A stretch of DNA of 39,379 bases, taken from an uncultured Oscillospiraceae bacterium. GTDB taxonomy: Bacteria; Bacillota; Clostridia; Christensenellales; CAG-138. The notes beneath the pieces were generated by a model that did not search any database, had not been told where the DNA came from, and was given only the letters and a program-made list of their open reading frames with translations. Position numbers and translations under genes: made by a program. This document shows positions 1 to 39,379 of the stretch, piece after piece. Positions within the stretch are counted from its first letter, which is position 1; every line of letters begins with the position of its first letter. The DNA lies in contig CAYPLG010000003.1 in the NCBI GenBank assembly GCA_964411535.1, positions 1 to 39,379 on the forward strand, given 5' to 3'.

Positions 1-935
1 TCCTCCGCGGCGTTGCGGCGGCAAATGTGAAAAAAGGAAAACACATCATCACATCCGCCATTGAGCACCACGCGATTCTCTATACGCTCGAAGCTATGGA
101 GAAGGAAGGTATTGCGGAGGTAACCGTGCTGCCGGTCGACGAGTACGGACTTGTGACAGCGGAACAGGTAAAAGCAGCCATTCGCCCCGACACCGTGCTG
201 GTGACAATCATGTTTGCCAACAACGAAGTCGGCACCATCGAACCCATTGCGGAAATCGGCGCTGTCTGCCGCGAAAAGGGCGTGCTGTTCCATACGGACG
301 CCGTCCAGGCAGTCGGGCATGTGCCGATCGACGTAAAGGCCATGCAGATCGACCTGCTCAGCATGTCGGCGCACAAGTTCCACGGGCCAAAGGGCGTCGG
401 CGCAATGTACATTAAAAAGGGTGTGCGCGTACCGGCGCTTATCATCGGCGGCGGACAGGAGCGCAAGCACCGCGCGGGCACGGAGAACGTGCCGGGCGCC
501 GTCGGTATGGGCGTGGCTTTAGAGCATGCAGTAGCGCACATGGCGGAGAACAGCGCAAAAATGTCCGCCCTGCGCGACAGAATGATCGCGTCAATCGAGG
601 CGAACATTCCGTACGTCAAGCTGAACGGACATCCGGAAAAGCGCCTGCCAAACAATGTCAATTTCTCCATCCGCTATATCGAAGGCGAAAGCATCCTGCT
701 GATGCTTGACCTAAACGGCATTGCTGCATCGAGCGGTTCCGCGTGCACATCCGGCTCGCTGGATCCTTCGCACGTATTGCTGGCCATGGGGTTGCCGCAT
801 GAAATCGCGCACGGCTCGCTGCGCATGACGCTGTCCGAGTTTACTACGGAGCAGGAAATCGACTACACGCTGGAGGTTTTACCGAGAATCGTACAGCGGC
901 TGCGCGCAATGTCGCCGCTTTATAAAGGAGAGTAA
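1..935 (+). CDS. nifS: cysteine desulfurase, NifS/IscS family (5' end outside window)
   Basis: The frame is open from nt 3 (LRGVAAAN precedes the track's GTG at 27). PLP-lysine motif [10 protein letters not shown], catalytic loop SSGSACTS, C-terminal [12 protein letters not shown]. The NifU scaffold gene follows 4 nt downstream. Confidence 0.9.
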
Positions 936-939
936 GCGT

Positions 940-1326
940 ATGTATACTCAAAAGGTTATGGACCACTTTCAGAACCCGCGCAACGTCGGCGAAATTGAAA
1001 ACGCCAGCGGCGTCGGTATGGTTGGCAACGCCAAATGCGGCGATATCATGCAGATATTCTTAAAGGTCAACGAGGATACCGAGATTATCGAGGACGTCAA
1101 ATTCAAGACGTTCGGCTGCGGCGCCGCCGTCGCAACCAGCTCCATGGCGACCGAAATGATTAAAGGCAAAACCATCGACGAGGCGCTGACGCTCTCAAAC
1201 GCAGCCGTCGTGGAAGCGCTCGAAGGCCTGCCGCCGCAAAAAATCCATTGCTCCGTACTGGCCGAGGAGGCCGTTAAGGCGGCGGTAGAGGATTATCGGA
1301 AGAATCATCCAAAAAAGAACGCATAG
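940..1326 (+). CDS. nifU: Fe-S cluster assembly scaffold, NifU/IscU N-terminal type
   Basis: 128 aa with three conserved ligand Cys contexts (GNAKCGD, FGCGAA, IHCSVL), immediately downstream of nifS. Confidence 0.9.
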   Translation: MYTQKVMDHFQNPRNVGEIENASGVGMVGNAKCGDIMQIFLKVNEDTEIIEDVKFKTFGCGAAVATSSMATEMIKGKTIDEALTLSNAAVVEALEGLPPQKIHCSVLAEEAVKAAVEDYRKNHPKKNA

Positions 1327-1439
1327 CATTACCGCCGGCCTTTCGCCTTCCAGCGATTGGCGAATACCAGAGCGGCATAAGCCTACGCATATATGTGAAT
1401 ACTACATCTGTGGTAAACGCGAAATGCGAGGTGAGGACA

Positions 1440-1610
1440 ATGAAGACGCTCTCTCTGGGATTCGGCATGGTCGCGGGCGCGGCAATCGCTTTAACGTTCG
1501 TAACGTCCATGTATCCCGATGTGCCAAAACGTATGGCGCGCGACGGGCGCAGGTTCGTTCGCACGACAAGGCGCACGTTCTGCGACGTTGGATCCATGTT
1601 AGCAAAATGA
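1440..1610 (+). CDS. hypothetical small membrane protein (56 aa)
   Basis: ATG at 1440 is preceded by GGTGAGGA. One hydrophobic helix (LSLGFGMVAGAAIALTFV) is followed by a basic tail. The track's GTG-1395 start has no RBS. No family recognised. Confidence 0.45.
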   Translation: MKTLSLGFGMVAGAAIALTFVTSMYPDVPKRMARDGRRFVRTTRRTFCDVGSMLAK

Positions 1611-1614
1611 GCGC

Positions 1615-1649
1615 AAAAGCAGCCCGGAAAACCGGGCTGCTTTTGTTTC
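1615..1649. terminator. bidirectional rho-independent terminator
   Basis: AAAAGCAGCCCGG-AAAA-CCGGGCTGCTTTT: a perfect 13-bp stem flanked by an A-run and a T-run, between convergent genes. Confidence 0.85.
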
Positions 1650-1669
1650 ATCCGTTATGCAAAAACGAC

Positions 1670-2860
1670 TTATCCCTGGTACCGAAGCGCCTCTATCGGT
1701 GGAAGCTTCGCCGCCTTGTTCGCCGGATACAGGCCAAAAATCAACCCGATTGCCGTAGAGAAACCGACGGCAAGCAACGCTACCGGCATCGTAATGGAAA
1801 ACGACAACGAGCCGCTTGTCATGTTCAGCGCCGCGACCTTCTCCACCACCGCCAGCAGGCCCGCCGACAGCAGAAGCCCGATCATACAGCCTAAGAGGCT
1901 AATCGACAGCGCCTCAATCAAGAACTGTAGCATAATACTGCCACGCCCCGCTCCAATCGCCTTCCGAATGCCGATCTCCACCGTACGCTCCGTTACGGAA
2001 ACGAGCATGATATTCATGATGCCAATGCCGCCGACAAGCAGCGATATCGCCGCAATGCCGCCAAGCAAAAGCTGCATCGTGCCCGTTACGCTTCCAAGCG
2101 CTTCCATCGTTTCCGACGCGTTGACCACCACGTACTCGTCGTCATCAAAACGCGCAGAAAGCCAGCTTGTAAGCGCCTCCTTGGTTGCAGCGCTGTTCTC
2201 CGGATCGGTCGCCGACGCATAGAACGTATCCACGCCGGTCGTGCCGCTCATGCGCGTTTTAACCGAAAAGGGAATATACATATCGTATTCGTACGCAAAG
2301 CCATTGAGCATGGAATTCTCCGTAAGCACGCCCACGACTTTAAAGTTTCTTCCACCGGCTCGAAAGTCCATGCCCAGTACGTCCGTGCGTCCAAACAGCT
2401 TTTCTGCGGTATGGTGCGAGAGCACCGCAACATACGTTCCGTTCTCAACATCCGTCGTTTTGAGAAACCGGCCGCTTTCCAATTCGTAGCCGCGGATATC
2501 GGCGAAAGCCGCGTTTGTGCCGTAGAGCGTCGCCTGAACTTTTGTATTGCGATGCTGCGCGGTCATCATCGCGCTGGACAGCGGTGCAACGCGCCCAACA
2601 GTCGGATCCTCACCGATTTCATGAAGATCGTTCATATCAACCTTCTTGCCCGCGCTGCCGTCGCCGAATACATATACCGTCAGCATATCTGTGCCGAGCG
2701 ACTCAATCTCCTTCGTCACGCTACTGGTCGCGCCGTCTACCAGCGATACCATGACCACGAGAGCGGTTACGCCGATAATTATTCCCAGCATGGTTAAAAA
2801 CGATCGAAGTTTATTGGACACGATCGCCTGCCATGCCATTTTGAACGATTGCCAGATCAT
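1670..2860 (-). CDS. ABC transporter permease, MacB/FtsX family
   Basis: 396 aa. N-terminal TM helix, large extracytoplasmic MacB-like domain, C-terminal FtsX bundle ([27 protein letters not shown]). 4-nt overlap with the upstream ATPase gene. Confidence 0.85.
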
Positions 2861-3573
2861 GCAGTTATCACCTCGCTTACATGCCCGTCGTTAATTAGAA
2901 TACGGCGGCCCGCGCGCATGGCGATATCATTGTTGTGCGTAATCAGAACGATGGTATTGCCGCTCAAATGCAGCTCATCAAACAGATGCATGATATCCTC
3001 GCCCGTCTTACTGTCCAGATTGCCCGTCGGCTCGTCCGCAAGCAAAAGCGCCGGATGCGTCGCCAGCGCGCGCGCAATGGCGACGCGCTGCTGTTGTCCG
3101 CCGGAAAGCTCATTCGGCCGGTGAAACCGTCTGTCCGCAAGACCAACGCGCGTCAACGCCTCGTCAACGCGTTCCTTGCGCTGCGAATACGGCAAGCGCT
3201 GGTAAATCAGCGGCAGTTCCACATTCTCCTCCGCCGTCATCTTGCCCAGCAGATGAAAGCTCTGAAAAATAAAGCCGATCTTTCTGTTGCGGATTCTGGT
3301 CAATTGCTGTTCCGAATAGTTCTGTATGTCCAGCCCGTCCAGCAGGTACTCGCCGCTGTCGGCAATATCCAAACAGCCGATAATATTCATCAGCGTAGAT
3401 TTGCCGCTGCCGGACGGACCGATGATCGCGACAAATTCGCCCGTATTAACATGCAGGCTGGCACGGTCAAGCGCGTATACCTTCTCGCCGCCGACTGTAT
3501 ATACCTTGGAGATGTCCGTCATGCGGATCATCGGTTGCGTCGTTTCCAATGTTTCCACCTCAACCAACGACAA
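2857..3573 (-). CDS. ABC transporter ATP-binding protein (MacB/LolD-type)
   Basis: Walker [10 protein letters not shown], signature [15 protein letters not shown], Walker [10 protein letters not shown]-loop ITHN. Confidence 0.9.
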
Positions 3574-5113
3574 CCACGTCGCCGTCGCCGCCGTCCTCCG
3601 AGCTTACGCTCACAGCCGCCGTGCCCATCATGCCAAAGTCTATGAGATCCGATACAAGCGTGTACGTAATCACATCGCCTTCCGAAAGGCCGCTCGTAAC
3701 CTCCGCCACCTCACCGTTGCTCCGTCCCGTCGTAATCGGTATGCGCGCAGTCGTTCCGTCCTCCCGCACCACGTTGACGAACGTACCGAGCTCATCCTCG
3801 CTGATTGCCTCCACCGGAATCAAAAGCACATTTTCCGCGCGGTCAATCATGATTGTCGCAGAGCCGTTCATTCCGGATAACAGCCGCGCATCCGGGTCCA
3901 GCGTCAGTTCCACCGGGAAGACGGATATACTGTTGTTCTTCTTTCCCGTTTTCGAAATGCCGGTTACCTTGCCGGATAACGTCTCCTGCGGCAATGCCTC
4001 CAGCGAAATCTCCGCCGTGGCGCCGTCCACTACCTTGAGAATATCCAGCTCATCAACGTCGATATTCATCTTGACCGCGCCGCCCGTAGCAATTGTATAA
4101 GCCGTGCTTTCCTTCTCCGGGTCTGTCGACTTGCCGGTCGGCTCGCCATCCTTGATCGAAACCTCGCCGACCACGCCGTCATATTCCGCCAGAATGCGCG
4201 GATCGGCGGAATACGCGATCAACTTTTCCATTTGCTCGGCATACTTGCTGCGTACGGCATAATGCTGCTCAAACGCAATCGACGGCGCCGAATTCTTGAT
4301 CGCAAAAATTTCTCTCCCATTGGGAACGGATTCGTCTACATGATAACGAATCGTTTTAATCGTACCGCTGTAGCCCAACACGGATACGGGCATGTTGATT
4401 GTCAGAACGCCGCTGCCTATCTCTTTGTCGCCGTCCATAAGCCGCGCAGTCGCCTGGTAGGGTGCGCGCGCATCCGGTACCAATACCAGATAGCCGTCCT
4501 CCGTCTTCCGGCTGATCGTGCCCTCTACGCCGCCGCCATCCCATTTTACGGCCATGCGCTCGCCCAGTGTAAGCGCCTCATCCGTCTGAATGGAAAGGCG
4601 CATCCAACCATCCGTTGAAAGAATTGCCAGCGCGCCGTACTCGCCCATCGCGCTTAACACGTCGTCGCCTTCGGCTACCGGCATGTACTTGATGCGTCCT
4701 GTGGCAGGCGACGTAAGAGAATCAAACTCGCCGCTGGAACGGAGCGAGCCATCCTCACTCTTCAATTTCTTTTGCAGGGCGATCATCTGCGCACGCACGC
4801 TTTCCTCGCTAAGCAATGCCACAGTTTGTCCCTTAGCAACTTCCTCCCCGGCAGTAACCAACACCTGTTCCACAGTAATGCCGTCCGGCACGCGCACAGT
4901 TACCGTTTCATCGGGCGCCAGCGTACCGTTGGCAACGATAACCGTCTCTATATCGCCCCTCGCAACCGTATACGACTGCTGCATAGCTTCCGCGGCCATT
5001 TTCGCCGCATCGGCCATTTTGCGGTTCAATTGTTGCCAGCCGAAAATGGCGGCCACAACCAGCACCACAATTACAACAAGCCAAATCCAGCCGCGTTTTT
5101 TTCTTTTGCTCAT
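3560..5113 (-). CDS. HlyD/MacA-family periplasmic adaptor (membrane-fusion) protein
   Basis: ATG at 5113 is preceded by AAGAGGAG. Signal-anchor helix WIWLVVIVVLVVAAIF, lipoyl-like motif VLVTAGEEVAKGQTVALL, beta-rich C-terminus. 14-nt overlap with the ATPase gene. The track's extension to 5611 is rejected. Confidence 0.8.
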   Translation of the reverse strand: MSKRKKRGWIWLVVIVVLVVAAIFGWQQLNRKMADAAKMAAEAMQQSYTVARGDIETVIVANGTLAPDETVTVRVPDGITVEQVLVTAGEEVAKGQTVALLSEESVRAQMIALQKKLKSEDGSLRSSGEFDSLTSPATGRIKYMPVAEGDDVLSAMGEYGALAILSTDGWMRLSIQTDEALTLGERMAVKWDGGGVEGTISRKTEDGYLVLVPDARAPYQATARLMDGDKEIGSGVLTINMPVSVLGYSGTIKTIRYHVDESVPNGREIFAIKNSAPSIAFEQHYAVRSKYAEQMEKLIAYSADPRILAEYDGVVGEVSIKDGEPTGKSTDPEKESTAYTIATGGAVKMNIDVDELDILKVVDGATAEISLEALPQETLSGKVTGISKTGKKNNSISVFPVELTLDPDARLLSGMNGSATIMIDRAENVLLIPVEAISEDELGTFVNVVREDGTTARIPITTGRSNGEVAEVTSGLSEGDVITYTLVSDLIDFGMMGTAAVSVSSEDGGDGDVVVVG

Positions 5114-5312
5114 AATCCCTGTCTCCTCTTCGCATTCACACAATGAAGCACGCAATCGGCTCCTTACGCATAATCCGGTTTCCACCGACGTATGATGTCT
5201 ATATGTGGCAATATACACCGATTTGTTGCTATTGACAACGTTATGCACAAAAACTTCACGATTTGCCCTGCAATATCCGTTTTCTATGCAAACAAAGTTT
5301 ACGATTTGTTCT

Positions 5313-5341
5313 TTGTTAGCATGCGTATATGGATGTATAAT
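5313..5341 (+). promoter_or_regulatory. candidate sigma-A promoter for the zinc-ribbon gene
   Basis: TTGTTA, 17-nt spacer, TATAAT (perfect -10), about 70 nt upstream of ATG 5414, which has a GGAGGAA RBS. Confidence 0.45.
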
Positions 5342-5413
5342 TATGGCGATATCATGTATGGTCATGGTATATAAAAATGTATAACCGTACTTCAGATTGG
5401 AGGAATTCACCAT

Positions 5414-7849
5414 ATGGTATGCAGAGAATGTGGCGCCTATAATGCAGAGCACCTGACGCACTGTCGGGTCTGCGCCGCAAAGCTTCGGGATACCGACGCA
5501 GCCGCCCAGCCGGCGGACGTACAGGAACCGCAGCAGGAGATGCGCCCGCAGCGCGGTTTCGTCGCCGCGCCAAGCTGGCCAACGCGCGCTTTCTCCGGCG
5601 CAGCGGAGCAACCGGCAGCTTATGCACCACCCGCAGGCACGACGTCATCCGCTCCGGCCCCCGCGCCCCAACAGCCGGCAGCTACAGCCGTGGCGCAGCC
5701 CGCTTCCAGCGCAGCATATGCGCCGCTTGGTTATGCCGCACGCACCGCCGCGCCCGCAAAACCTGCGGCTGTATGCCCGCGTTGCGGCAAACCGGCGTTG
5801 CCGGACGCGCCGTTCTGCCCATACTGCGGCACATCGCTTGCCGCCGCTCCGGCAGAGCCCTTAATTCAGCCAACCTACACGCAGGCTGCTGCGCCCGTTA
5901 CACCCGCGCAAAAACCGGTAAAGCCTGCCGTGCCCGTGAAGCCGGCAAAACGCGCCGCCGATCTCGACGACGACTTTGACGACGATTATGATGACGAAGA
6001 CGACGATTTCGACGACGCTCCCAAAAAGAAGCGTGGCAAAGCGCTGTCGCGCAAAGAAAAAAAGAAAGCAAAGAAATCACGTTTCGAAGATGATTTTGAC
6101 GACGAGGATGAGGACATCCCGGACGACGAAGACTACGACGAGGACGATTACGACGACGACTTCGACGACGAAGACGACGATATGCCGAAACGCCGCGGCA
6201 AGAGCGCATCGTTTCTGCTCTGGGGCCTGATTATCCTGCTCGTCGCGCTTATCGCCGTATTCGGCATTTATGTAGTAAACAAAAACTTTGGCGGAGACGC
6301 AGGTGCGCTGTTCTCCTCCATCTCCTCCGCATTCGGCAAGAACAAAGAACCCGCCGAAGAAGCCCCCGCAGAAGGCGACGCTGCCATTGACGCGCCGGTT
6401 GCAACCGAATCCAATATGTATACCGCAACCGTAACGGAAACCACAAACGAAAGCGGCGTTCCTTCCTATAACATTGCGGTATTTGCGCCTACCGGCAGCA
6501 CGCTGCGCATTATCACCAATGCGGAGCTTGACAGCAACTCCGTAACCGTCCCGGCCAACGACCAGGTCGTGCTGAGCATTGAGCGCGACGTGTTCCTTCC
6601 GAACGCGCCCTGCGACAACGCCGTCGTTACCGTTACGCCGCATATCGAGGTCGATACCCCGACCGGCGAAACAAGGCAGATTACCGTACCGGAAATTACG
6701 CTTACGGTACCGGAGTTGACATTAAACCTGGATGCGCCAAGCACGGAAACCGTGCAGCAGACATTTAACAACGATTCCATCATGATCTCCGGCACCGTGG
6801 AGGATCACACGGTAGAGGTGTACGTCAACGGCCAACAGCTGACCGTGTATGACGGCGGCATGTTCACCACCTCCTATACGCCGCTGCGTCCTGTATCGAC
6901 AAGCGCGCCCGCAGCTGCAACGGCTGCTACGGCTGCAACCGATACAACCGCCGCTGCCGGAACGGCCGATGCGGCTGCCGATACAGCCGCCGCTGACGAC
7001 ACAGCCGCTGCTACCGATGCGGACACAGCCGCTACTGCCGACGCGGCCGATACAACTGCCACTGATGCCGCATCCACTGCGGCCGATACGGCCCCTGCTG
7101 CCGCTACTGCCGCAGCAACCGGCTCCGCCAACTATCAGACGGATGATCAGGGACGCGAGATTATCGTGATCGAAGCGCGCAAAAACAACTATGTCACCGC
7201 GCGCAAGGTGATCACCATTGAGCCGTTCGTTATGCAGAATATCTCGCTTGTGGTAAACAATGCCGCTGCGTCCAACCCCACCGAGGATCAGCTGTACAAC
7301 GCCGAAGGCGCAATTACGCTCACCGGTTCCATTACCCCCGGCTCCACGCTGCGTGCCAGCATATCCGACGACGCGGACGTGACGATCGGCGAGCCCACGA
7401 TTGATGGCGGTGCATTTACGCTTGCTGTCAAGCTCAACAGCGTCGGCGTACATAAGATCGACCTGACCGCAACGCAGGAGGGATATTACGAAACGAGCAC
7501 GACCGTAACCGTGCAGCGTCCGCCCTCGGATGCGCATTCGAAGTACCTGAAAGCCTGTAAAAAGCTTGTCGATAGTTATGCGGATATTATTGCGGGAACA
7601 ACAATATCCGGCGACTTCCAGGCCACGGGCCGCATTACGGAGATCGTCAGTTCCTCGCCCTACACCGTATACAAGCTCGCCATTGATGATGAGCATACTG
7701 TCGTATGCGTGCACCGCAGCGCGAAATCGACCATCAACAGCGGCGACCTCAAGGAAAAGAAGCAGGTTATGGGTTCTCTCGTTGGCACGTACAGCGACGG
7801 CACAACCGAGTATCCGTACCTCTATGTGTGGTACAGCCTGAATAAATGA
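5414..7849 (+). CDS. double zinc-ribbon, single-pass membrane protein with large extracytoplasmic domain
   Basis: CxxC...CxxC at the N-terminus (CRECG...CRVC) and a second ribbon CPRCG...CPYCG. Pro/Ala-rich linker, acidic/basic charge blocks, TM helix FLLWGLIILLVALIAVFGIYVV, then about 540 aa of beta-rich extracellular sequence with an Ala/Thr/Asp linker. Confidence 0.75.
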   Translation: MVCRECGAYNAEHLTHCRVCAAKLRDTDAAAQPADVQEPQQEMRPQRGFVAAPSWPTRAFSGAAEQPAAYAPPAGTTSSAPAPAPQQPAATAVAQPASSAAYAPLGYAARTAAPAKPAAVCPRCGKPALPDAPFCPYCGTSLAAAPAEPLIQPTYTQAAAPVTPAQKPVKPAVPVKPAKRAADLDDDFDDDYDDEDDDFDDAPKKKRGKALSRKEKKKAKKSRFEDDFDDEDEDIPDDEDYDEDDYDDDFDDEDDDMPKRRGKSASFLLWGLIILLVALIAVFGIYVVNKNFGGDAGALFSSISSAFGKNKEPAEEAPAEGDAAIDAPVATESNMYTATVTETTNESGVPSYNIAVFAPTGSTLRIITNAELDSNSVTVPANDQVVLSIERDVFLPNAPCDNAVVTVTPHIEVDTPTGETRQITVPEITLTVPELTLNLDAPSTETVQQTFNNDSIMISGTVEDHTVEVYVNGQQLTVYDGGMFTTSYTPLRPVSTSAPAAATAATAATDTTAAAGTADAAADTAAADDTAAATDADTAATADAADTTATDAASTAADTAPAAATAAATGSANYQTDDQGREIIVIEARKNNYVTARKVITIEPFVMQNISLVVNNAAASNPTEDQLYNAEGAITLTGSITPGSTLRASISDDADVTIGEPTIDGGAFTLAVKLNSVGVHKIDLTATQEGYYETSTTVTVQRPPSDAHSKYLKACKKLVDSYADIIAGTTISGDFQATGRITEIVSSSPYTVYKLAIDDEHTVVCVHRSAKSTINSGDLKEKKQVMGSLVGTYSDGTTEYPYLYVWYSLNK
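6895..7130 (+). repeat. coding low-complexity Ala/Thr/Asp repeat tract
   Basis: Imperfect GCC-GMT-RCN-GCC-GCT type reiterations encode APAAATAATAATDTTAAAGTADAAADTAAADDTAAATDADTAATADAADTTATDAAST... Confidence 0.8.
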
Positions 7850-8151
7850 AAATCTGGGCAAAGGTAATACAACATCACAAGATTCAACAGGATGCCGTGC
7901 AGGAGTTCACTTCTGCACGGCCTTCTGATGCGGACGGCTGGATGCCTGTCATCACAGAGCTATGTAAACCCCTCGACGTTGCCGTACCGGTTCTTTTACC
8001 AAAGCACGTCAATGAGCTGCGACAGTTTTCCCGCACGGTTTTTAAGCCGCAGGATTTTATGGAAAGCGTATCTTTCGACAGCTTTGAAATTGAGATCTTC
8101 CCCGAAAAGAAGAAGGAGTCGCGTGTGACCTATTCATTTGACAATATCTAA
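7846..8151 (+). CDS. hypothetical protein (101 aa), translationally coupled to the zinc-ribbon gene
   Basis: ATGA start/stop overlap at 7846-7849. Balanced, non-repetitive composition; a terminator follows. No family recognised. Confidence 0.6.
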   Translation: MKIWAKVIQHHKIQQDAVQEFTSARPSDADGWMPVITELCKPLDVAVPVLLPKHVNELRQFSRTVFKPQDFMESVSFDSFEIEIFPEKKKESRVTYSFDNI

Positions 8152-8182
8152 CGCCATCCATAATTAGCAAACCAGTGCTTAT

Positions 8183-8212
8183 GGCTTGCGCATTCCGGCG
8201 CAAGCCTTTATA
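8183..8212 (+). terminator. rho-independent terminator
   Basis: GGCTTGCGC-ATTCCG-GCGCAAGCC followed by TTTAT. Confidence 0.65.
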
Positions 8213-8248
8213 ATAAATACAGTATTTTAAGAGAAGGAATTATTGAAT

Positions 8249-9367
8249 ATGCAGCCATCAAAAGTATTTTTTACCGATATGCATACCAACAGTGAGATTA
8301 GCCTGCTGGAGAAATTGCAAAAGCTCCTGCAGGCATCGAACATGGATCGTATCGATTTTACGGATCAGTTTGTCGCCATCAAAATCCATTTTGGCGAAGC
8401 GGGCAACCTTGCTTTCCTTCGCCCGAACTACGCAAAAACGGTTGTAGACTTTATCAAGGAGCGCGGCGGCAAACCGTTCTTGACCGATTGCAACACGCTT
8501 TATCCGGGCAGCCGCAAGAATGCGCTTGAGCACCTGGAAACCGCCGCCATGAACGGATATACGCCGCAAACCGTCGGCTGTCAGTTGTTGATTGCGGACG
8601 GACTTCGCGGTCTTGATGAGGCTATCGTACCGCTCACCGGCACAAAGCATATTAAAGAAGCCAAGATCGGCCGCGCAATTATGGACGCCGACGTCATCAT
8701 TTCGCTGAATCATTTTAAGGGGCACGAGGCCACCGGCTTCGGCGGCGCGTTAAAGAACCTCGGCATGGGCAGCGGCTCCCGCGCGGGTAAGATGGAACAG
8801 CACAACAGCGGCAAGCCTGACGTAGATACGTCCTTATGCCGCGGTTGCCGCCGCTGCGCGAAGCATTGCGCGCAGGACGCCATCACATACGGTTCGGACA
8901 ACAAAGCCTCCATTGACCATAACAAGTGCGTCGGTTGCGGCCGCTGCATCGGTGCGTGCAACTTTGACGCTATTGAGAACACAAACAGCAACAGCTTTTC
9001 CGACCTTTGCGAGAAGATGGCCGAGTACACGCTTGCCGTTGTGAAAGATCGGCCCAGTTTCCATATCAATATTGTAAGTCAGGTATCGCCCTATTGCGAT
9101 TGCTACGCATGCAACGACGTACCGATCATCCCCGACATCGGCATGTTCGCTTCCTTCGATCCCGTGGCGCTCGACCAGGCCTGCGCCGATGCATGCAACA
9201 ACGCGCCGGTCATGTCCGGCAGTTATCTGGATGAGCAAATGCATGCCGGCCAAGATCATCACGATCATTTCACCAATACGTTCCCGGAGACCGACTGGCA
9301 TACAACGCTGACGCACGCCGAAGCGCTTGGCATTGGCACAACACAGTACGAATTGGTCAAAATCTGA
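8249..9367 (+). CDS. DUF362 domain protein with embedded 2x[4Fe-4S] ferredoxin domain
   Basis: N-terminal KVFFTDM...IKIHFGE...TDCNTLY core typical of DUF362. Two CxxCxxCxxxC motifs (CRGCRRCAKHC, CVGCGRCIGAC). ATG 8249 lies about 10 nt after GAAGGA; the track's TTG 8243 is an alternative start. Confidence 0.8.
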   Translation: MQPSKVFFTDMHTNSEISLLEKLQKLLQASNMDRIDFTDQFVAIKIHFGEAGNLAFLRPNYAKTVVDFIKERGGKPFLTDCNTLYPGSRKNALEHLETAAMNGYTPQTVGCQLLIADGLRGLDEAIVPLTGTKHIKEAKIGRAIMDADVIISLNHFKGHEATGFGGALKNLGMGSGSRAGKMEQHNSGKPDVDTSLCRGCRRCAKHCAQDAITYGSDNKASIDHNKCVGCGRCIGACNFDAIENTNSNSFSDLCEKMAEYTLAVVKDRPSFHINIVSQVSPYCDCYACNDVPIIPDIGMFASFDPVALDQACADACNNAPVMSGSYLDEQMHAGQDHHDHFTNTFPETDWHTTLTHAEALGIGTTQYELVKI

Positions 9368-9392
9368 TCGAATCGCCTTTGATACATGCAGC

Positions 9393-9428
9393 ACAAAGCG
9401 TCCCTGTGGGTTGACAGGGACGCTTTGT
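9393..9428. terminator. stem-loop terminator between convergent genes
   Basis: ACAAAGCGTCCCTG-loop-CAGGGACGCTTTGT, a 14-bp stem followed by TTAT. Confidence 0.7.
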
Positions 9429-9474
9429 TATATCCGGTATATTCCGCCGTTTTCACACTGCTTGTCTACGGTCC

Positions 9475-10185
9475 TTAATCAAACGGGCTGAACACCCTGC
9501 GCTCGTGCGTCATTGGATAGGCGCTGACATTTCCCTTGTCATCCATCGTTGCAAGATACACATCCTGAACGCTCTTATAGCCCGATGCGCCCAGTTCTTT
9601 TTCAAGATACCTTTCATCATATCCCAGCGCCTGTAATGTGTGCATAAGCGGCGTTCCGTCCAGAATAATATTATGCAAAACACGCTTCTGCTCCGGAAAA
9701 ACGGACATATCCACGGGCTGCAACGGCCGCCGGTCCTCCTTGGGCAAAAAGCTTACAGTACCGTTTTCCTCTAGGATGGCCGTCTGAATCTCCGCAATGT
9801 CGAAGTAGCCGTTAATGCGGCACAAAGTCAGAAAGTCCAGTATATCAAATCTGGCTTTTCGCATGTTCTCACGGTATACAATACCTTCATCCATTAAAAG
9901 AAGCGGCTTCCCCGTCATGACCTTGCGTACCGCCGGGAACCTACTTGTAAGAACCGATATAACAAATGCGATAGCCGCATACAGCACCATTGCAATCGCC
10001 GGAATAAATGGATTCTCCATTTCGGTAGCCATCTCCGCGGCAATGGAGCCAATGCTGATTCCGATAATGTAATCAAACATGGACATCTGCGAAATCTGCT
10101 TATTGCCCATAAGCTTGGTAAGCAGAAACAGAATAATCAAGGAAACAACGGCCGTCAGGCATACAGATGCTACTTCATTCCACAT
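9475..10185 (-). CDS. DUF421 (YetF-like) membrane protein
   Basis: LTKLMGNKQISQMSMFDYIIGISIGSIAAEM is the DUF421 signature. Start taken at ATG 10185 (MWNEVAS...). The longer track ORF (to 10326) would overlap the divergent gene and its promoter. No clear RBS, so the start is uncertain. Confidence 0.75.
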   Translation of the reverse strand: MWNEVASVCLTAVVSLIILFLLTKLMGNKQISQMSMFDYIIGISIGSIAAEMATEMENPFIPAIAMVLYAAIAFVISVLTSRFPAVRKVMTGKPLLLMDEGIVYRENMRKARFDILDFLTLCRINGYFDIAEIQTAILEENGTVSFLPKEDRRPLQPVDMSVFPEQKRVLHNIILDGTPLMHTLQALGYDERYLEKELGASGYKSVQDVYLATMDDKGNVSAYPMTHERRVFSPFD

Positions 10186-10223
10186 ATCGCTAGTATGAAC
10201 AGGGAACGCCAAGCTATGCGCCG

Positions 10224-10252
10224 TTGTAACGCCACAGTATTTGTGGTATAGT
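10224..10252 (+). promoter_or_regulatory. candidate extended -10 promoter for the homocysteine methyltransferase gene
   Basis: TTGTAA, 17-nt spacer, TGgTATAGT. About 30 nt upstream of ATG 10284. Confidence 0.45.
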
Positions 10253-10283
10253 AAGCAAAATAAAATGAACAGGACGAAAAGAT

Positions 10284-11138
10284 ATGGATTTGTTTTCGAT
10301 AAGACCCCTTCTGCTCGACGGCGCAAGCGGTACGATGTTACAGGACGCCGGGCTTCCCATCGGCGCTTCGCCCGATACTTGGAATCTGGAGAATCCGAAC
10401 GCCGTAGAGGCGCTGCACCGCGCCTATCTTGATGCGGGTACGCAGCTAATTCTTACAAATACCTTCAGCAGCAACAGCGTGCGCCATAAGCACGACGGAC
10501 GCGACGCAGCCGCACTCGCGCGCGCGGGCGCGGAAATTGCCGTAAGCGTTAAAAAATCGAGTGCAAATCCGTGCTTCGTCGGCTTTGATATCGGACCGCT
10601 CGGCGTTTTTTTGGAACCCATGGGCGATATGACCGAGGAGGAAGCGGAAGCGATATTTGCGGAATCCGTTCGCGCGGCTTCGGATACGGGCGTCGATTGC
10701 TTCGTCGTGGAAACCATGTGCGATATAACCGAGGCAGCAGCAGCCGTACGCGCTGCCAAACGCTTTGGCGGCGGGCTTCCGGTGCTTTGCACCCTATCCT
10801 TTGACGCGCGCGGCAGGCTCATGACCGGTGCGGACATTCCTGCCGTTGTCAGCGCCTTAACCGAGGCGGGTGTGGACGCGATCGGCTGCAACTGCGGCGT
10901 TGGTCCCGACGTTCTTATACAGCTACTGCCGCAGTTCCTGGCTTGTACCAGCCTTCCGCTCATCATGAAGCCGAATGCCGGACTGCCTGTTTTCCGTGAT
11001 GGAAAAACTTGCTATGATGTAACGCCGGAGGATTTTGCAGCGGATATGCAAAAGCTGTGCGACAGCGGTGTTTGGGCCGTCGGCGGATGCTGCGGCACCA
11101 CCCCGGCACACATTCGGGCGATTGCACAAGTGCTTTAG
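10284..11138 (+). CDS. homocysteine S-methyltransferase domain protein (stand-alone MetH N-terminal-like module)
   Basis: LLDGASGTML, ILTNTFSSN, and zinc-ligand Cys contexts GCNCGVGP and GGCCGTTPAHI. Confidence 0.85.
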   Translation: MDLFSIRPLLLDGASGTMLQDAGLPIGASPDTWNLENPNAVEALHRAYLDAGTQLILTNTFSSNSVRHKHDGRDAAALARAGAEIAVSVKKSSANPCFVGFDIGPLGVFLEPMGDMTEEEAEAIFAESVRAASDTGVDCFVVETMCDITEAAAAVRAAKRFGGGLPVLCTLSFDARGRLMTGADIPAVVSALTEAGVDAIGCNCGVGPDVLIQLLPQFLACTSLPLIMKPNAGLPVFRDGKTCYDVTPEDFAADMQKLCDSGVWAVGGCCGTTPAHIRAIAQVL

Positions 11139-11161
11139 CGCTACACGAACGCACCGTTACA

Positions 11162-11190
11162 AAAATCCGCCAAAATGGCGGATTTTGTTG
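11162..11190. terminator. bidirectional rho-independent terminator
   Basis: AAAATCCGCC-AAAAT-GGCGGATTTT followed by GTTG, between convergent genes. Confidence 0.75.
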
Positions 11191-11220
11191 TCTCTTGTCA
11201 ATACTGTTTGCAATAACAAA

Positions 11221-13221
11221 TCAACTGATCTCGACGCAGCAAATACGCGCCGACTTACCGGAGCCGCCCTTTCCGCGTGTGCCGACAACAAGGTAGTTGC
11301 CGAATACGGCGGGCGTTGAATCAATCCTGCTGCCCAGGTCGATGCTCGTTAAAATGCCGCCGTCCTTAGCGTCGTACATCGTCACCTTGCCGCCGCGGTC
11401 GCATTGCAACAGGTATGCGTTCCCGCGCTCGTCGTATATTACAACCGGGCTGGCCCAATAATCATCGCTCTGCTCAACCGTCCAGGCCACTGCGCCACTC
11501 GTTTTGTCATACGCAACGATGCGCCCGCCAAGATTGTAGGATCCGTCTGCATTCGGAACTGGCTGTGCTTCTGCAACAGGTGTCGCCTCCGGCGCGGCCT
11601 CTGCGGTTGCCTCCGGTGCGGGGGTTTCGGTCACGCTGCCCACTTGGGCGCTCTCGCCTACCTGCGTGCTTTCGCCCACCTGCGTACTACCGACGGCTGG
11701 CGCAGCACCGCCCACCTGCGAGGAAACCCCGCCGCTCCCCGTCAGTGCAGCCATGCTCAGCGGATAGATCACAAGGTTCGATATACTGCTGCCAGCCTTC
11801 CCCACGTGCGGCGTAGCCACCATGCCGCCGCTTGTCGCGCCGTCACCGGTGGAACAAATCTGCATCTTCTCCCACATAACCCGTCCGGTAAGCCCGTTGA
11901 TCTTTCGCTGATAGCTATAGCCATAGCCTGCGCCCAGCCCGCTGTCGCTAAACTTTACCATGGAGCCCGTGTAAAGATAGATCGTATTATCATCGAAACT
12001 TTCCTCTACAACTATGGAGGAATCCGTTTCGTCGGTTACGTCCACGGCGTATTTCAACGTGTAATTGTTGAGATCCACGCAGAGCAGCCTGCCGCCGTTG
12101 TCGGTAAAGAAGCCAAAATTGCGAAATGCCGCAACACTGCTTTCGATCCCGTACCAACGCGCATCCGCAGCATCCTTCTTGGAATAGCCGCTGCCCGTAT
12201 AGCGAAACTTGACAAGGCGTTCCGGCTCCATAGAAACGGTTGCCGAAGCGGGATCATACTGCGCATTGAGCTTTGCCGAATATAGCACGCCGTTCTCGCC
12301 GCCGTACACGATCGTATCGTTCACTATCATCGGGCTACCGTCGTATGCCTGCCAAACACGCTCTGCAAAGTAGTCATAACCGCCGAACGCATATATCTGT
12401 TCCTGTGTAAGCAGGTCGTATACGCGCACCTGCGCAGCGCTATTGCCCTGTTCGTTCTCCACGGGAATTCCCTGCCCGACAAACAGCAACGGATAACCGC
12501 GCGGGTCTATGCAGGCCGTACCCTTCTGCACAACGCCGGTTGCAATCGCCTCCCGCGTTTTCTTGCCGGTTTCCAGGTCGACAAAATATATGTTGCCGTC
12601 CATAGCCGGATAGATTACCTCGGTAAGCGGCGTCTCTGCGGTCTTATACGAATCGGCGACGTTCATGATCTGGCGCGTCTCATCCGGCCATTGCACGATC
12701 AGCGGCATACCCGTCCAACCGGTGCCCGTCCAGTTTCCAATCGCGCCGATGGACATACTCCACTTTTCGCGCATACGCTTTTCCGTAATGATCGGCGTGC
12801 CATAGACAAAGTTATTCCGATAATTGCTGCCGCCGAAGGTCAATAGGCCCGGAATCGTACTGTACTCCACATCGCGGCCGAAGGAAATTGCGTTTTCGCG
12901 CGTGTAGCTATTAAGCTCCTTGCCGTTGACCATGATCTCGCCCCGAAGTCCAAGCCGGCTTGGATCCGCGCTTGCATCTCGCACAACCGCTACGTTCGGC
13001 GGCAAGGAAGGCTTGGGCGTCATGGTCGGTGCGGCGGTTGCCGTCGGTACAGGCGTAGCTTCCAGCTCCTCGCCTTCCGTATCGTCCTCGTTAAGCTTTT
13101 TTACGACGAATACGGCGAGGCCTGCCACCGCCAGCAATATGAAAATCACGAGAAAGAAGCGCGGCTGCATGCGAAACCGTTTCTTTCTGCGTCTGGATGG
13201 TTGTCTTTGTTCTCTTGCCAT
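11221..13221 (-). CDS. membrane-anchored PQQ-like (BamB-type) beta-propeller repeat protein, paralog 1
   Basis: Basic tail, TM helix FFLVIFILLAVAGLAVFVV, Pro/Thr linker, then repeated blade motifs (MDGNIYFVDLETGK, GGRIVAYDKTSGAVAWTV, GGKVTMYDAKDGGIL). ATG 13221 has a GGGTGA RBS. Confidence 0.75.
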   Translation of the reverse strand: MAREQRQPSRRRKKRFRMQPRFFLVIFILLAVAGLAVFVVKKLNEDDTEGEELEATPVPTATAAPTMTPKPSLPPNVAVVRDASADPSRLGLRGEIMVNGKELNSYTRENAISFGRDVEYSTIPGLLTFGGSNYRNNFVYGTPIITEKRMREKWSMSIGAIGNWTGTGWTGMPLIVQWPDETRQIMNVADSYKTAETPLTEVIYPAMDGNIYFVDLETGKKTREAIATGVVQKGTACIDPRGYPLLFVGQGIPVENEQGNSAAQVRVYDLLTQEQIYAFGGYDYFAERVWQAYDGSPMIVNDTIVYGGENGVLYSAKLNAQYDPASATVSMEPERLVKFRYTGSGYSKKDAADARWYGIESSVAAFRNFGFFTDNGGRLLCVDLNNYTLKYAVDVTDETDSSIVVEESFDDNTIYLYTGSMVKFSDSGLGAGYGYSYQRKINGLTGRVMWEKMQICSTGDGATSGGMVATPHVGKAGSSISNLVIYPLSMAALTGSGGVSSQVGGAAPAVGSTQVGESTQVGESAQVGSVTETPAPEATAEAAPEATPVAEAQPVPNADGSYNLGGRIVAYDKTSGAVAWTVEQSDDYWASPVVIYDERGNAYLLQCDRGGKVTMYDAKDGGILTSIDLGSRIDSTPAVFGNYLVVGTRGKGGSGKSARICCVEIS
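11635..11688 (-). repeat. 18-bp coding tandem repeat (about 3 units)
   Basis: Units CTCGCCTACCTGCGTGCT and TTCGCCCACCTGCGTACT plus one degenerate unit encode STQVGE/STQVGE/SAQVGS in a low-complexity loop of paralog 1. Confidence 0.8.
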
Positions 13222-13263
13222 CCGCTTTCACCCTTTCTTTGCGGATTCAATCCTGTGTGCGCG

Positions 13264-15291
13264 TCAGTTGATGCGAACGCCCAGTATCTTCATGCCGCGC
13301 GTACCAACGACGATCATGTCGTTATAGGCCGCCGGCGACGCTTCGATGTTCTTTTGCGAATCAAACGTATGCAGCACCGTGCCGGTCAACCCGTCCAGCA
13401 GGAAAATCCGATCGCCGGTATCGCTGCCCTCGCATACGACGATATATGCATTCCCGCTTGCGTCATAGATTGCCAGCGGCGAGCTCCACGTGTACTTTTC
13501 CATATTGAATGTCCAACGCACTTCGCTCGTCTTCTTGTCCAGCGCCACAAGCTTTCCGGAATTCTCCTCCGGCGTGCGCGCAAACGGAATGATCACAAGG
13601 TCCGATATCGACTTTTCCCCAAGCAGCGCCGTCGCCTGTATGCCGCCGGAAACGCCGGACTTCGTAATCACGCTCTCCTCATACTTCCACACGATCTCAC
13701 CCGTCTCCGCGTCCACCTTTACAAAGGGAATCGTGCCGCGCTTGTCCGCATCCGCGATAAAGTGCAGCGACGGGCCGATATAGATATACGCCTTATGGTT
13801 CGTCTCATCCAGCTCGATTACCGGCGAACCGTTGCAATCGTCCTTCACATCCTGCGCCCAGACAATCGTCATCGTATTGAGATCGATGCATTGTAAAAAG
13901 CCGTCGTTCGTGCCAAGGTACGCGTATCCGCCGAGCACGGCGATGCTCGACTCGTACCCCAGCCAGAAGGTATTCGTGCTGCTGGCCGGATAGGTGGAGC
14001 GCGACCCCGCATACCGCATCTTCACAACGTGGTTGGGATGCATCGTGATCGTCCCCGCAGCCTCGTCGTATACCGTGTTGAGTTTGATCGTATATAGAAT
14101 GCCGTTCTCACCCGGATACACGAGCGTATCCGTCTTGGCATCCACAAGCGGCGAGGAATCGTAGGCGTGCCAATCGCGCAGCGAAAACGGGTCATTCTGT
14201 TTTCCGAATTCATACAGCCGCGTAAAGTCAATGAGCGAAATCGCCATTGCCCGCGACTTCTGATCCTCGGAAAGATACATATCGCCGGAGCCGAGATACA
14301 GTATTGGATATCCGCGCGGGTCCAGCGCGCCTGCGCCCTTAAACGGCATGTTCAAAAACAGCTTGTCGCGCGTAGGCTGCCCCGTCGCAAGGTCGAGAAA
14401 ATAGATGTTGCCGTCCATCGTAGCGTAAATGACCTCGACAAGGTCTGTCTTCTGCTTCGCGGAATCGTACAGGTTCATTACCTGCTTTGTCGCCTCCGGC
14501 CACTTCACGATAAGGGGCTGCCCCACCCAGCCGCTGCCTGTCCACGTGCGGTCTGTCGGGCCGCTTACGTCGCTTCTGCCAAGCTCGCCCGTATCGACGC
14601 TCCATGCGCCTGTAAGCTTCCGGTTGCTGACGGTTGCTAAGCCGAAAGCAGGCTGCGTGCGCAGATTGTTGCCGCGGAACGTGATAACGCCGTCCAAATC
14701 GGTATAGTTCCCGTCATAACCAAAGTTGATTTCCTCGTCGCGCTTGTACGTTGCAACCTCCGCGCCGTCAACCTCCACCTTGACGCCGATACCGTACTTG
14801 GCCGGTTCCGTACCCTCCACCGCATGCGGAATACCGTATGGCGGCGTAGGCGTAGGCGTGGGTGTTGGGCTTGGCGTCGGCGTAGGACTTGGCGTCGGCG
14901 TTTTGAACAGCTCGCTAAATATGCCGGGCTTCGGTGTTTTTTCCGGCTCCTGCACGCCGTCGTCACCGCTCTTTAATGCAAGCGTCAGTACAACGGCAAA
15001 TACGGCGATTACGACAAGGGCGATTGCCAGCAGCAGATAGAAACGGGGCTGAATGCGCACCCTGCGCCGATGCTTTCTTTTCTTCTTATGTCCGGAGCCG
15101 CTGCCGCTGCGGCCGGAGCCGGACGACCCGGATGCACGCACAGCAGACGGACTGCGCCGCGTGGGCGTATCGCCCCGATAGGAGCTGCTTCGATACGAAC
15201 CGCTCCCCCGTGCCTGCGTATGATGTTCCGACGTCCGCCGGCTTTCGTAATCGCTCGTACCGCGGTAGTCGTCGTCCCGATAATTTGCCAA
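13264..15291 (-). CDS. membrane-anchored PQQ-like beta-propeller repeat protein, paralog 2
   Basis: Colinear with paralog 1 (WTGSGWVGQPLIVKWPEATKQVMN vs WTGTGWTGMPLIVQWPDETRQIMN; MDGNIYFLDLATGQ vs MDGNIYFVDLETGK). Start set at TTG 15291, which lies 8 nt after GGGAGG. The track's TTG 15345 has no RBS and remains an alternative. Confidence 0.75.
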   Translation of the reverse strand: MANYRDDDYRGTSDYESRRTSEHHTQARGSGSYRSSSYRGDTPTRRSPSAVRASGSSGSGRSGSGSGHKKKRKHRRRVRIQPRFYLLLAIALVVIAVFAVVLTLALKSGDDGVQEPEKTPKPGIFSELFKTPTPSPTPTPSPTPTPTPTPPYGIPHAVEGTEPAKYGIGVKVEVDGAEVATYKRDEEINFGYDGNYTDLDGVITFRGNNLRTQPAFGLATVSNRKLTGAWSVDTGELGRSDVSGPTDRTWTGSGWVGQPLIVKWPEATKQVMNLYDSAKQKTDLVEVIYATMDGNIYFLDLATGQPTRDKLFLNMPFKGAGALDPRGYPILYLGSGDMYLSEDQKSRAMAISLIDFTRLYEFGKQNDPFSLRDWHAYDSSPLVDAKTDTLVYPGENGILYTIKLNTVYDEAAGTITMHPNHVVKMRYAGSRSTYPASSTNTFWLGYESSIAVLGGYAYLGTNDGFLQCIDLNTMTIVWAQDVKDDCNGSPVIELDETNHKAYIYIGPSLHFIADADKRGTIPFVKVDAETGEIVWKYEESVITKSGVSGGIQATALLGEKSISDLVIIPFARTPEENSGKLVALDKKTSEVRWTFNMEKYTWSSPLAIYDASGNAYIVVCEGSDTGDRIFLLDGLTGTVLHTFDSQKNIEASPAAYNDMIVVGTRGMKILGVRIN

Positions 15292-15362
15292 TGGATTCGC
15301 CTCCCAAAAACGGAATATGGCCTGCCGGGAACCTCGCCCGGTCAAAGCATATTGTTTTGCCT

Positions 15363-15390
15363 ATTATACCATCGTTTTTTTGCAGCGCAA
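15363..15390 (-). promoter_or_regulatory. candidate promoter for the beta-propeller gene pair
   Basis: Minus strand reads TTGCGC, 16-nt spacer, TATAAT. Located between the livF terminator and the paralog 2 start. Confidence 0.4.
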
Positions 15391-15497
15391 GGGTTGCCCC
15401 GTATCGCGAAGCGGCAGCACTGCTTTCTAAAAAAGTATACCATCTCAAGATGTAGTTGTCAGTTGACGAATTGTAAACATTATTTAGTAGTTTTGGC

Positions 15498-15531
15498 AAA
15501 AAAAGAGGTCTGCCGCATTCGACAGACCCCC
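15498..15531 (-). terminator. rho-independent terminator after livF
   Basis: Minus strand reads GGTCTG...CAGACC stem followed by TCTTTTTTT. Confidence 0.6.
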
Positions 15532-15547
15532 TAACCACATTTTCGCG

Positions 15548-16264
15548 TTATTTCGCCTTGCCAAGATATGCGGCACGCACCGCTTCGTTGTTGAGCAGTT
15601 CGTTGCCCGTGCCGGAAAACGTGATTTCACCCGTCACCATCACATAGCCGCGATCCGCCGTTTTCAGCGCGGCGTTTGCGTTTTGCTCAATCAGCAGGAC
15701 CGTCACGCCGTCCGCATTGATGCGCTTGATAATCGAGAAAATGTCACGAACAACAAGCGGTGCAAGACCCAGCGAAGGCTCGTCCATCATGATCAGCTTC
15801 GGTTTGGCCATCAGCGCGCGCGCAACGGCAAGCATCTGCTGCTCTCCGCCGCTCAGCGTACCGGCAAGCTGCCAATGCCGCTCCTGCAAACGCGGGAACA
15901 TGCCGTAGACATACGCCATATCCTTCTCAATGCCGTCCTTGTCATTGCGCAGGTATGCGCCTATGCGCAGGTTTTCCAGCACCGTCAGGTTCGGAAACAC
16001 GCGGCGCCCCTCCGGCACCATGACGATGCCGGACTCGACAACCTTTTGCGCATCCGCCTTCGTAATGTCCGTACCGTTATACACGATCGAACCCGACGCC
16101 GCCGGCACGATACTGCTGATTGCGCGCACGGTTGTGGATTTGCCGGCGCCGTTTGCACCGATAAGCGTTACAATTTCGCCTTCCTCAACGGTGAACGAAA
16201 TGCCTTTGAGCGCCTCAATCCCACCATAATTGACCTTCAGGTCCTTGACTTCCAGCAGACTCAT
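15548..16264 (-). CDS. livF: branched-chain amino acid ABC transporter ATP-binding protein LivF
   Basis: Walker A GANGAGKST, signature LSGGEQQMLAVARAL, C-terminal AYLG. 4-nt overlap with livG. Confidence 0.9.
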   Translation of the reverse strand: MSLLEVKDLKVNYGGIEALKGISFTVEEGEIVTLIGANGAGKSTTVRAISSIVPAASGSIVYNGTDITKADAQKVVESGIVMVPEGRRVFPNLTVLENLRIGAYLRNDKDGIEKDMAYVYGMFPRLQERHWQLAGTLSGGEQQMLAVARALMAKPKLIMMDEPSLGLAPLVVRDIFSIIKRINADGVTVLLIEQNANAALKTADRGYVMVTGEITFSGTGNELLNNEAVRAAYLGKAK

Positions 16265-17106
16265 TCTTCATCCACCCCCAGATACGCGTTGATTACGTCC
16301 GGATTATCCTGCACTTCCTGCGGCGTGCCATGTGCGATCAGCTTGCCGAAGTCAATGACGTAAATACGCTCGGATATCTCCATAACCAGATCCATGTGAT
16401 GCTCGATGAGGAACACCGTAAGCTTGAAATCGTCCCGAATCTGCCGGATAAACGCCGTAAGGTCCATCGTTTCCTGCGGATTCATGCCCGCCGCAGGCTC
16501 ATCGAGCAGCAGCAGCGAGGGGTTTGTGGAAAGCGCGCGCGCGATCTCCAGCCTGCGTTGTTTGCCGTACGGGAGGGAGCAGGCAAGCTCATTGCGCACG
16601 TTTGCGAGGCCGACGATTTCCAGCAAATGCTCCGTCTCGGCGTACATTTCGCGCTCTTCCCGCGCGTTAAGGCGAAATACTTCCGCAAACAAACCGCCCT
16701 TCAGGTTCATATGTTTTGCCACAAGCACGTTTTCGAACACCGTCATGCTCTTGAACAGGCGAATGTTTTGGAACGTCCTCGCCATCCCCAGCTTCGTAAT
16801 CCGGTCAGGCGTATTGCTGACGATATGCGTATACTCGCCCGCATGCCCGGCGGCATAAAGCTTTTTCATCTTTCCACGCGGATAATCCTCCGCAATGGTC
16901 TTGCCGCGCAGCACGACGCGCCCGTTCGAGGGGGCGTATACGCCGGTGATCACGTTGAACACGGTGGTTTTGCCCGCGCCGTTCGGCCCGATTAACGCGA
17001 CGATCTCGCCCTCGTTCACGTCCATGGTCAGATCGTTGACCGCAACCACGCCGCCAAACTGCATCGTGACGTTTTCCACATGCAATACATTCTGCTTCTC
17101 CGGCAT
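16261..17106 (-). CDS. livG: branched-chain amino acid ABC transporter ATP-binding protein LivG
   Basis: FGGVVAVNDL, Walker A GPNGAGKTT, MARTFQNIRLF, LLLLDEPAAGMNP, IEHHMDLV, AYLG. Confidence 0.9.
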   Translation of the reverse strand: MPEKQNVLHVENVTMQFGGVVAVNDLTMDVNEGEIVALIGPNGAGKTTVFNVITGVYAPSNGRVVLRGKTIAEDYPRGKMKKLYAAGHAGEYTHIVSNTPDRITKLGMARTFQNIRLFKSMTVFENVLVAKHMNLKGGLFAEVFRLNAREEREMYAETEHLLEIVGLANVRNELACSLPYGKQRRLEIARALSTNPSLLLLDEPAAGMNPQETMDLTAFIRQIRDDFKLTVFLIEHHMDLVMEISERIYVIDFGKLIAHGTPQEVQDNPDVINAYLGVDEE

Positions 17107-18230
17107 TACCGCGCACCCCCTTCCTTCGGGAACGCAAGGTCGCGCTTGCGGTTGAAACGCTTGATCAGACGGTCAAAGGAAAGCTCCTTGTCCCCCATCA
17201 GGCCGCGGCTAAAGAACAGCACCACGATCATAATAATGACCGAAAATACCAGTCTGCGGAATCCGCTACGCAAAACATTGGTACCGGGGATGTTATACTT
17301 GGACTCGTCCAGAAAGCGGAGCCACCACTCGGAACAGGCGATATACAGAAAGCTTGCGATACAGCTGCCGGAAACGGAGCCGATACCGCCGATTACCACG
17401 ATCAACAGAATCTCGTACGTCAGCGCCGTCTTAAACTGCGCCGCCTGAATCGTAAACTGGTACATCGCAAGCAACGCGCCCGATACGCCGGCAAAGAAGG
17501 AGCTGATTACGAACGACAGTTCCTTATGCTTAAACAGGTTGATGCCCATTGCCTCCGCCGCGACCTCGTCATCGCGCACCGCCTTAAACGCGCGTCCGTA
17601 AGACGAATTGATCAAAAGCAGTATAATCGCAATACAGACGCCGGATACAATAAACAGAAACAATGTCGGCGGGAACTTGATTTTCGTAAACGGAACCGTC
17701 ACGTCGTTGAGGGTCATAAAGTTACGGAGCACGTTTGCGCCGTTTGTGACCGGCCCCAGCACGTCCCACTGACAGATCGCGCGAATAATCTCCGCAAAGC
17801 CCAGCGTTGCAATTGCCAGATAGTCGGACTTGAGCCGGAGCACCGGCAGACCAATCAGCGCTGCAAACAACGCCGCCGCAAGCCCCGCGCAAACAAGGCC
17901 CACAAATATGCCGGTATCAAAGTTGATCGCGCAAGCATAGTTCTGGAAGACCGAACCGCCCTGCTTGACCTCGACTGGCATCGTCAGCACGGAATACGTA
18001 TACGCGCCAATGAGCATGAACCCCGCCTGCCCAAGCGAGAACAGGCCGGTAAAGCCGTTTAGCAGGTTCATCGAAACCGCAACGAGCGAATAGATCGCGC
18101 CCTTCTTCAGAACGGTAAACAGCATGCCGGATGTGCGCATCGTGGATTCCATGACGAACACCGCAATATAGATCAGCGCGACAAACCCCAGCGTCACCCA
18201 AAGGCCGGTTTTGTTCTTTCTTATTTCCAT
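17106..18230 (-). CDS. livM: branched-chain amino acid ABC transporter permease LivM
   Basis: 374-aa polytopic protein with GFTGLFSLGQAGFMLIGAY, positioned between livH and livG. Confidence 0.85.
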   Translation of the reverse strand: MEIRKNKTGLWVTLGFVALIYIAVFVMESTMRTSGMLFTVLKKGAIYSLVAVSMNLLNGFTGLFSLGQAGFMLIGAYTYSVLTMPVEVKQGGSVFQNYACAINFDTGIFVGLVCAGLAAALFAALIGLPVLRLKSDYLAIATLGFAEIIRAICQWDVLGPVTNGANVLRNFMTLNDVTVPFTKIKFPPTLFLFIVSGVCIAIILLLINSSYGRAFKAVRDDEVAAEAMGINLFKHKELSFVISSFFAGVSGALLAMYQFTIQAAQFKTALTYEILLIVVIGGIGSVSGSCIASFLYIACSEWWLRFLDESKYNIPGTNVLRSGFRRLVFSVIIMIVVLFFSRGLMGDKELSFDRLIKRFNRKRDLAFPKEGGAR

Positions 18231-18240
18231 AACCCGCCTC

Positions 18241-19128
18241 CTAAACCTTGTCGATGGCCTTTTCGCCGAAAAGACCCGTCGGCTTGACCACCAGTATGAT
18301 AATCAACAGGGCAAAGGTAAATGCGTCGGAAAACGTCGTCCAGCCCAGCCCTTTAATGATGTTCTCGCATATGCCGATGATAAAAGCGCCGATCATCGCG
18401 CCCGGTATGCTGCCGATCCCACCGAATACCGCCGCAACAAACGCCTTAAGACCCGGCATAGCCCCGGAAATCGGCGTAACGGATGCGTAATTCGTAAAAT
18501 ACAGAAGGCTTCCGACGGCAGCAAGCAGCGAACCGATCACAAACGTTACGGAAATAACGGTATTGATCTTAATCCCCATAAGACGGCTCGTTTCAAAATC
18601 CTTGGAAACAGCCCGCATCGCCATGCCGATCTTCGTATGCTTGATAAGCAGCGTAAGCAAAACGACGAGCACTATGGTCAAAACCGGCGTAACCAGCGTG
18701 ACCATTTTCGTCGTCGCATCCCATATGGTAACCGTTCTGCTCAAAAACGGAATTTGCGGATAAATCTTTGCAAGGCCCCCCGTAAAATACAGCGCCGCGT
18801 TCTGCAACAGATAGGACACGCCGATAGCGCTGATCATGACCGACATGCGGGGCGCTTCCCTGAGCGGCTTATACGCCGCACGCTCAATTATAAAACCAAG
18901 CACGCACGTCAGCAAAATCACCAGCGGAATCGAGATTGCCATCGGAAGCGATGCGGAAAGATAGACCATGATCAGGCCGGCGCACATAAACACATCGCCA
19001 TGCGCAAAGTTGATCAGGCGCAGAATGCCGTAGACCATCGTATAGCCTATCGCAATCAGCGCATACTGTCCGCCCACGGATATGCCCGCAAGAATGTAGG
19101 ACAGATTTGCGTGTAAGAATTCGATCAT
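18241..19128 (-). CDS. livH: branched-chain amino acid ABC transporter permease LivH
   Basis: ATG 19128 (MIEFLHANLSYIL...) is preceded by GGAGGAACA. GGQYALIAIGYTMVYGILRLINFAHG is the family signature. The track's extension to 19458 overlaps livJ and is Arg-rich nonsense. Confidence 0.9.
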   Translation of the reverse strand: MIEFLHANLSYILAGISVGGQYALIAIGYTMVYGILRLINFAHGDVFMCAGLIMVYLSASLPMAISIPLVILLTCVLGFIIERAAYKPLREAPRMSVMISAIGVSYLLQNAALYFTGGLAKIYPQIPFLSRTVTIWDATTKMVTLVTPVLTIVLVVLLTLLIKHTKIGMAMRAVSKDFETSRLMGIKINTVISVTFVIGSLLAAVGSLLYFTNYASVTPISGAMPGLKAFVAAVFGGIGSIPGAMIGAFIIGICENIIKGLGWTTFSDAFTFALLIIILVVKPTGLFGEKAIDKV

Positions 19129-19159
19129 GTTGTTCCTCCGTGGAAACTTCATATGCAAC

Positions 19160-19186
19160 GGGCGGATGGCAGTAACCCATCCGCCC
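19160..19186 (-). promoter_or_regulatory. intercistronic stem-loop between the binding-protein and permease genes
   Basis: GGGCGGATGG-7 nt-CCATCCGCCC, a 10-bp GC-rich stem. No T-tract follows on the minus strand. Confidence 0.6.
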
Positions 19187-19243
19187 GCAAAAGACCGTAT
19201 TGCGCCGCGCAGAGCAGGCAACCCCGCGCAGGCAGCCCGTTTC

Positions 19244-20413
19244 TTAGTTGATGGTAACGGAGGGCAGCGCGTCCCACGTACCGGTTTCGGTGTTCGCATG
19301 CTTGACGAACGCGGTATTGCGGATCGCATCGCCCATCTCGTTAAGCGCGATCGGGCCGGAAACACCGTTGTAAGTCGTGCCGCCGAGCACCTCCAGCACC
19401 TTCGCCGCATCGGCCGTGCCAGCCTTCTTGATGGCTTCGAGCGCAAAGAAGTACGCATCGTAACCCATGGCGCTCACAGCCGCGACGGTATCGTCGCCGC
19501 CGTTCTCGGAAAGCAGCTGGTTATCCGCCGCAACCCATGCTTTGAAACCGCTGTCGAAGTCCGCATCCGCACCCTCCGGATAGAAGGTCGTAACGGTAAC
19601 GTTGATATCCTTGCCAAGCGCCGCCTGGAGGATCACGTTGCTGTCCCATGTATCACCGGCAAGCAGCGGCGCCTTATAGCCCTGCGCGTTGCACTGGTCG
19701 ATAATCAGCTGCGCAGCTTCCGTGGATACGGGGCTGAAGAACACCTCGCAGCCGCCGTTCTTTGCGTTGGCAACATAGGACGTGAAGTCGGAGTTGCCAT
19801 CCGGGAAGGTCTCCTCAACGCATTCGCCGCCAAGCGCCGTAAACGCCTCGACAAAGAACTTCACCAGGTTGCCGGAATAATCGTCGCCAAGCTTCGACAG
19901 GCAGTACGCCTTCTTAACGCCCAAGTCGTTAAACGCATAGTTGGCGAGTACCGTGCCCTGGAACGGATCCAGGAAGCAGATGCGGAAGTAGTAATTGTTG
20001 CCCTCGGTAACCTGCGGGTTCGTGCAGGTCACGCCAATTACGGGAATATTGGCCGCCTCAAAGGTCGGGCCGCCCGCGATCGACACGCCGGAACCATAGG
20101 AGCCAAGCGCAACGGATACGCCCGCGTTAACAAGCGTGGACGCCGCGGAAGCCGCCTTATCGTTGCTGGACTCGTTGTCTACGATAACAAGCTCTACGTT
20201 GTAGGTCTTGCCGCCGACCTCGACAGTGGGCTGTACGGAGTTCGCGTACTTGATGCCAAGCGTTTCCTGCTTGCCGCCCGCGCCGTTGTCGCCAGACGCC
20301 GGTTCGAAGACGCCAATCTTAATCGTGTCGCCGTTATCGGATTTCGCTCCGCAGCCGACGCACAGCGCCATCACCATGACCGCAACCAACACAATTGCAA
20401 TCGCCTTTTTCAT
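19244..20413 (-). CDS. livJ: Leu/Ile/Val-type ABC substrate-binding lipoprotein
   Basis: ATG 20413 lies after GGGAGGAAAAA. Lipobox LCVGC-G. Periplasmic-binding type-I fold features. First gene of the liv operon. Confidence 0.8.
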   Translation of the reverse strand: MKKAIAIVLVAVMVMALCVGCGAKSDNGDTIKIGVFEPASGDNGAGGKQETLGIKYANSVQPTVEVGGKTYNVELVIVDNESSNDKAASAASTLVNAGVSVALGSYGSGVSIAGGPTFEAANIPVIGVTCTNPQVTEGNNYYFRICFLDPFQGTVLANYAFNDLGVKKAYCLSKLGDDYSGNLVKFFVEAFTALGGECVEETFPDGNSDFTSYVANAKNGGCEVFFSPVSTEAAQLIIDQCNAQGYKAPLLAGDTWDSNVILQAALGKDINVTVTTFYPEGADADFDSGFKAWVAADNQLLSENGGDDTVAAVSAMGYDAYFFALEAIKKAGTADAAKVLEVLGGTTYNGVSGPIALNEMGDAIRNTAFVKHANTETGTWDALPSVTIN

Positions 20414-20499
20414 GTGATTTTTCCTCCCAATTAACAATGTTTGCTATCCCATAGCATTCATAATAATATAACATATACTTTTCACATGGACAATATAAA

Positions 20500-20528
20500 A
20501 ATATATTCTATAGCAATATTTTTTTCAA
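20500..20528 (-). promoter_or_regulatory. candidate liv operon promoter
   Basis: Minus strand reads TTGAAA, 17-nt spacer, TATATT, in an AT-rich 138-nt intergenic region. Confidence 0.4.
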
Positions 20529-20551
20529 CTTTTTCCATGCAGTAGCGTTCG

Positions 20552-21019
20552 TCAGCGCAGCGGAATGCCATGCTCCGTGCAATATTTTTCCAAAATCTCC
20601 GCCGCATCCCCGACAAGCTTGACGCATGGACGCGTACGGTAGTATTCCGGCGTGCGCGGATACGGATCGCGGTTCACACGCGCAGCCTCTCCCGTAAGCA
20701 GCTCGCGGCAAATGATCGAATCGTTCTGCGTCTTGAACGCGTCGGCAAACGCGCGCACGCGCCGGTATTCCTCGATCTTTCCGTCACGGTCCGCCGGATC
20801 TTCATACCCGGTCAGCATGCTCTGTACCGCAACCATCGCGCTCACAGCGCCGCATACCTCGCGCAATCCGCCCATGCCGCCGCCAAAGCCGGACATCAGC
20901 TTTGCCGCCGCTTTCTCGGTAAGCCCGACTTCCTCCGCAAAGGCCAGCATAACCGATTGTGCACAGTTATAGCCGGCAAGCATGTGCGCCTCCGCAATCC
21001 TGCGTTTTTTGCTTTCCAT
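20552..21019 (-). CDS. C_GCAxxG_C_C family (putative redox-active) protein
   Basis: GYNCAQSVMLAF, GGGMGGLREVCGAVSA, and C-terminal CRELL...C pattern. ATG 21019 has 6-nt spacing from AAGAGGG. Confidence 0.8.
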   Translation of the reverse strand: MESKKRRIAEAHMLAGYNCAQSVMLAFAEEVGLTEKAAAKLMSGFGGGMGGLREVCGAVSAMVAVQSMLTGYEDPADRDGKIEEYRRVRAFADAFKTQNDSIICRELLTGEAARVNRDPYPRTPEYYRTRPCVKLVGDAAEILEKYCTEHGIPLR

Positions 21020-21030
21020 ATTCATCCCTC

Positions 21031-21489
21031 TTACTCTACAATTATATAAGTAGCCGTACTCGTCGCATGAATCTGCTCCTCGCCCTCGTACGGCAAAAAC
21101 GCTTCCCCATAAATAAACAGCAGCCGGTTCCCAGCGTGCGTAGCACGCATGCGCACATGCAACTGTGCATCCATCTGGATCGGGCGCAGATAGGAAACGG
21201 ACAGGTTGCATGTCGGCGCAATTCTGTTCGTAGGCGTGTAGCAGCGCACAAGCAATCCGCCCATGCCGTCAAGCACCGTGGCAATCACACCGCCGTGCAT
21301 AACATTGTTGCCGTTTCGCATCCAGCTTTGCACCTGTATAACCGATTCAAATGTACGGGCCGCAAAGTCGCAGCGCACAAATCGCGGATGCAGCATACCG
21401 TATACCGCGTCCTGCAAATTTGCATACATCTCCATCATCTCGCTCTGAATATGCGCTTCCATCTGTCGCTGGTTTTTCGGCGTCGCCAT
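21031..21489 (-). CDS. PaaI-family hotdog thioesterase
   Basis: VMHGGVIATVLDGMGG motif. ATG 21489 follows GGAGGAGCAGAAGGA. The track's longer start overlaps the upstream gene. Confidence 0.75.
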   Translation of the reverse strand: MATPKNQRQMEAHIQSEMMEMYANLQDAVYGMLHPRFVRCDFAARTFESVIQVQSWMRNGNNVMHGGVIATVLDGMGGLLVRCYTPTNRIAPTCNLSVSYLRPIQMDAQLHVRMRATHAGNRLLFIYGEAFLPYEGEEQIHATSTATYIIVE

Positions 21490-21512
21490 TCCTTCTGCTC
21501 CTCCGCTATCCG

Positions 21513-22070
21513 TTACTTCACGCGGCCGGGAACACTCTGCGCGCCCTGTATGAGCTTGCTGACCTCGATAATGCTCCATATGGTCAGGCAGCCTTCCACA
21601 ACCAACGCAACGCCGCCAATAATCGTCGCCGTAATCACCGCCTTAAACGGGTTGAACAGCAGCAGAATGCCAAGCGCCAGCATCGTCGCCGCGCAGATAA
21701 GCACCGGCGCCCAATGCCCCCCTCCAATTCTTCGGATATCGAGCGCTGTTTGCATGCGCAGTATGCTGTCCACGATCAGCGTAACGCCGATCACTACGCC
21801 GAACACCGCCACGACGGCGTCCGCTTTAAACAGAAGCAGCAATCCCGCAAGAATGCACGCGATACCGACGGCGACGCCAAATTGCATCTGCAACGGCAGT
21901 TCAACAATGAAATACGCCATAATCCGGTATACGCCGAACAACACCAGCAACGCGCCAAGCGTGTAGCATATGGCGTTCCGTGCGGTTTCCGGCCAGATGA
22001 TAAGCACCGCACCAAGAATAACATAGAGTATTGCCAGAATGATCATCGTCGTTTTAAAGTTTTTTTGCAT
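21513..22070 (-). CDS. DUF308/HdeD-family membrane protein
   Basis: Six hydrophobic helices and N-terminal ILGAVLIIWPE typical of DUF308. ATG 22070 follows GGAGGAGG. Confidence 0.75.
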   Translation of the reverse strand: MQKNFKTTMIILAILYVILGAVLIIWPETARNAICYTLGALLVLFGVYRIMAYFIVELPLQMQFGVAVGIACILAGLLLLFKADAVVAVFGVVIGVTLIVDSILRMQTALDIRRIGGGHWAPVLICAATMLALGILLLFNPFKAVITATIIGGVALVVEGCLTIWSIIEVSKLIQGAQSVPGRVK

Positions 22071-22111
22071 GGGTTGCCTCCTCCTTATGTTCGTATCGTA
22101 TAGCAACAAGA

Positions 22112-23065
22112 TTATGCATCGTCGCCGCTATTTTCAAAATTGATTCGTTCCTCCACAATTACAAGCGGCCGGTGCATTACGCGCGTGTTGATGCTCATAA
22201 TGTATTCGCCAAGAAAGCCGATGAAAAACAGGATTACGGAGCTGAACACAAACAGCCCGATCACCATCGGCGCCATGCCGACCGTAAATTCGTACCACTT
22301 GCACAGCTTGAGAATCAAATAGACGACCGCTACCACAATGCTTACCGCCGCAAGCGCGAATCCGGTAATCGTTGCAATGCGCAGCCCTACCTTGGTATAG
22401 CTTGTCACGGAAAGCATCGCCGCGTCATAAAGCGTGTAAAAGTTATTGTGCGTTTTGCCCGCGCGCCGCTTCTGCTGCTCGTACGGCACGTCGCAGCGCT
22501 TATAGCCCAGCTCCGCAACAATGCCGCGTAAAAACGGCGTGGGGTCGTCCAGCGTCTTGAGAATATCGATGAACTCGCGATCATACAGACCGAACCCTGT
22601 AAAATGCTCTATTTGCTCAACGCTCGACATCCTTTTGATAATTTTGTAATACAGAGTCCGCAGCGCACGAAAGAACGGATTCTCCCGGCTGGTGGTCTTG
22701 ATGCCGGAAACGATTTTATATCCCTCCTCCCACCGTGCAACAAACGTAGGAATCAGCTCCACGGGGTCCTGGAAGTCGCAGCACAACGTTACGGTACAGT
22801 CGCCCGTCGTTTGGCACATACCAAAGTACGGCGAATTAAACTGCCCAAAGTTTTTGGCGTTCAATATCGCCTTGATCTTCGGGTTCTTTGCGCAGATAAG
22901 CCGGAGCAAATCGCGCGTGCCGTCATCGGAGCAGTTGTCAATAAAGACAAGCTCGTAATCATAATGCGCAAGCTGCTGTGTCATCACAGAAACAATCGCT
23001 TCGCTCATGGGCACAACGTTCTCCGCCTCATTATAGCACGGAATCAATATGCTGATTTTCTTCAA
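22112..23065 (-). CDS. GT2 polyprenyl-phosphate glycosyltransferase (GtrB/CsbB-like)
   Basis: ILIPCYNE, FIDNCSDDGT and a DxD-type region, plus two C-terminal TM helices. TTG start 10 nt after AAGGAGG, with a TTGA overlap on the upstream stop. Confidence 0.85.
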   Translation of the reverse strand: MKKISILIPCYNEAENVVPMSEAIVSVMTQQLAHYDYELVFIDNCSDDGTRDLLRLICAKNPKIKAILNAKNFGQFNSPYFGMCQTTGDCTVTLCCDFQDPVELIPTFVARWEEGYKIVSGIKTTSRENPFFRALRTLYYKIIKRMSSVEQIEHFTGFGLYDREFIDILKTLDDPTPFLRGIVAELGYKRCDVPYEQQKRRAGKTHNNFYTLYDAAMLSVTSYTKVGLRIATITGFALAAVSIVVAVVYLILKLCKWYEFTVGMAPMVIGLFVFSSVILFFIGFLGEYIMSINTRVMHRPLVIVEERINFENSGDDA

Positions 23066-24864
23066 AGGCCTTCGACCTCCTTATTCCTTCTGTATTCCTC
23101 CGGCGGGAGGAACGGATACATGTCGTCTATGGGCGGGGATACAATTTTCCCATCCGGCAAAACCTTGCTGGACAGCTTCGGCGCAAAGAATTGCCGTTCG
23201 TCCAGCATCACTTCGCAAATAACCGGTCCGTCAGCCGAAAGAACCGTTCGCACCCCTTCCGCCGCGCGGTCGATATCGTCGATGCGCACATAGGGAATAC
23301 CGTATGCATACGCAATCTTTTCCATATCGGGAAAGCTTAAGCCGTTCCCGTCGCACACGCCGACAAGCGGCGGTTTGAAAAGGTTCGTTTGCGTTTGCCT
23401 TATCGAATGATACCCGTTGTTATTTAGATAGAACAGCTTCAGGTTCAAACGGTTGTACACGACGGTTTGCAACTCCTGCAAATTCATCTGAAAGCTTCCG
23501 TCGCCGTCAAGGCAGATGACGCGCTTCCCCTTCGTCGCCACGCATGCGCCGATCGCGGCCGGAAAACCGTAGCCCATCGCCGCGCAGCCGGAGTTTGTAA
23601 AGAGCCGCTGCCCGCGCCGCAGCCTCGCAGCCTGAAAGGACACCACGCATGCGCTGCCGTTGCCCGTTATGATGATCTCGTTCTCCTGCAATTCGTCAAA
23701 TAGCGTCTTCATAAACGCGTATGGGTTCATCGGCGATTTCGTTTCGTAATACTCCGGCAGTACGGCGGGGTATCGAAGGTTGATATCCCGGCACCAGGCA
23801 AGCCAGTTCGCATGCGCAGGGTTCCTCTCGTACCCGGAATCCGCGATTGCGCGCATTACGTCCGAAACGCATGCCCACACGGGCAGGTCGGGATGAATGG
23901 TCGGTTTGCATAGCTCGTTACGGTCAATATCTACAATGATCTTATATGCATTCTTTGCAAAGTCGCGATAGTTATAGCTAATCTGCCGGATATTCAAGCG
24001 GCAGCCGAGCACCAGCAGACAATCGCTGTTCTCCACGATAAAGTTGCCGCCGCGCGTGCCGATTGTGCCGGGCCTGCCGCAGTACAGCGGATGATCGTCG
24101 TACAAATCGTCATGCGCGTTCCATGCCGTAACCACCGGGATTCCGAGCTTGTCGATACAGTTTAAGAATGCGTCATGCCCGCCGGAAAGACGCACACCGC
24201 TACCCGCAAAAACCACCGGCCGTTTGGCCATACGAATCCGGTCGAGGATAACCGGCGTCAGCGACGCGTCGTATACGGGTTCCTCGTTCGCCGCGTCTTC
24301 GGCGGGATCGTAGCCTTCCAGCGTGTCGGGCGTAATGCGCGCGGCCTGCACGTCCAGCGGGATATCCAGCCAAACGGGACCGCCGCGGCCATGCAAAGCA
24401 AGGTACAGCGCCTTTTCCAGATGGTAGCGGATTTCTGTCGGTTCCGTCACCATAACGGCATACTTCGTCATAGGACGTACAGACGCAACAATGTTATACT
24501 CCTGATCGCCCAGCTGCCGAAGCGGCACGTCGCTCGCCCAGGTCGTCGTCTCCCGCTTGACCTGTCCGGATATGACAAACATCGGTATGGAGTCGAGCCA
24601 GCCGCCAAGAACGCCGGTAATCGCGTTCGTGCCGCCGGGGCCGGAGGTTACGCACACCGCCGCAAGCCTGTTGGTCAGGCGCGTATAGGCCTCCGCCGCG
24701 ATCGCGCACGCCTGCTCATGGTGGTGAAACGTACATTTGAGGCCCGCCTTATGGCCGAAAGCGTCGTCAAGATGCATCGCGCCGCCGCCGGTAAGCATAA
24801 ACATATCGGTAACGCCGTGACTCACCAAAAAATCTGCAATATAGTCCGCCAATCGTATCTGCAT
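23062..24864 (-). CDS. thiamine-diphosphate enzyme, acetolactate-synthase-like three-domain type
   Basis: N-terminal HGVTDMFMLTGGGAMHL...HEQA, and C-terminal ThDP motif GDGSFQMNLQELQT...NNNGY. Start set at ATG 24864 (MQIRLADY...), 6 nt after AGGAG. The track's ATG 24882 is an alternative. Confidence 0.85.
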   Translation of the reverse strand: MQIRLADYIADFLVSHGVTDMFMLTGGGAMHLDDAFGHKAGLKCTFHHHEQACAIAAEAYTRLTNRLAAVCVTSGPGGTNAITGVLGGWLDSIPMFVISGQVKRETTTWASDVPLRQLGDQEYNIVASVRPMTKYAVMVTEPTEIRYHLEKALYLALHGRGGPVWLDIPLDVQAARITPDTLEGYDPAEDAANEEPVYDASLTPVILDRIRMAKRPVVFAGSGVRLSGGHDAFLNCIDKLGIPVVTAWNAHDDLYDDHPLYCGRPGTIGTRGGNFIVENSDCLLVLGCRLNIRQISYNYRDFAKNAYKIIVDIDRNELCKPTIHPDLPVWACVSDVMRAIADSGYERNPAHANWLAWCRDINLRYPAVLPEYYETKSPMNPYAFMKTLFDELQENEIIITGNGSACVVSFQAARLRRGQRLFTNSGCAAMGYGFPAAIGACVATKGKRVICLDGDGSFQMNLQELQTVVYNRLNLKLFYLNNNGYHSIRQTQTNLFKPPLVGVCDGNGLSFPDMEKIAYAYGIPYVRIDDIDRAAEGVRTVLSADGPVICEVMLDERQFFAPKLSSKVLPDGKIVSPPIDDMYPFLPPEEYRRNKEVEGL

Positions 24865-24991
24865 CTGGTTCTCCTGTAGCATGTATTGCGAAATCCCTAT
24901 TCGCCCAGCGGCCTTGCGCCAAGTCGCGAAAGGTATGCGTATGCGTCGGCAAGTTCTCCGCGTGTAACATCGTGCACAAGCGTAAGCCTGG

Positions 24992-25204
24992 CGCCGTTAC
25001 AAACGCAACCGGAAGCGCATCCTTCGTTTCCGTTCAAGTACTTTCGTACATATCCGTTCAAATAATCCGCCTTGTCCTTTGCAAAGCCATACTCTCCATA
25101 TCGGTCTTATAATAGTTCATGTCGCTCGCCCGGTGCCCGCCAAAACCGGCGAGGGCAACGCTATGCACGCCCGCGCCGCGAATCGCCTTTAACAGCATGA
25201 CAAG
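24992..25204 (-). pseudogene. decayed duplicate of the 3' end of the aldolase/DUF115 gene
   Basis: Aligns by eye to 25897-26106 with about 11 substitutions plus +1 and +2 nt indels. Has no start codon and overlaps the last codons of the HAD gene. Confidence 0.8.
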
Positions 25205-25869
25205 TATTCTAATACTTCCGCCGCGTTCGCGCAAGGATATCCGCCCAGTGCGAGTACCTCTTCGCTGCGTGCAAATCCATAGCCATAAGTAACGCCAATA
25301 AAGGCAATCCCTGCGGCAGCAGCTCCCTCCGCGTCACTCGCGGTATCGCCAACCATGACCGCACGTTCCGCAGGAACAGCTGCCTCCGCAAGACATAGGC
25401 GTATAATATCGCGTTTTTGCATCTTACCTGCAAAATCCGACCCATGCCAAATCTTTACATAGCGATCAAGCCCAAAGTGAGAAAGCAACGTTCCCACATA
25501 GTCCTCGCGCTTATAGGTTGCCACAGCGATACACACACCGCAAGCACAGAGCGCAGCAAGCATTTCGTAAACACCTGGATATAGCGTTGCGTGAAATAGA
25601 TCTACTTGTTTGTAGCGCGCGCGAAACATTGCAGCCATGTCTGCTGCCGTCATCTCATCCACGTTGTAATAATGACGAAAGGAATTCTGAATCGGTGGGC
25701 CAATAAAAGTCCGAAATGCGGCGTCCGTGACAGGTGGCAGGCCAAAAGCGTTCGTCGTATACTGTACTGCGCTGTACATTCCTTGTGCGGGATCAAGCAA
25801 CGTGCCGTCGATATCAAATATCGCTAGACGGCTGTCCGTGTTGAGTATGCTGTGCGCTTTCTCTTCCAT
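25189..25869 (-). CDS. HAD-superfamily hydrolase (phosphoglycolate-phosphatase-like)
   Basis: Motif I FDIDGTLLD, motif III/IV VGDTASDAEGA. 6-nt gap after the upstream gene. Confidence 0.85.
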   Translation of the reverse strand: MEEKAHSILNTDSRLAIFDIDGTLLDPAQGMYSAVQYTTNAFGLPPVTDAAFRTFIGPPIQNSFRHYYNVDEMTAADMAAMFRARYKQVDLFHATLYPGVYEMLAALCACGVCIAVATYKREDYVGTLLSHFGLDRYVKIWHGSDFAGKMQKRDIIRLCLAEAAVPAERAVMVGDTASDAEGAAAAGIAFIGVTYGYGFARSEEVLALGGYPCANAAEVLEYLSCC

Positions 25870-25875
25870 AACAGC

Positions 25876-27483
25876 CTATTCCCCCTCATATTCGGACGCC
25901 GTTACAAACGTAACCGGAAGCGCATCCTTCGTTTCGTGCAAGTACTTCCGTACATATCCGTTCAGATAATCCGCCTTGTCCTTTGCAAAGCCATACTCCA
26001 TATTGGTCTTATAATAGTTCATATCGCTCGCCCGGTACCCGTCAAAACCCGCGAGGGCAACGCTATGCACACCCGCGCCGCGAAGCGCCTTTAACAGCAT
26101 GACTAGCGAGTTGTCGGGAATCTCCGTTTTAGGATCGATCAGCGCACTGTAATTGAGCACATACGGAAAATCCCCCTGTGCGCGCGTTACGTTGGAGGTT
26201 GCTACAATCGCAATGGTATCCTCCACCTTGGCAAGGCGGGAAGCCATCTGCGCATACCGCTTCGCATTCGTGATAAACAGCCACTTGACCGTTTCACAGT
26301 AAGCCCGCGGCAGAAAATTGATGGAGAATACAACCGGGCGGCGCTGCCGTATGTACGCCTGCACATCCGCCTGCTTATGCGCAATAGACGGCCCCGGCCC
26401 CAGCACCAGCACCTCGCGTCCTTGCAGCTTCTCAAACAATGCCGCCCGCGCATCCGCATCGTCGCACTCGTTCTTTTGAAAATCCAGATAGAGCGCTTCA
26501 ATCCGCTTTTGGTTGTACAGCAATTTTTCGTCGCCCACCAGCTGCGAAAGGATCTCCTTAATGGACTTCATCGAAAGCGTTCGCTTTTCCATCAGATAGG
26601 ACACATAGTTCGGATGGCACTTGTTGCTCGCCGCTACATAGTAAAAGAAGTTGTAGCCCCACGGGGTTACGCGGTAAATGTCGAGGATATTCGTCTCGAT
26701 GGCTTCGAGCAGCTGGCTTACATCGTACGATTTTCCGCAATGCTCGTTCATATACATGGAGATGAGCTCAATCGGCGCGTTACCTGCGCTCTTGCCCATG
26801 CCGTACAGCGAGCCGTCCACAACGATGTCGCGCTGCGTATCCGCATGGAGCATGCTGATGCTGTTCGCATAACCCATCTGAAAATTGTTGTGCGCATGAT
26901 AGCCCAGAGCAATCTCCGGCAACAAATGCGCGTCCGCAACCTTGAAAATATGCAGCAGATTGCTTTGATGCAGCAGGCCGTACGTATCCACCATGGACAT
27001 GGCAAACGGGCACACGCTGTTGACAAGGCCGATGAGTTCCAGCAGTTCCGGGTCGGAGTAGCTGGTAATCGATACGGCTTGCGCAAAAACCCGGTAACCA
27101 AGCTTCTTCACCTCCGCGCAAAAAGCAAGCGCCTCGTGCATCAGGTGCTTTTTGAATATCACGCGTATGCCGTCGAGCACGGTATTCTCGCAAGGCTCTA
27201 TGTTTGCAATCGGACACGTGCCATAGTCGATCATGCCGACGACAATCGCGTCGCCTTTGTGAATGCCGCCGTAGATGCGCGTCGCGCTCTTTGTATCCGG
27301 CATAATGCTGCGGTTTTCGTCAAAGGGTCTGCGCGCATCCAGAAATCCGACTTCGATTATGTCCACGCCTGCGCCGGCCAACCGCTCAAACACGCTGGTC
27401 AGCGTATCGCGCCCGAATTCCCAGTCGTTGATGTAACCGCCGTCGCGCAGTGTGCAATCCAGCAAGCGGAGCTTCCTCGTCAT
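25876..27483 (-). CDS. fusion protein: HMGL-like (DRE-TIM) aldolase domain plus DUF115/MptE-like domain
   Basis: N-terminal DCTLRDGG and YHAHNN metal-site motifs. C-terminal LVLGPGPSI and VALAGFDGY, characteristic of DUF115 (Maf/MptE-like). ATG 27483 follows GGGGGAGG, with an ATGA overlap on the gtrA stop. Confidence 0.75.
   Translation of the reverse strand: MTRKLRLLDCTLRDGGYINDWEFGRDTLTSVFERLAGAGVDIIEVGFLDARRPFDENRSIMPDTKSATRIYGGIHKGDAIVVGMIDYGTCPIANIEPCENTVLDGIRVIFKKHLMHEALAFCAEVKKLGYRVFAQAVSITSYSDPELLELIGLVNSVCPFAMSMVDTYGLLHQSNLLHIFKVADAHLLPEIALGYHAHNNFQMGYANSISMLHADTQRDIVVDGSLYGMGKSAGNAPIELISMYMNEHCGKSYDVSQLLEAIETNILDIYRVTPWGYNFFYYVAASNKCHPNYVSYLMEKRTLSMKSIKEILSQLVGDEKLLYNQKRIEALYLDFQKNECDDADARAALFEKLQGREVLVLGPGPSIAHKQADVQAYIRQRRPVVFSINFLPRAYCETVKWLFITNAKRYAQMASRLAKVEDTIAIVATSNVTRAQGDFPYVLNYSALIDPKTEIPDNSLVMLLKALRGAGVHSVALAGFDGYRASDMNYYKTNMEYGFAKDKADYLNGYVRKYLHETKDALPVTFVTASEYEGE
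25897..26106 (-). repeat. intact copy of the ~210-bp direct repeat flanking the HAD gene
   Basis: See 24992-25204. This copy is in frame within the aldolase/DUF115 CDS. Confidence 0.8.
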
Positions 27484-27992
27484 TTTTCCGCCGCCTCCCC
27501 CGCCGTTGTCTCCTCCGCCTCGGAAGGCGATTTGCGAAACGCCCAAAACTTATTGACAAGGAAATTCAGGGGAACCGTTATGCAAAGGTTGATCAACGGC
27601 GCAATATTCTCCGATATATGGAGCTTATCCACCCATAGCCACAGCAGCACAGCGCCAAGCAGATAGCTCGTCAGTCCGTACCCGGCTACGGTTCGCGCAA
27701 AGGTTTTCAGATGCTCGAAAAACGTCCGCCGTCTGCCCATTTTGAACACATAGCGGCTGTTCCAGAAATAGGAATTCACAACGCCGACAACAAAACCGAG
27801 AAAATTGGCAAGCTGGTGATGCAAGTGGAACACGTTCACGCATACATAATATACGCCCAGGCTGATCAGCGTATTGGACACGCCTACAATCCCGAACTTA
27901 ATAAACTGCATAATCGTGCTTTTGAGGCCTTCCGACCGTATGGTCTCCTTTATATTGGATAGCTGAAAGCCCGGCTTTTTTTGCATTTCCAT
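27480..27992 (-). CDS. GtrA-family membrane protein
   Basis: FIKFGIVGVSNTLISLGVYY signature, four helices. First gene of the glycan operon. Confidence 0.85.
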   Translation of the reverse strand: MEMQKKPGFQLSNIKETIRSEGLKSTIMQFIKFGIVGVSNTLISLGVYYVCVNVFHLHHQLANFLGFVVGVVNSYFWNSRYVFKMGRRRTFFEHLKTFARTVAGYGLTSYLLGAVLLWLWVDKLHISENIAPLINLCITVPLNFLVNKFWAFRKSPSEAEETTAGEAAEK

Positions 27993-28079
27993 CGGCGTAT
28001 GCCACTTTCCCGGCTGCGCGAAATGTATATACGCATACCGCTACTACTACATTGTAGCATAGTTTGATGAAAAGCAAAA

Positions 28080-28105
28080 CCCGTCAGTCGTAATACTCGA
28101 ACACC
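28080..28105. repeat. left copy of 26-bp perfect direct repeat (orphan gene-end fragment)
   Basis: CCCGTCAGTCGTAATACTCGAACACC, identical to 31711-31736. Confidence 0.95.
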
Positions 28106-28167
28106 GCTAGTTAGCCCTTCTTTATAGACGACCACGTTTTCTCACGCGAGCTAAGACTTTTGTTATA

Positions 28168-29553
28168 TTACAGCTTTTTCATTCGATATAGTAACCGTTT
28201 ACTGTCTGAAACCAGTTGCTTATCTGCAATTTCAAAAAACTTGCAAAAAGCATTTTCAAACCCAGTTTCCGAATAATTCGGAAATATATCGTCTCGCGTA
28301 GCAAGCAGCACCTGTACTTTCGAGTCTTCCTTCGGAACAAATTCTATAATCAGGTTGTCCGCAAGAGAGGATAGCCATTCTGCAATTTTCGGCAAGGGAA
28401 GATTATTTGATATTGCCAAATGATGAATAATTGCAAGCGCTAAAATGCAGTCTGGCTTCCCACGTTCCGCAATGCTCTTGCGTTCGCAATTTGCAAATCC
28501 AATAGCTGGGCTAGGATTAGTAAGATCAATGATCAACGGTAAGATATTAACGTTTTCTGACTTGACCAAAGAATAATTGCGTTCCGTCGCAAGCGGATCT
28601 ATGTCAAAAGCAACCGCCATCATCCCGTCTGTTGATGCTAGTTTTGTGTATACTCCATCGTTTGCGCCCAAGTCCCAAACCATCTTTGGTGCTATTTTTT
28701 TAATATATGCCCGTACAATAGCTTCCTTTGCGTCTGAAGCCACCTGCGAATAATTCGTGTGTGCATAGTAATCTGACCATTCTGTCTTTTCCTTGCGAAG
28801 TCGCAATGATTCAATCCCGCGGATAATGCTGTCAATCATTGCAATATGGTTGTTTTTCGAAAGATAAATTTGTTTCGTTCGGCTAACGCTTTTCCCGTCT
28901 TCTGCATGCCCCATAATTGCTTTTGCATGCCAATGTATATGCTGTTTTGCAAAAAAGCCGCCCTTTCCATGCAGCAATTTGGATGCCAATGGCAACGGAA
29001 TACCATCAATATAAAGTCTAAGAAGCTTGCTCATCTGCAAATCCAGGTTACACATCATCAACAACGGCGCAATAAAATGTCTGCAAAACTGTCCATATGC
29101 TATCCACGGCATGCCCTCTTGATATATATCAAATGATAGCGTATCTATTAATACAGGCTGTCCATGCAAAAACTGCACATTATACGCGCTTGCATCTTTC
29201 AATATCATTCCGTGTGCAAGCGCCTTTTTATGGCAGGAAAGAGTAAGCAATGCTGCATCCTTTAACATCCCAAAAGCCCACTCATAGGGATAGGAAATGA
29301 ATGGAATATTTGTTGGTTCAATTACCAAAAAGGCATCGTTTGTAATTCCCTCTTCTGTTGATACTTGATGACCAATCAGCATGCCTGCCTTTGTCAATTC
29401 AGCATATAAGCCGCCATCCATTAACTTGCAATACTGTTCCCTGTAGCAAGGATTTATTTGACGATATAGTCTTCCATTGCGTGTGAAAACCATTCCGGAA
29501 GGATCGCGAAACGAGCTAGCCTCAATCTGAGCGTTATCGTTCTTCCTTATCAT
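28168..29553 (-). CDS. two-domain protein: N-terminal kinase-like/unknown domain plus C-terminal class I SAM-dependent methyltransferase
   Basis: N-terminal FRDPSG...YPYEW...LKDASAYNVQF...IDTLSF. C-terminal SAM motif I VWDLGANDG and post-I AFDID. ATG 29553; the track's TTG 29583 is an alternative. Confidence 0.7.
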   Translation of the reverse strand: MIRKNDNAQIEASSFRDPSGMVFTRNGRLYRQINPCYREQYCKLMDGGLYAELTKAGMLIGHQVSTEEGITNDAFLVIEPTNIPFISYPYEWAFGMLKDAALLTLSCHKKALAHGMILKDASAYNVQFLHGQPVLIDTLSFDIYQEGMPWIAYGQFCRHFIAPLLMMCNLDLQMSKLLRLYIDGIPLPLASKLLHGKGGFFAKQHIHWHAKAIMGHAEDGKSVSRTKQIYLSKNNHIAMIDSIIRGIESLRLRKEKTEWSDYYAHTNYSQVASDAKEAIVRAYIKKIAPKMVWDLGANDGVYTKLASTDGMMAVAFDIDPLATERNYSLVKSENVNILPLIIDLTNPSPAIGFANCERKSIAERGKPDCILALAIIHHLAISNNLPLPKIAEWLSSLADNLIIEFVPKEDSKVQVLLATRDDIFPNYSETGFENAFCKFFEIADKQLVSDSKRLLYRMKKL

Positions 29554-29743
29554 TCTGCGTTTCTTGCACTCCTTCCTTCTCAAAATTGGACGTTATCTTC
29601 GTCTGACTCGTTTTTTTGCCTTTGCGGGAAACCCACCATGCTTTTACCCTTGCCTTGAAGGCAAAAAGCAACGCCCCGCAAGCCGCTATTCCTGCGATCA
29701 GGATCTGAATAATCATACTTCCAAAACCAGGATCCAAATACAT
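29534..29743 (-). CDS. small membrane protein (69 aa)
   Basis: ATG 29743 lies 7 nt after GGAGGAA. MYLDPGFGSMIIQILIAGIAACGALLFAF helix followed by a Lys-rich tail. 20-nt overlap with the downstream gene. Confidence 0.6.
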   Translation of the reverse strand: MYLDPGFGSMIIQILIAGIAACGALLFAFKARVKAWWVSRKGKKTSQTKITSNFEKEGVQETQNDKEER

Positions 29744-29836
29744 TATTTCATTCCTCCATTGTTCATTCATTCTTTGTTGCACATACTAGCAAAAAGCCTA
29801 TGTTCCTGCATGCACAAGATAACACTCGTAACGCTA

Positions 29837-31525
29837 TTAATCGTTTTCTACATAAGCATAGTTACCGGAACCTACAAATCGATTCACAAGGTACCTAGAC
29901 AAATTCAAAGGGGTACGCAATGCATTGTCTTCCTCTCCGTTCTTGTATGCATCCGGCACCCGTATTGCGCTTATTACGCTATTCCAAAGTTCTTGCGCCG
30001 GAGTATCATCGCCGAATGCCGCATTAAAATCCTCTTCCGTATTGTTGTGAAGTCCATGATCACCTTGTAAAATGATCACTGCATTCGGATCCTGTGTACA
30101 AATAGCATCAATCATTCCTAGCAGAACTTTGCTCGTATAAACATGATTTCCTAGGTAATTGCAAATTTCACGACTGTCCTTCGTACTGTCAATCACATTC
30201 CCTTCAGAATCATATGCAAAAGGATTATGCGCCATCTCAAACATCAAAACTGTAAGCTGTGGCGCAATATCTGTTTGTAGCGTCATGAAAAACTCTTTTG
30301 CAAAGTTTAGATCGCAGGTTAAAGAGCGTTCTGTCATCCGCAACTGTTGTAATTCCTCTTTAGATATGGAATAATTCACTTCACCAGCAAGCTGTTCGTG
30401 TTGAGTATCCTTATCCGCGCCGTGCAACATCTCAAAAATAATAAACGCAGGCTTTGCAAATGTTTCCAAAAAAGCTTCGTACTGTATTTGTTCCTTAATC
30501 TTCTGTACATCAGAAGCACCTCGACTGACTTGATTCGATGGCAAAGTACAGCTTTGCAAGTAAATCGAATCCGTTGTTCGGTTAATATAGTCACTGAACA
30601 AAAAGAAATCCGTTCCTTCCGGAAAAAACACCCCCGGATATGTGCAAACTATTTTTATCCGATAGCCTTTGAGCCGAAACGCTGTAAATAGATCAAGGTT
30701 CCTTCGTGCTTCAACTACGTTCTTGCTGGAACCTACCGCCGTACGATCTTTTTATGATTGGATTATTTCTTTCAATGTATCATCATAGTAATCTGGGCTC
30801 ATCATCGACGGAATTGCAACATACGTAATATGTAACGACTCCAGATATGCATTTTTGTTTAATGCGAATCCTCGTTCATTAAGTGCGGCATTAAATGCTG
30901 CTTGTTCATCGTGAAAATATTTATTGACCGTATCAAATCCAAGCATTCCGTCACAATGAATCCAATAAATATTTGGACTTTCCTGACGATTAACTTCAAA
31001 ATCCGTCCGATAATCAGCACTTGTAGCAATAGCGATTTTCTTCTGTTCAGTATTCCGAATAATAATACGAGCGCTATTCATACTAAGTAATGCAAGTATA
31101 ACCGTAAATAAAAACACTGCAACAACGTCATCGGCCGCTTCGTGTTTTCGTAAAACAATACCGATTACAATCGCAATAATTATGAAAATAGAAATTGATA
31201 TAGGCAATCCGTGTACTTCCCGATCAAGGAGGTCGCAAAATAAAGCTCTAAGTTCGTTATAAGAAAAAAATATGATCCAAAAAATAATACATATTGCAAT
31301 TGCCGACAAGAAACTTTGAAAAATTGCTCGTGCCGAATAATACAATATAATGGAAAATACCATTTCAAATACACAAATAAGTAAAATGTATCGAAATAAT
31401 ACTTGTTCTACGTTTTGGCTGTAATAATACGATGTAATTGCTACTGGAATTAATGCAGATGAAATAAAAAACATCCATTTGTATAATTCAGCAGACCTAC
31501 ATTTTTCCATAGTTCTCATTTTCAA
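29837..31525 (-). pseudogene. sulfatase/LTA-synthase-family membrane protein interrupted by one in-frame TAA
   Basis: ORFs 30752-31525 (five TM helices plus PNIYWIHCDGMLGF) and 29837-30631 (ILQGDHG sulfatase motif) are in the same frame. The 40 codons between them contain no further stop. The stop codon is at 30752-30754. Confidence 0.7.
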
Positions 31526-31662
31526 TTACTGCTATGCTTAATCATTTCTATAACAAGTTGGTTGAACAATCCTGCACTCTTTCCTTCCCATTCCAATTAC
31601 CATGCAATTTGATTGCATTAATTCTTGTACATTATAACAAAATAAACTGTTTTTGCAATAAC

Positions 31663-31708
31663 ATAGAACCATAATATGTCCTACAATAGAACCATAATAT
31701 GTTCTACA
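31663..31708. repeat. 23-bp tandem direct repeat x2
   Basis: ATAGAACCATAATATGTCCTACA / ATAGAACCATAATATGTTCTACA, with one mismatch, abutting the right 26-bp repeat. Confidence 0.9.
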
Positions 31709-31710
31709 AA

Positions 31711-31736
31711 CCCGTCAGTCGTAATACTCGAACACC
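31711..31736. repeat. right copy of 26-bp direct repeat (functional 3' end of the M15 gene)
   Basis: Covers 4 nt after the stop, the stop codon, and codons VFEYYD of the 31715-33070 CDS. Confidence 0.95.
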
Positions 31737-33070
31737 TTCCTAAGCCCGCGCTTCGCATCGTCATGCTGTACGCGGATGTTGTCGGTTAATGTAAAATGCA
31801 TGCCGTCGCTCGTAGAATTGTAATAGTGTCCCCATTGAAACCCGGCGCGGTAAAATGCAAATTCGTACAGTAGATAGTTGATTACGCTTTCCGGCATCGC
31901 AAAGTCCGTACAGGCGTATGTCCCGGAATAGCTGAAGTCATAATACTGCTTTCCGTCTTCCGTCAAAATGCCATTGTAAGCCAGGCAATTGCGCACCTCC
32001 TTGTCAATTACCTGCAAATTCTCTTTTATATTCTCGTTCGGCGGCATGACGGCGTTGATATCCGTCGCCGTGCCAAGGCCGTGATGCGAAAAGTACTTCA
32101 GTCCGGAGGTGTAGCGCGACAGGTAGGAACCGTTGTAGTCGACGATGAGGCGGGACAGCGGCAATATGCCCGTGTCGCCGTTCGTTCCATGCACCCGCAC
32201 GGACGCGCTCTGCAAATATGCGCGCGCCTTTTCATAATACGGCACCGCGTCAATATGCACGCGCCACGGTTCGCCCTCGTCCATCTTGATTTCCGTAATA
32301 TACTTCGCTTCCCAGTCCGGGTCGGCCACGGTATAGCGGCCGTATACCCTTTGGAAACGATACAAAAAGCGATCCTTGTCGCCGAAAAAGGCCAGTGCGG
32401 TGGAATAGCTGTTGTTTGAGAACATGGATGCGTCAATCCGCGTCCAGTCCTCACCCAGAACATAAAACTTGCCGCTTTCCTGCAAAAACGGCATATCCCC
32501 CTGCACACCCGTCTGCGTGCAGGATGCGGAAAGTACAATTGTATGCAACCCGGTTTTAAGTTCCGAAAAACGCATCTGTTCGGAAAGAGAAGCGCCTTCG
32601 TTCGTTCCCGCTGCGTCGGTGAAACGATAGCTTGTCATGTTGCTGCCGGGCAAAAACGTCACCCGGCCCACGTATGGATAGAACGCATCCTCCGTATAAT
32701 CGCAAAGAATCATGATCGAAACCGACGTAAGCGGATAGTTGCAGCGGATGGTTCCGTCCAGCATCCGTTCGCTGCCGAGCGCAAGCCGCTCCAGCGGCCC
32801 CGGCAGGGGCGCTGACTCGCTCTGCGTAAACACAAACGCCGGAGCGGGAGGCTGCGTTGGCGCAGGCATAGCCGCAGGCACGGGTGTTGTATCGGCATAT
32901 ATATGCAGCGCCGGCGCGCTCTCCGCGCGGGCATTCCTGTTTTCGCGCATGCCGTACATAACCAGCGCGCAGAAAACCGCAAGCAGGCAAAATGCCACAA
33001 CAGACAGCAGCAACGCTGCCCGAAAGCCGTTGCGATTCTGTCGTTTTCCGGTTTCTCTTGACGATTTCAT
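31715..33070 (-). CDS. membrane-anchored M15-family (VanY-like) D-Ala-D-Ala carboxypeptidase
   Basis: N-terminal anchor helix LLLSVVAFCLLAVFCALVMY, Pro/Ala linker, C-terminal SHHGLGTATDI (SxHxxGxAxD) and WGHY...DGMHF metal-site motifs. Confidence 0.65.
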   Translation of the reverse strand: MKSSRETGKRQNRNGFRAALLLSVVAFCLLAVFCALVMYGMRENRNARAESAPALHIYADTTPVPAAMPAPTQPPAPAFVFTQSESAPLPGPLERLALGSERMLDGTIRCNYPLTSVSIMILCDYTEDAFYPYVGRVTFLPGSNMTSYRFTDAAGTNEGASLSEQMRFSELKTGLHTIVLSASCTQTGVQGDMPFLQESGKFYVLGEDWTRIDASMFSNNSYSTALAFFGDKDRFLYRFQRVYGRYTVADPDWEAKYITEIKMDEGEPWRVHIDAVPYYEKARAYLQSASVRVHGTNGDTGILPLSRLIVDYNGSYLSRYTSGLKYFSHHGLGTATDINAVMPPNENIKENLQVIDKEVRNCLAYNGILTEDGKQYYDFSYSGTYACTDFAMPESVINYLLYEFAFYRAGFQWGHYYNSTSDGMHFTLTDNIRVQHDDAKRGLRKVFEYYD

Positions 33071-33134
33071 GGATATAGTATATCATGCCAGCACAGAATG
33101 GAACAAGTCTGCGAAGGGACGGTGTAACATATCC

Positions 33135-33518
33135 ATGAACAAGTATCCGTGGCTTGATGCATATCTGCTCGACAAGCCTGAAGCAACCAAGGATTTCAAA
33201 GCCGAATGGGGCTGGTTTCGATACTTAATCGACGGAAAGCAATTTGCCGCCGTTTGCACGCCGGATGAAACGCATGCGCTGCATGCCGGCCGCACGATGG
33301 TCATTCTCAAGTGCGATCCGCAGCTTGCGGAGCTTTTCCGCGCGCAGTATCCGGACGTAACGCCGGGTTTCTACAGTAACAAGGCGCATTGGAACAGCGT
33401 GTATCTCGACGGCGACGTTCCGGAGGATGTGCTCCGCAGTATGTGCGACCAATCGTATGCGCTTGTTGTCAAAGGGCTGTCCAAAAAACGAAAGGACGAG
33501 CTGCTCTCCCGCCTGTAA
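33135..33518 (+). CDS. MmcQ/YjbR-family protein
   Basis: 127 aa from ATG 33135. FKAEWGWFRYLIDGKQFA...ILKCDP...GFYSNKAHWNSVYLDG matches the family pattern. The track's upstream extension is antisense to the M15 gene. Confidence 0.8.
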   Translation: MNKYPWLDAYLLDKPEATKDFKAEWGWFRYLIDGKQFAAVCTPDETHALHAGRTMVILKCDPQLAELFRAQYPDVTPGFYSNKAHWNSVYLDGDVPEDVLRSMCDQSYALVVKGLSKKRKDELLSRL

Positions 33519-33561
33519 GTAAGGCAGCGCGCCCAAAGATGCGTTTGCGTTCAACCGTGCT

Positions 33562-35148
33562 TTATCCGAATATCACCGGTTCATCCGGTGACAGCTTTAC
33601 GACAAGCATGCCGTCGTGCTCTGCGATATACCCTTTGTTCGGGTATGCGGGCATTTCGGAAAACCAGTCTTCGGACAGGATTCGCTCCTTGTCCTCCACC
33701 GTGACAAACGTCATCGGAATCTGCACAAAGCGCACGATCATTCTTTGCACAATCCAGCTGTTAAACAGATAATCCCGGTCAAAGCTTCCGGTAAAGTTAT
33801 CGAGGAACGCAAAATCTTCGCTGTCGTCAGCAATGTAGCCCACCATCGCGACAGGCGTCTCCTCCGTAAAGGCGTCCGCGCCCACTACGCCCGCCGCAAT
33901 AACCGCGCAGGTTCCGTACGCGCCCTCGTACGCAAGGCGCATTCTCGCATAGTTCTGCGTCGTAATCAGATACCAGCTGCAAATAAGCATAACGGAAAGA
34001 AGCGCAGGTACAAGCTTCGTAAGGAACTGTCCGCCCTCCCGTGTTTTGGAAGGCGCGCGCATCTCGCCGGAAACGGCGTCGCCGGACATGTCGGCAAGCT
34101 TCATCAGCGCGACGAACACAAGCACAAACGGATATATCATAATCCAATGCGTGTCGGCGTTTTTCCCAAGTATCACAATCGCGTGAATTGCGACGGGAAA
34201 TACCAGCGCAAGCGCAAGCGCCAGACAAAGATTGAGCGGCGTGCGCCAGAGCTTTCTTCGAACCGCCTGCGCCACGCCAAGCACCGCGCAAAGCGCCAGC
34301 GTTATGCGATACAGCACCCGGCCGGTACCGCTGCCAATCACGCCGTACGCATCCAGCAGGAAGAAGCGCAGCACCTTGCGATACGCCGCCTTGGTAAACG
34401 CAACAATTTCCGAAAGCGAGAAAGCGCCCATCTGATTCATGCTGCGATAGGATTGCAGGTTCTCCGGGCTGCCGATAAACAGCAGCAGGATTCCGTAATA
34501 TAGCGCAACTGAAACAAGCAAAACGCCGATATACAGCAATCCCTTTTTGATGATATCCCGCAGCGGCTTTTCCCCGGCAAGAAGATCAAAAAGCGCAACC
34601 AGCACGAATAGGCCCGCCGCAAAACCAATATACGTCTGATATATGCCAATCGAAACGGTCAAAAGCGGTATGCTCGCGATAAACCCATACCGAAAGCGCA
34701 CGGCGCAGTATGCAGAAAGCGCGGCAAGCAGCAGTGCAAAGAAAAATATGTCCGGCGCGTTATAGAGGAAAGTGCACAGTACGGACGGGAACGTAACAAG
34801 CATCATGCCGGTCAACGCGGAAAGCGCCCTGGAGCGGATACGGAGCGTGGAGACGACCAGTCCGGCCGCAATGGAAAGCCAGATTATGCCAAGCAGCCCC
34901 GTTACAATATTCATGTTGACAAGCCCGCGCAAATCGGCCAGATAGCCGTTCGCCCACTTGCCCTGCAAAATGAGCCATTTGCCGGATACCACCGGCACCG
35001 TGTTGTCGCCGTTGACGATAATCCCGGTCAGCGCCGCGAGATGCGCCAATACGCCGGCAAGCAAGGCAGCCAGAACAGCATACCATGTGCGCGCCGGGAT
35101 TGCGCGAAGGAAAGAAACAAGCCTCGCTTCGTAGCGGTTTTCTATCAT
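33562..35148 (-). CDS. polytopic membrane protein, probable GtrII-type (type-specific) glycosyltransferase
   Basis: About 12 predicted helices, an early NGDN...LQGKW loop resembling the Glucos_trans_II family, and a soluble C-terminal tail of about 110 aa. The family call is from memory only. Confidence 0.45.
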   Translation of the reverse strand: MIENRYEARLVSFLRAIPARTWYAVLAALLAGVLAHLAALTGIIVNGDNTVPVVSGKWLILQGKWANGYLADLRGLVNMNIVTGLLGIIWLSIAAGLVVSTLRIRSRALSALTGMMLVTFPSVLCTFLYNAPDIFFFALLLAALSAYCAVRFRYGFIASIPLLTVSIGIYQTYIGFAAGLFVLVALFDLLAGEKPLRDIIKKGLLYIGVLLVSVALYYGILLLFIGSPENLQSYRSMNQMGAFSLSEIVAFTKAAYRKVLRFFLLDAYGVIGSGTGRVLYRITLALCAVLGVAQAVRRKLWRTPLNLCLALALALVFPVAIHAIVILGKNADTHWIMIYPFVLVFVALMKLADMSGDAVSGEMRAPSKTREGGQFLTKLVPALLSVMLICSWYLITTQNYARMRLAYEGAYGTCAVIAAGVVGADAFTEETPVAMVGYIADDSEDFAFLDNFTGSFDRDYLFNSWIVQRMIVRFVQIPMTFVTVEDKERILSEDWFSEMPAYPNKGYIAEHDGMLVVKLSPDEPVIFG

Positions 35149-37424
35149 AGTTTTTCAAAATCCTCCACAGGCATGGGCTTGGCAAAAAAGAAGCCCTGTA
35201 TCAGGTCGCAGCCGGTTTCCGCAAGGAACTCCACCTGCTCTACGGTTTCGATACCCTCCGCAACGACCTGCATATGCAGGTTTTTTGCCATGCGGATCGT
35301 ATCGCGAATCAGTGTCGCGCCGCGGTCAACGTCGCTCGCCGTGTCAAAGAACGCTTTGTCCAGCTTGACCACGTCGAGCGGAAGATCCTTCAGCGAATTC
35401 AGCGAGGAGTACCCGCTGCCAAAGTCGTCCATCGATACGGAAAACCCGTACTTGCGCAACTGCTTGACGGTGCTTAGCAGCACCTTCTTATCGTCAAAAA
35501 AGGCGCTCTCCGTCATTTCCAGTTCGATCATTTCGTACGGAATCCCGTACTGATCCACAATGGACTTGATATGCGCAGCAACGCCGGGATCGGCAAAATG
35601 CGCGCGGGAAATATTGACGGATACCGGCACAAGCGCCCGCCCCTTGTCCATAAACGCACGTTGGATACGGCAAACCTCGTCCAGAATATAGTCGTCCAGC
35701 TTTAGGATAAACCCGTTTTTCTCAAACAGCGGAATGAAGCTGCCGGGCGACACAAAGCCGCGCTCCGGGCTGTTCCACCGCACGAGCGCCTCCGCGCCCG
35801 CAAGCCGGTGGCTCTGTACGCCGTACTTCGGCTGCAAGTACACGACGAACTCACGGTTTTGCAACGCCTTTTCCATCAGTGTTTCCACCTGCTGCTCGAT
35901 AAGCAGCTCCTCGCGCATTGCAGAGTCGAACAGTACCGGCATATTGGACGCAGACGCCTTGGCAACATCCTTGGCGACCGTGGCAAAATCATACATCCGC
36001 TCGATCGGCTGCCGCCTGTCCGATACGGCGTATACGCCCGTTGACCAACGGATGTTCTCCCCCGGATACAGTTTTGATAGGCCGCGCGTCAGCTTCTCCA
36101 CCCGTGCAACCGGATCTTCCTTGGGATCGAGAATCAGCATCATGGCAAACTGATCCACCGTATAACGAGCCAGCAGCTCGTCGCGCCGCAGATGCTTTTG
36201 CAGGTTATGAAAAATCGAAAACAGCAGCGCTTCGCCTTCCTCATGCCCGTGCACATCCGAAAACACGCGGAACTTGACCACGTCGAGCGCAGCAAGCGCA
36301 AACACCTTCCCATTGTATCGCGGGCGCTTGACAAGCTTTGCCGCCGCCTGTTTGAAATGCGCAAAATTGTTGCCCCCGGTAACGGGATCGTACAAAAGAG
36401 CCTTTGCAATACGGCGGTTATTGACGATCTGGGATACCGTCCTGCTAACGGAAACAATGATCGGAATGCAGATAATTAACGCGGCAAGCACAAGCAATGC
36501 AATAAGCTCTCGCATGGAAAACGCGTCGAAGCGCTGTCGTAAAAATGCAACCGTCTTCCATCCGTTGATGGTCAACTCGTTTTCATACCATACGCCCGCG
36601 CTAAGATAGGTTCGGCTGAGCGCCTCGATGAGGTTCTTCCCCGTCATCGTCTCGTCCTGCGGCAGATCGGAAAGATTCTCTTCGAGCCGCAGGCTGCCGT
36701 CCTTCAACAGTTTGCGCAAATCAATTTTATGTGAGGGAGTATATAGCAGTCCGTCGCGTGAAATCTTTGTATAGTCAAAGTTCTGCGGCCGGCTGCCTAC
36801 AAATGATATGCATTCGTTGTCGCCGTTGAGTATGCAAAATTCCCCTGCATCAGAAAGCGTCACGCGCGCAGATTTGGATATGGTCAATCCATCCGTGTCC
36901 ACAATATACAGCATTCCCATGCTGCCGGAAGGCGTGGTAAGCGGCGCCGTAAATACGATACCGCCGCCGGAAAGCGCGTATACGCCGCCTTCCTCCCGCA
37001 ACGTGTCCGTAAAAAAGGACTCGTTTCGCACATCCCCGATGATCCCACGCGTGCTCGTCACCGCGCCGTAGGGATCGACCACGCCGATATCGTTTTCCGG
37101 CTCCAGCGCGCCAAGCGCCCGCAGCATAACGCTTAGCGTGGCGGACGACGTACCGTTGTAGCAGCTTTCCGCAACAATATCCGCATAGCGCGCGGCCCGT
37201 GTTTTACCTTCCGCAAGGCATTCGCCTACAACGGCCGTATAGTCCGTCATCATTTCGGCTGTCTGCGCAAGCTTATTCTCCAGCAGATTGACGGCATAGT
37301 ATACCGCGCCGAGGCAAACGACGCAGCACAGCACGATCATCAACAGCAGGTTGCCAAGCAGGATCGGCCATATTTGCTGTCTGCGTATTCCAAGCGGCTT
37401 GGATTTTTCGGCATGTTTTCCCAT
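35145..37424 (-). CDS. sensor c-di-GMP phosphodiesterase (extracytoplasmic sensor, degenerate GGDEF, EAL)
   Basis: Two TM helices bracket a loop of about 260 aa. The GGDEF domain has DPVTGGNN and HGHEEGEALL, but its active site reads TVDQF. The EAL domain is intact (EALVRW, NISRAHF, ELEMTES, DDFGSGYSSL, KLDK, EGIE, QGFFF). Confidence 0.85.
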   Translation of the reverse strand: MGKHAEKSKPLGIRRQQIWPILLGNLLLMIVLCCVVCLGAVYYAVNLLENKLAQTAEMMTDYTAVVGECLAEGKTRAARYADIVAESCYNGTSSATLSVMLRALGALEPENDIGVVDPYGAVTSTRGIIGDVRNESFFTDTLREEGGVYALSGGGIVFTAPLTTPSGSMGMLYIVDTDGLTISKSARVTLSDAGEFCILNGDNECISFVGSRPQNFDYTKISRDGLLYTPSHKIDLRKLLKDGSLRLEENLSDLPQDETMTGKNLIEALSRTYLSAGVWYENELTINGWKTVAFLRQRFDAFSMRELIALLVLAALIICIPIIVSVSRTVSQIVNNRRIAKALLYDPVTGGNNFAHFKQAAAKLVKRPRYNGKVFALAALDVVKFRVFSDVHGHEEGEALLFSIFHNLQKHLRRDELLARYTVDQFAMMLILDPKEDPVARVEKLTRGLSKLYPGENIRWSTGVYAVSDRRQPIERMYDFATVAKDVAKASASNMPVLFDSAMREELLIEQQVETLMEKALQNREFVVYLQPKYGVQSHRLAGAEALVRWNSPERGFVSPGSFIPLFEKNGFILKLDDYILDEVCRIQRAFMDKGRALVPVSVNISRAHFADPGVAAHIKSIVDQYGIPYEMIELEMTESAFFDDKKVLLSTVKQLRKYGFSVSMDDFGSGYSSLNSLKDLPLDVVKLDKAFFDTASDVDRGATLIRDTIRMAKNLHMQVVAEGIETVEQVEFLAETGCDLIQGFFFAKPMPVEDFEKL

Positions 37425-37454
37425 GAACGCCTCTCTTACTGTAAAATCTTTTTT

Positions 37455-37482
37455 ATTTTACCATGTTTACAGCATGTTGCAA
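37455..37482 (-). promoter_or_regulatory. candidate extended -10 promoter for the EAL/GtrII operon
   Basis: Minus strand reads TTGCAA, 16-nt spacer, TGgTAAAAT. Confidence 0.4.
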
Positions 37483-37534
37483 ACAATCGATGAAAGGAAA
37501 GTTGATTGGTTTCACCGTTTTCAGCATGAACGAC

Positions 37535-37566
37535 AAAGCCGCGCCCGATCACACAGGCGCGGCTTT
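37535..37566 (-). terminator. terminator after the amino-acid permease gene
   Basis: AAAGCCGCGCC-loop-GGCGCGGCTTT. The minus strand continues GTCGTT. Confidence 0.6.
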
Positions 37567-37592
37567 TGCAAGCAAGCACTATTGACGTTTCG

Positions 37593-39035
37593 TTACTTGA
37601 CCGACGCCGCCTTCTTCTTGCGGCAGAAATCAAACAGCCAACCGATGAAGAGCACAATAGCAAAGAAGATCAGGTAACCAAGGATTTGCTTATAGCCCTT
37701 GCCGACGCAGCAGCAATAAACCATAAATACGCAGCACACCACGCCCAGCGCCGGCATAACAAAGCGCTTGAAGAACTTCAAATCCTTGCCCTTTATCATA
37801 AGCGCAATGAACATCGGGATATACATGGCATACAGGTTCACGATCGAAATCTCGTCGGGCTCCCAGCCAATCCAAAGGCTGTTATGCACGCCGCCAAAGA
37901 AATCCGGTCCCTTCATCCACATGATGACCGTCCAGCCATACCAGAATCCGGTAACCATAAGGCCGATAAGCGCGGACTTAATGGAGAACGAGTTCTGCGC
38001 ATCAATATCACCATAGAACTCCGGACGCGGGCCCATGCCACGGGCAGCAATGGAATACATACCGCGGCAGGAACCCATGATAAGGCCGTTCATCGTGCCA
38101 AGGCAGGAAACCGCAACAAAGACATTAACAAGGGTACCCGCCCAGCTGCCAAAGATATTGCTAAACGCAATACTGGGGAGACGCTCACCCAGCGGCCAGG
38201 TGCCGATGATCGCTTCCACACTGCCGACAGAGCTCATGGAGAAAATATACAGGCAATAGATGATCGTGCAGAACAATGCGCCAATAATCAACGCGAGCGG
38301 AAGATTCTTCTTTGCATCTTTCAATTCCGCATTGATGGACGTGGCGATAATCCAGCCTTCATAAGCAAACGCAAACGCAACCACGCCGGAGAACAGGCCG
38401 CCGCCGCTTGCAGCAGTCTCTGTCGCCGTGTTCAGCACCGCAACGGTGCTGCCGTTGGAAAGACCGACGATCGTGCCGACAACCGCCATGATGACGAGCG
38501 GAACCAGCTTGATAACGGTCATGGAAACCTGCATTTTGCCGGCAAGCTTCGGGCTGATGGCGTTCAAGCCGTAGCCGATCATCAGAAACGCCGCGCCAAG
38601 GCCAACGGCTTCGACTGCGATCGAGCCCGTCGCAAAGTCAAGCGCCTGTACGCCGAACAGCGGGCAGACAAACACAGCTGCAAAGAACGATAGAATCGCG
38701 GCCAGAGACGGATAGTAGATCGTGGTCATAAACCAGCCTACATAGTAAGCATACTTGGAACCAAGCGCAACCTCCGCATAGTCAACAACGCCGTTAACCT
38801 TCTCGTATCGGGAACCCAGCTCCGCAAAGACCAGCGAGCAGATAATGCAGATCAGGCCGACAATTCCGACGACCAATACCGCTGCGCCCATGTTTCCGCC
38901 GGTAAGGCTTAGTACCTTGCCGCCCTTGATGAAGATACCGGAGCCAATAACAATTCCGATGACCATCGCGATAGCAGTCGGCAGACCGTACCGCTTTTCC
39001 ATTTTCTTTTCGATAAAGCAACCCTTCCTTCCCAT
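37593..39035 (-). CDS. APC-superfamily amino acid permease
   Basis: 480 aa, about 12 TM helices, N-terminal VIGIVIGSGIF motif. ATG 39035 lies after GAGGA. Confidence 0.85.
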   Translation of the reverse strand: MGRKGCFIEKKMEKRYGLPTAIAMVIGIVIGSGIFIKGGKVLSLTGGNMGAAVLVVGIVGLICIICSLVFAELGSRYEKVNGVVDYAEVALGSKYAYYVGWFMTTIYYPSLAAILSFFAAVFVCPLFGVQALDFATGSIAVEAVGLGAAFLMIGYGLNAISPKLAGKMQVSMTVIKLVPLVIMAVVGTIVGLSNGSTVAVLNTATETAASGGGLFSGVVAFAFAYEGWIIATSINAELKDAKKNLPLALIIGALFCTIIYCLYIFSMSSVGSVEAIIGTWPLGERLPSIAFSNIFGSWAGTLVNVFVAVSCLGTMNGLIMGSCRGMYSIAARGMGPRPEFYGDIDAQNSFSIKSALIGLMVTGFWYGWTVIMWMKGPDFFGGVHNSLWIGWEPDEISIVNLYAMYIPMFIALMIKGKDLKFFKRFVMPALGVVCCVFMVYCCCVGKGYKQILGYLIFFAIVLFIGWLFDFCRKKKAASVK

Positions 39036-39064
39036 TTATCCTCATACCCAAAAGATATAAAGAT

Positions 39065-39092
39065 ATTATACTGGAGAAAAGATATTTGTCAA
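39065..39092 (-). promoter_or_regulatory. near-consensus sigma-A promoter for the permease gene
   Basis: Minus strand reads TTGACA, 16-nt spacer, TATAAT. About 30 nt upstream of ATG 39035. Confidence 0.65.
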
Positions 39093-39143
39093 TCAAAGAT
39101 ATATTATTTCATGTCACAAATTATTTCCCGCATATGCATACCG

Positions 39144-39166
39144 AAAAAACCCCGCGTTCTGCGGGG
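39144..39166 (-). terminator. rho-independent terminator after mgtE
   Basis: Minus strand reads CCCCGC-AGAAC-GCGGGG followed by TTTTTT. Confidence 0.8.
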
Positions 39167-39201
39167 ATCGACTGTTCAGCGGAACCTCCCGGTTACAGTA
39201 T

Positions 39202-39379
39202 TTACGCCGCAGGAAACTGCAATAGTTGCGTGGCAATTGAGAAAAACACAAGTATCGAACAGGCGTCCGTAATCGTTGTAATCATCGGGGAAGCCATAAT
39301 GGCCGGATCAAGCTTCAGCCGCTTTGCAAGCATCGGCAGCAGGCAGCCGAGGGATTTCGCCACAAGCACCGTAACGATC
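39202..39379 (-). CDS. mgtE: magnesium transporter MgtE, C-terminal 59 codons (5' end outside window)
   Basis: My own translation of the minus strand gives IVTVLVAKSLGCLLPMLAKRLKLDPAIMASPMITTITDACSILVFFSIATQLLQFPAA*. The DPA..ASP.ITT..D motif and final TM helix are typical of MgtE. Absent from the ORF track because no start codon lies in the window. Confidence 0.75.
   Translation of the reverse strand, partial: IVTVLVAKSLGCLLPMLAKRLKLDPAIMASPMITTITDACSILVFFSIATQLLQFPAA

Follow-up and report, generated by a model that had tools for sequence, protein, structure and literature searches.

A Gtr-type operon with a fused aldolase and a YerE-like ThDP enzyme, a probable route to a branched deoxysugar of the cell surface

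Introduction

Among the branched deoxysugars, yersiniose A of Yersinia pseudotuberculosis is made by DdhA-D, YerE and YerF; YerE works with pyruvate, and no aldolase is required. For erwiniose (ErwI/ErwJ/ErwE/ErwF, Pectobacterium atrosepticum), caryophyllose (MMAR_2331/2332, Mycobacterium marinum) and gastriose (MygI/MyGE/MygF), Steitz et al. (2022) described an aldolase that feeds gamma-hydroxy-alpha-keto acids to a YerE-like enzyme (the pairs ErwI and ErwE, MMAR_2331 and MMAR_2332, MygI and MyGE), which ligates the keto acid onto CDP-4-keto-3,6-dideoxyglucose (PMC9306805). ErwE, the one case tested, refuses pyruvate and uses the preformed aldol product (PMC9306805). Three-component surface-decoration systems are known from Shigella and Salmonella phages (GtrA/GtrB/GtrX), from Bacillus and Listeria (CsbB/GtcA/YfhO) and from Streptococcus mutans (PgfS/PgfM), and ArnC/ArnT is a further example; what they load is a common UDP-sugar (Glc, GlcNAc or Ara4FN). 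In the synthesis of KDO, KDN and Neu5Ac, a ulosonate-phosphate synthase makes a phosphorylated 3-deoxy-2-ulosonic acid, which is then dephosphorylated by a HAD enzyme.

The locus considered here lies in a stretch of 39,379 nucleotides from an uncultured Oscillospiraceae bacterium, a gut organism of Clostridia type; the whole stretch is called the window below. Its five genes (22112-27992), all on the minus strand, encode a GtrA-family protein, an aldolase fusion (AldX), a HAD phosphatase, a ThDP enzyme and a GT2 glycosyltransferase. With the erwiniose, caryophyllose and gastriose clusters the locus shares the pyruvate aldolase and the YerE-like ThDP carboligase, and its relatives also share the sugar ketoreductase and the genes for CDP-4-keto-3,6-dideoxyglucose. 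The remark in the original prediction that it knew of no characterised pathway with such a composition is not borne out, since this pairing is published for all three sugars (PMC9306805). The present locus nevertheless differs from these clusters: AldX represents a distinct DRE-TIM subfamily with a fused MptE/CstII-like domain and without an acylating dehydrogenase partner, an extra module (HAD, or DHQS-like protein plus SDR) is present, the enzyme to take the sugar would be a polyprenyl-phosphate transferase of GtrB type, not an ordinary glycosyltransferase of the cytoplasm, and the window itself lacks the reductase and CDP-sugar genes. The hosts of AldX-type loci, too, are different, being mostly Clostridia and Negativicutes.

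The yersiniose A cluster has a ThDP enzyme of the same subclass, and the relatives of our locus share its CDP-glucose, 4,6-dehydratase and RfbH(E1) genes; here, in contrast, aldolase and ThDP enzyme are conserved together, so that a branch of more than two carbons is predicted. Like the three-component systems, the window contains a GtrA-family protein, a GT2 enzyme with C-terminal TM helices and a polytopic GT-C (GtrII-like in the window, GT87-like in relatives), but donor-tailoring enzymes are inserted between gtrA and gtrB, and the relatives imply a CDP-linked donor. With the KDO, KDN and Neu5Ac pathways the proposed two-step logic is shared by analogy only: a pyruvate-dependent DRE-TIM aldolase and a HAD-IA enzyme stand where those pathways have PEP-dependent synthases and HAD-IIIA enzymes, and the acid would undergo ThDP decarboxylation, not CMP activation.

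Results

Searches for open reading frames and domains bore out the minus-strand coordinates of six genes, the operon and a GtrII-like gene (Table 1), together with their overlaps and a 6-nt gap. The gtrA stop and the AldX start overlap in ATGA, the gap of 6 nt separates AldX from the HAD gene, and the ThDP gene and the GT2 gene overlap in TTGA; the latter starts with TTG, 10 nt downstream of the Shine-Dalgarno sequence AAGGAGG. All five reading frames are intact, full length and joined by overlaps or short gaps. The gene order and overlaps of the operon as first described are correct, but the genes are not spaced tightly throughout: a non-coding stretch of 306 nt (24883-25188) between the HAD and ThDP genes had been overlooked. 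Domain and profile searches of the 39-kb window found no rfbF/G/H or other NDP-sugar genes and no YerF-like reductase; PEP mutase, cytidylyltransferase, LicD-type transferase, AHAS small subunit and ilv genes were likewise absent from the window.

Table 1. Features of the operon and its surroundings
Feature	Position	Strand	Basis or remark
GtrB/ArnC/PgfS-like GT2 polyprenyl-phosphate glycosyltransferase, 317 aa	22112-23065	-	PF00535; two C-terminal TM helices
YerE-like ThDP-dependent carboligase, 606 aa	23062-24882	-	TPP_enzyme N, M and C domains all present
DHQS-like (AroB-related) 3'-end fossil, joined to the AldX fossil	24897-24992	-	translates ARLTLVHDVTRGELADAYAYLSRLGARPLGE, then stop
AldX-gene fossil, last ~65 codons, two frameshifts	24992-25188	-	93% identity over 197 nt to 25897-26090
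HAD-IA phosphatase, 226 aa, phosphoglycolate-phosphatase-like	25189-25869	-	PF13419, E 6e-31
AldX (aldolase fusion)	25876-27483	-	PF00682 HMGL-like, residues 5-260, plus about 195 further residues
AldX C-terminal domain, about 195 aa	25876-26463	-	MptE/DUF115-like and CstII-like Rossmann-type nucleotide-binding fold
AldX N-terminal part, residues 1 to about 340	26464-27483	-	DRE-TIM (HMGL-like) class II pyruvate-aldolase domain, then helical linker; PF00682, E 2e-22
GtrA-family small polytopic membrane protein, 170 aa, first operon gene	27480-27992	-	PF04138, E 1.5e-25; ATG start
Possible extended -10 promoter element TGCTACAAT	28051-28059	-	59 nt upstream of gtrA ATG; read by eye
Low-GC insertion, 3.6 kb, outside the system	28077-31736		perfect 29-bp direct repeat at both ends
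GtrII-like polytopic GT-C, 528 aa, candidate final transferase	33562-35148	-	PF14264, E 3.5e-38

The Gtr-type frame of the locus was confirmed by domain searches, all three components being present. GtrA is presumed to be the flippase or accessory partner for a polyprenyl-phosphate sugar. The GT2 enzyme matches the NCBIfam models PgfS (1.2e-51) and ArnC (2.5e-34) over its full length, below their cut-offs, and has orthologues of 64-70% identity at the end of rfbFGH-containing operons (64-68% in L060, L026, L047 and L071). The GtrII-like gene belongs to a separate transcription unit, in which its start overlaps the stop of a GGDEF-EAL gene, and a YjbR gene on the plus strand separates it from an M15-like gene upstream of the operon. 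Its distance of 5570 nt to gtrA, earlier given simply as 5.6 kb, is mostly explained by the 3.6-kb insertion, which parts the operon from the M15-like gene and GtrII. The insertion has a GC content of 31-41%, against 50-57% in the flanking genes, and its ends (28077-28105 and 31708-31736) are identical, where chance would give 0 matches. It begins 84 nt upstream of the gtrA ATG and leaves the putative gtrA promoter region in place. We only infer that TGCTACAAT could be a promoter element of gtrA; a consensus promoter scan did not list it.

The N-terminal part of AldX scores best in NCBIfam with 4-hydroxy-2-oxovalerate aldolase (82 bits, cut-off 229), and the top Foldseek and phmmer matches of its aldolase domain are 3dxi (the N-terminal domain of BVU_2661), followed by DmpG, HsaF and AmnG. 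AldX thus has the fold of the DmpG/BphI-type aldolases and keeps their metal and enolate residues (R17, D18, H200 and H202 of DmpG), whereas the catalytic histidine (H21 of DmpG) is replaced by Tyr17, a DmpF/BphJ partner is missing and a nucleotide-binding domain is added at the C-terminus. This domain carries the invariant family motifs GPG, NxxRY, ATSN, DNS and GFDGY. Its AF2 model (pLDDT 87.1) retrieved the archaeal HPPK MptE (8sd5, E 3e-5, prob 1.0), SteA (9hmz) and the GT42 sialyltransferase CstII (1ro8, prob 0.99, TM 0.53) in Foldseek, and a profile search of the PDB returned 8sd5 as a weak match (E 0.05) over the GPG motif. The fold resembles that of MptE/DUF115/Maf/CstII (prob 0.99-1.0), and the GPG(P)S of AldX sits at the GxGPS(L) position, but with identity of 13-15% and TM of only about 0.5 the identity of the ligand is not readable from the fold. 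The assignment of this half to DUF115 consequently holds at the level of fold, and of the weak profile match to the founder MptE; Pfam gave no match to the domain at E <= 10, PF01973 included. The fusion is invariant in the family, as the top 120 AldX homologues each cover about 99% of the query. One further fusion, SDR::AldX (P0059, 761 aa), was found, and an identical AldX protein is present on other metagenome contigs.

The suggestion of a YerE-type ThDP enzyme was strengthened. Of the relatives with a solved structure, the YerE-like JanthE comes first (8rph; E 3e-127, 428.7 bits, full length, residues 1-595 aligned), and orthologues with 70% identity, such as that of L060, occur in CDP-glucose/RfbH operons that include a sugar ketoreductase. 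Identity to the orthologue of L083 is 79%. PpYerE (5ahk, 249.7 bits) is barely above the AHAS enzymes (about 218-230 bits), so the placement leans mainly on JanthE and gene context. The enzyme falls under the cut-off of every AHAS equivalog in NCBIfam, including the AHAS large subunit, its top model by score (315 bits, cut-off 538).

Eighty loci, the best matches to the query, were analysed; the co-occurrence figures therefore describe close relatives only. In 75 loci from other species that encode the AldX fusion, the association of the fusion with a ThDP enzyme and GtrA/GtrB was recovered, and the arrangement is far from chance: AldX has as neighbours the ThDP enzyme in 62 of the 75 loci, a YerF-like SDR in 46, RfbG in 40, GT2 in 36, RfbH in 34, RfbF and HAD in 28 each and GtrA in 16. 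Where at least 6 kb was available on each side, the ThDP gene adjoins AldX in 42 of 45 loci. In four loci (L060, L026, L047 and L071) a co-directional operon runs RfbF-RfbG-RfbH-GtrA-AldX-HAD-ThDP-SDR-GT2-GT87-GT87, with RfbF, RfbG and RfbH each above the NCBIfam equivalog cut-off. In the closest relatives, L083, L084 and L086, which are independent, the minimal GtrA-AldX-module-ThDP-GT2 layout recurs, and rfbF/G/H, other NDP-sugar genes and a YerF-like reductase are likewise absent. The GtrII-like protein of the window shares 56% identity, along its whole length, with a counterpart in L083 encoded 2 kb downstream of the orthologous operon.

The HAD enzyme (100 bits with the NCBIfam model PGP_bact, under the cut-off of 180) is encoded between AldX and the ThDP gene in 28 of the 75 loci, and no locus has both it and the DHQS-like/SDR module (Fisher p = 5e-5). 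The two are alternating, interchangeable modules, both acting on phosphate esters. The 306-nt gap of the window holds two gene fossils, one of the 3' end of AldX (translation AIRGAGVHSVALAGFGGHRASDMNYYKTDME..) and one whose product, ARLTLVHDVTRGELADAYAYLSRLGARPLGE up to the stop, compares with the C-terminus of the DHQS-like protein of L086, AALTIVHDVTRAELSDAYAYLSAFAH, likewise ending in a stop; they indicate that the HAD cassette replaced a DHQS-like module.

Discussion

We consider it probable that the operon supplies the specific part of a three-component system (GtrA / GtrB-like GT2 / GT-C) for decorating a surface glycan, and that the sugar transferred is a C-acyl-branched deoxysugar of the yersiniose/erwiniose/caryophyllose type. 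In the proposed pathway, the aldolase domain of AldX would join pyruvate to an aldehyde, probably a phosphorylated aldose, yielding a 4-hydroxy-2-oxo acid (a 3-deoxy-2-ulosonic acid), and HAD would strip the phosphate from this product or from its aldehyde precursor; which of the two steps comes first, and which aldehyde is used, are guesses. Sister operons have a DHQS-like phospholyase and an SDR in place of HAD, which would give a deoxy variant. Homology and context establish the family of the ThDP enzyme, and its substrates are what we infer: it would decarboxylate the keto acid, and the resulting acyl carbanion would attack an NDP-4-keto-deoxyhexose at its C4 ketone. In relatives the acceptor would be CDP-4-keto-3,6-dideoxy-D-glucose from RfbF/G/H; the source of the keto-sugar in the present genome must lie outside the window, which lacks these genes. 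The reductase and NDP-sugar genes being absent also from L083, L084 and L086, the branch may stay a ketone. The GT2 enzyme would then load the branched sugar onto undecaprenyl phosphate, GtrA would aid its outward movement, and the GT-C, here the GtrII-like protein, would pass it to a cell-wall polymer or protein. As to the C-terminal domain of AldX, the model suggests nucleotide binding; it could be a kinase or pyrophosphokinase acting on the aldehyde or aldol product, or else could recognise a cytidine nucleotide.

The family of the ThDP enzyme, the published precedent, the conserved neighbourhood and the co-directional operons with orthologous genes, the conserved metal and enolate residues of AldX, the alternation of HAD with the DHQS-like/SDR module and the fossil of a swap between them, the SDR::AldX fusion and the 56% link of GtrII count for this proposal. 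Against it count the lack of NDP-sugar and reductase genes in the window and its closest relatives, the low score of PpYerE, the position of GtrII in a different transcription unit and the replacement of the catalytic histidine. Moreover, to our knowledge the characterised GtrB-like enzymes use UDP- or GDP-sugars, not CDP-sugars. Overall, the Gtr frame and the YerE-like enzyme of the original prediction stand, the pathway novelty and, at Pfam level, the assignment to DUF115 do not, and the keto-sugar and reductase genes are missing from the window; all findings are consistent with a branched donor, derived from a keto acid through a phosphorylated intermediate, as the product of the inserted enzymes.

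An unlikely alternative would let the aldolase act on the sugar itself, the CstII/MptE-like domain holding a cytidine nucleotide while the pyruvate enolate attacks the C4 ketone of the NDP-keto-sugar directly, or else an acetyl branch put there beforehand by the ThDP enzyme, which would then decarboxylate or further ligate the 2-oxo-acid chain; a branched sugar would still reach the Gtr-type system. The resemblance of the domain to CstII, which binds a CMP-sugar, besides MptE, and the invariance of the fusion would fit such an order, although a fold match at this TM and identity does not reveal the ligand. A C4 branch derived from pyruvate occurs in natural sugars, e.g. shewanellose. Steitz et al. 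named this order as an alternative to their own scheme, but the rejection of pyruvate by ErwE, a single tested case, argues against it (PMC9306805), as do the HAD and DHQS-like partners, which suggest small phosphorylated intermediates and not a nucleotide sugar.

We see little chance that the locus is decayed or incomplete, no longer giving a finished product now that the cassette has been swapped and foreign DNA has entered nearby. The two fossils, the foreign DNA close to gtrA and the failure to find rfbFGH and YerF-like genes in 39 kb point that way; however, the five reading frames are intact and coupled, the same rfb-less layout occurs in L083, L084 and L086, the identical AldX recurs on other contigs, and the putative promoter region of gtrA survived the insertion. 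Very improbable, too, is a non-sugar substituent (a polyol, a hydroxy-acid or acetoin-type head group, or a phosphonate-like group) made by the three enzymes and attached to a glycopolymer by a path separate from the GT2 donor sugar. HMGL-like enzymes and ThDP decarboxylases do occur in phosphonate and organic-acid pathways as well, and the window has no nucleotide-sugar gene; but neither has it a PEP mutase, cytidylyltransferase or LicD-type transferase, orthologues are embedded in CDP-glucose/RfbH/sugar-reductase operons, and the nearest relative of the ThDP enzyme is a ketone-accepting carboligase rather than a phosphonopyruvate or sulfopyruvate decarboxylase. An ordinary acetolactate or acetohydroxyacid synthase, placed in the operon incidentally, is effectively refuted, for although the top NCBIfam model is an AHAS one, all AHAS cut-offs failed, JanthE scores far higher, small subunit and ilv genes are absent from the window, and the ThDP gene adjoins AldX in 62 of 75 loci.

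For the branched-deoxysugar pathway that we favour, the chemistry would thus follow what is known from Pectobacterium and mycobacteria, and what is new would be the fused enzyme and the delivery route.

Results

Organization of the operon

All five open reading frames of the minus-strand operon (22112-27992) are intact and closely linked (see the table below). The gene content, the families and the GtrII-like gene named in the original prediction were confirmed by the reading frames and by Pfam and NCBIfam searches. The first gene encodes a GtrA-family membrane protein (GtrA_DPMS_TM, PF04138, E 1.5e-25), residues 5-260 of the aldolase fusion protein AldX are HMGL-like, and the third product matches HAD_2. 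The glycosyltransferase (GT2; Glycos_transf_2, PF00535) aligns over its full length to PgfS (1.2e-51) and ArnC (2.5e-34), in both cases below the equivalog cut-offs, and its translated C-terminus contains the two hydrophobic helices of a GtrB-like anchor. The GtrII-like protein (PF14264, E 3.5e-38) is encoded 5.6 kb from the operon, in a separate transcription unit. Thus, the proposed Gtr frame was largely right. As for the linkage of the genes, the overlaps and the short spacing between AldX and HAD were borne out, but a non-coding stretch between the HAD and ThDP genes had been passed over.

No Rfam family was matched anywhere in the window, and so no riboswitch was found 5' of gtrA or within the 306-nt gap. 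A scan for promoters and terminators between 21.4 and 28.4 kb gave counts at or under the shuffled expectation and was uninformative. Just past the GT2 gene begins one for a DUF308/HdeD-like membrane protein, which may share the transcript of the operon; it stands beside the operon in none of the related loci.

Features of the operon and of its surroundings in the window
Feature	Coordinates	Strand	Length	Remarks
gtrA-like	27480-27992	-	170 aa	first gene of the operon
AldX (aldolase fusion)	25876-27483	-	535 aa	ATGA overlap with gtrA
HAD	25189-25869	-	226 aa	6-nt gap after AldX
Gap with gene fossils	24883-25188		306 nt	two fossils, head to tail
ThDP enzyme	23062-24882	-	606 aa	306-nt gap after HAD
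GT2	22112-23065	-	317 aa	TTG start; TTGA overlap with ThDP gene; AAGGAGG upstream
DUF308/HdeD-like gene	21513-22109			starts 2 nt past GT2 stop
Insertion	28077-31736		3.6 kb	between gtrA and GtrII-like gene
Direct repeat	28077-28105 and 31708-31736		29 bp	perfect; bounds the insertion
Sulfatase/LtaS-like gene	30752-31525 and 29837-30631	-		split into two ORFs
Tandem unit	31663-31708		23 nt, twice	just within upstream insertion end
GtrII-like gene	33562-35148			PF14264
Membrane GGDEF-EAL gene	35145-37424			stop overlaps GtrII-like start by 4 nt (35145-35148)
PQQ-repeat gene pair	11221-15345		666 and 693 aa	adjacent paralogues
ABC transporter operon	15548-20437			branched-chain amino acids

Relatives and their gene neighbourhoods

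Homologues of AldX number in the thousands, and the best 120 are 56-85% identical to the query across about 99% of its length. When one genome per GTDB species was scanned, at least 563 stretches, each from a species representative, were found to encode an AldX relative. The carriers are mostly Lachnospiraceae, Oscillospiraceae and other Clostridia, together with Negativicutes, some Spirochaetes and Bacteroidia; they also include Selenomonas, Anaerovibrio, one Sphaerochaeta, one Lentisphaeria and one Bacteroidia MAG. Open reading frames were called in the best 80 of the 563 loci and compared with the proteins of the window and with representative neighbours; the AldX frame was recovered in 75 of them, and neighbours were counted within a radius of 10 kb.

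This co-occurrence check revealed co-conservation around the aldolase fusion. The ThDP gene was found near AldX in 62/75 loci; where the flanks reached 6 kb or more on either side (45 loci), it was found in 42. The GtrB-like GT2 was found in 36/75 and GtrA in 16/75. The HAD gene was present in 28/75, and the AroB-related (DHQS-like) gene in 19/75. An SDR of about 308 aa from the NAD-dependent epimerase/dehydratase family accompanied AldX in 46/75 loci, CDP-glucose 4,6-dehydratase (RfbG) in 40/75, RfbH in 34/75 and glucose-1-phosphate cytidylyltransferase (RfbF) in 28/75. The three Rfb assignments exceed the NCBIfam equivalog cut-offs (RfbF, TIGR02623, 395 bits; RfbG, TIGR02622, 452 bits; RfbH, PRK15407, 731 bits). 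The SDR was also considered as a 4,6-dehydratase, and this was rejected on its motif, SQAEYG and not the TDE of RmlB-type dehydratases; it is more likely, on sequence grounds, a ketoreductase.

The fullest arrangement occurs in four related loci (L060, L026, L047 and L071), where a single co-directional operon reads rfbF-rfbG-rfbH-gtrA-AldX-HAD-ThDP-SDR-GT2 and continues into two genes for GT87-like polytopic proteins, of which one was detected in L026. Identity to the window proteins is 70% for the L060 ThDP orthologue and 64-68% for the GT2s encoded in such operons. This context of NDP-4-keto-deoxysugar and reductase genes was seen for ThDP orthologues at 58-71% identity (the same four loci and others). 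RfbF, RfbG and RfbH, the E1 dehydrase, are encoded at 6143-9393 of L060 and in similar operons. No obvious gene for E3, the CDP-6-deoxy-delta-3,4-glucoseen reductase, was found among the reading frames of the L060-like operons, a result that bears on where these anaerobes obtain the electrons for C3 deoxygenation.

Neither the 39 kb of the window nor its nearest relatives, L083, L084 and L086, contain rfbF/G/H, other nucleotide-sugar genes or a YerF-like SDR. Since the three relatives share this absence, the minimal gtrA-AldX-module-ThDP-GT2 operon is stable in the subclade, and the predicted keto-sugar acceptor of the window's organism must derive from genes elsewhere in the genome.

The aldolase domain and the fused C-terminal domain of AldX

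Both Foldseek and phmmer placed the aldolase domain in the structural neighbourhood of DmpG/BphI. Its best NCBIfam model, PRK08195, gave 82 bits against a cut-off of 229, and TIGR03217 gave 74 bits against 286; judged by these scores, the AldX aldolase is a subfamily separate from DmpG/BphI. Residues R13, D14, H196 and H198 align with R17, D18, H200 and H202 of DmpG, and the catalytic H21 of DmpG aligns with Tyr17. No acylating aldehyde dehydrogenase partner of the DmpF/BphJ type is encoded in the window. The closest solved relative is 3dxi, whose description names it the N-terminal domain of BVU_2661, so that the latter protein must bear a further domain as well. A literature search on '3DXI' returned ultrasound papers only. 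In one AldX homologue (P0059, 761 aa), a short-chain dehydrogenase domain is fused N-terminally to the aldolase, and this single case hints, as a Rosetta-stone sign, that the SDR and AldX share a pathway.

The C-terminal part of AldX had been labelled DUF115. As a Pfam family this was wrong, as PF01973 was matched neither by whole AldX nor by the isolated C-terminal 249 aa, with only noise at E <= 10; in spirit it was right. When the domain (about 195 residues) was modelled separately (pLDDT 87), its best Foldseek match was the founder of DUF115, the M. jannaschii HPPK MptE (8sd5, E 3e-5, probability 1.0), and the CMP-sialic-acid-binding sialyltransferase CstII followed at probability 0.99 and a TM score of 0.53. 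Other matches were the cell-division protein SteA and a mammalian sialyltransferase. The TM scores to MptE-, Maf- and CstII-fold matches are only about 0.45-0.53. A profile of the domain searched against the PDB recovered the same MptE chain (E 0.05), across a GPG motif. From the model, the domain is a divergent nucleotide-binding fold of the MptE/DUF115/GT42-like kind, and its ligand may be either a cytidine nucleotide or ATP, the latter in keeping with a kinase or pyrophosphokinase. An exhaustive profile search with it gave 1344 representatives at E <= 0.001, and all 150 matches listed were AldX or its fragments.

The ThDP enzyme

The ThDP enzyme has the three-domain build of the decarboxylase superfamily, with matches to all three TPP_enzyme domains (PF02776, PF00205 and PF02775), and its translation carries the cofactor motif GDGSFQMN...NNNGY. 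Compared with all PDB sequences, its top match was 8rph (E 3e-127, 428.7 bits, residues 1-595 against 1-594), which is JanthE, a YerE-like aldehyde-ketone carboligase of Janthinobacterium (PMC12188165). Acetolactate synthases (AHAS) reached 218-230 bits and Gcl 137 bits. The second match, 5ahk (249.7 bits), is presumably the structure of PpYerE, reportedly solved by Hampel et al. in 2018. That a structure of PpYerE exists is stated in a review (PMC12247030). The NCBIfam models for AHAS, Gcl and Xsc all remained far under their cut-offs, AHAS with 315 bits against 538. By these search scores, in which JanthE and PpYerE stand for the characterised YerE-like enzymes, the enzyme is nearer to that group than to AHAS, Gcl, Xsc or other clades.

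A biosynthetic acetolactate synthase for branched-chain amino acids was considered as an alternative. It was dropped both on these scores and on gene context, as the window encodes neither an AHAS small subunit nor ilv genes; the outcome that would have refuted the original prediction, a true acetolactate synthase beside ilv genes, is therefore not what was found. Similarity clustering of ThDP enzymes left HAD-type and DHQS-type operons intermixed in the main cluster, so that the module type is not readable from the ThDP sequence.

Exchange of the variable module

The variable module beside the AldX and ThDP genes occurs in three states: none, a HAD-IA phosphatase, or a FabG-like SDR with the AroB-related gene, which scores above the cut-off for a putative 'sugar phosphate phospholyase' (TIGR04425, 433 bits). 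In roughly one quarter of the related operons (L006, L083 at 11611-13328, L086 and others), the SDR and DHQS-like pair stands in for HAD. HAD and the DHQS-like module were found together in 0/75 loci, where about 7 would be expected (Fisher p = 5e-5). Both HAD and the DHQS-like protein are taken to act on phosphate esters, and so the aldehyde or aldol product of the AldX pathway would carry a phosphate. On this view HAD would leave a hydroxy terminus, and the DHQS-like and SDR pair a deoxy terminus.

Two gene fossils lie head to tail in the gap between the HAD and ThDP genes. Over the first 197 nt past the HAD stop, identity to the final ~65 codons of live AldX is 93%, with two frameshifting insertions. 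The next ~95 nt, which correspond to the final ~30 codons of a gene of the DHQS-like type, translate to ARLTLVHDVTRGELADAYAYLS... and match the C-terminus of the L086 DHQS-like protein, AALTIVHDVTRAELSDAYAYLSAFAH up to its stop. L083 (AldX 70% and ThDP 79% identical to the window) and L086 (AldX 78%) keep the order gtrA-AldX-SDR-DHQS-like-ThDP; in L084 (AldX 85%) AldX and HAD are followed by a partial start of another gene. Taken together, both fossils and the layout of L083 and L086 indicate that a HAD cassette replaced the SDR and DHQS-like module in the lineage of the window. Module exchange thus occurs in nature, and the fossils are direct evidence of it.

Insertion upstream of the operon and the GtrII-like gene

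A second rearrangement scar accounts for most of the distance between gtrA and the GtrII-like gene. The 3.6-kb insertion has a GC content of 31-41%, against 50-57% for the flanking genes, and the repeat at its bounds copies sequence from an M15-like peptidase gene, namely its 3' end. With the insertion subtracted, the M15-like gene ends 84 nt 5' of the gtrA start. No integrase or transposase is visible within it; the minus strand carries the split sulfatase/LtaS-like gene and encodes a protein of 471 aa whose only match, to a methyltransferase, is weak. The tandem unit near its upstream end consists of ATAGAACCATAATATGTCCTACA and a 96% copy, and the second copy has one base in common with the direct repeat.

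A plus-strand YjbR gene stands between the M15-like and GtrII-like genes. Across its full length the GtrII-like protein shares 56% identity with its counterpart in L083, encoded 2 kb downstream of that operon, which supports it as a candidate for the cognate final transferase. It is probably co-transcribed with the overlapping GGDEF-EAL gene, an arrangement that hints at surface glycosylation and c-di-GMP signalling in one operon. Elsewhere in the window, the PQQ-repeat gene pair, encoding large proteins with C-terminal PQQ/beta-propeller repeats, lies downstream of the ABC transporter operon.

Discussion

A unifying scheme for acyl-branched sugars, proposed and partly demonstrated by Steitz et al. 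in 2022, provides the closest known chemistry (PMC9306805). A pyruvate aldolase (the BphI-like ErwI of Pectobacterium, MMAR_2331 of M. marinum or MygI of M. gastri) makes a gamma-hydroxy-alpha-keto acid, which a YerE-like enzyme (ErwE, MMAR_2332 or MyGE) decarboxylates and ligates to CDP-4-keto-3,6-dideoxy-D-glucose, and a YerF-like reductase completes erwiniose, caryophyllose or gastriose (PMC9306805). ErwE accepts 4-hydroxy-2-oxo acids and refuses pyruvate (PMC9306805). More than 200 predicted YerE-like clusters are mentioned in a later review (PMC12247030). Our literature searches for the aldolase, ThDP protein and GtrA annotations in combination returned no paper, and those on yersiniose of Eubacterium saburreum nothing usable. 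An in-silico survey of over 200 YerE-like clusters was reportedly made by Krug et al. in 2024.

The AldX-ThDP-SDR-RfbFGH operons of the relatives fit this scheme gene for gene. In the window AldX and the ThDP enzyme share an operon, as the scheme has it, but the NAD(P)H reductase and the CDP-4-keto-3,6-dideoxyglucose genes, common in the relatives, are absent from its 39 kb. The best-supported reading is that the operon would encode the aldolase/ThDP core of an acyl-branched-sugar system. The ideas of YerE-like branching and of a keto-acid-derived donor in the original prediction have therefore held up largely, while its novelty was overstated, because the pairing of an aldolase with a YerE-like enzyme is already part of the published scheme (PMC9306805). 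A phosphonate pathway was dropped, as no PEP mutase is encoded in the window.

Several features nevertheless set the AldX system apart from the published clusters. The latter lack delivery by a GtrB-like polyprenyl-phosphate GT2, GtrA and a GT-C protein, which would be the route of export here; the putative GT-C is the GtrII-like protein in the window, whereas relatives have GT87-like proteins. The AldX aldolase forms its own subfamily with a fused nucleotide-binding-fold domain, and the variable module is a further addition. The system is thus best filed as an acyl-branched-sugar pathway variant coupled to a three-component glycosylation system. Gene content, families, co-conservation, the fold of the additional domain and both rearrangement scars were established by the analysis, whereas the substrates of AldX and HAD, the acceptor sugar of the window's organism, the function of the MptE-like domain, the use of a CDP-sugar by the GT2 and the acceptor on the surface are predictions.

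One bolder explanation would join these features, and we consider it unlikely as a whole. AldX would be a bifunctional enzyme of a new kind, in which the MptE/CstII-like domain either phosphorylates the aldehyde or aldol product, or binds a CDP-sugar so that the aldolase makes the C-C bond directly on the nucleotide sugar. More than 500 species, mostly gut Clostridia, carry the operon family, which would then make a so far undetected class of higher-carbon branched sugars, passed from the CDP-sugar to undecaprenyl phosphate and on to the Gram-positive surface. The module swap would vary the side chain.

To our knowledge, C-acyl-branched sugars have so far been described from only a few glycolipids of Gram-negative bacteria and mycobacteria, whose antigenicity and immune signalling they influence. 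The family described here predicts similar or longer branched sugars on the surfaces of many gut commensals. It offers clonable candidates for a new fusion of an aldolase with a nucleotide-binding fold and for a possible CDP-sugar-using GtrB-type enzyme, as well as new YerE-like carboligases, which are sought as biocatalysts for tertiary alcohols. Finally, surface glycans could be varied by simple genetic means, as the exchange of HAD and DHQS-like cassettes, fossilised in the window, suggests.

Follow-up and report, generated by a model that had tools for sequence, protein, structure and literature searches.

The window, i.e. the whole stretch of 39,379 nt that was analysed (contig CAYPLG010000003.1 of an uncultured Oscillospiraceae bacterium), carries an aldolase gene (ALD), a HAD-type phosphatase gene, a ThDP-dependent enzyme gene and a GT2 gene in a row:

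25876-27483, minus strand: ALD, intact, 535 aa from the ATG at 27483, with an N-terminal HMGL-like TIM-barrel aldolase domain and a conserved C-terminal alpha/beta domain
25189-25869, minus strand: HAD_2-type phosphatase gene, 226 aa (Pfam HAD_2, E 6e-31), GC3 0.48
23062-24864, minus strand: ThDP-dependent enzyme gene, 600 aa, with Pfam TPP_enzyme N, M and C domains; its homologues are 600 aa long
22112-23065: GtrB-like GT2 gene, after the ThDP gene

ALD homologues are 530-540 aa long. The N-terminal domain matches Pfam HMGL-like (E 2.5e-22), and the best fold matches of the predicted AF2 model (pLDDT 90.9) are 3dxi and 4-hydroxy-2-oxovalerate aldolases; the aldolase domain dominates the matches in this search, made with the full-length model. 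The initial annotation called the C-terminal half DUF115 (PF01973, MptE-like). This label finds no support in sequence searches: residues ~300-535 have no Pfam match at E<=1, and a PDB profile search matches the aldolase domain only.

A direct repeat of ~210 bp flanks the HAD gene, as had been noticed by eye. The repeat, the space between the HAD and ThDP genes and the points where unrelated pieces meet are made up as follows:

25897-26106, minus strand: repeat copy B, functional ALD codons 460-529, including the invariant G-F-D-G-Y motif
25876-25896, minus strand: ALD tail, S-E-Y-E-G-E-stop, absent from the repeat, with the invariant S530 and Y532; GAGGGGGA doubles as the HAD Shine-Dalgarno
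25204-25205: junction J1, HAD 3' end, one or two codons before its native stop, joined to ALD position -231 (from the HAD C-terminus compared with loci L040 and L050)
24992-25204, minus strand: repeat copy A (the first ghost), ALD codons 460-529 as a pseudogene fragment, frameshifted by +2 and by +1 and altered by L467I, D481G, Y483H and N494D
24991-24992: junction J2, where ALD position -21 meets a DHQS-like gene about 31 codons from its end, with a possible microhomology of 3-5 nt (GCG)
24897-24991, minus strand: the second ghost, the 3' remnant of a 3-dehydroquinate-synthase-like (DHQS-like) gene with its final ~31 codons and TAG stop, reading (A)RLTLVHDVTRGELADAYAYLSRLGARPLGE and then stop
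24865-24896, minus strand: native spacer between DHQS and ThDP, containing the ribosome-binding site of ThDP (GGAGAA)

Local alignment pairs 24992-25204 (213 nt) with 25897-26106 (210 nt). Identity is 198 of 213 aligned columns (93%), and the score is 348, versus a maximum of 28 in 200 shuffles. A repeat search of the window gives three ungapped blocks identical to those of the local alignment, and the longest block without a mismatch is 33 nt. Relative to copy B, copy A is 3 nt longer owing to a +1 and a +2 insertion, as originally described; substitutions are indeed present, but they number 12 rather than about 11. The repeat covers the last ~70 ALD codons minus the final 7, i.e. codons 460-529, and the tail and stop are unrepeated. 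There are two copies in the whole genome, A and B only. They are sister sequences (about 94% identical), and each relative stands at 67-79%. Copy B has a GC3 of 0.63 and is compositionally native. The ends of the duplicated 210 nt showed no inverted repeats in the window repeat search.

Copy A is the frameshifted ghost of the aldolase 3' end that it was taken to be: it has two frameshifts and an in-frame stop, is without a start or tail, and gives an E of 2e-19 in tblastn. Outgroup comparison places L467I, D481G, Y483H and N494D on the branch of copy A. The branch of copy B has synonymous changes only, three to four of them, and the number of changes on the A branch is similar. D481 and Y483 are invariant in 119/119 homologues, and both are altered in copy A. 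Judged by its sequence, copy A is a non-functional, decaying pseudogene fragment. Hallmarks of a pseudogene or scar are found together here: significant resemblance to a portion of an intact gene, the loss of both coding capacity and purifying selection, and alternative content of the slot in relatives.

What else lies in the space before the ThDP gene? The gap is 324 nt long as reported (HAD stop at 25189 to ThDP ATG at 24864), but it is not otherwise empty; positions 24991-24897 are a second gene remnant. In the related locus L042, positions 6590-7235, comprising the DHQS 3' end, the spacer and the ThDP 5' end, align unbroken to window positions 24998-24350 (77%, 652 nt, blastn). The peptide of the second ghost, RLTLVHDVTRGELADAYAYLS, aligns with the ends of the DHQS-like proteins in L042, L033 and L048, and tblastn with this remnant gives an E of 1.5e-8. 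The window is alone among 152 loci in having a match to the DHQS remnant and no DHQS gene, and a similar ghost was not found in other genomes among these loci. At its other edge, copy A supplies the 3' end of the HAD gene, as the initial annotation stated, although the contribution is four codons and the stop rather than three codons and the stop (the last 16 nt of the HAD open reading frame, L-S-C-C-stop). Possible microhomology at J1 and J2 is at most 2-5 nt; judged from relatives 70-85% identical, these lengths are guesses.

The HAD gene stands out in composition, although not in the way first described. The contrast of 45% versus 63% G+C is noise of single lines: the whole HAD gene has 51.1% and the whole aldolase gene 53.9%, and 60-nt lines of either gene vary between 43 and 68%. 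At third codon positions, however, HAD has a GC3 of 0.48 versus 0.69 for ALD and 0.70 for ThDP, the range over GtrA, ALD, ThDP and GT2 being 0.63-0.70. In relatives, the HAD GC3 equals that of neighbouring genes. Identity of HAD to its nearest homologue is 60%, versus 85% for ALD, where 72% is expected (z = -2.4). In addition, 5 of 51 columns that are highly conserved are altered in HAD, T27P among them, which could mean relaxed selection instead of foreign origin. On GC3 and excess divergence, HAD looks like a newcomer.

Among relatives the operon takes the form GtrA-ALD-[module]-ThDP-GT2, where the module is HAD or SDR+DHQS-like. Both anchor genes are present at 89 loci; HAD alone occurs in 38 of these and SDR and/or DHQS alone in 30, and none has both modules (0/68). 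The closest known ALD relative (L040, 85% at the amino acid level) is ALD-HAD-ThDP with a 9-nt spacing and no ghost. ALD-SDR-DHQS-ThDP is found in L044/L048 (ALD 83%, ThDP 86%), L042 (78%) and G033 (71%). Direct adjacency of the aldolase and ThDP genes occurs in ~20 of 80 distant species loci and in none of the nearest relatives, which are of the HAD or SDR+DHQS type. HAD-less alleles with the aldolase gene followed directly by the ThDP gene, which the initial annotation had envisaged, were not found among close relatives. Nor was a close relative (>90%) found that has an intact SDR+DHQS module or is without HAD; the nearest ThDP and ALD homologues are at 86% or less. An exact look-up of the ThDP protein yielded no further match, a degenerate DNA pattern for the DHQS-remnant peptide had no match in metagenome contigs, and a search of such contigs for related loci gave none above 67%.

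How did this arrangement originate? The 324-nt gap between HAD and ThDP is most probably a composite, non-functional recombination scar, left when a HAD module displaced an SDR+DHQS module of this cell-surface sugar operon by two illegitimate joins. Because the first ghost abuts a DHQS-like 3' remnant that runs unbroken into the ThDP gene, an SDR+DHQS module would formerly have been present, and at least two illegitimate junctions would have been made. The starting state would be a lineage with the SDR+DHQS form of the operon. A compositionally foreign HAD gene would have come to follow an intact aldolase gene immediately, with the former aldolase 3' end pushed downstream, a topology shared with 'C-terminal displacement' or insertion-duplication. 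Deletion would have removed the old tail, SDR and the greater part of DHQS, so that J1 (25204/25205) and J2 (24991/24992) may be the record of the two illegitimate joins, with an aldolase end and a DHQS end left stranded between the HAD and ThDP genes. After the swap the stranded pieces would decay neutrally, while copy B would remain under purifying selection. The direction, from SDR+DHQS to HAD, is suggested mainly by the HAD GC3 and divergence. The order and number of events are presumed, at least two junctions being needed, and the pre-swap allele can be deduced only from relatives at 70-85% identity. The joins may have been made by homology-facilitated illegitimate recombination, by single-crossover integration of a circularised fragment or by template switching. 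Identity to relatives along ALD shows no break at 26106 or elsewhere, and no switch point between donor and recipient is seen, although these relatives are distant; a homologous crossover point therefore cannot be placed.

Could the structure stem from one intragenomic event? Microhomology-mediated replication template switching might have used 213 nt from the aldolase 3' end of the genome itself as 'filler' to separate HAD from the DHQS 3' end, and copy A would then never have been in a working gene. That A and B are sisters (94%, versus 67-79% to every relative) agrees with this, as does the illegitimate look of both junctions, which a single event would cover. The present data do not separate it from two-step models; the changes on the A and B branches fit a duplication or two close alleles. 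It is considered rather unlikely. A swap in the reverse direction is unlikely as well. Here a HAD-type lineage would have had its HAD-ThDP junction replaced by an SDR+DHQS-type fragment from a close relative, internally deleted before or after, with one end crossing over within homologous ThDP sequence and the other joined illegitimately to the HAD 3' end. The junction data, being symmetrical, suit this direction just as well, there is no break from the DHQS remnant through the spacer to the ThDP gene, and the closest known ALD relative (L040, 85%) is HAD-type. The compositional outlier is HAD (GC3 0.48), however, and not ThDP (0.70) or the ghosts; the HAD-L040 divergence exceeds the ALD-based prediction, and useless DNA would have been imported without gain. 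The initial annotation had proposed that a block of 'aldolase 3' end plus HAD' recombined into an ancestor with adjacent aldolase and ThDP genes, whose old 3' end decayed in place. Parts of this model survive, namely a ghost copy stranded 3' of HAD and HAD as the newcomer; its repeat-tail-HAD-repeat topology fits, and aldolase-ThDP adjacency does exist in ~20 of 80 distant species loci. The model as a whole is nonetheless quite improbable. What follows the ghost is a DHQS-like 3' end contiguous with ThDP, not an aldolase tail and ThDP, which argues against aldolase directly before ThDP in the ancestor, and the nearest relatives are all HAD- or SDR+DHQS-type. Import of the block from a distant donor is unlikely because copy B is native (GC3 0.63) and identity does not break at 26106; if a block was imported, the donor would have been a very close relative.

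The remaining explanations concern the reality and the use of the structure. A chimera assembled from co-occurring strains might be suspected, as the genome is a metagenome-assembled one of 205 contigs, HAD-type and SDR+DHQS-type relatives share samples, and a break at one base, 25359, is shared by two assemblies. However, an ENA contig that stems from a different assembly matches window positions 26211-21189 at 99.98% and spans both junctions. In at least three runs, Logan contigs cover J1 at 100% identity and are interrupted only at the 33-nt block common to A and B, and the co-occurring relatives, at 74-81% identity, cannot supply a 93% copy. A chimera is scarcely conceivable, and an assembly artefact is ruled out by independent assemblies that have the same structure at 99.98-100% identity. 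Is the gap instead a functional element, either a repeat switch that excises HAD or a ghost that yields small proteins or serves ThDP as a regulatory leader? Direct repeats do bracket a single gene, and gene callers annotate open reading frames of 58 aa and 54 aa within the gap. Against this, the longest identical block is 33 nt, the window is without a recombinase gene, terminator and promoter searches within the gap gave matches at chance level only, and the ghost is unique among 152 loci. Such a function is very doubtful, and annotators should be warned that the 54-58-aa open reading frames called here are probably artefacts. A transposable element, an integron cassette and a genomic island with a target-site duplication were also considered and rejected: no transposase or integrase gene is seen among the window's open reading frames, and the duplication consists of 210 nt of coding sequence, whereas a short (2-14 bp) or att-type one would be expected.

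A module swap that leaves a scar has counterparts elsewhere. In pneumococcal cps serotype switching (PMC5850285, PMC4380333) and Klebsiella K-locus exchange (PMC13043062), a variable tailoring block likewise lies between conserved surface-glycan flanks, and recombination leaves pseudogene fragments. The present case differs in that it concerns an uncharacterised Gtr-type operon of an uncultured gut Clostridia bacterium, and in that two illegitimate joins appear to have stranded a duplicated gene end, with no clean double crossover in the flanks. The topology is that of Rhs/CDI C-terminal displacement and its 'orphan' modules (PMC3150448), where a new 3' end and downstream gene come to lie behind the conserved part, and the displaced old 3' end keeps a conserved stretch, so that direct repeats bracket the new cassette. 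Here, however, there is no toxin-immunity logic, and the displaced piece repeats the sequence instead of encoding a different C-terminal domain; it has decayed, has no partner gene and is in single copy. Homology-facilitated illegitimate recombination (PMC3240628) similarly places foreign DNA beside a homologous anchor and joins the far end illegitimately; in its classical form recipient DNA is deleted, whereas here it is duplicated, and the anchor or crossover is not locatable. Campbell-type insertion-duplication, by a single crossover with a circular fragment, also copies the homology on both sides of the insert. It predicts the native tail after the downstream copy, but copy A stops 21 nt before the aldolase stop and is followed by the DHQS remnant. 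As the aldolase tail and stop are missing after copy A, this route would need an extra deletion.

If the gap is a scar left by module displacement, it offers direct physical evidence that HAD and SDR+DHQS-like modules are swapped within one lineage, by illegitimate and not by clean homologous recombination. These alternative tailoring modules belong to a Gtr-type operon (aldolase, ThDP enzyme, GT2) of gut Clostridia, which is widespread though uncharacterised. Pathway chemistry is thereby constrained, the modules being mutually exclusive alternatives that may serve the same step. The scar is of an ordinary kind with a few instructive details and does not reveal a new mechanism.

Can the repeats now bring about the loss of HAD, as the initial annotation suggested? 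This is possible in principle, but a clean aldolase-ThDP allele would not be restored, since all simulated crossover products damage the aldolase C-terminus. The aldolase is truncated or mis-extended in them (507, 560 or 603 aa), and the invariant S530/Y532 tail is missing. That the HAD unit of 905 bp is still excised now and then in natural populations, by RecA-dependent recombination of the diverged 210-nt repeats, is highly improbable. Were it so, excision would switch OFF the whole pathway of surface-glycan modification in one step, as the aldolase C-terminus would be crippled too, and it could provide population heterogeneity under phage or immune pressure.

The genes around the repeat are all on the minus strand; listed as they are transcribed, they are:

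27480-27992, minus strand: GtrA-like gene, first in order
25876-27483, minus strand: aldolase gene (ALD), 535 aa, second
25189-25869, minus strand: HAD_2-type phosphatase gene (HAD), third
324-nt gap between HAD and the next gene
23062-24864, minus strand: ThDP-dependent enzyme gene (ThDP), after the gap
22112-23065, minus strand: GtrB-like GT2 gene, last of those listed

Local alignment pairs copy A (24992-25204) with copy B (25897-26106), which lies inside intact ALD and codes for residues 460-529; 198 of 213 columns are identical, with 12 substitutions and insertions of +1 and +2, both in A. The alignment score is 348 vs a maximum of 28 in 200 shuffles, a separate repeat search recovered the same blocks, and the genome (a 205-contig MAG in which the window is the entire contig C3) has these two copies and no others. 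The final seven codons and stop of ALD (25876-25896) fall outside the repeat, and the HAD reading frame terminates inside copy A with L-S-C-C-stop. The initial annotation thus described the repeat correctly in all essentials.

The structure is not an assembly artefact, as it recurs in independent ENA and Logan assemblies. A contig of a different ENA assembly (ERZ15185696) agrees with window 26211-21189 at 99.98%, a span that takes in both copies as well as HAD and ThDP. In at least three runs, Logan contigs are 100% identical to the window across 25062-25998 and stop exactly at the 33-nt block common to A and B, as expected of a k=31 graph. ALD followed by HAD is found at 99.97-100% in two more ENA assemblies. 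Contigs L046 and L047, from independent ENA assemblies (ERZ28614609, ERZ15185900), both end at exactly base 25359, within HAD and immediately before the GDxxxD motif, which suggests that the assembly graph branches there, owing either to a strain variant or to a k-mer common to another HAD gene.

On its coding strand copy A reads LVMLLKAIRGAGVHSVALAGFGGHRASDMNYYKTDME, then a +2 frameshift and a stop; the true frame returns for YGFAKDKADYLNGYVRKYL before a second shift (+1). With four relatives as outgroups, the branch of A carries L467I, D481G, Y483H and N494D plus both indels, and the changes on the branch of B are synonymous. All 119 homologues keep D481 and Y483, two residues of the G-F-D-G-Y motif. 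Copy A is dead and has been drifting without constraint, while copy B was kept under purifying selection. The two are sisters, at 94% identity on the coordinates of B vs 67-79% to any relative.

The rest of the gap had been called otherwise empty. However, the 109-nt stretch that separates copy A from the ThDP start first proposed holds a second ghost, the 3'-end remnant of a 3-dehydroquinate-synthase-like (DHQS) gene. In another frame, 24991-24897 reads (A)RLTLVHDVTRGELADAYAYLSRLGARPLGE-stop, which matches the C-termini of DHQS-like proteins whose genes sit just upstream of ThDP in relatives (AALTIVHDVTRAELSDAYAYLSAFAH-stop in locus L042, ARLRLVHDV... in L033). At the DNA level, the stretch of L042 from the 3' end of DHQS through the spacer into the 5' end of ThDP maps as one contiguous block onto window 24998-24350 (77% over 652 nt), and tblastn with DHQS C-termini matches the window at E 1.5e-8. 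The gap thus consists of a piece of ALD, then a piece of DHQS, then the native spacer that carries the RBS, and leads into ThDP. Among 152 related loci, the window alone has a DHQS C-terminus match without a DHQS gene, and it alone has a second ALD 3' copy. Gene callers place two small ORFs in 24897-25234, of 58 aa (25234-25058) and 54 aa (25061-24897). Both arise by reading through the two ghosts and are almost certainly spurious calls; the joint between the ghosts lies inside the 54-aa ORF.

Which genes stood here before? The operon is patchy within the order (8 of 401 genomes), and widespread among gut Clostridia and farther afield. The nearest relatives, which are metagenome contigs, are of two types. 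GtrA-ALD-HAD-ThDP, with spacers of 1 and 9 nt and no ghost, is found in L040/L041 (ALD 85% aa), and HAD-ThDP in L050/L051 (ThDP 84%). In L044/L048 (ALD 83%, ThDP 86%) the order is GtrA-ALD-SDR-DHQS-ThDP-GT2, where SDR is the gene paired with DHQS; L042/L043 (ALD 78%) and G033 (ALD 71%) share this SDR-DHQS arrangement. ALD lies directly before ThDP in some distant species, but in no close relative. Of 89 loci having ALD, ThDP and sufficient flank, 38 carry HAD only, 30 SDR and/or DHQS only, 21 neither nearby and none both, so HAD and SDR+DHQS are alternative modules of a single pathway. Both operon types, from related organisms at 74-81% nucleotide identity, occur in the same metagenome samples (L044/L048 with L046 and L045/L049 with L047 in ERZ28614609 and ERZ15185900; L042/L043 with L050/L051 in ERZ27277086 and ERZ23499766), and are therefore potential recombination partners in one habitat.

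HAD looks like the newcomer. The G+C contrast first cited between HAD and ALD (45% vs 63%) is line-to-line noise, the whole genes being at 51.1% and 53.9%. GC3, however, is 0.48 in HAD vs 0.69 in ALD, 0.70 in ThDP, 0.67 in GT2 and 0.63 in GtrA; copy B, at 0.63, is similar to the remaining ALD, and in relatives HAD equals its neighbours. The nearest homologue of HAD, from L040, is only 60% identical (ALD of the same locus, 85%), vs 72% predicted by the trend over 496 locus pairs (z = -2.4). Of 51 columns conserved in at least 95% of 119 homologues, HAD deviates at 5, T27P beside the DxDGT motif among them; this count is the second highest among 120 homologues. Either a recent import from a low-GC donor or relaxed selection on the gene may lie behind these features. 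The C-terminus of HAD (...VLEYLSCC-stop; ...ILDYF[L/A]-stop in relatives) places the joint with copy A one or two codons ahead of the native stop, so HAD is essentially complete.

The lineage would have started from ALD-SDR-DHQS-ThDP. HAD would have arrived immediately behind intact ALD, pushing the old ALD 3' end downstream of it (joint at 25204/25205), and the old ALD tail would have been lost together with SDR and the greater part of DHQS (joint at 24991/24992), the SDR+DHQS module not being kept beside HAD because the two modules are mutually exclusive. Both joints have a few bases of possible microhomology at most and the window holds no recombinase or transposase gene, so the joins appear illegitimate. 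This may have taken two steps, whichever came first, or a single complex event of template switching. Invasion of a HAD-type locus from the ThDP side, the opposite direction, is the less likely course, as the compositional outlier is HAD and not ThDP. The sister relation of A and B, with no break in identity to relatives at the repeat boundary, argues for either intragenomic duplication or a block of ALD end plus HAD from a very close relative, a donor that would already have carried the low-GC3 HAD. The initial proposal, that such a block was recombined in beside an ancestral ALD end which then decayed, is partly supported, as to the dead ALD end and HAD as newcomer; the earlier SDR+DHQS module, indicated by the DHQS remnant, has to be added.

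The longest stretches identical between A and B are 33, 24, 20, 18 and 18 nt, so homologous deletion of HAD should be rare. When a crossover was simulated in every identical block, ALD was damaged in all products: it was truncated at 507 aa, became a 560-aa protein entering the DHQS-remnant frame, or was read through to 603 aa and so lacked the invariant S530/Y532 tail. A cell that lost HAD via the repeats would thus lose working ALD as well, and this coupling may help to retain the scar. No convincing terminator was found within the gap, the ThDP gene retains its own RBS, and transcription of the operon probably still passes through the scar.

Gene-end scars of this kind are familiar from recombining surface-polysaccharide loci (PMC5850285, PMC4380333), and Rhs and CDI loci show the same topology in their 'C-terminal displacement' (PMC3150448). 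In mechanism the scar is near homology-facilitated illegitimate recombination (PMC3240628) or insertion-duplication but is a textbook case of neither, as the native tail is missing from the downstream copy and no switch of anchor can be seen. The useful additions here are the second ghost and the alternation of HAD vs SDR+DHQS.

The conserved acidic tail of ALD, S-x-Y-E-E-E-stop (GAGGAGGAA, 25876-25896; same position in L040, L042 and L044), is also the Shine-Dalgarno sequence of the next gene, whether HAD or SDR, which joins the end of ALD and the module's start signal into a single unit. The C-terminal alpha/beta domain of ALD (residues ~340-535; 25876-26466) is conserved, with motifs GPGPS and GFDGY, and has no Pfam match and no PDB sequence match. 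Its structure seems uncharacterised in this family, as PDB 3dxi, from a homologous protein of Bacteroides, is described as the 'N-terminal domain' alone. A second insertion-with-duplication scar lies just upstream of the operon, where two identical 29-nt direct repeats (28077-28105 and 31708-31736) flank a 3.6-kb low-GC block (G+C 0.37-0.46); the locus is therefore recombination-prone. A sulfatase/LtaS-like gene (29837-31525, minus strand, 563 codons) is interrupted by one in-frame TAA, which either makes it a fresh pseudogene or stems from a sequencing or strain variant.

Follow-up and report, generated by a model that had tools for sequence, protein, structure and literature searches.

A foreign three-gene cassette, probably a fixed scar of recombination, bordering a glycan locus in an uncultured Oscillospiraceae bacterium

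Homology-facilitated illegitimate recombination (HFIR) brings in DNA through one homologous and one illegitimate end (PMC3240628), and in experiments single crossovers of circular molecules have produced duplications of 109-950 bp of the homologous locus (Amarir-Bouhram et al. 2011, PMC3240628); HFIR and insertion-duplication are also treated by de Vries & Wackernagel 2002 and Prudhomme et al. 2002, as cited in PMC5361080. At T6SS and Rhs loci, displacement that leaves orphaned fragments has been proposed (PMC5361080). CIMEs are decayed ICEs or IMEs that keep attL and attR, in most cases at a gene's 3' end (PMC5704250), and Gtr clusters, which comprise a GtrA flippase, a GtrB-like GT2 and a GtrC/GtrII-like GT-C, are often horizontally mobile (PMC2909390).

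The window, the whole stretch of 39,379 nt analysed here, contains a 29-nt duplication that bounds about 3.6 kb with three genes, which has a peptidase gene on one side and a sugar-modification operon on the other. As in HFIR and insertion-duplication, foreign DNA stands beside a conserved anchor gene, the insert is flanked by host sequence that has been duplicated, there is no element-encoded enzyme, and the duplicated stretch varies in length; unlike in those cases, the duplication is only 29 nt long and perfect, and the event is inferred from a single product, fixed in an organism that is uncultured. The locus also resembles the V. cholerae T6SS effector-immunity arrays and Rhs arrays (PMC5361080), in which cassettes enter downstream of a conserved gene, older sequence is pushed downstream as orphans and the same boundary is used in different lineages, but its cargo consists of envelope-modification genes rather than toxin/immunity pairs, and the orphan is 29 nt (about 210 nt at a second scar, around a HAD gene), not a whole gene. 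With CIMEs it shares an integrase-less block of cargo within direct repeats, one of them forming the 3' end of a gene that is intact; it differs in that we found no related integrase-bearing element, recurrent core or evidence of excision, and in that part of the repeat is native to the promoter downstream. Like Gtr clusters, the host locus holds GtrA, a PgfS/GtrB-like GT2 and a GtrII-family protein, and the insert adds envelope-modifying genes in the same orientation, whereas the inserted module (an LtaS-family gene, a peptide gene and a methyltransferase gene) is not a gtr gene set.

Junctions, flanks and composition

The exact direct repeat (AAACCCGTCAGTCGTAATACTCGAACACC) lies at 28077-28105 and 31708-31736, with 3,602 nt between the copies; these and all other features located below are read on the minus strand. 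A preliminary description of this DNA had rightly called the repeat perfect and in one orientation but had set its length at 26 bp (the 26-mer has two exact occurrences, in the same orientation, and shuffles expect 0). The CAAA said to precede each copy shrinks to a shared AAA (GCAAAA on the left, TACAAA on the right), and of a supposed degenerate extension of about 12 nt there remains a weak similarity, GGGCT and a few further bases interrupted by an indel, which we do not count as repeat. This similarity just outside the repeat is possibly microhomology; any microhomology at an illegitimate joint would be masked within the 29 nt.

The right copy (31708-31736) carries the native end of a gene for an M15 (D-Ala-D-Ala carboxypeptidase-like) peptidase, with part of the last seven codons and the TGA, and after it CGGGTTT, which is native to the DNA upstream of gtrA; as had been described, it reads through the VFEYYD codons and the stop (G GTG TTC GAG TAT TAC GAC TGA CGGGTTT), and the M15 gene is left intact. 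Its coding part is kept in M15 orthologues (L021/L022), and the seven post-stop nucleotides CGGGTTT run on as gtrA-upstream DNA in a sister taxon, L109. The M15 gene (31715-33070) has native composition and forms the conserved anchor side of the junction: the order GGDEF/EAL-GtrII-YjbR-M15 is kept in L021, where the synteny ends at the M15 stop. The left copy (28077-28105) is, as proposed earlier, an orphan joined to the gtrA promoter region, with 22 of its 29 nt inside a stretch that the window shares by homology with L109, at 79.6% identity in an alignment extending to 28098. Here gtrA and its conserved promoter occupy 27480-28059 (gtrA itself 27480-27992); the candidate promoter already suggested for it holds up, its -10 element (TGCTACAAT) being placed at 28051-28059 and kept in two sister taxa, L109 and L107. 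The gene is the first of a GtrA-HMGL-...-TPP-GT2 operon that is kept in L107 and L110.

The alignment of gtrA-upstream DNA between the window and L109 has a score that was reached by 0 of 2000 shuffles. The orphan and the seven post-stop bases are continuous with upstream DNA that L109 conserves, and this sequence comparison shows that the M15 stop adjoined the gtrA promoter before the insertion, an ancestral adjacency whose junction can be reconstructed as ...GACTGA CGGGTTT TGCTTTTCATC...

Between the repeats the DNA is foreign in composition, as the preliminary description had judged from hand counts and as windowed GC, GC3 and the tetranucleotide profile bear out. The GC content of the insert is 39% versus 53% in the flanks (33-44% in interior and 50-60% in exterior windows), GC3 is 0.33-0.47 in the three cargo genes versus 0.60-0.75 in nearly all other large ORFs (0.63 in GtrA and 0.66 in M15 on either side), and the tetranucleotide distance of the insert is 0.046 versus 0.0122 +/- 0.0014 in 96 control windows (z about 25). 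The compositional break and the repeat positions coincide exactly, supporting the view of the segment as a foreign insertion. Three independent Logan contigs of the same species (L001-L003) span both repeat copies, and eight further contigs of that species (L004-L009, L106), at 99.8-100% identity, cover the left junction. The insert is present in 11/11 same-species contigs with informative upstream sequence and is thus fixed in the sampled contigs; neither a circular junction nor an empty site was found.

The cargo operon

The cargo forms a single operon, non-autonomous and horizontally acquired, with a predicted promoter of its own and with operator-like repeats. Adjoining the right repeat copy are two tandem 23-nt units (31663-31708), each with a TAGAAC-N8-GT(T/C)CTA palindrome; they are unique in the window, with a chance expectation of 0, and are likely to be a regulator-binding site for the cassette promoter. 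That promoter is predicted at 31631-31658 (TTGCAA, a 16-nt spacer and TATAAT, with an upstream TG giving an extended -10) as the best minus-strand match to the consensus, at 10/12 positions. It is followed by the gene for a putative LtaS/sulfatase-family membrane protein (29837-31519, 560 codons), with five hydrophobic N-terminal segments discerned by eye, whose intact form matches PF00884 at 25.1 bits, at the Pfam threshold (cut-off 25); its counterpart in a Singulisphaera copy of the module is annotated 'LTA synthase family protein'. The nonsense codon reported for this gene does exist (TAA at 30752-30754), though only in some strains: the codon is GGG in other samples, the gene is intact at 560 aa in L001-L003, and an independent nonsense allele occurs in L005. 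The LtaS-family gene is being inactivated in some strains.

Next comes a gene for a predicted 69-aa membrane peptide (29534-29743), whose stop overlaps the start of the following gene. It is also called in other assemblies; homologous modules in L016, L018 and L020 have an ORF of 64-86 aa at its position, and its first ~55 nt share about 84% DNA identity with L016/L020. The third gene (28168-29553) encodes a 461-aa two-domain protein. Its N-terminal half (~250 aa), earlier labelled kinase-like, has no Pfam match that would bear this label out, and its C-terminal half is a class I SAM-dependent methyltransferase by fold: in the AlphaFold model of the protein (pLDDT 84.7), this half has Foldseek matches to ChlM, NodS and TehB (E about 1e-7); the protein also has a weak PF13489 match. 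The earlier description of the cargo as envelope-related is supported, with the methyltransferase domain confirmed by its fold and the sulfatase/LtaS match standing at the Pfam threshold. By analogy with LtaS/EptA-type enzymes, the cargo may serve to attach a phospho-alcohol substituent, which might be methylated, to an extracytoplasmic glycan. The non-coding DNA that separates the cargo from the repeats amounts to only 182 nt on the promoter and operator side and, on the other, to a 62-nt tail (28106-28167) from the methyltransferase stop to the orphan repeat. No terminator is predicted in this tail, which makes read-through from the cassette into gtrA likely, and the cassette is probably co-transcribed into the gtr operon.

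Origin of the insertion

The reading that we favour, at a probability of roughly 0.55, is that the 29-nt repeat is a junction duplication from illegitimate or one-sided-homology recombination by the host. The cassette would have entered the original direct junction of M15 stop and gtrA promoter, at the edge of a variable envelope-glycan locus, and the insertion itself would have made the repeat, through host recombination and no element-encoded enzyme. Most likely, DNA of a close relative in which an M15 end was followed by the cassette would have recombined through M15, and an illegitimate joint, 22 nt upstream of the M15 stop in the recipient, would have taken in its other end. This route, which we infer from the geometry, could have taken the form of HFIR or of a single crossover of a circularised fragment; the product would be no different if the DNA had been captured in one step at a staggered break. 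Neither M15 nor the gtrA promoter is damaged, which is probably why the product survived. The arrangement expected of such a scar is present, with foreign DNA adjoining the anchor gene and an orphan host fragment on the far side, and the insert has the look of a fixed scar that recombination left within a variable glycan locus rather than of an active mobile element.

The same window holds an unmistakable scar of illegitimate recombination at 24912-26103, where a foreign HAD gene (25189-25869, GC3 0.48) is flanked by an imperfect duplication of ~210 nt of the HMGL 3' part. One copy is intact (25897-26103) and the other is an orphan (24992-25201), ~94% identical and frameshifted, followed by the remnant of a displaced DHQS gene (24912-24998); relatives have HMGL-SDR-DHQS-TPP at this position. 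Among the origins that the preliminary description had offered, the last, recombination with a foreign glycan locus that left a scar, fits best, given this second foreign gene, the 210-nt imperfect duplication and the displaced-gene remnant. A further case is L020, where the order is an interleaved T-X-P'-T'-module-P with repeats of 95-97% and a 3-nt AAC at the P'-T' joint, a pattern that one one-sided-homology event explains. Over the segments compared, repeat lengths are 29, 37, 51, 162 and ~210 nt, and the repeats are host-specific gene ends, terminators or promoters; such variable, host-derived repeats fit recombination and do not fit a fixed att core or a transposase stagger.

Several points sit less well with recombination by the host. 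The route needs an earlier event that placed the cassette beside M15 in the donor, and 29 nt is at the lower limit for a RecA-type crossover. The repeat, being perfect, gives no signal of divergence between donor and recipient, M15 is without a mosaic breakpoint, and the tandem 23-nt repeats could in principle be recombinase arm sites. Neither an empty site nor a donor allele with M15 and the cassette was found in a related strain (the nearest module homologue is 69% identical and in a different context), and the exact cargo protein was not found in any other genomic context. Two or three sister lineages, moreover, are broken at points that lie within about 10-20 nt of this one, a clustering that could reflect a preferred site.

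The main rival, which we consider unlikely, is a decayed or trans-mobilised integrative element of the CIME type: an ICE, IME or prophage would have used a tyrosine integrase for site-specific integration at the M15 3' end, leaving the 29-mers as attL and attR, and an internal deletion would have removed the integration and transfer genes while the cargo stayed. Its geometry is classic, since the exact repeat covers and regenerates the 3' end of a protein gene, and the formal definition of a CIME, with att sites kept and integration and transfer genes lost (PMC5704250), fits; the tandem 23-nt units adjoin the right copy, and sister lineages are likewise broken at the M15 gene end. However, the insert and the entire 39-kb contig have no integrase, transposase or terminal inverted repeat (for the insert, as had been noted before), and recombinase Pfam matches are absent from both and from the DNA downstream of M15 in L011-L015, L021 and L022. 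None of 8 orthologous M15 loci has a recombinase downstream or a second copy of the M15 end, and no integrase remnant occupies the short non-coding stretches beside the cargo. The 29-mer, in which direct reading reveals no obvious dyad symmetry, is absent from the viral contigs of IMG/VR; the module was not found on phages, and its only plasmid-borne copies are on megaplasmids of distant phyla. Homologous modules share coding similarity only (about 66%) and no common non-coding ends, the sister-lineage duplications (~8, ~22 and 29 nt, the first two assuming that paired contigs are one genome) share no single core, and every informative same-species contig is occupied. The attL/attR signature read into the repeat earlier is not supported on these grounds: a repeat with a gene 3' end is there, but no cognate recombinase in the insert, on the contig or beside M15 in relatives, no empty sites or circles among the assembled contigs, and no single crossover core.

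A quite unlikely alternative is an old cassette slot, in which the duplication would predate the cargo, with a single origin in an ancestor common to L109 and the window's species, and the interior would have been swapped by homologous recombination in the M15 and gtrA flanks while gene conversion kept the copies identical. L109 does carry a remnant of the M15 end on its gtrA promoter, with unrelated DNA upstream; in L021, which may belong to one taxon with L109, M15 is followed by different genes; and the locus swaps cassettes elsewhere (HAD versus SDR-DHQS, and an acyltransferase gene in L021). Yet an old orphan should have drifted, as the L109 remnant has (about 4 of 22 positions differ from the window copies, and the stop codon is lost), and the 29/29 identity within the window therefore counts against an old slot. 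The duplicated extents also differ between lineages, and L109 and L021 may be separate genomes.

We are more doubtful of an unknown dedicated capture process that would insert foreign cassettes at gene boundaries and duplicate tens to hundreds of target bases, whether by an enzyme acting in trans or by end-joining where breaks are long and staggered. A single such event would suffice for the window's insertion, and three Clostridia genomes hold six repeat-bracketed, mostly lower-GC segments (two in the window, one in L018 and three in L020), four of them about 3.5-3.6 kb long, while such pairs are rare elsewhere in the 920 kb surveyed. Against this, the HAD and L020 geometries are not those of a target-site duplication (an orphan internal fragment, a P'-T' joint that is not ancestral, 94-97% identity), common end motifs are absent, and the sample is small and ascertained via one protein family. 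There is at best a slim chance that Oscillospiraceae-like Clostridia have a general, integrase-independent way of capturing foreign operons of ~3.5 kb at gene ends, terminators and promoters (the M15-stop/gtrA-promoter boundary and similar boundaries in L018 and L020). If true, it would duplicate tens to hundreds of target bases, leave both neighbours functional and constitute a distinct, as yet undescribed route of gene acquisition.

A transposon or insertion sequence was rejected, there being no transposase and a best terminal-inverted-repeat score of 10 over 80-nt ends, as was a transposon with a fixed target-site duplication (29 nt here; 37, 51, 162 and ~210 nt in comparable segments). An integron gene cassette was likewise rejected: there is no integrase, each repeat is either the end of a host gene or a simple terminator hairpin, and direct reading of them found no R''/R' attC motifs. 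Short repeats can mislead de Bruijn graph assemblers, and the window is a metagenome-assembled contig; nevertheless, the structure is not an assembly artefact in which an empty site and a separate circular or repeated molecule were threaded through the shared 29-mer, an idea made negligible by the 3 Logan contigs with both junctions and the 8 other same-species contigs with the left one, from different samples and assemblers, and by junction-specific k-mers that bridge the 29-nt repeat at the Logan assembly setting, which we take to be k = 31.

A re-used boundary and a widespread module

The event is of an ordinary kind and is cleanly documented, a multiply assembled example in which an uncultured gut-type Firmicute acquired surface-modifying genes without mobile-element machinery and in which the sequence before the insertion is recoverable base by base. 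The edge of the glycan locus is a recombination hotspot that sister lineages have re-used, with the M15|gtrA boundary split independently and by different cargo, and a perfect att-like repeat at a gene 3' end is therefore insufficient for calling an integrative element. The work also flags a very widespread, uncharacterised module of a putative LtaS-family enzyme, a small membrane peptide and a two-domain methyltransferase, which is found across phyla from Clostridia to Planctomycetes and on rhizobial megaplasmids, usually without flanking repeats (none at about 50 more distant module loci). Independent knock-outs of one gene of this module in samples from different hosts hint at selection on the surface structure.

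A low-GC insert between two copies of a gene end

The 3,602-nt insert is bracketed by an exact 29-nt direct repeat, AAACCCGTCAGTCGTAATACTCGAACACC, at 28077-28105 and 31708-31736, with 0 copies expected by chance in the window. A 26-mer had been reported in the preliminary description, and it does occur exactly twice in the window and in one orientation, as part of what is truly a 29-nt match; a degenerate extension of about 12 nt, also proposed there, is unconvincing. All genes of the locus lie on the minus strand; read in their direction, the repeat is G GTG TTC GAG TAT TAC GAC TGA CGGGTTT. The right copy is, as described, the end of the M15 peptidase gene (31715-33070, minus strand), with the final codons V F E Y Y D and the stop followed by seven bases. 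An assembly artefact is ruled out: both copies are present in three same-species Logan contigs from different runs (L001-L003), and the left junction, with its orphan copy, is covered by eight more same-species Logan/ENA contigs at 99.8-100% identity.

The foreign composition first estimated by hand is borne out by windowed profiles, with a GC content of 33-44% in the insert versus 50-60% outside (500-nt windows) and a tetranucleotide distance of 0.046 versus 0.0122 +/- 0.0014 in 96 equal-size control windows (z of about 25). GC3 is 0.33, 0.47, and 0.40 in the three enclosed genes and 0.60-0.75 in nearly all other large ORFs of the contig, including the immediate neighbors GtrA (0.63) and M15 (0.66, and 0.63 over its last 300 nt). 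Three more patches of lower GC content (44-49%) occur in the window at 5001-5500, 8001-8500, and 9475-10326, one of them covering a YetF-family gene with a GC3 of 0.55, and no flanking repeats were detected at any of these patches. Elsewhere in the window, two adjacent paralogues at 11221-15345 (666 and 693 aa, with a beta-propeller/PQQ-like C-terminus) have in common a 29-nt, 93% repeat that is unrelated to the insert.

History of the M15-gtrA boundary

The right repeat copy is native to M15, whose orthologues at 74% identity end in GGTrTACGAGTAyTACGACTGA, and the gene order GGDEF/EAL, GtrII-family protein, YjbR, M15 is kept in a sister contig (L021), with synteny ending exactly at the M15 stop. 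On the other side, the operon headed by gtrA (27480-27992, minus strand; GtrA-HMGL-SDR-DHQS-TPP-GT2) is kept in two relatives, represented by L107 and L110. A contig from a relative with a GtrA 84% identical to that of the window (L109; DNA 79.6% identical) aligns from gtrA through a conserved promoter into the orphan repeat copy, ending at 28098, with GAGTATTA-GGCCGACGGGTTTTGC in L109 facing GAGTATTACGACTGACGGGTTTTGC in the window; the alignment score was reached by 0 of 2000 shuffles, and the L109 DNA upstream of this M15-end remnant is unrelated to the window. It follows from these alignments that, in the right copy, the CGGGTTT 3' of the M15 stop is gtrA-side sequence; M15 therefore abutted the gtrA promoter until the cassette came in, and the 29-nt stretch across their junction was duplicated. 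In the sister lineage represented by L109, the same boundary has been broken with other cargo, leaving a shorter, now degenerate M15-end remnant. For a third taxon (L022 and L107, from one sample), only an 8-mer, CGCTTTCC, is shared: L022 has it immediately 3' of its M15 stop, and L107 has it at the homologous place in the promoter, a suggestive but weak trace of the boundary. The duplicated stretches of the three lineages have no one common core, and no clear mosaic breakpoint was seen in M15 against L021 or L022. The locus varies in other ways: in L021, GtrII and YjbR are separated by an additional gene for an acyltransferase-3 (4428-5531), another variable cassette, and a 13-nt tandem repeat (GAGTATTACGACT / GAGTATTAAGGCT) runs across its M15 stop codon (7380-7405).

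The empty site is predicted to read ...GAGTATTACGACTGACGGGTTTTGCTTTTCATC... and the circle junction ...GGGCTAACTAGC-29mer-GTAGAACATATT.... When the exact GtrA, M15, and cargo proteins were looked up in public assemblies, every same-species contig with informative upstream sequence (11 of 11) proved occupied, leaving no empty site, and no exact cargo protein was found in any other context. The contigs L021, L022, L107, and L109 were rejected as empty sites, being from relatives of 74-84% identity with different DNA at the boundary, and in a more distant MAG M15 and gtrA are on separate contigs.

Routes of entry

The evidence favors host recombination rather than a dedicated att site or a transposase, because no recombinase was found, all informative same-species contigs are occupied, and the duplications are variable and host-specific. 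The preliminary description saw no integrase or transposase in the insert, and indeed neither a recombinase nor a transposase is encoded there or elsewhere on the 39-kb contig; none of the eight orthologous loci has a recombinase downstream of M15 or a second copy of the M15 end (0/8), and the 29-mer is absent from IMG/VR contigs. With the 11 informative same-species contigs all occupied, these results speak against its att-site reading, and the alternative that it offered, a scar of recombination, fits best. Its central observation is confirmed: the insert is foreign and regenerates its target. The 29-nt repeat would thus be a junction duplication formed as the cassette entered the M15-gtrA junction, with M15 probably serving as the homologous anchor and the illegitimate joint falling 22 nt 5' of the stop codon in the recipient. 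In experiments, one-sided homology has two outcomes: homology-facilitated illegitimate recombination and, in more cases, integration of a circular molecule by a single crossover, with 109-950 bp of the homologous locus duplicated as a result (PMC3240628). Parallel reasoning has been put forward for T6SS effector-immunity arrays and Rhs C-terminal displacement, in which orphaned fragments pile up downstream of a conserved gene (PMC5361080). Read in this way, the insertion is a well-resolved example of an already known type of event.

The main rival, to which we give a modest probability, is a decayed integrative element of the kind called a CIME (a cis-mobilizable element, that is, a decayed ICE or IME with att sites kept, as defined in PMC5704250). 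The geometry is classic for such an element, and within this genome the recombinase search covers the 39-kb contig only; the occupied contigs and host-specific duplications that favor host recombination weigh on the other side. One-step capture at a staggered break would give the same product as the anchored recombination preferred here. The survival of that product is understandable, since it represents one of few ways to place new DNA within a gap of about 7 nt without harming M15 or the gtrA promoter. A further reading, that the three-gene module is a discrete mobile element with its own termini, is rejected because module-to-module similarity (about 66%) is restricted to coding DNA, with no conserved non-coding DNA or common non-coding ends between modules, because no bracketing repeat was found at about 50 further, more distant module loci with adequate flanks, and because the six bracketed segments seen here and in other contigs have no common end motif or inverted repeat.

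Comparable scars occur nearby and around homologous modules. At 24912-26103, where relatives have HMGL-SDR-DHQS-TPP, the window has a foreign HAD gene (25189-25869, GC3 0.48) between the intact 3' part, of about 210 nt, of an upstream HMGL-like gene (25897-26103) and an orphan HMGL fragment (24992-25201; about 94% identical, with three indels and without the last eight or so codons), followed by a remnant of the 3' end of DHQS (24912-24998), the gene that relatives carry there. This is not a target-site duplication, because the order is intact upstream gene, cargo, and internal orphan fragment; the geometry is that expected of one homologous crossover combined with one illegitimate joint. The HMGL duplication of about 210 nt is also where Logan contigs break. 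On a 3.9-Mb contig with a homologous module (L020), the order is terminator T, gene X, an orphan promoter and 5' end P', a second terminator copy T', the module, and P with the intact gene; identity between the repeat copies is 95-97%, and the non-ancestral P'-T' joint has a 3-nt AAC. The same contig has a 32-nt perfect terminator repeat around a 42%-GC, 3.56-kb segment with a HEAT-repeat protein gene, giving three repeat-bracketed segments in 11 kb (6449-16872), and on another contig (L018) the module is bracketed by a 51-nt repeat with a terminator hairpin. Such repeat pairs are otherwise rare in the 920 kb of sequence surveyed.

An envelope-related module with a wide distribution

The three cargo genes, all on the minus strand, encode a putative membrane protein of the sulfatase/LtaS family (560 codons, 29837-31519), a predicted membrane peptide (69 codons, 29534-29743), and a 461-codon protein (28168-29553), from which a 62-nt tail, with no terminator predicted in it, leads to the orphan repeat copy. 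Two 23-nt units in tandem, both containing a TAGAAC-N8-GT(T/C)CTA palindrome (31663-31708, minus strand; unique in the window), sit directly upstream of a near-consensus extended -10 promoter, the best match of the region (TTGCAA, a 16-nt spacer, and TATAAT with an upstream TG; 31658-31631, minus strand). The units look like the binding site of a dimeric regulator, the gene for which is absent from the cassette. An Rfam search of 27400-32200 returned nothing, and the cargo matched no PADLOC defense models or NCBIfam names.

The methyltransferase assigned earlier can be placed in the C-terminal half of the 461-aa protein, which has the predicted fold of a class I SAM-dependent methyltransferase (pLDDT 84.7; Foldseek matches to ChlM, NodS, and TehB at about 1e-7); among PDB sequences, the protein as a whole had no relative. 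Its N-terminal 250 or so residues hit no Pfam family, even at E = 10, and no NCBIfam or PDB sequence family, so that these searches did not bear out the kinase-like label of the preliminary description. This half is highly conserved, with motifs such as LKDASAYN, IDTLSF, and HIxWH invariant across 28 homologues, and residues 1-250 represent an uncharacterised domain of a family with thousands of members across phyla.

The nonsense disruption reported for the sulfatase-family gene is a TAA at 30752-30754. The site is GGG in L001-L003, where the gene is intact, and the GGG>TAA change of the window allele comprises three adjacent substitutions. A contig from another sample (L005, region 1-655) has a nonsense codon of its own, TAA in place of GAA, at window position 30397. 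Changes in the LtaS-family gene number 4 in 1,683 nt and 2 in 655 nt, compared with 3 over about 10 kb and 0 over 3.3 kb for the rest of the locus, and the other two cargo genes are invariant. Only the LtaS-family gene shows independent nonsense alleles and an elevated SNP density, which suggests that in some hosts selection on its activity is relaxed or favors loss. LtaS/EptA-type enzymes of the alkaline phosphatase superfamily move phospho-alcohol groups from membrane lipids onto extracytoplasmic acceptors. Since the cassette is co-oriented with the Gtr-type glycosylation operon, with no terminator predicted between them, its most likely role is to decorate the same envelope glycan with a substituent, which may be methylated.

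Relatives of the 461-aa protein form a very large family, with thousands of matches at about 60% identity in Clostridia, others at about 50% identity in sediment and soil metagenomes, and members on megaplasmids of Planctomycetes, Gemmatimonadetes, a deltaproteobacterium, and Sinorhizobium. The usual setting of the gene is beside an ORF of 64-86 aa and a large membrane protein, in many cases one of the LtaS/sulfatase family. In one contig (L016, 4000-10000), a 1,027-aa protein without a Pfam match replaces the LtaS-family enzyme, and the module lies in a 45%-GC block of a 57%-GC genome with no flanking repeat. There is no recent donor on record, since the closest non-self relative of the 461-aa protein is only 69% identical; the module is absent from phage records, and the only plasmid-borne modules are those of distant phyla, with identity no higher than 48%. 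The cargo module is widespread and uncharacterised, and it may be more rewarding to pursue than the insertion itself.
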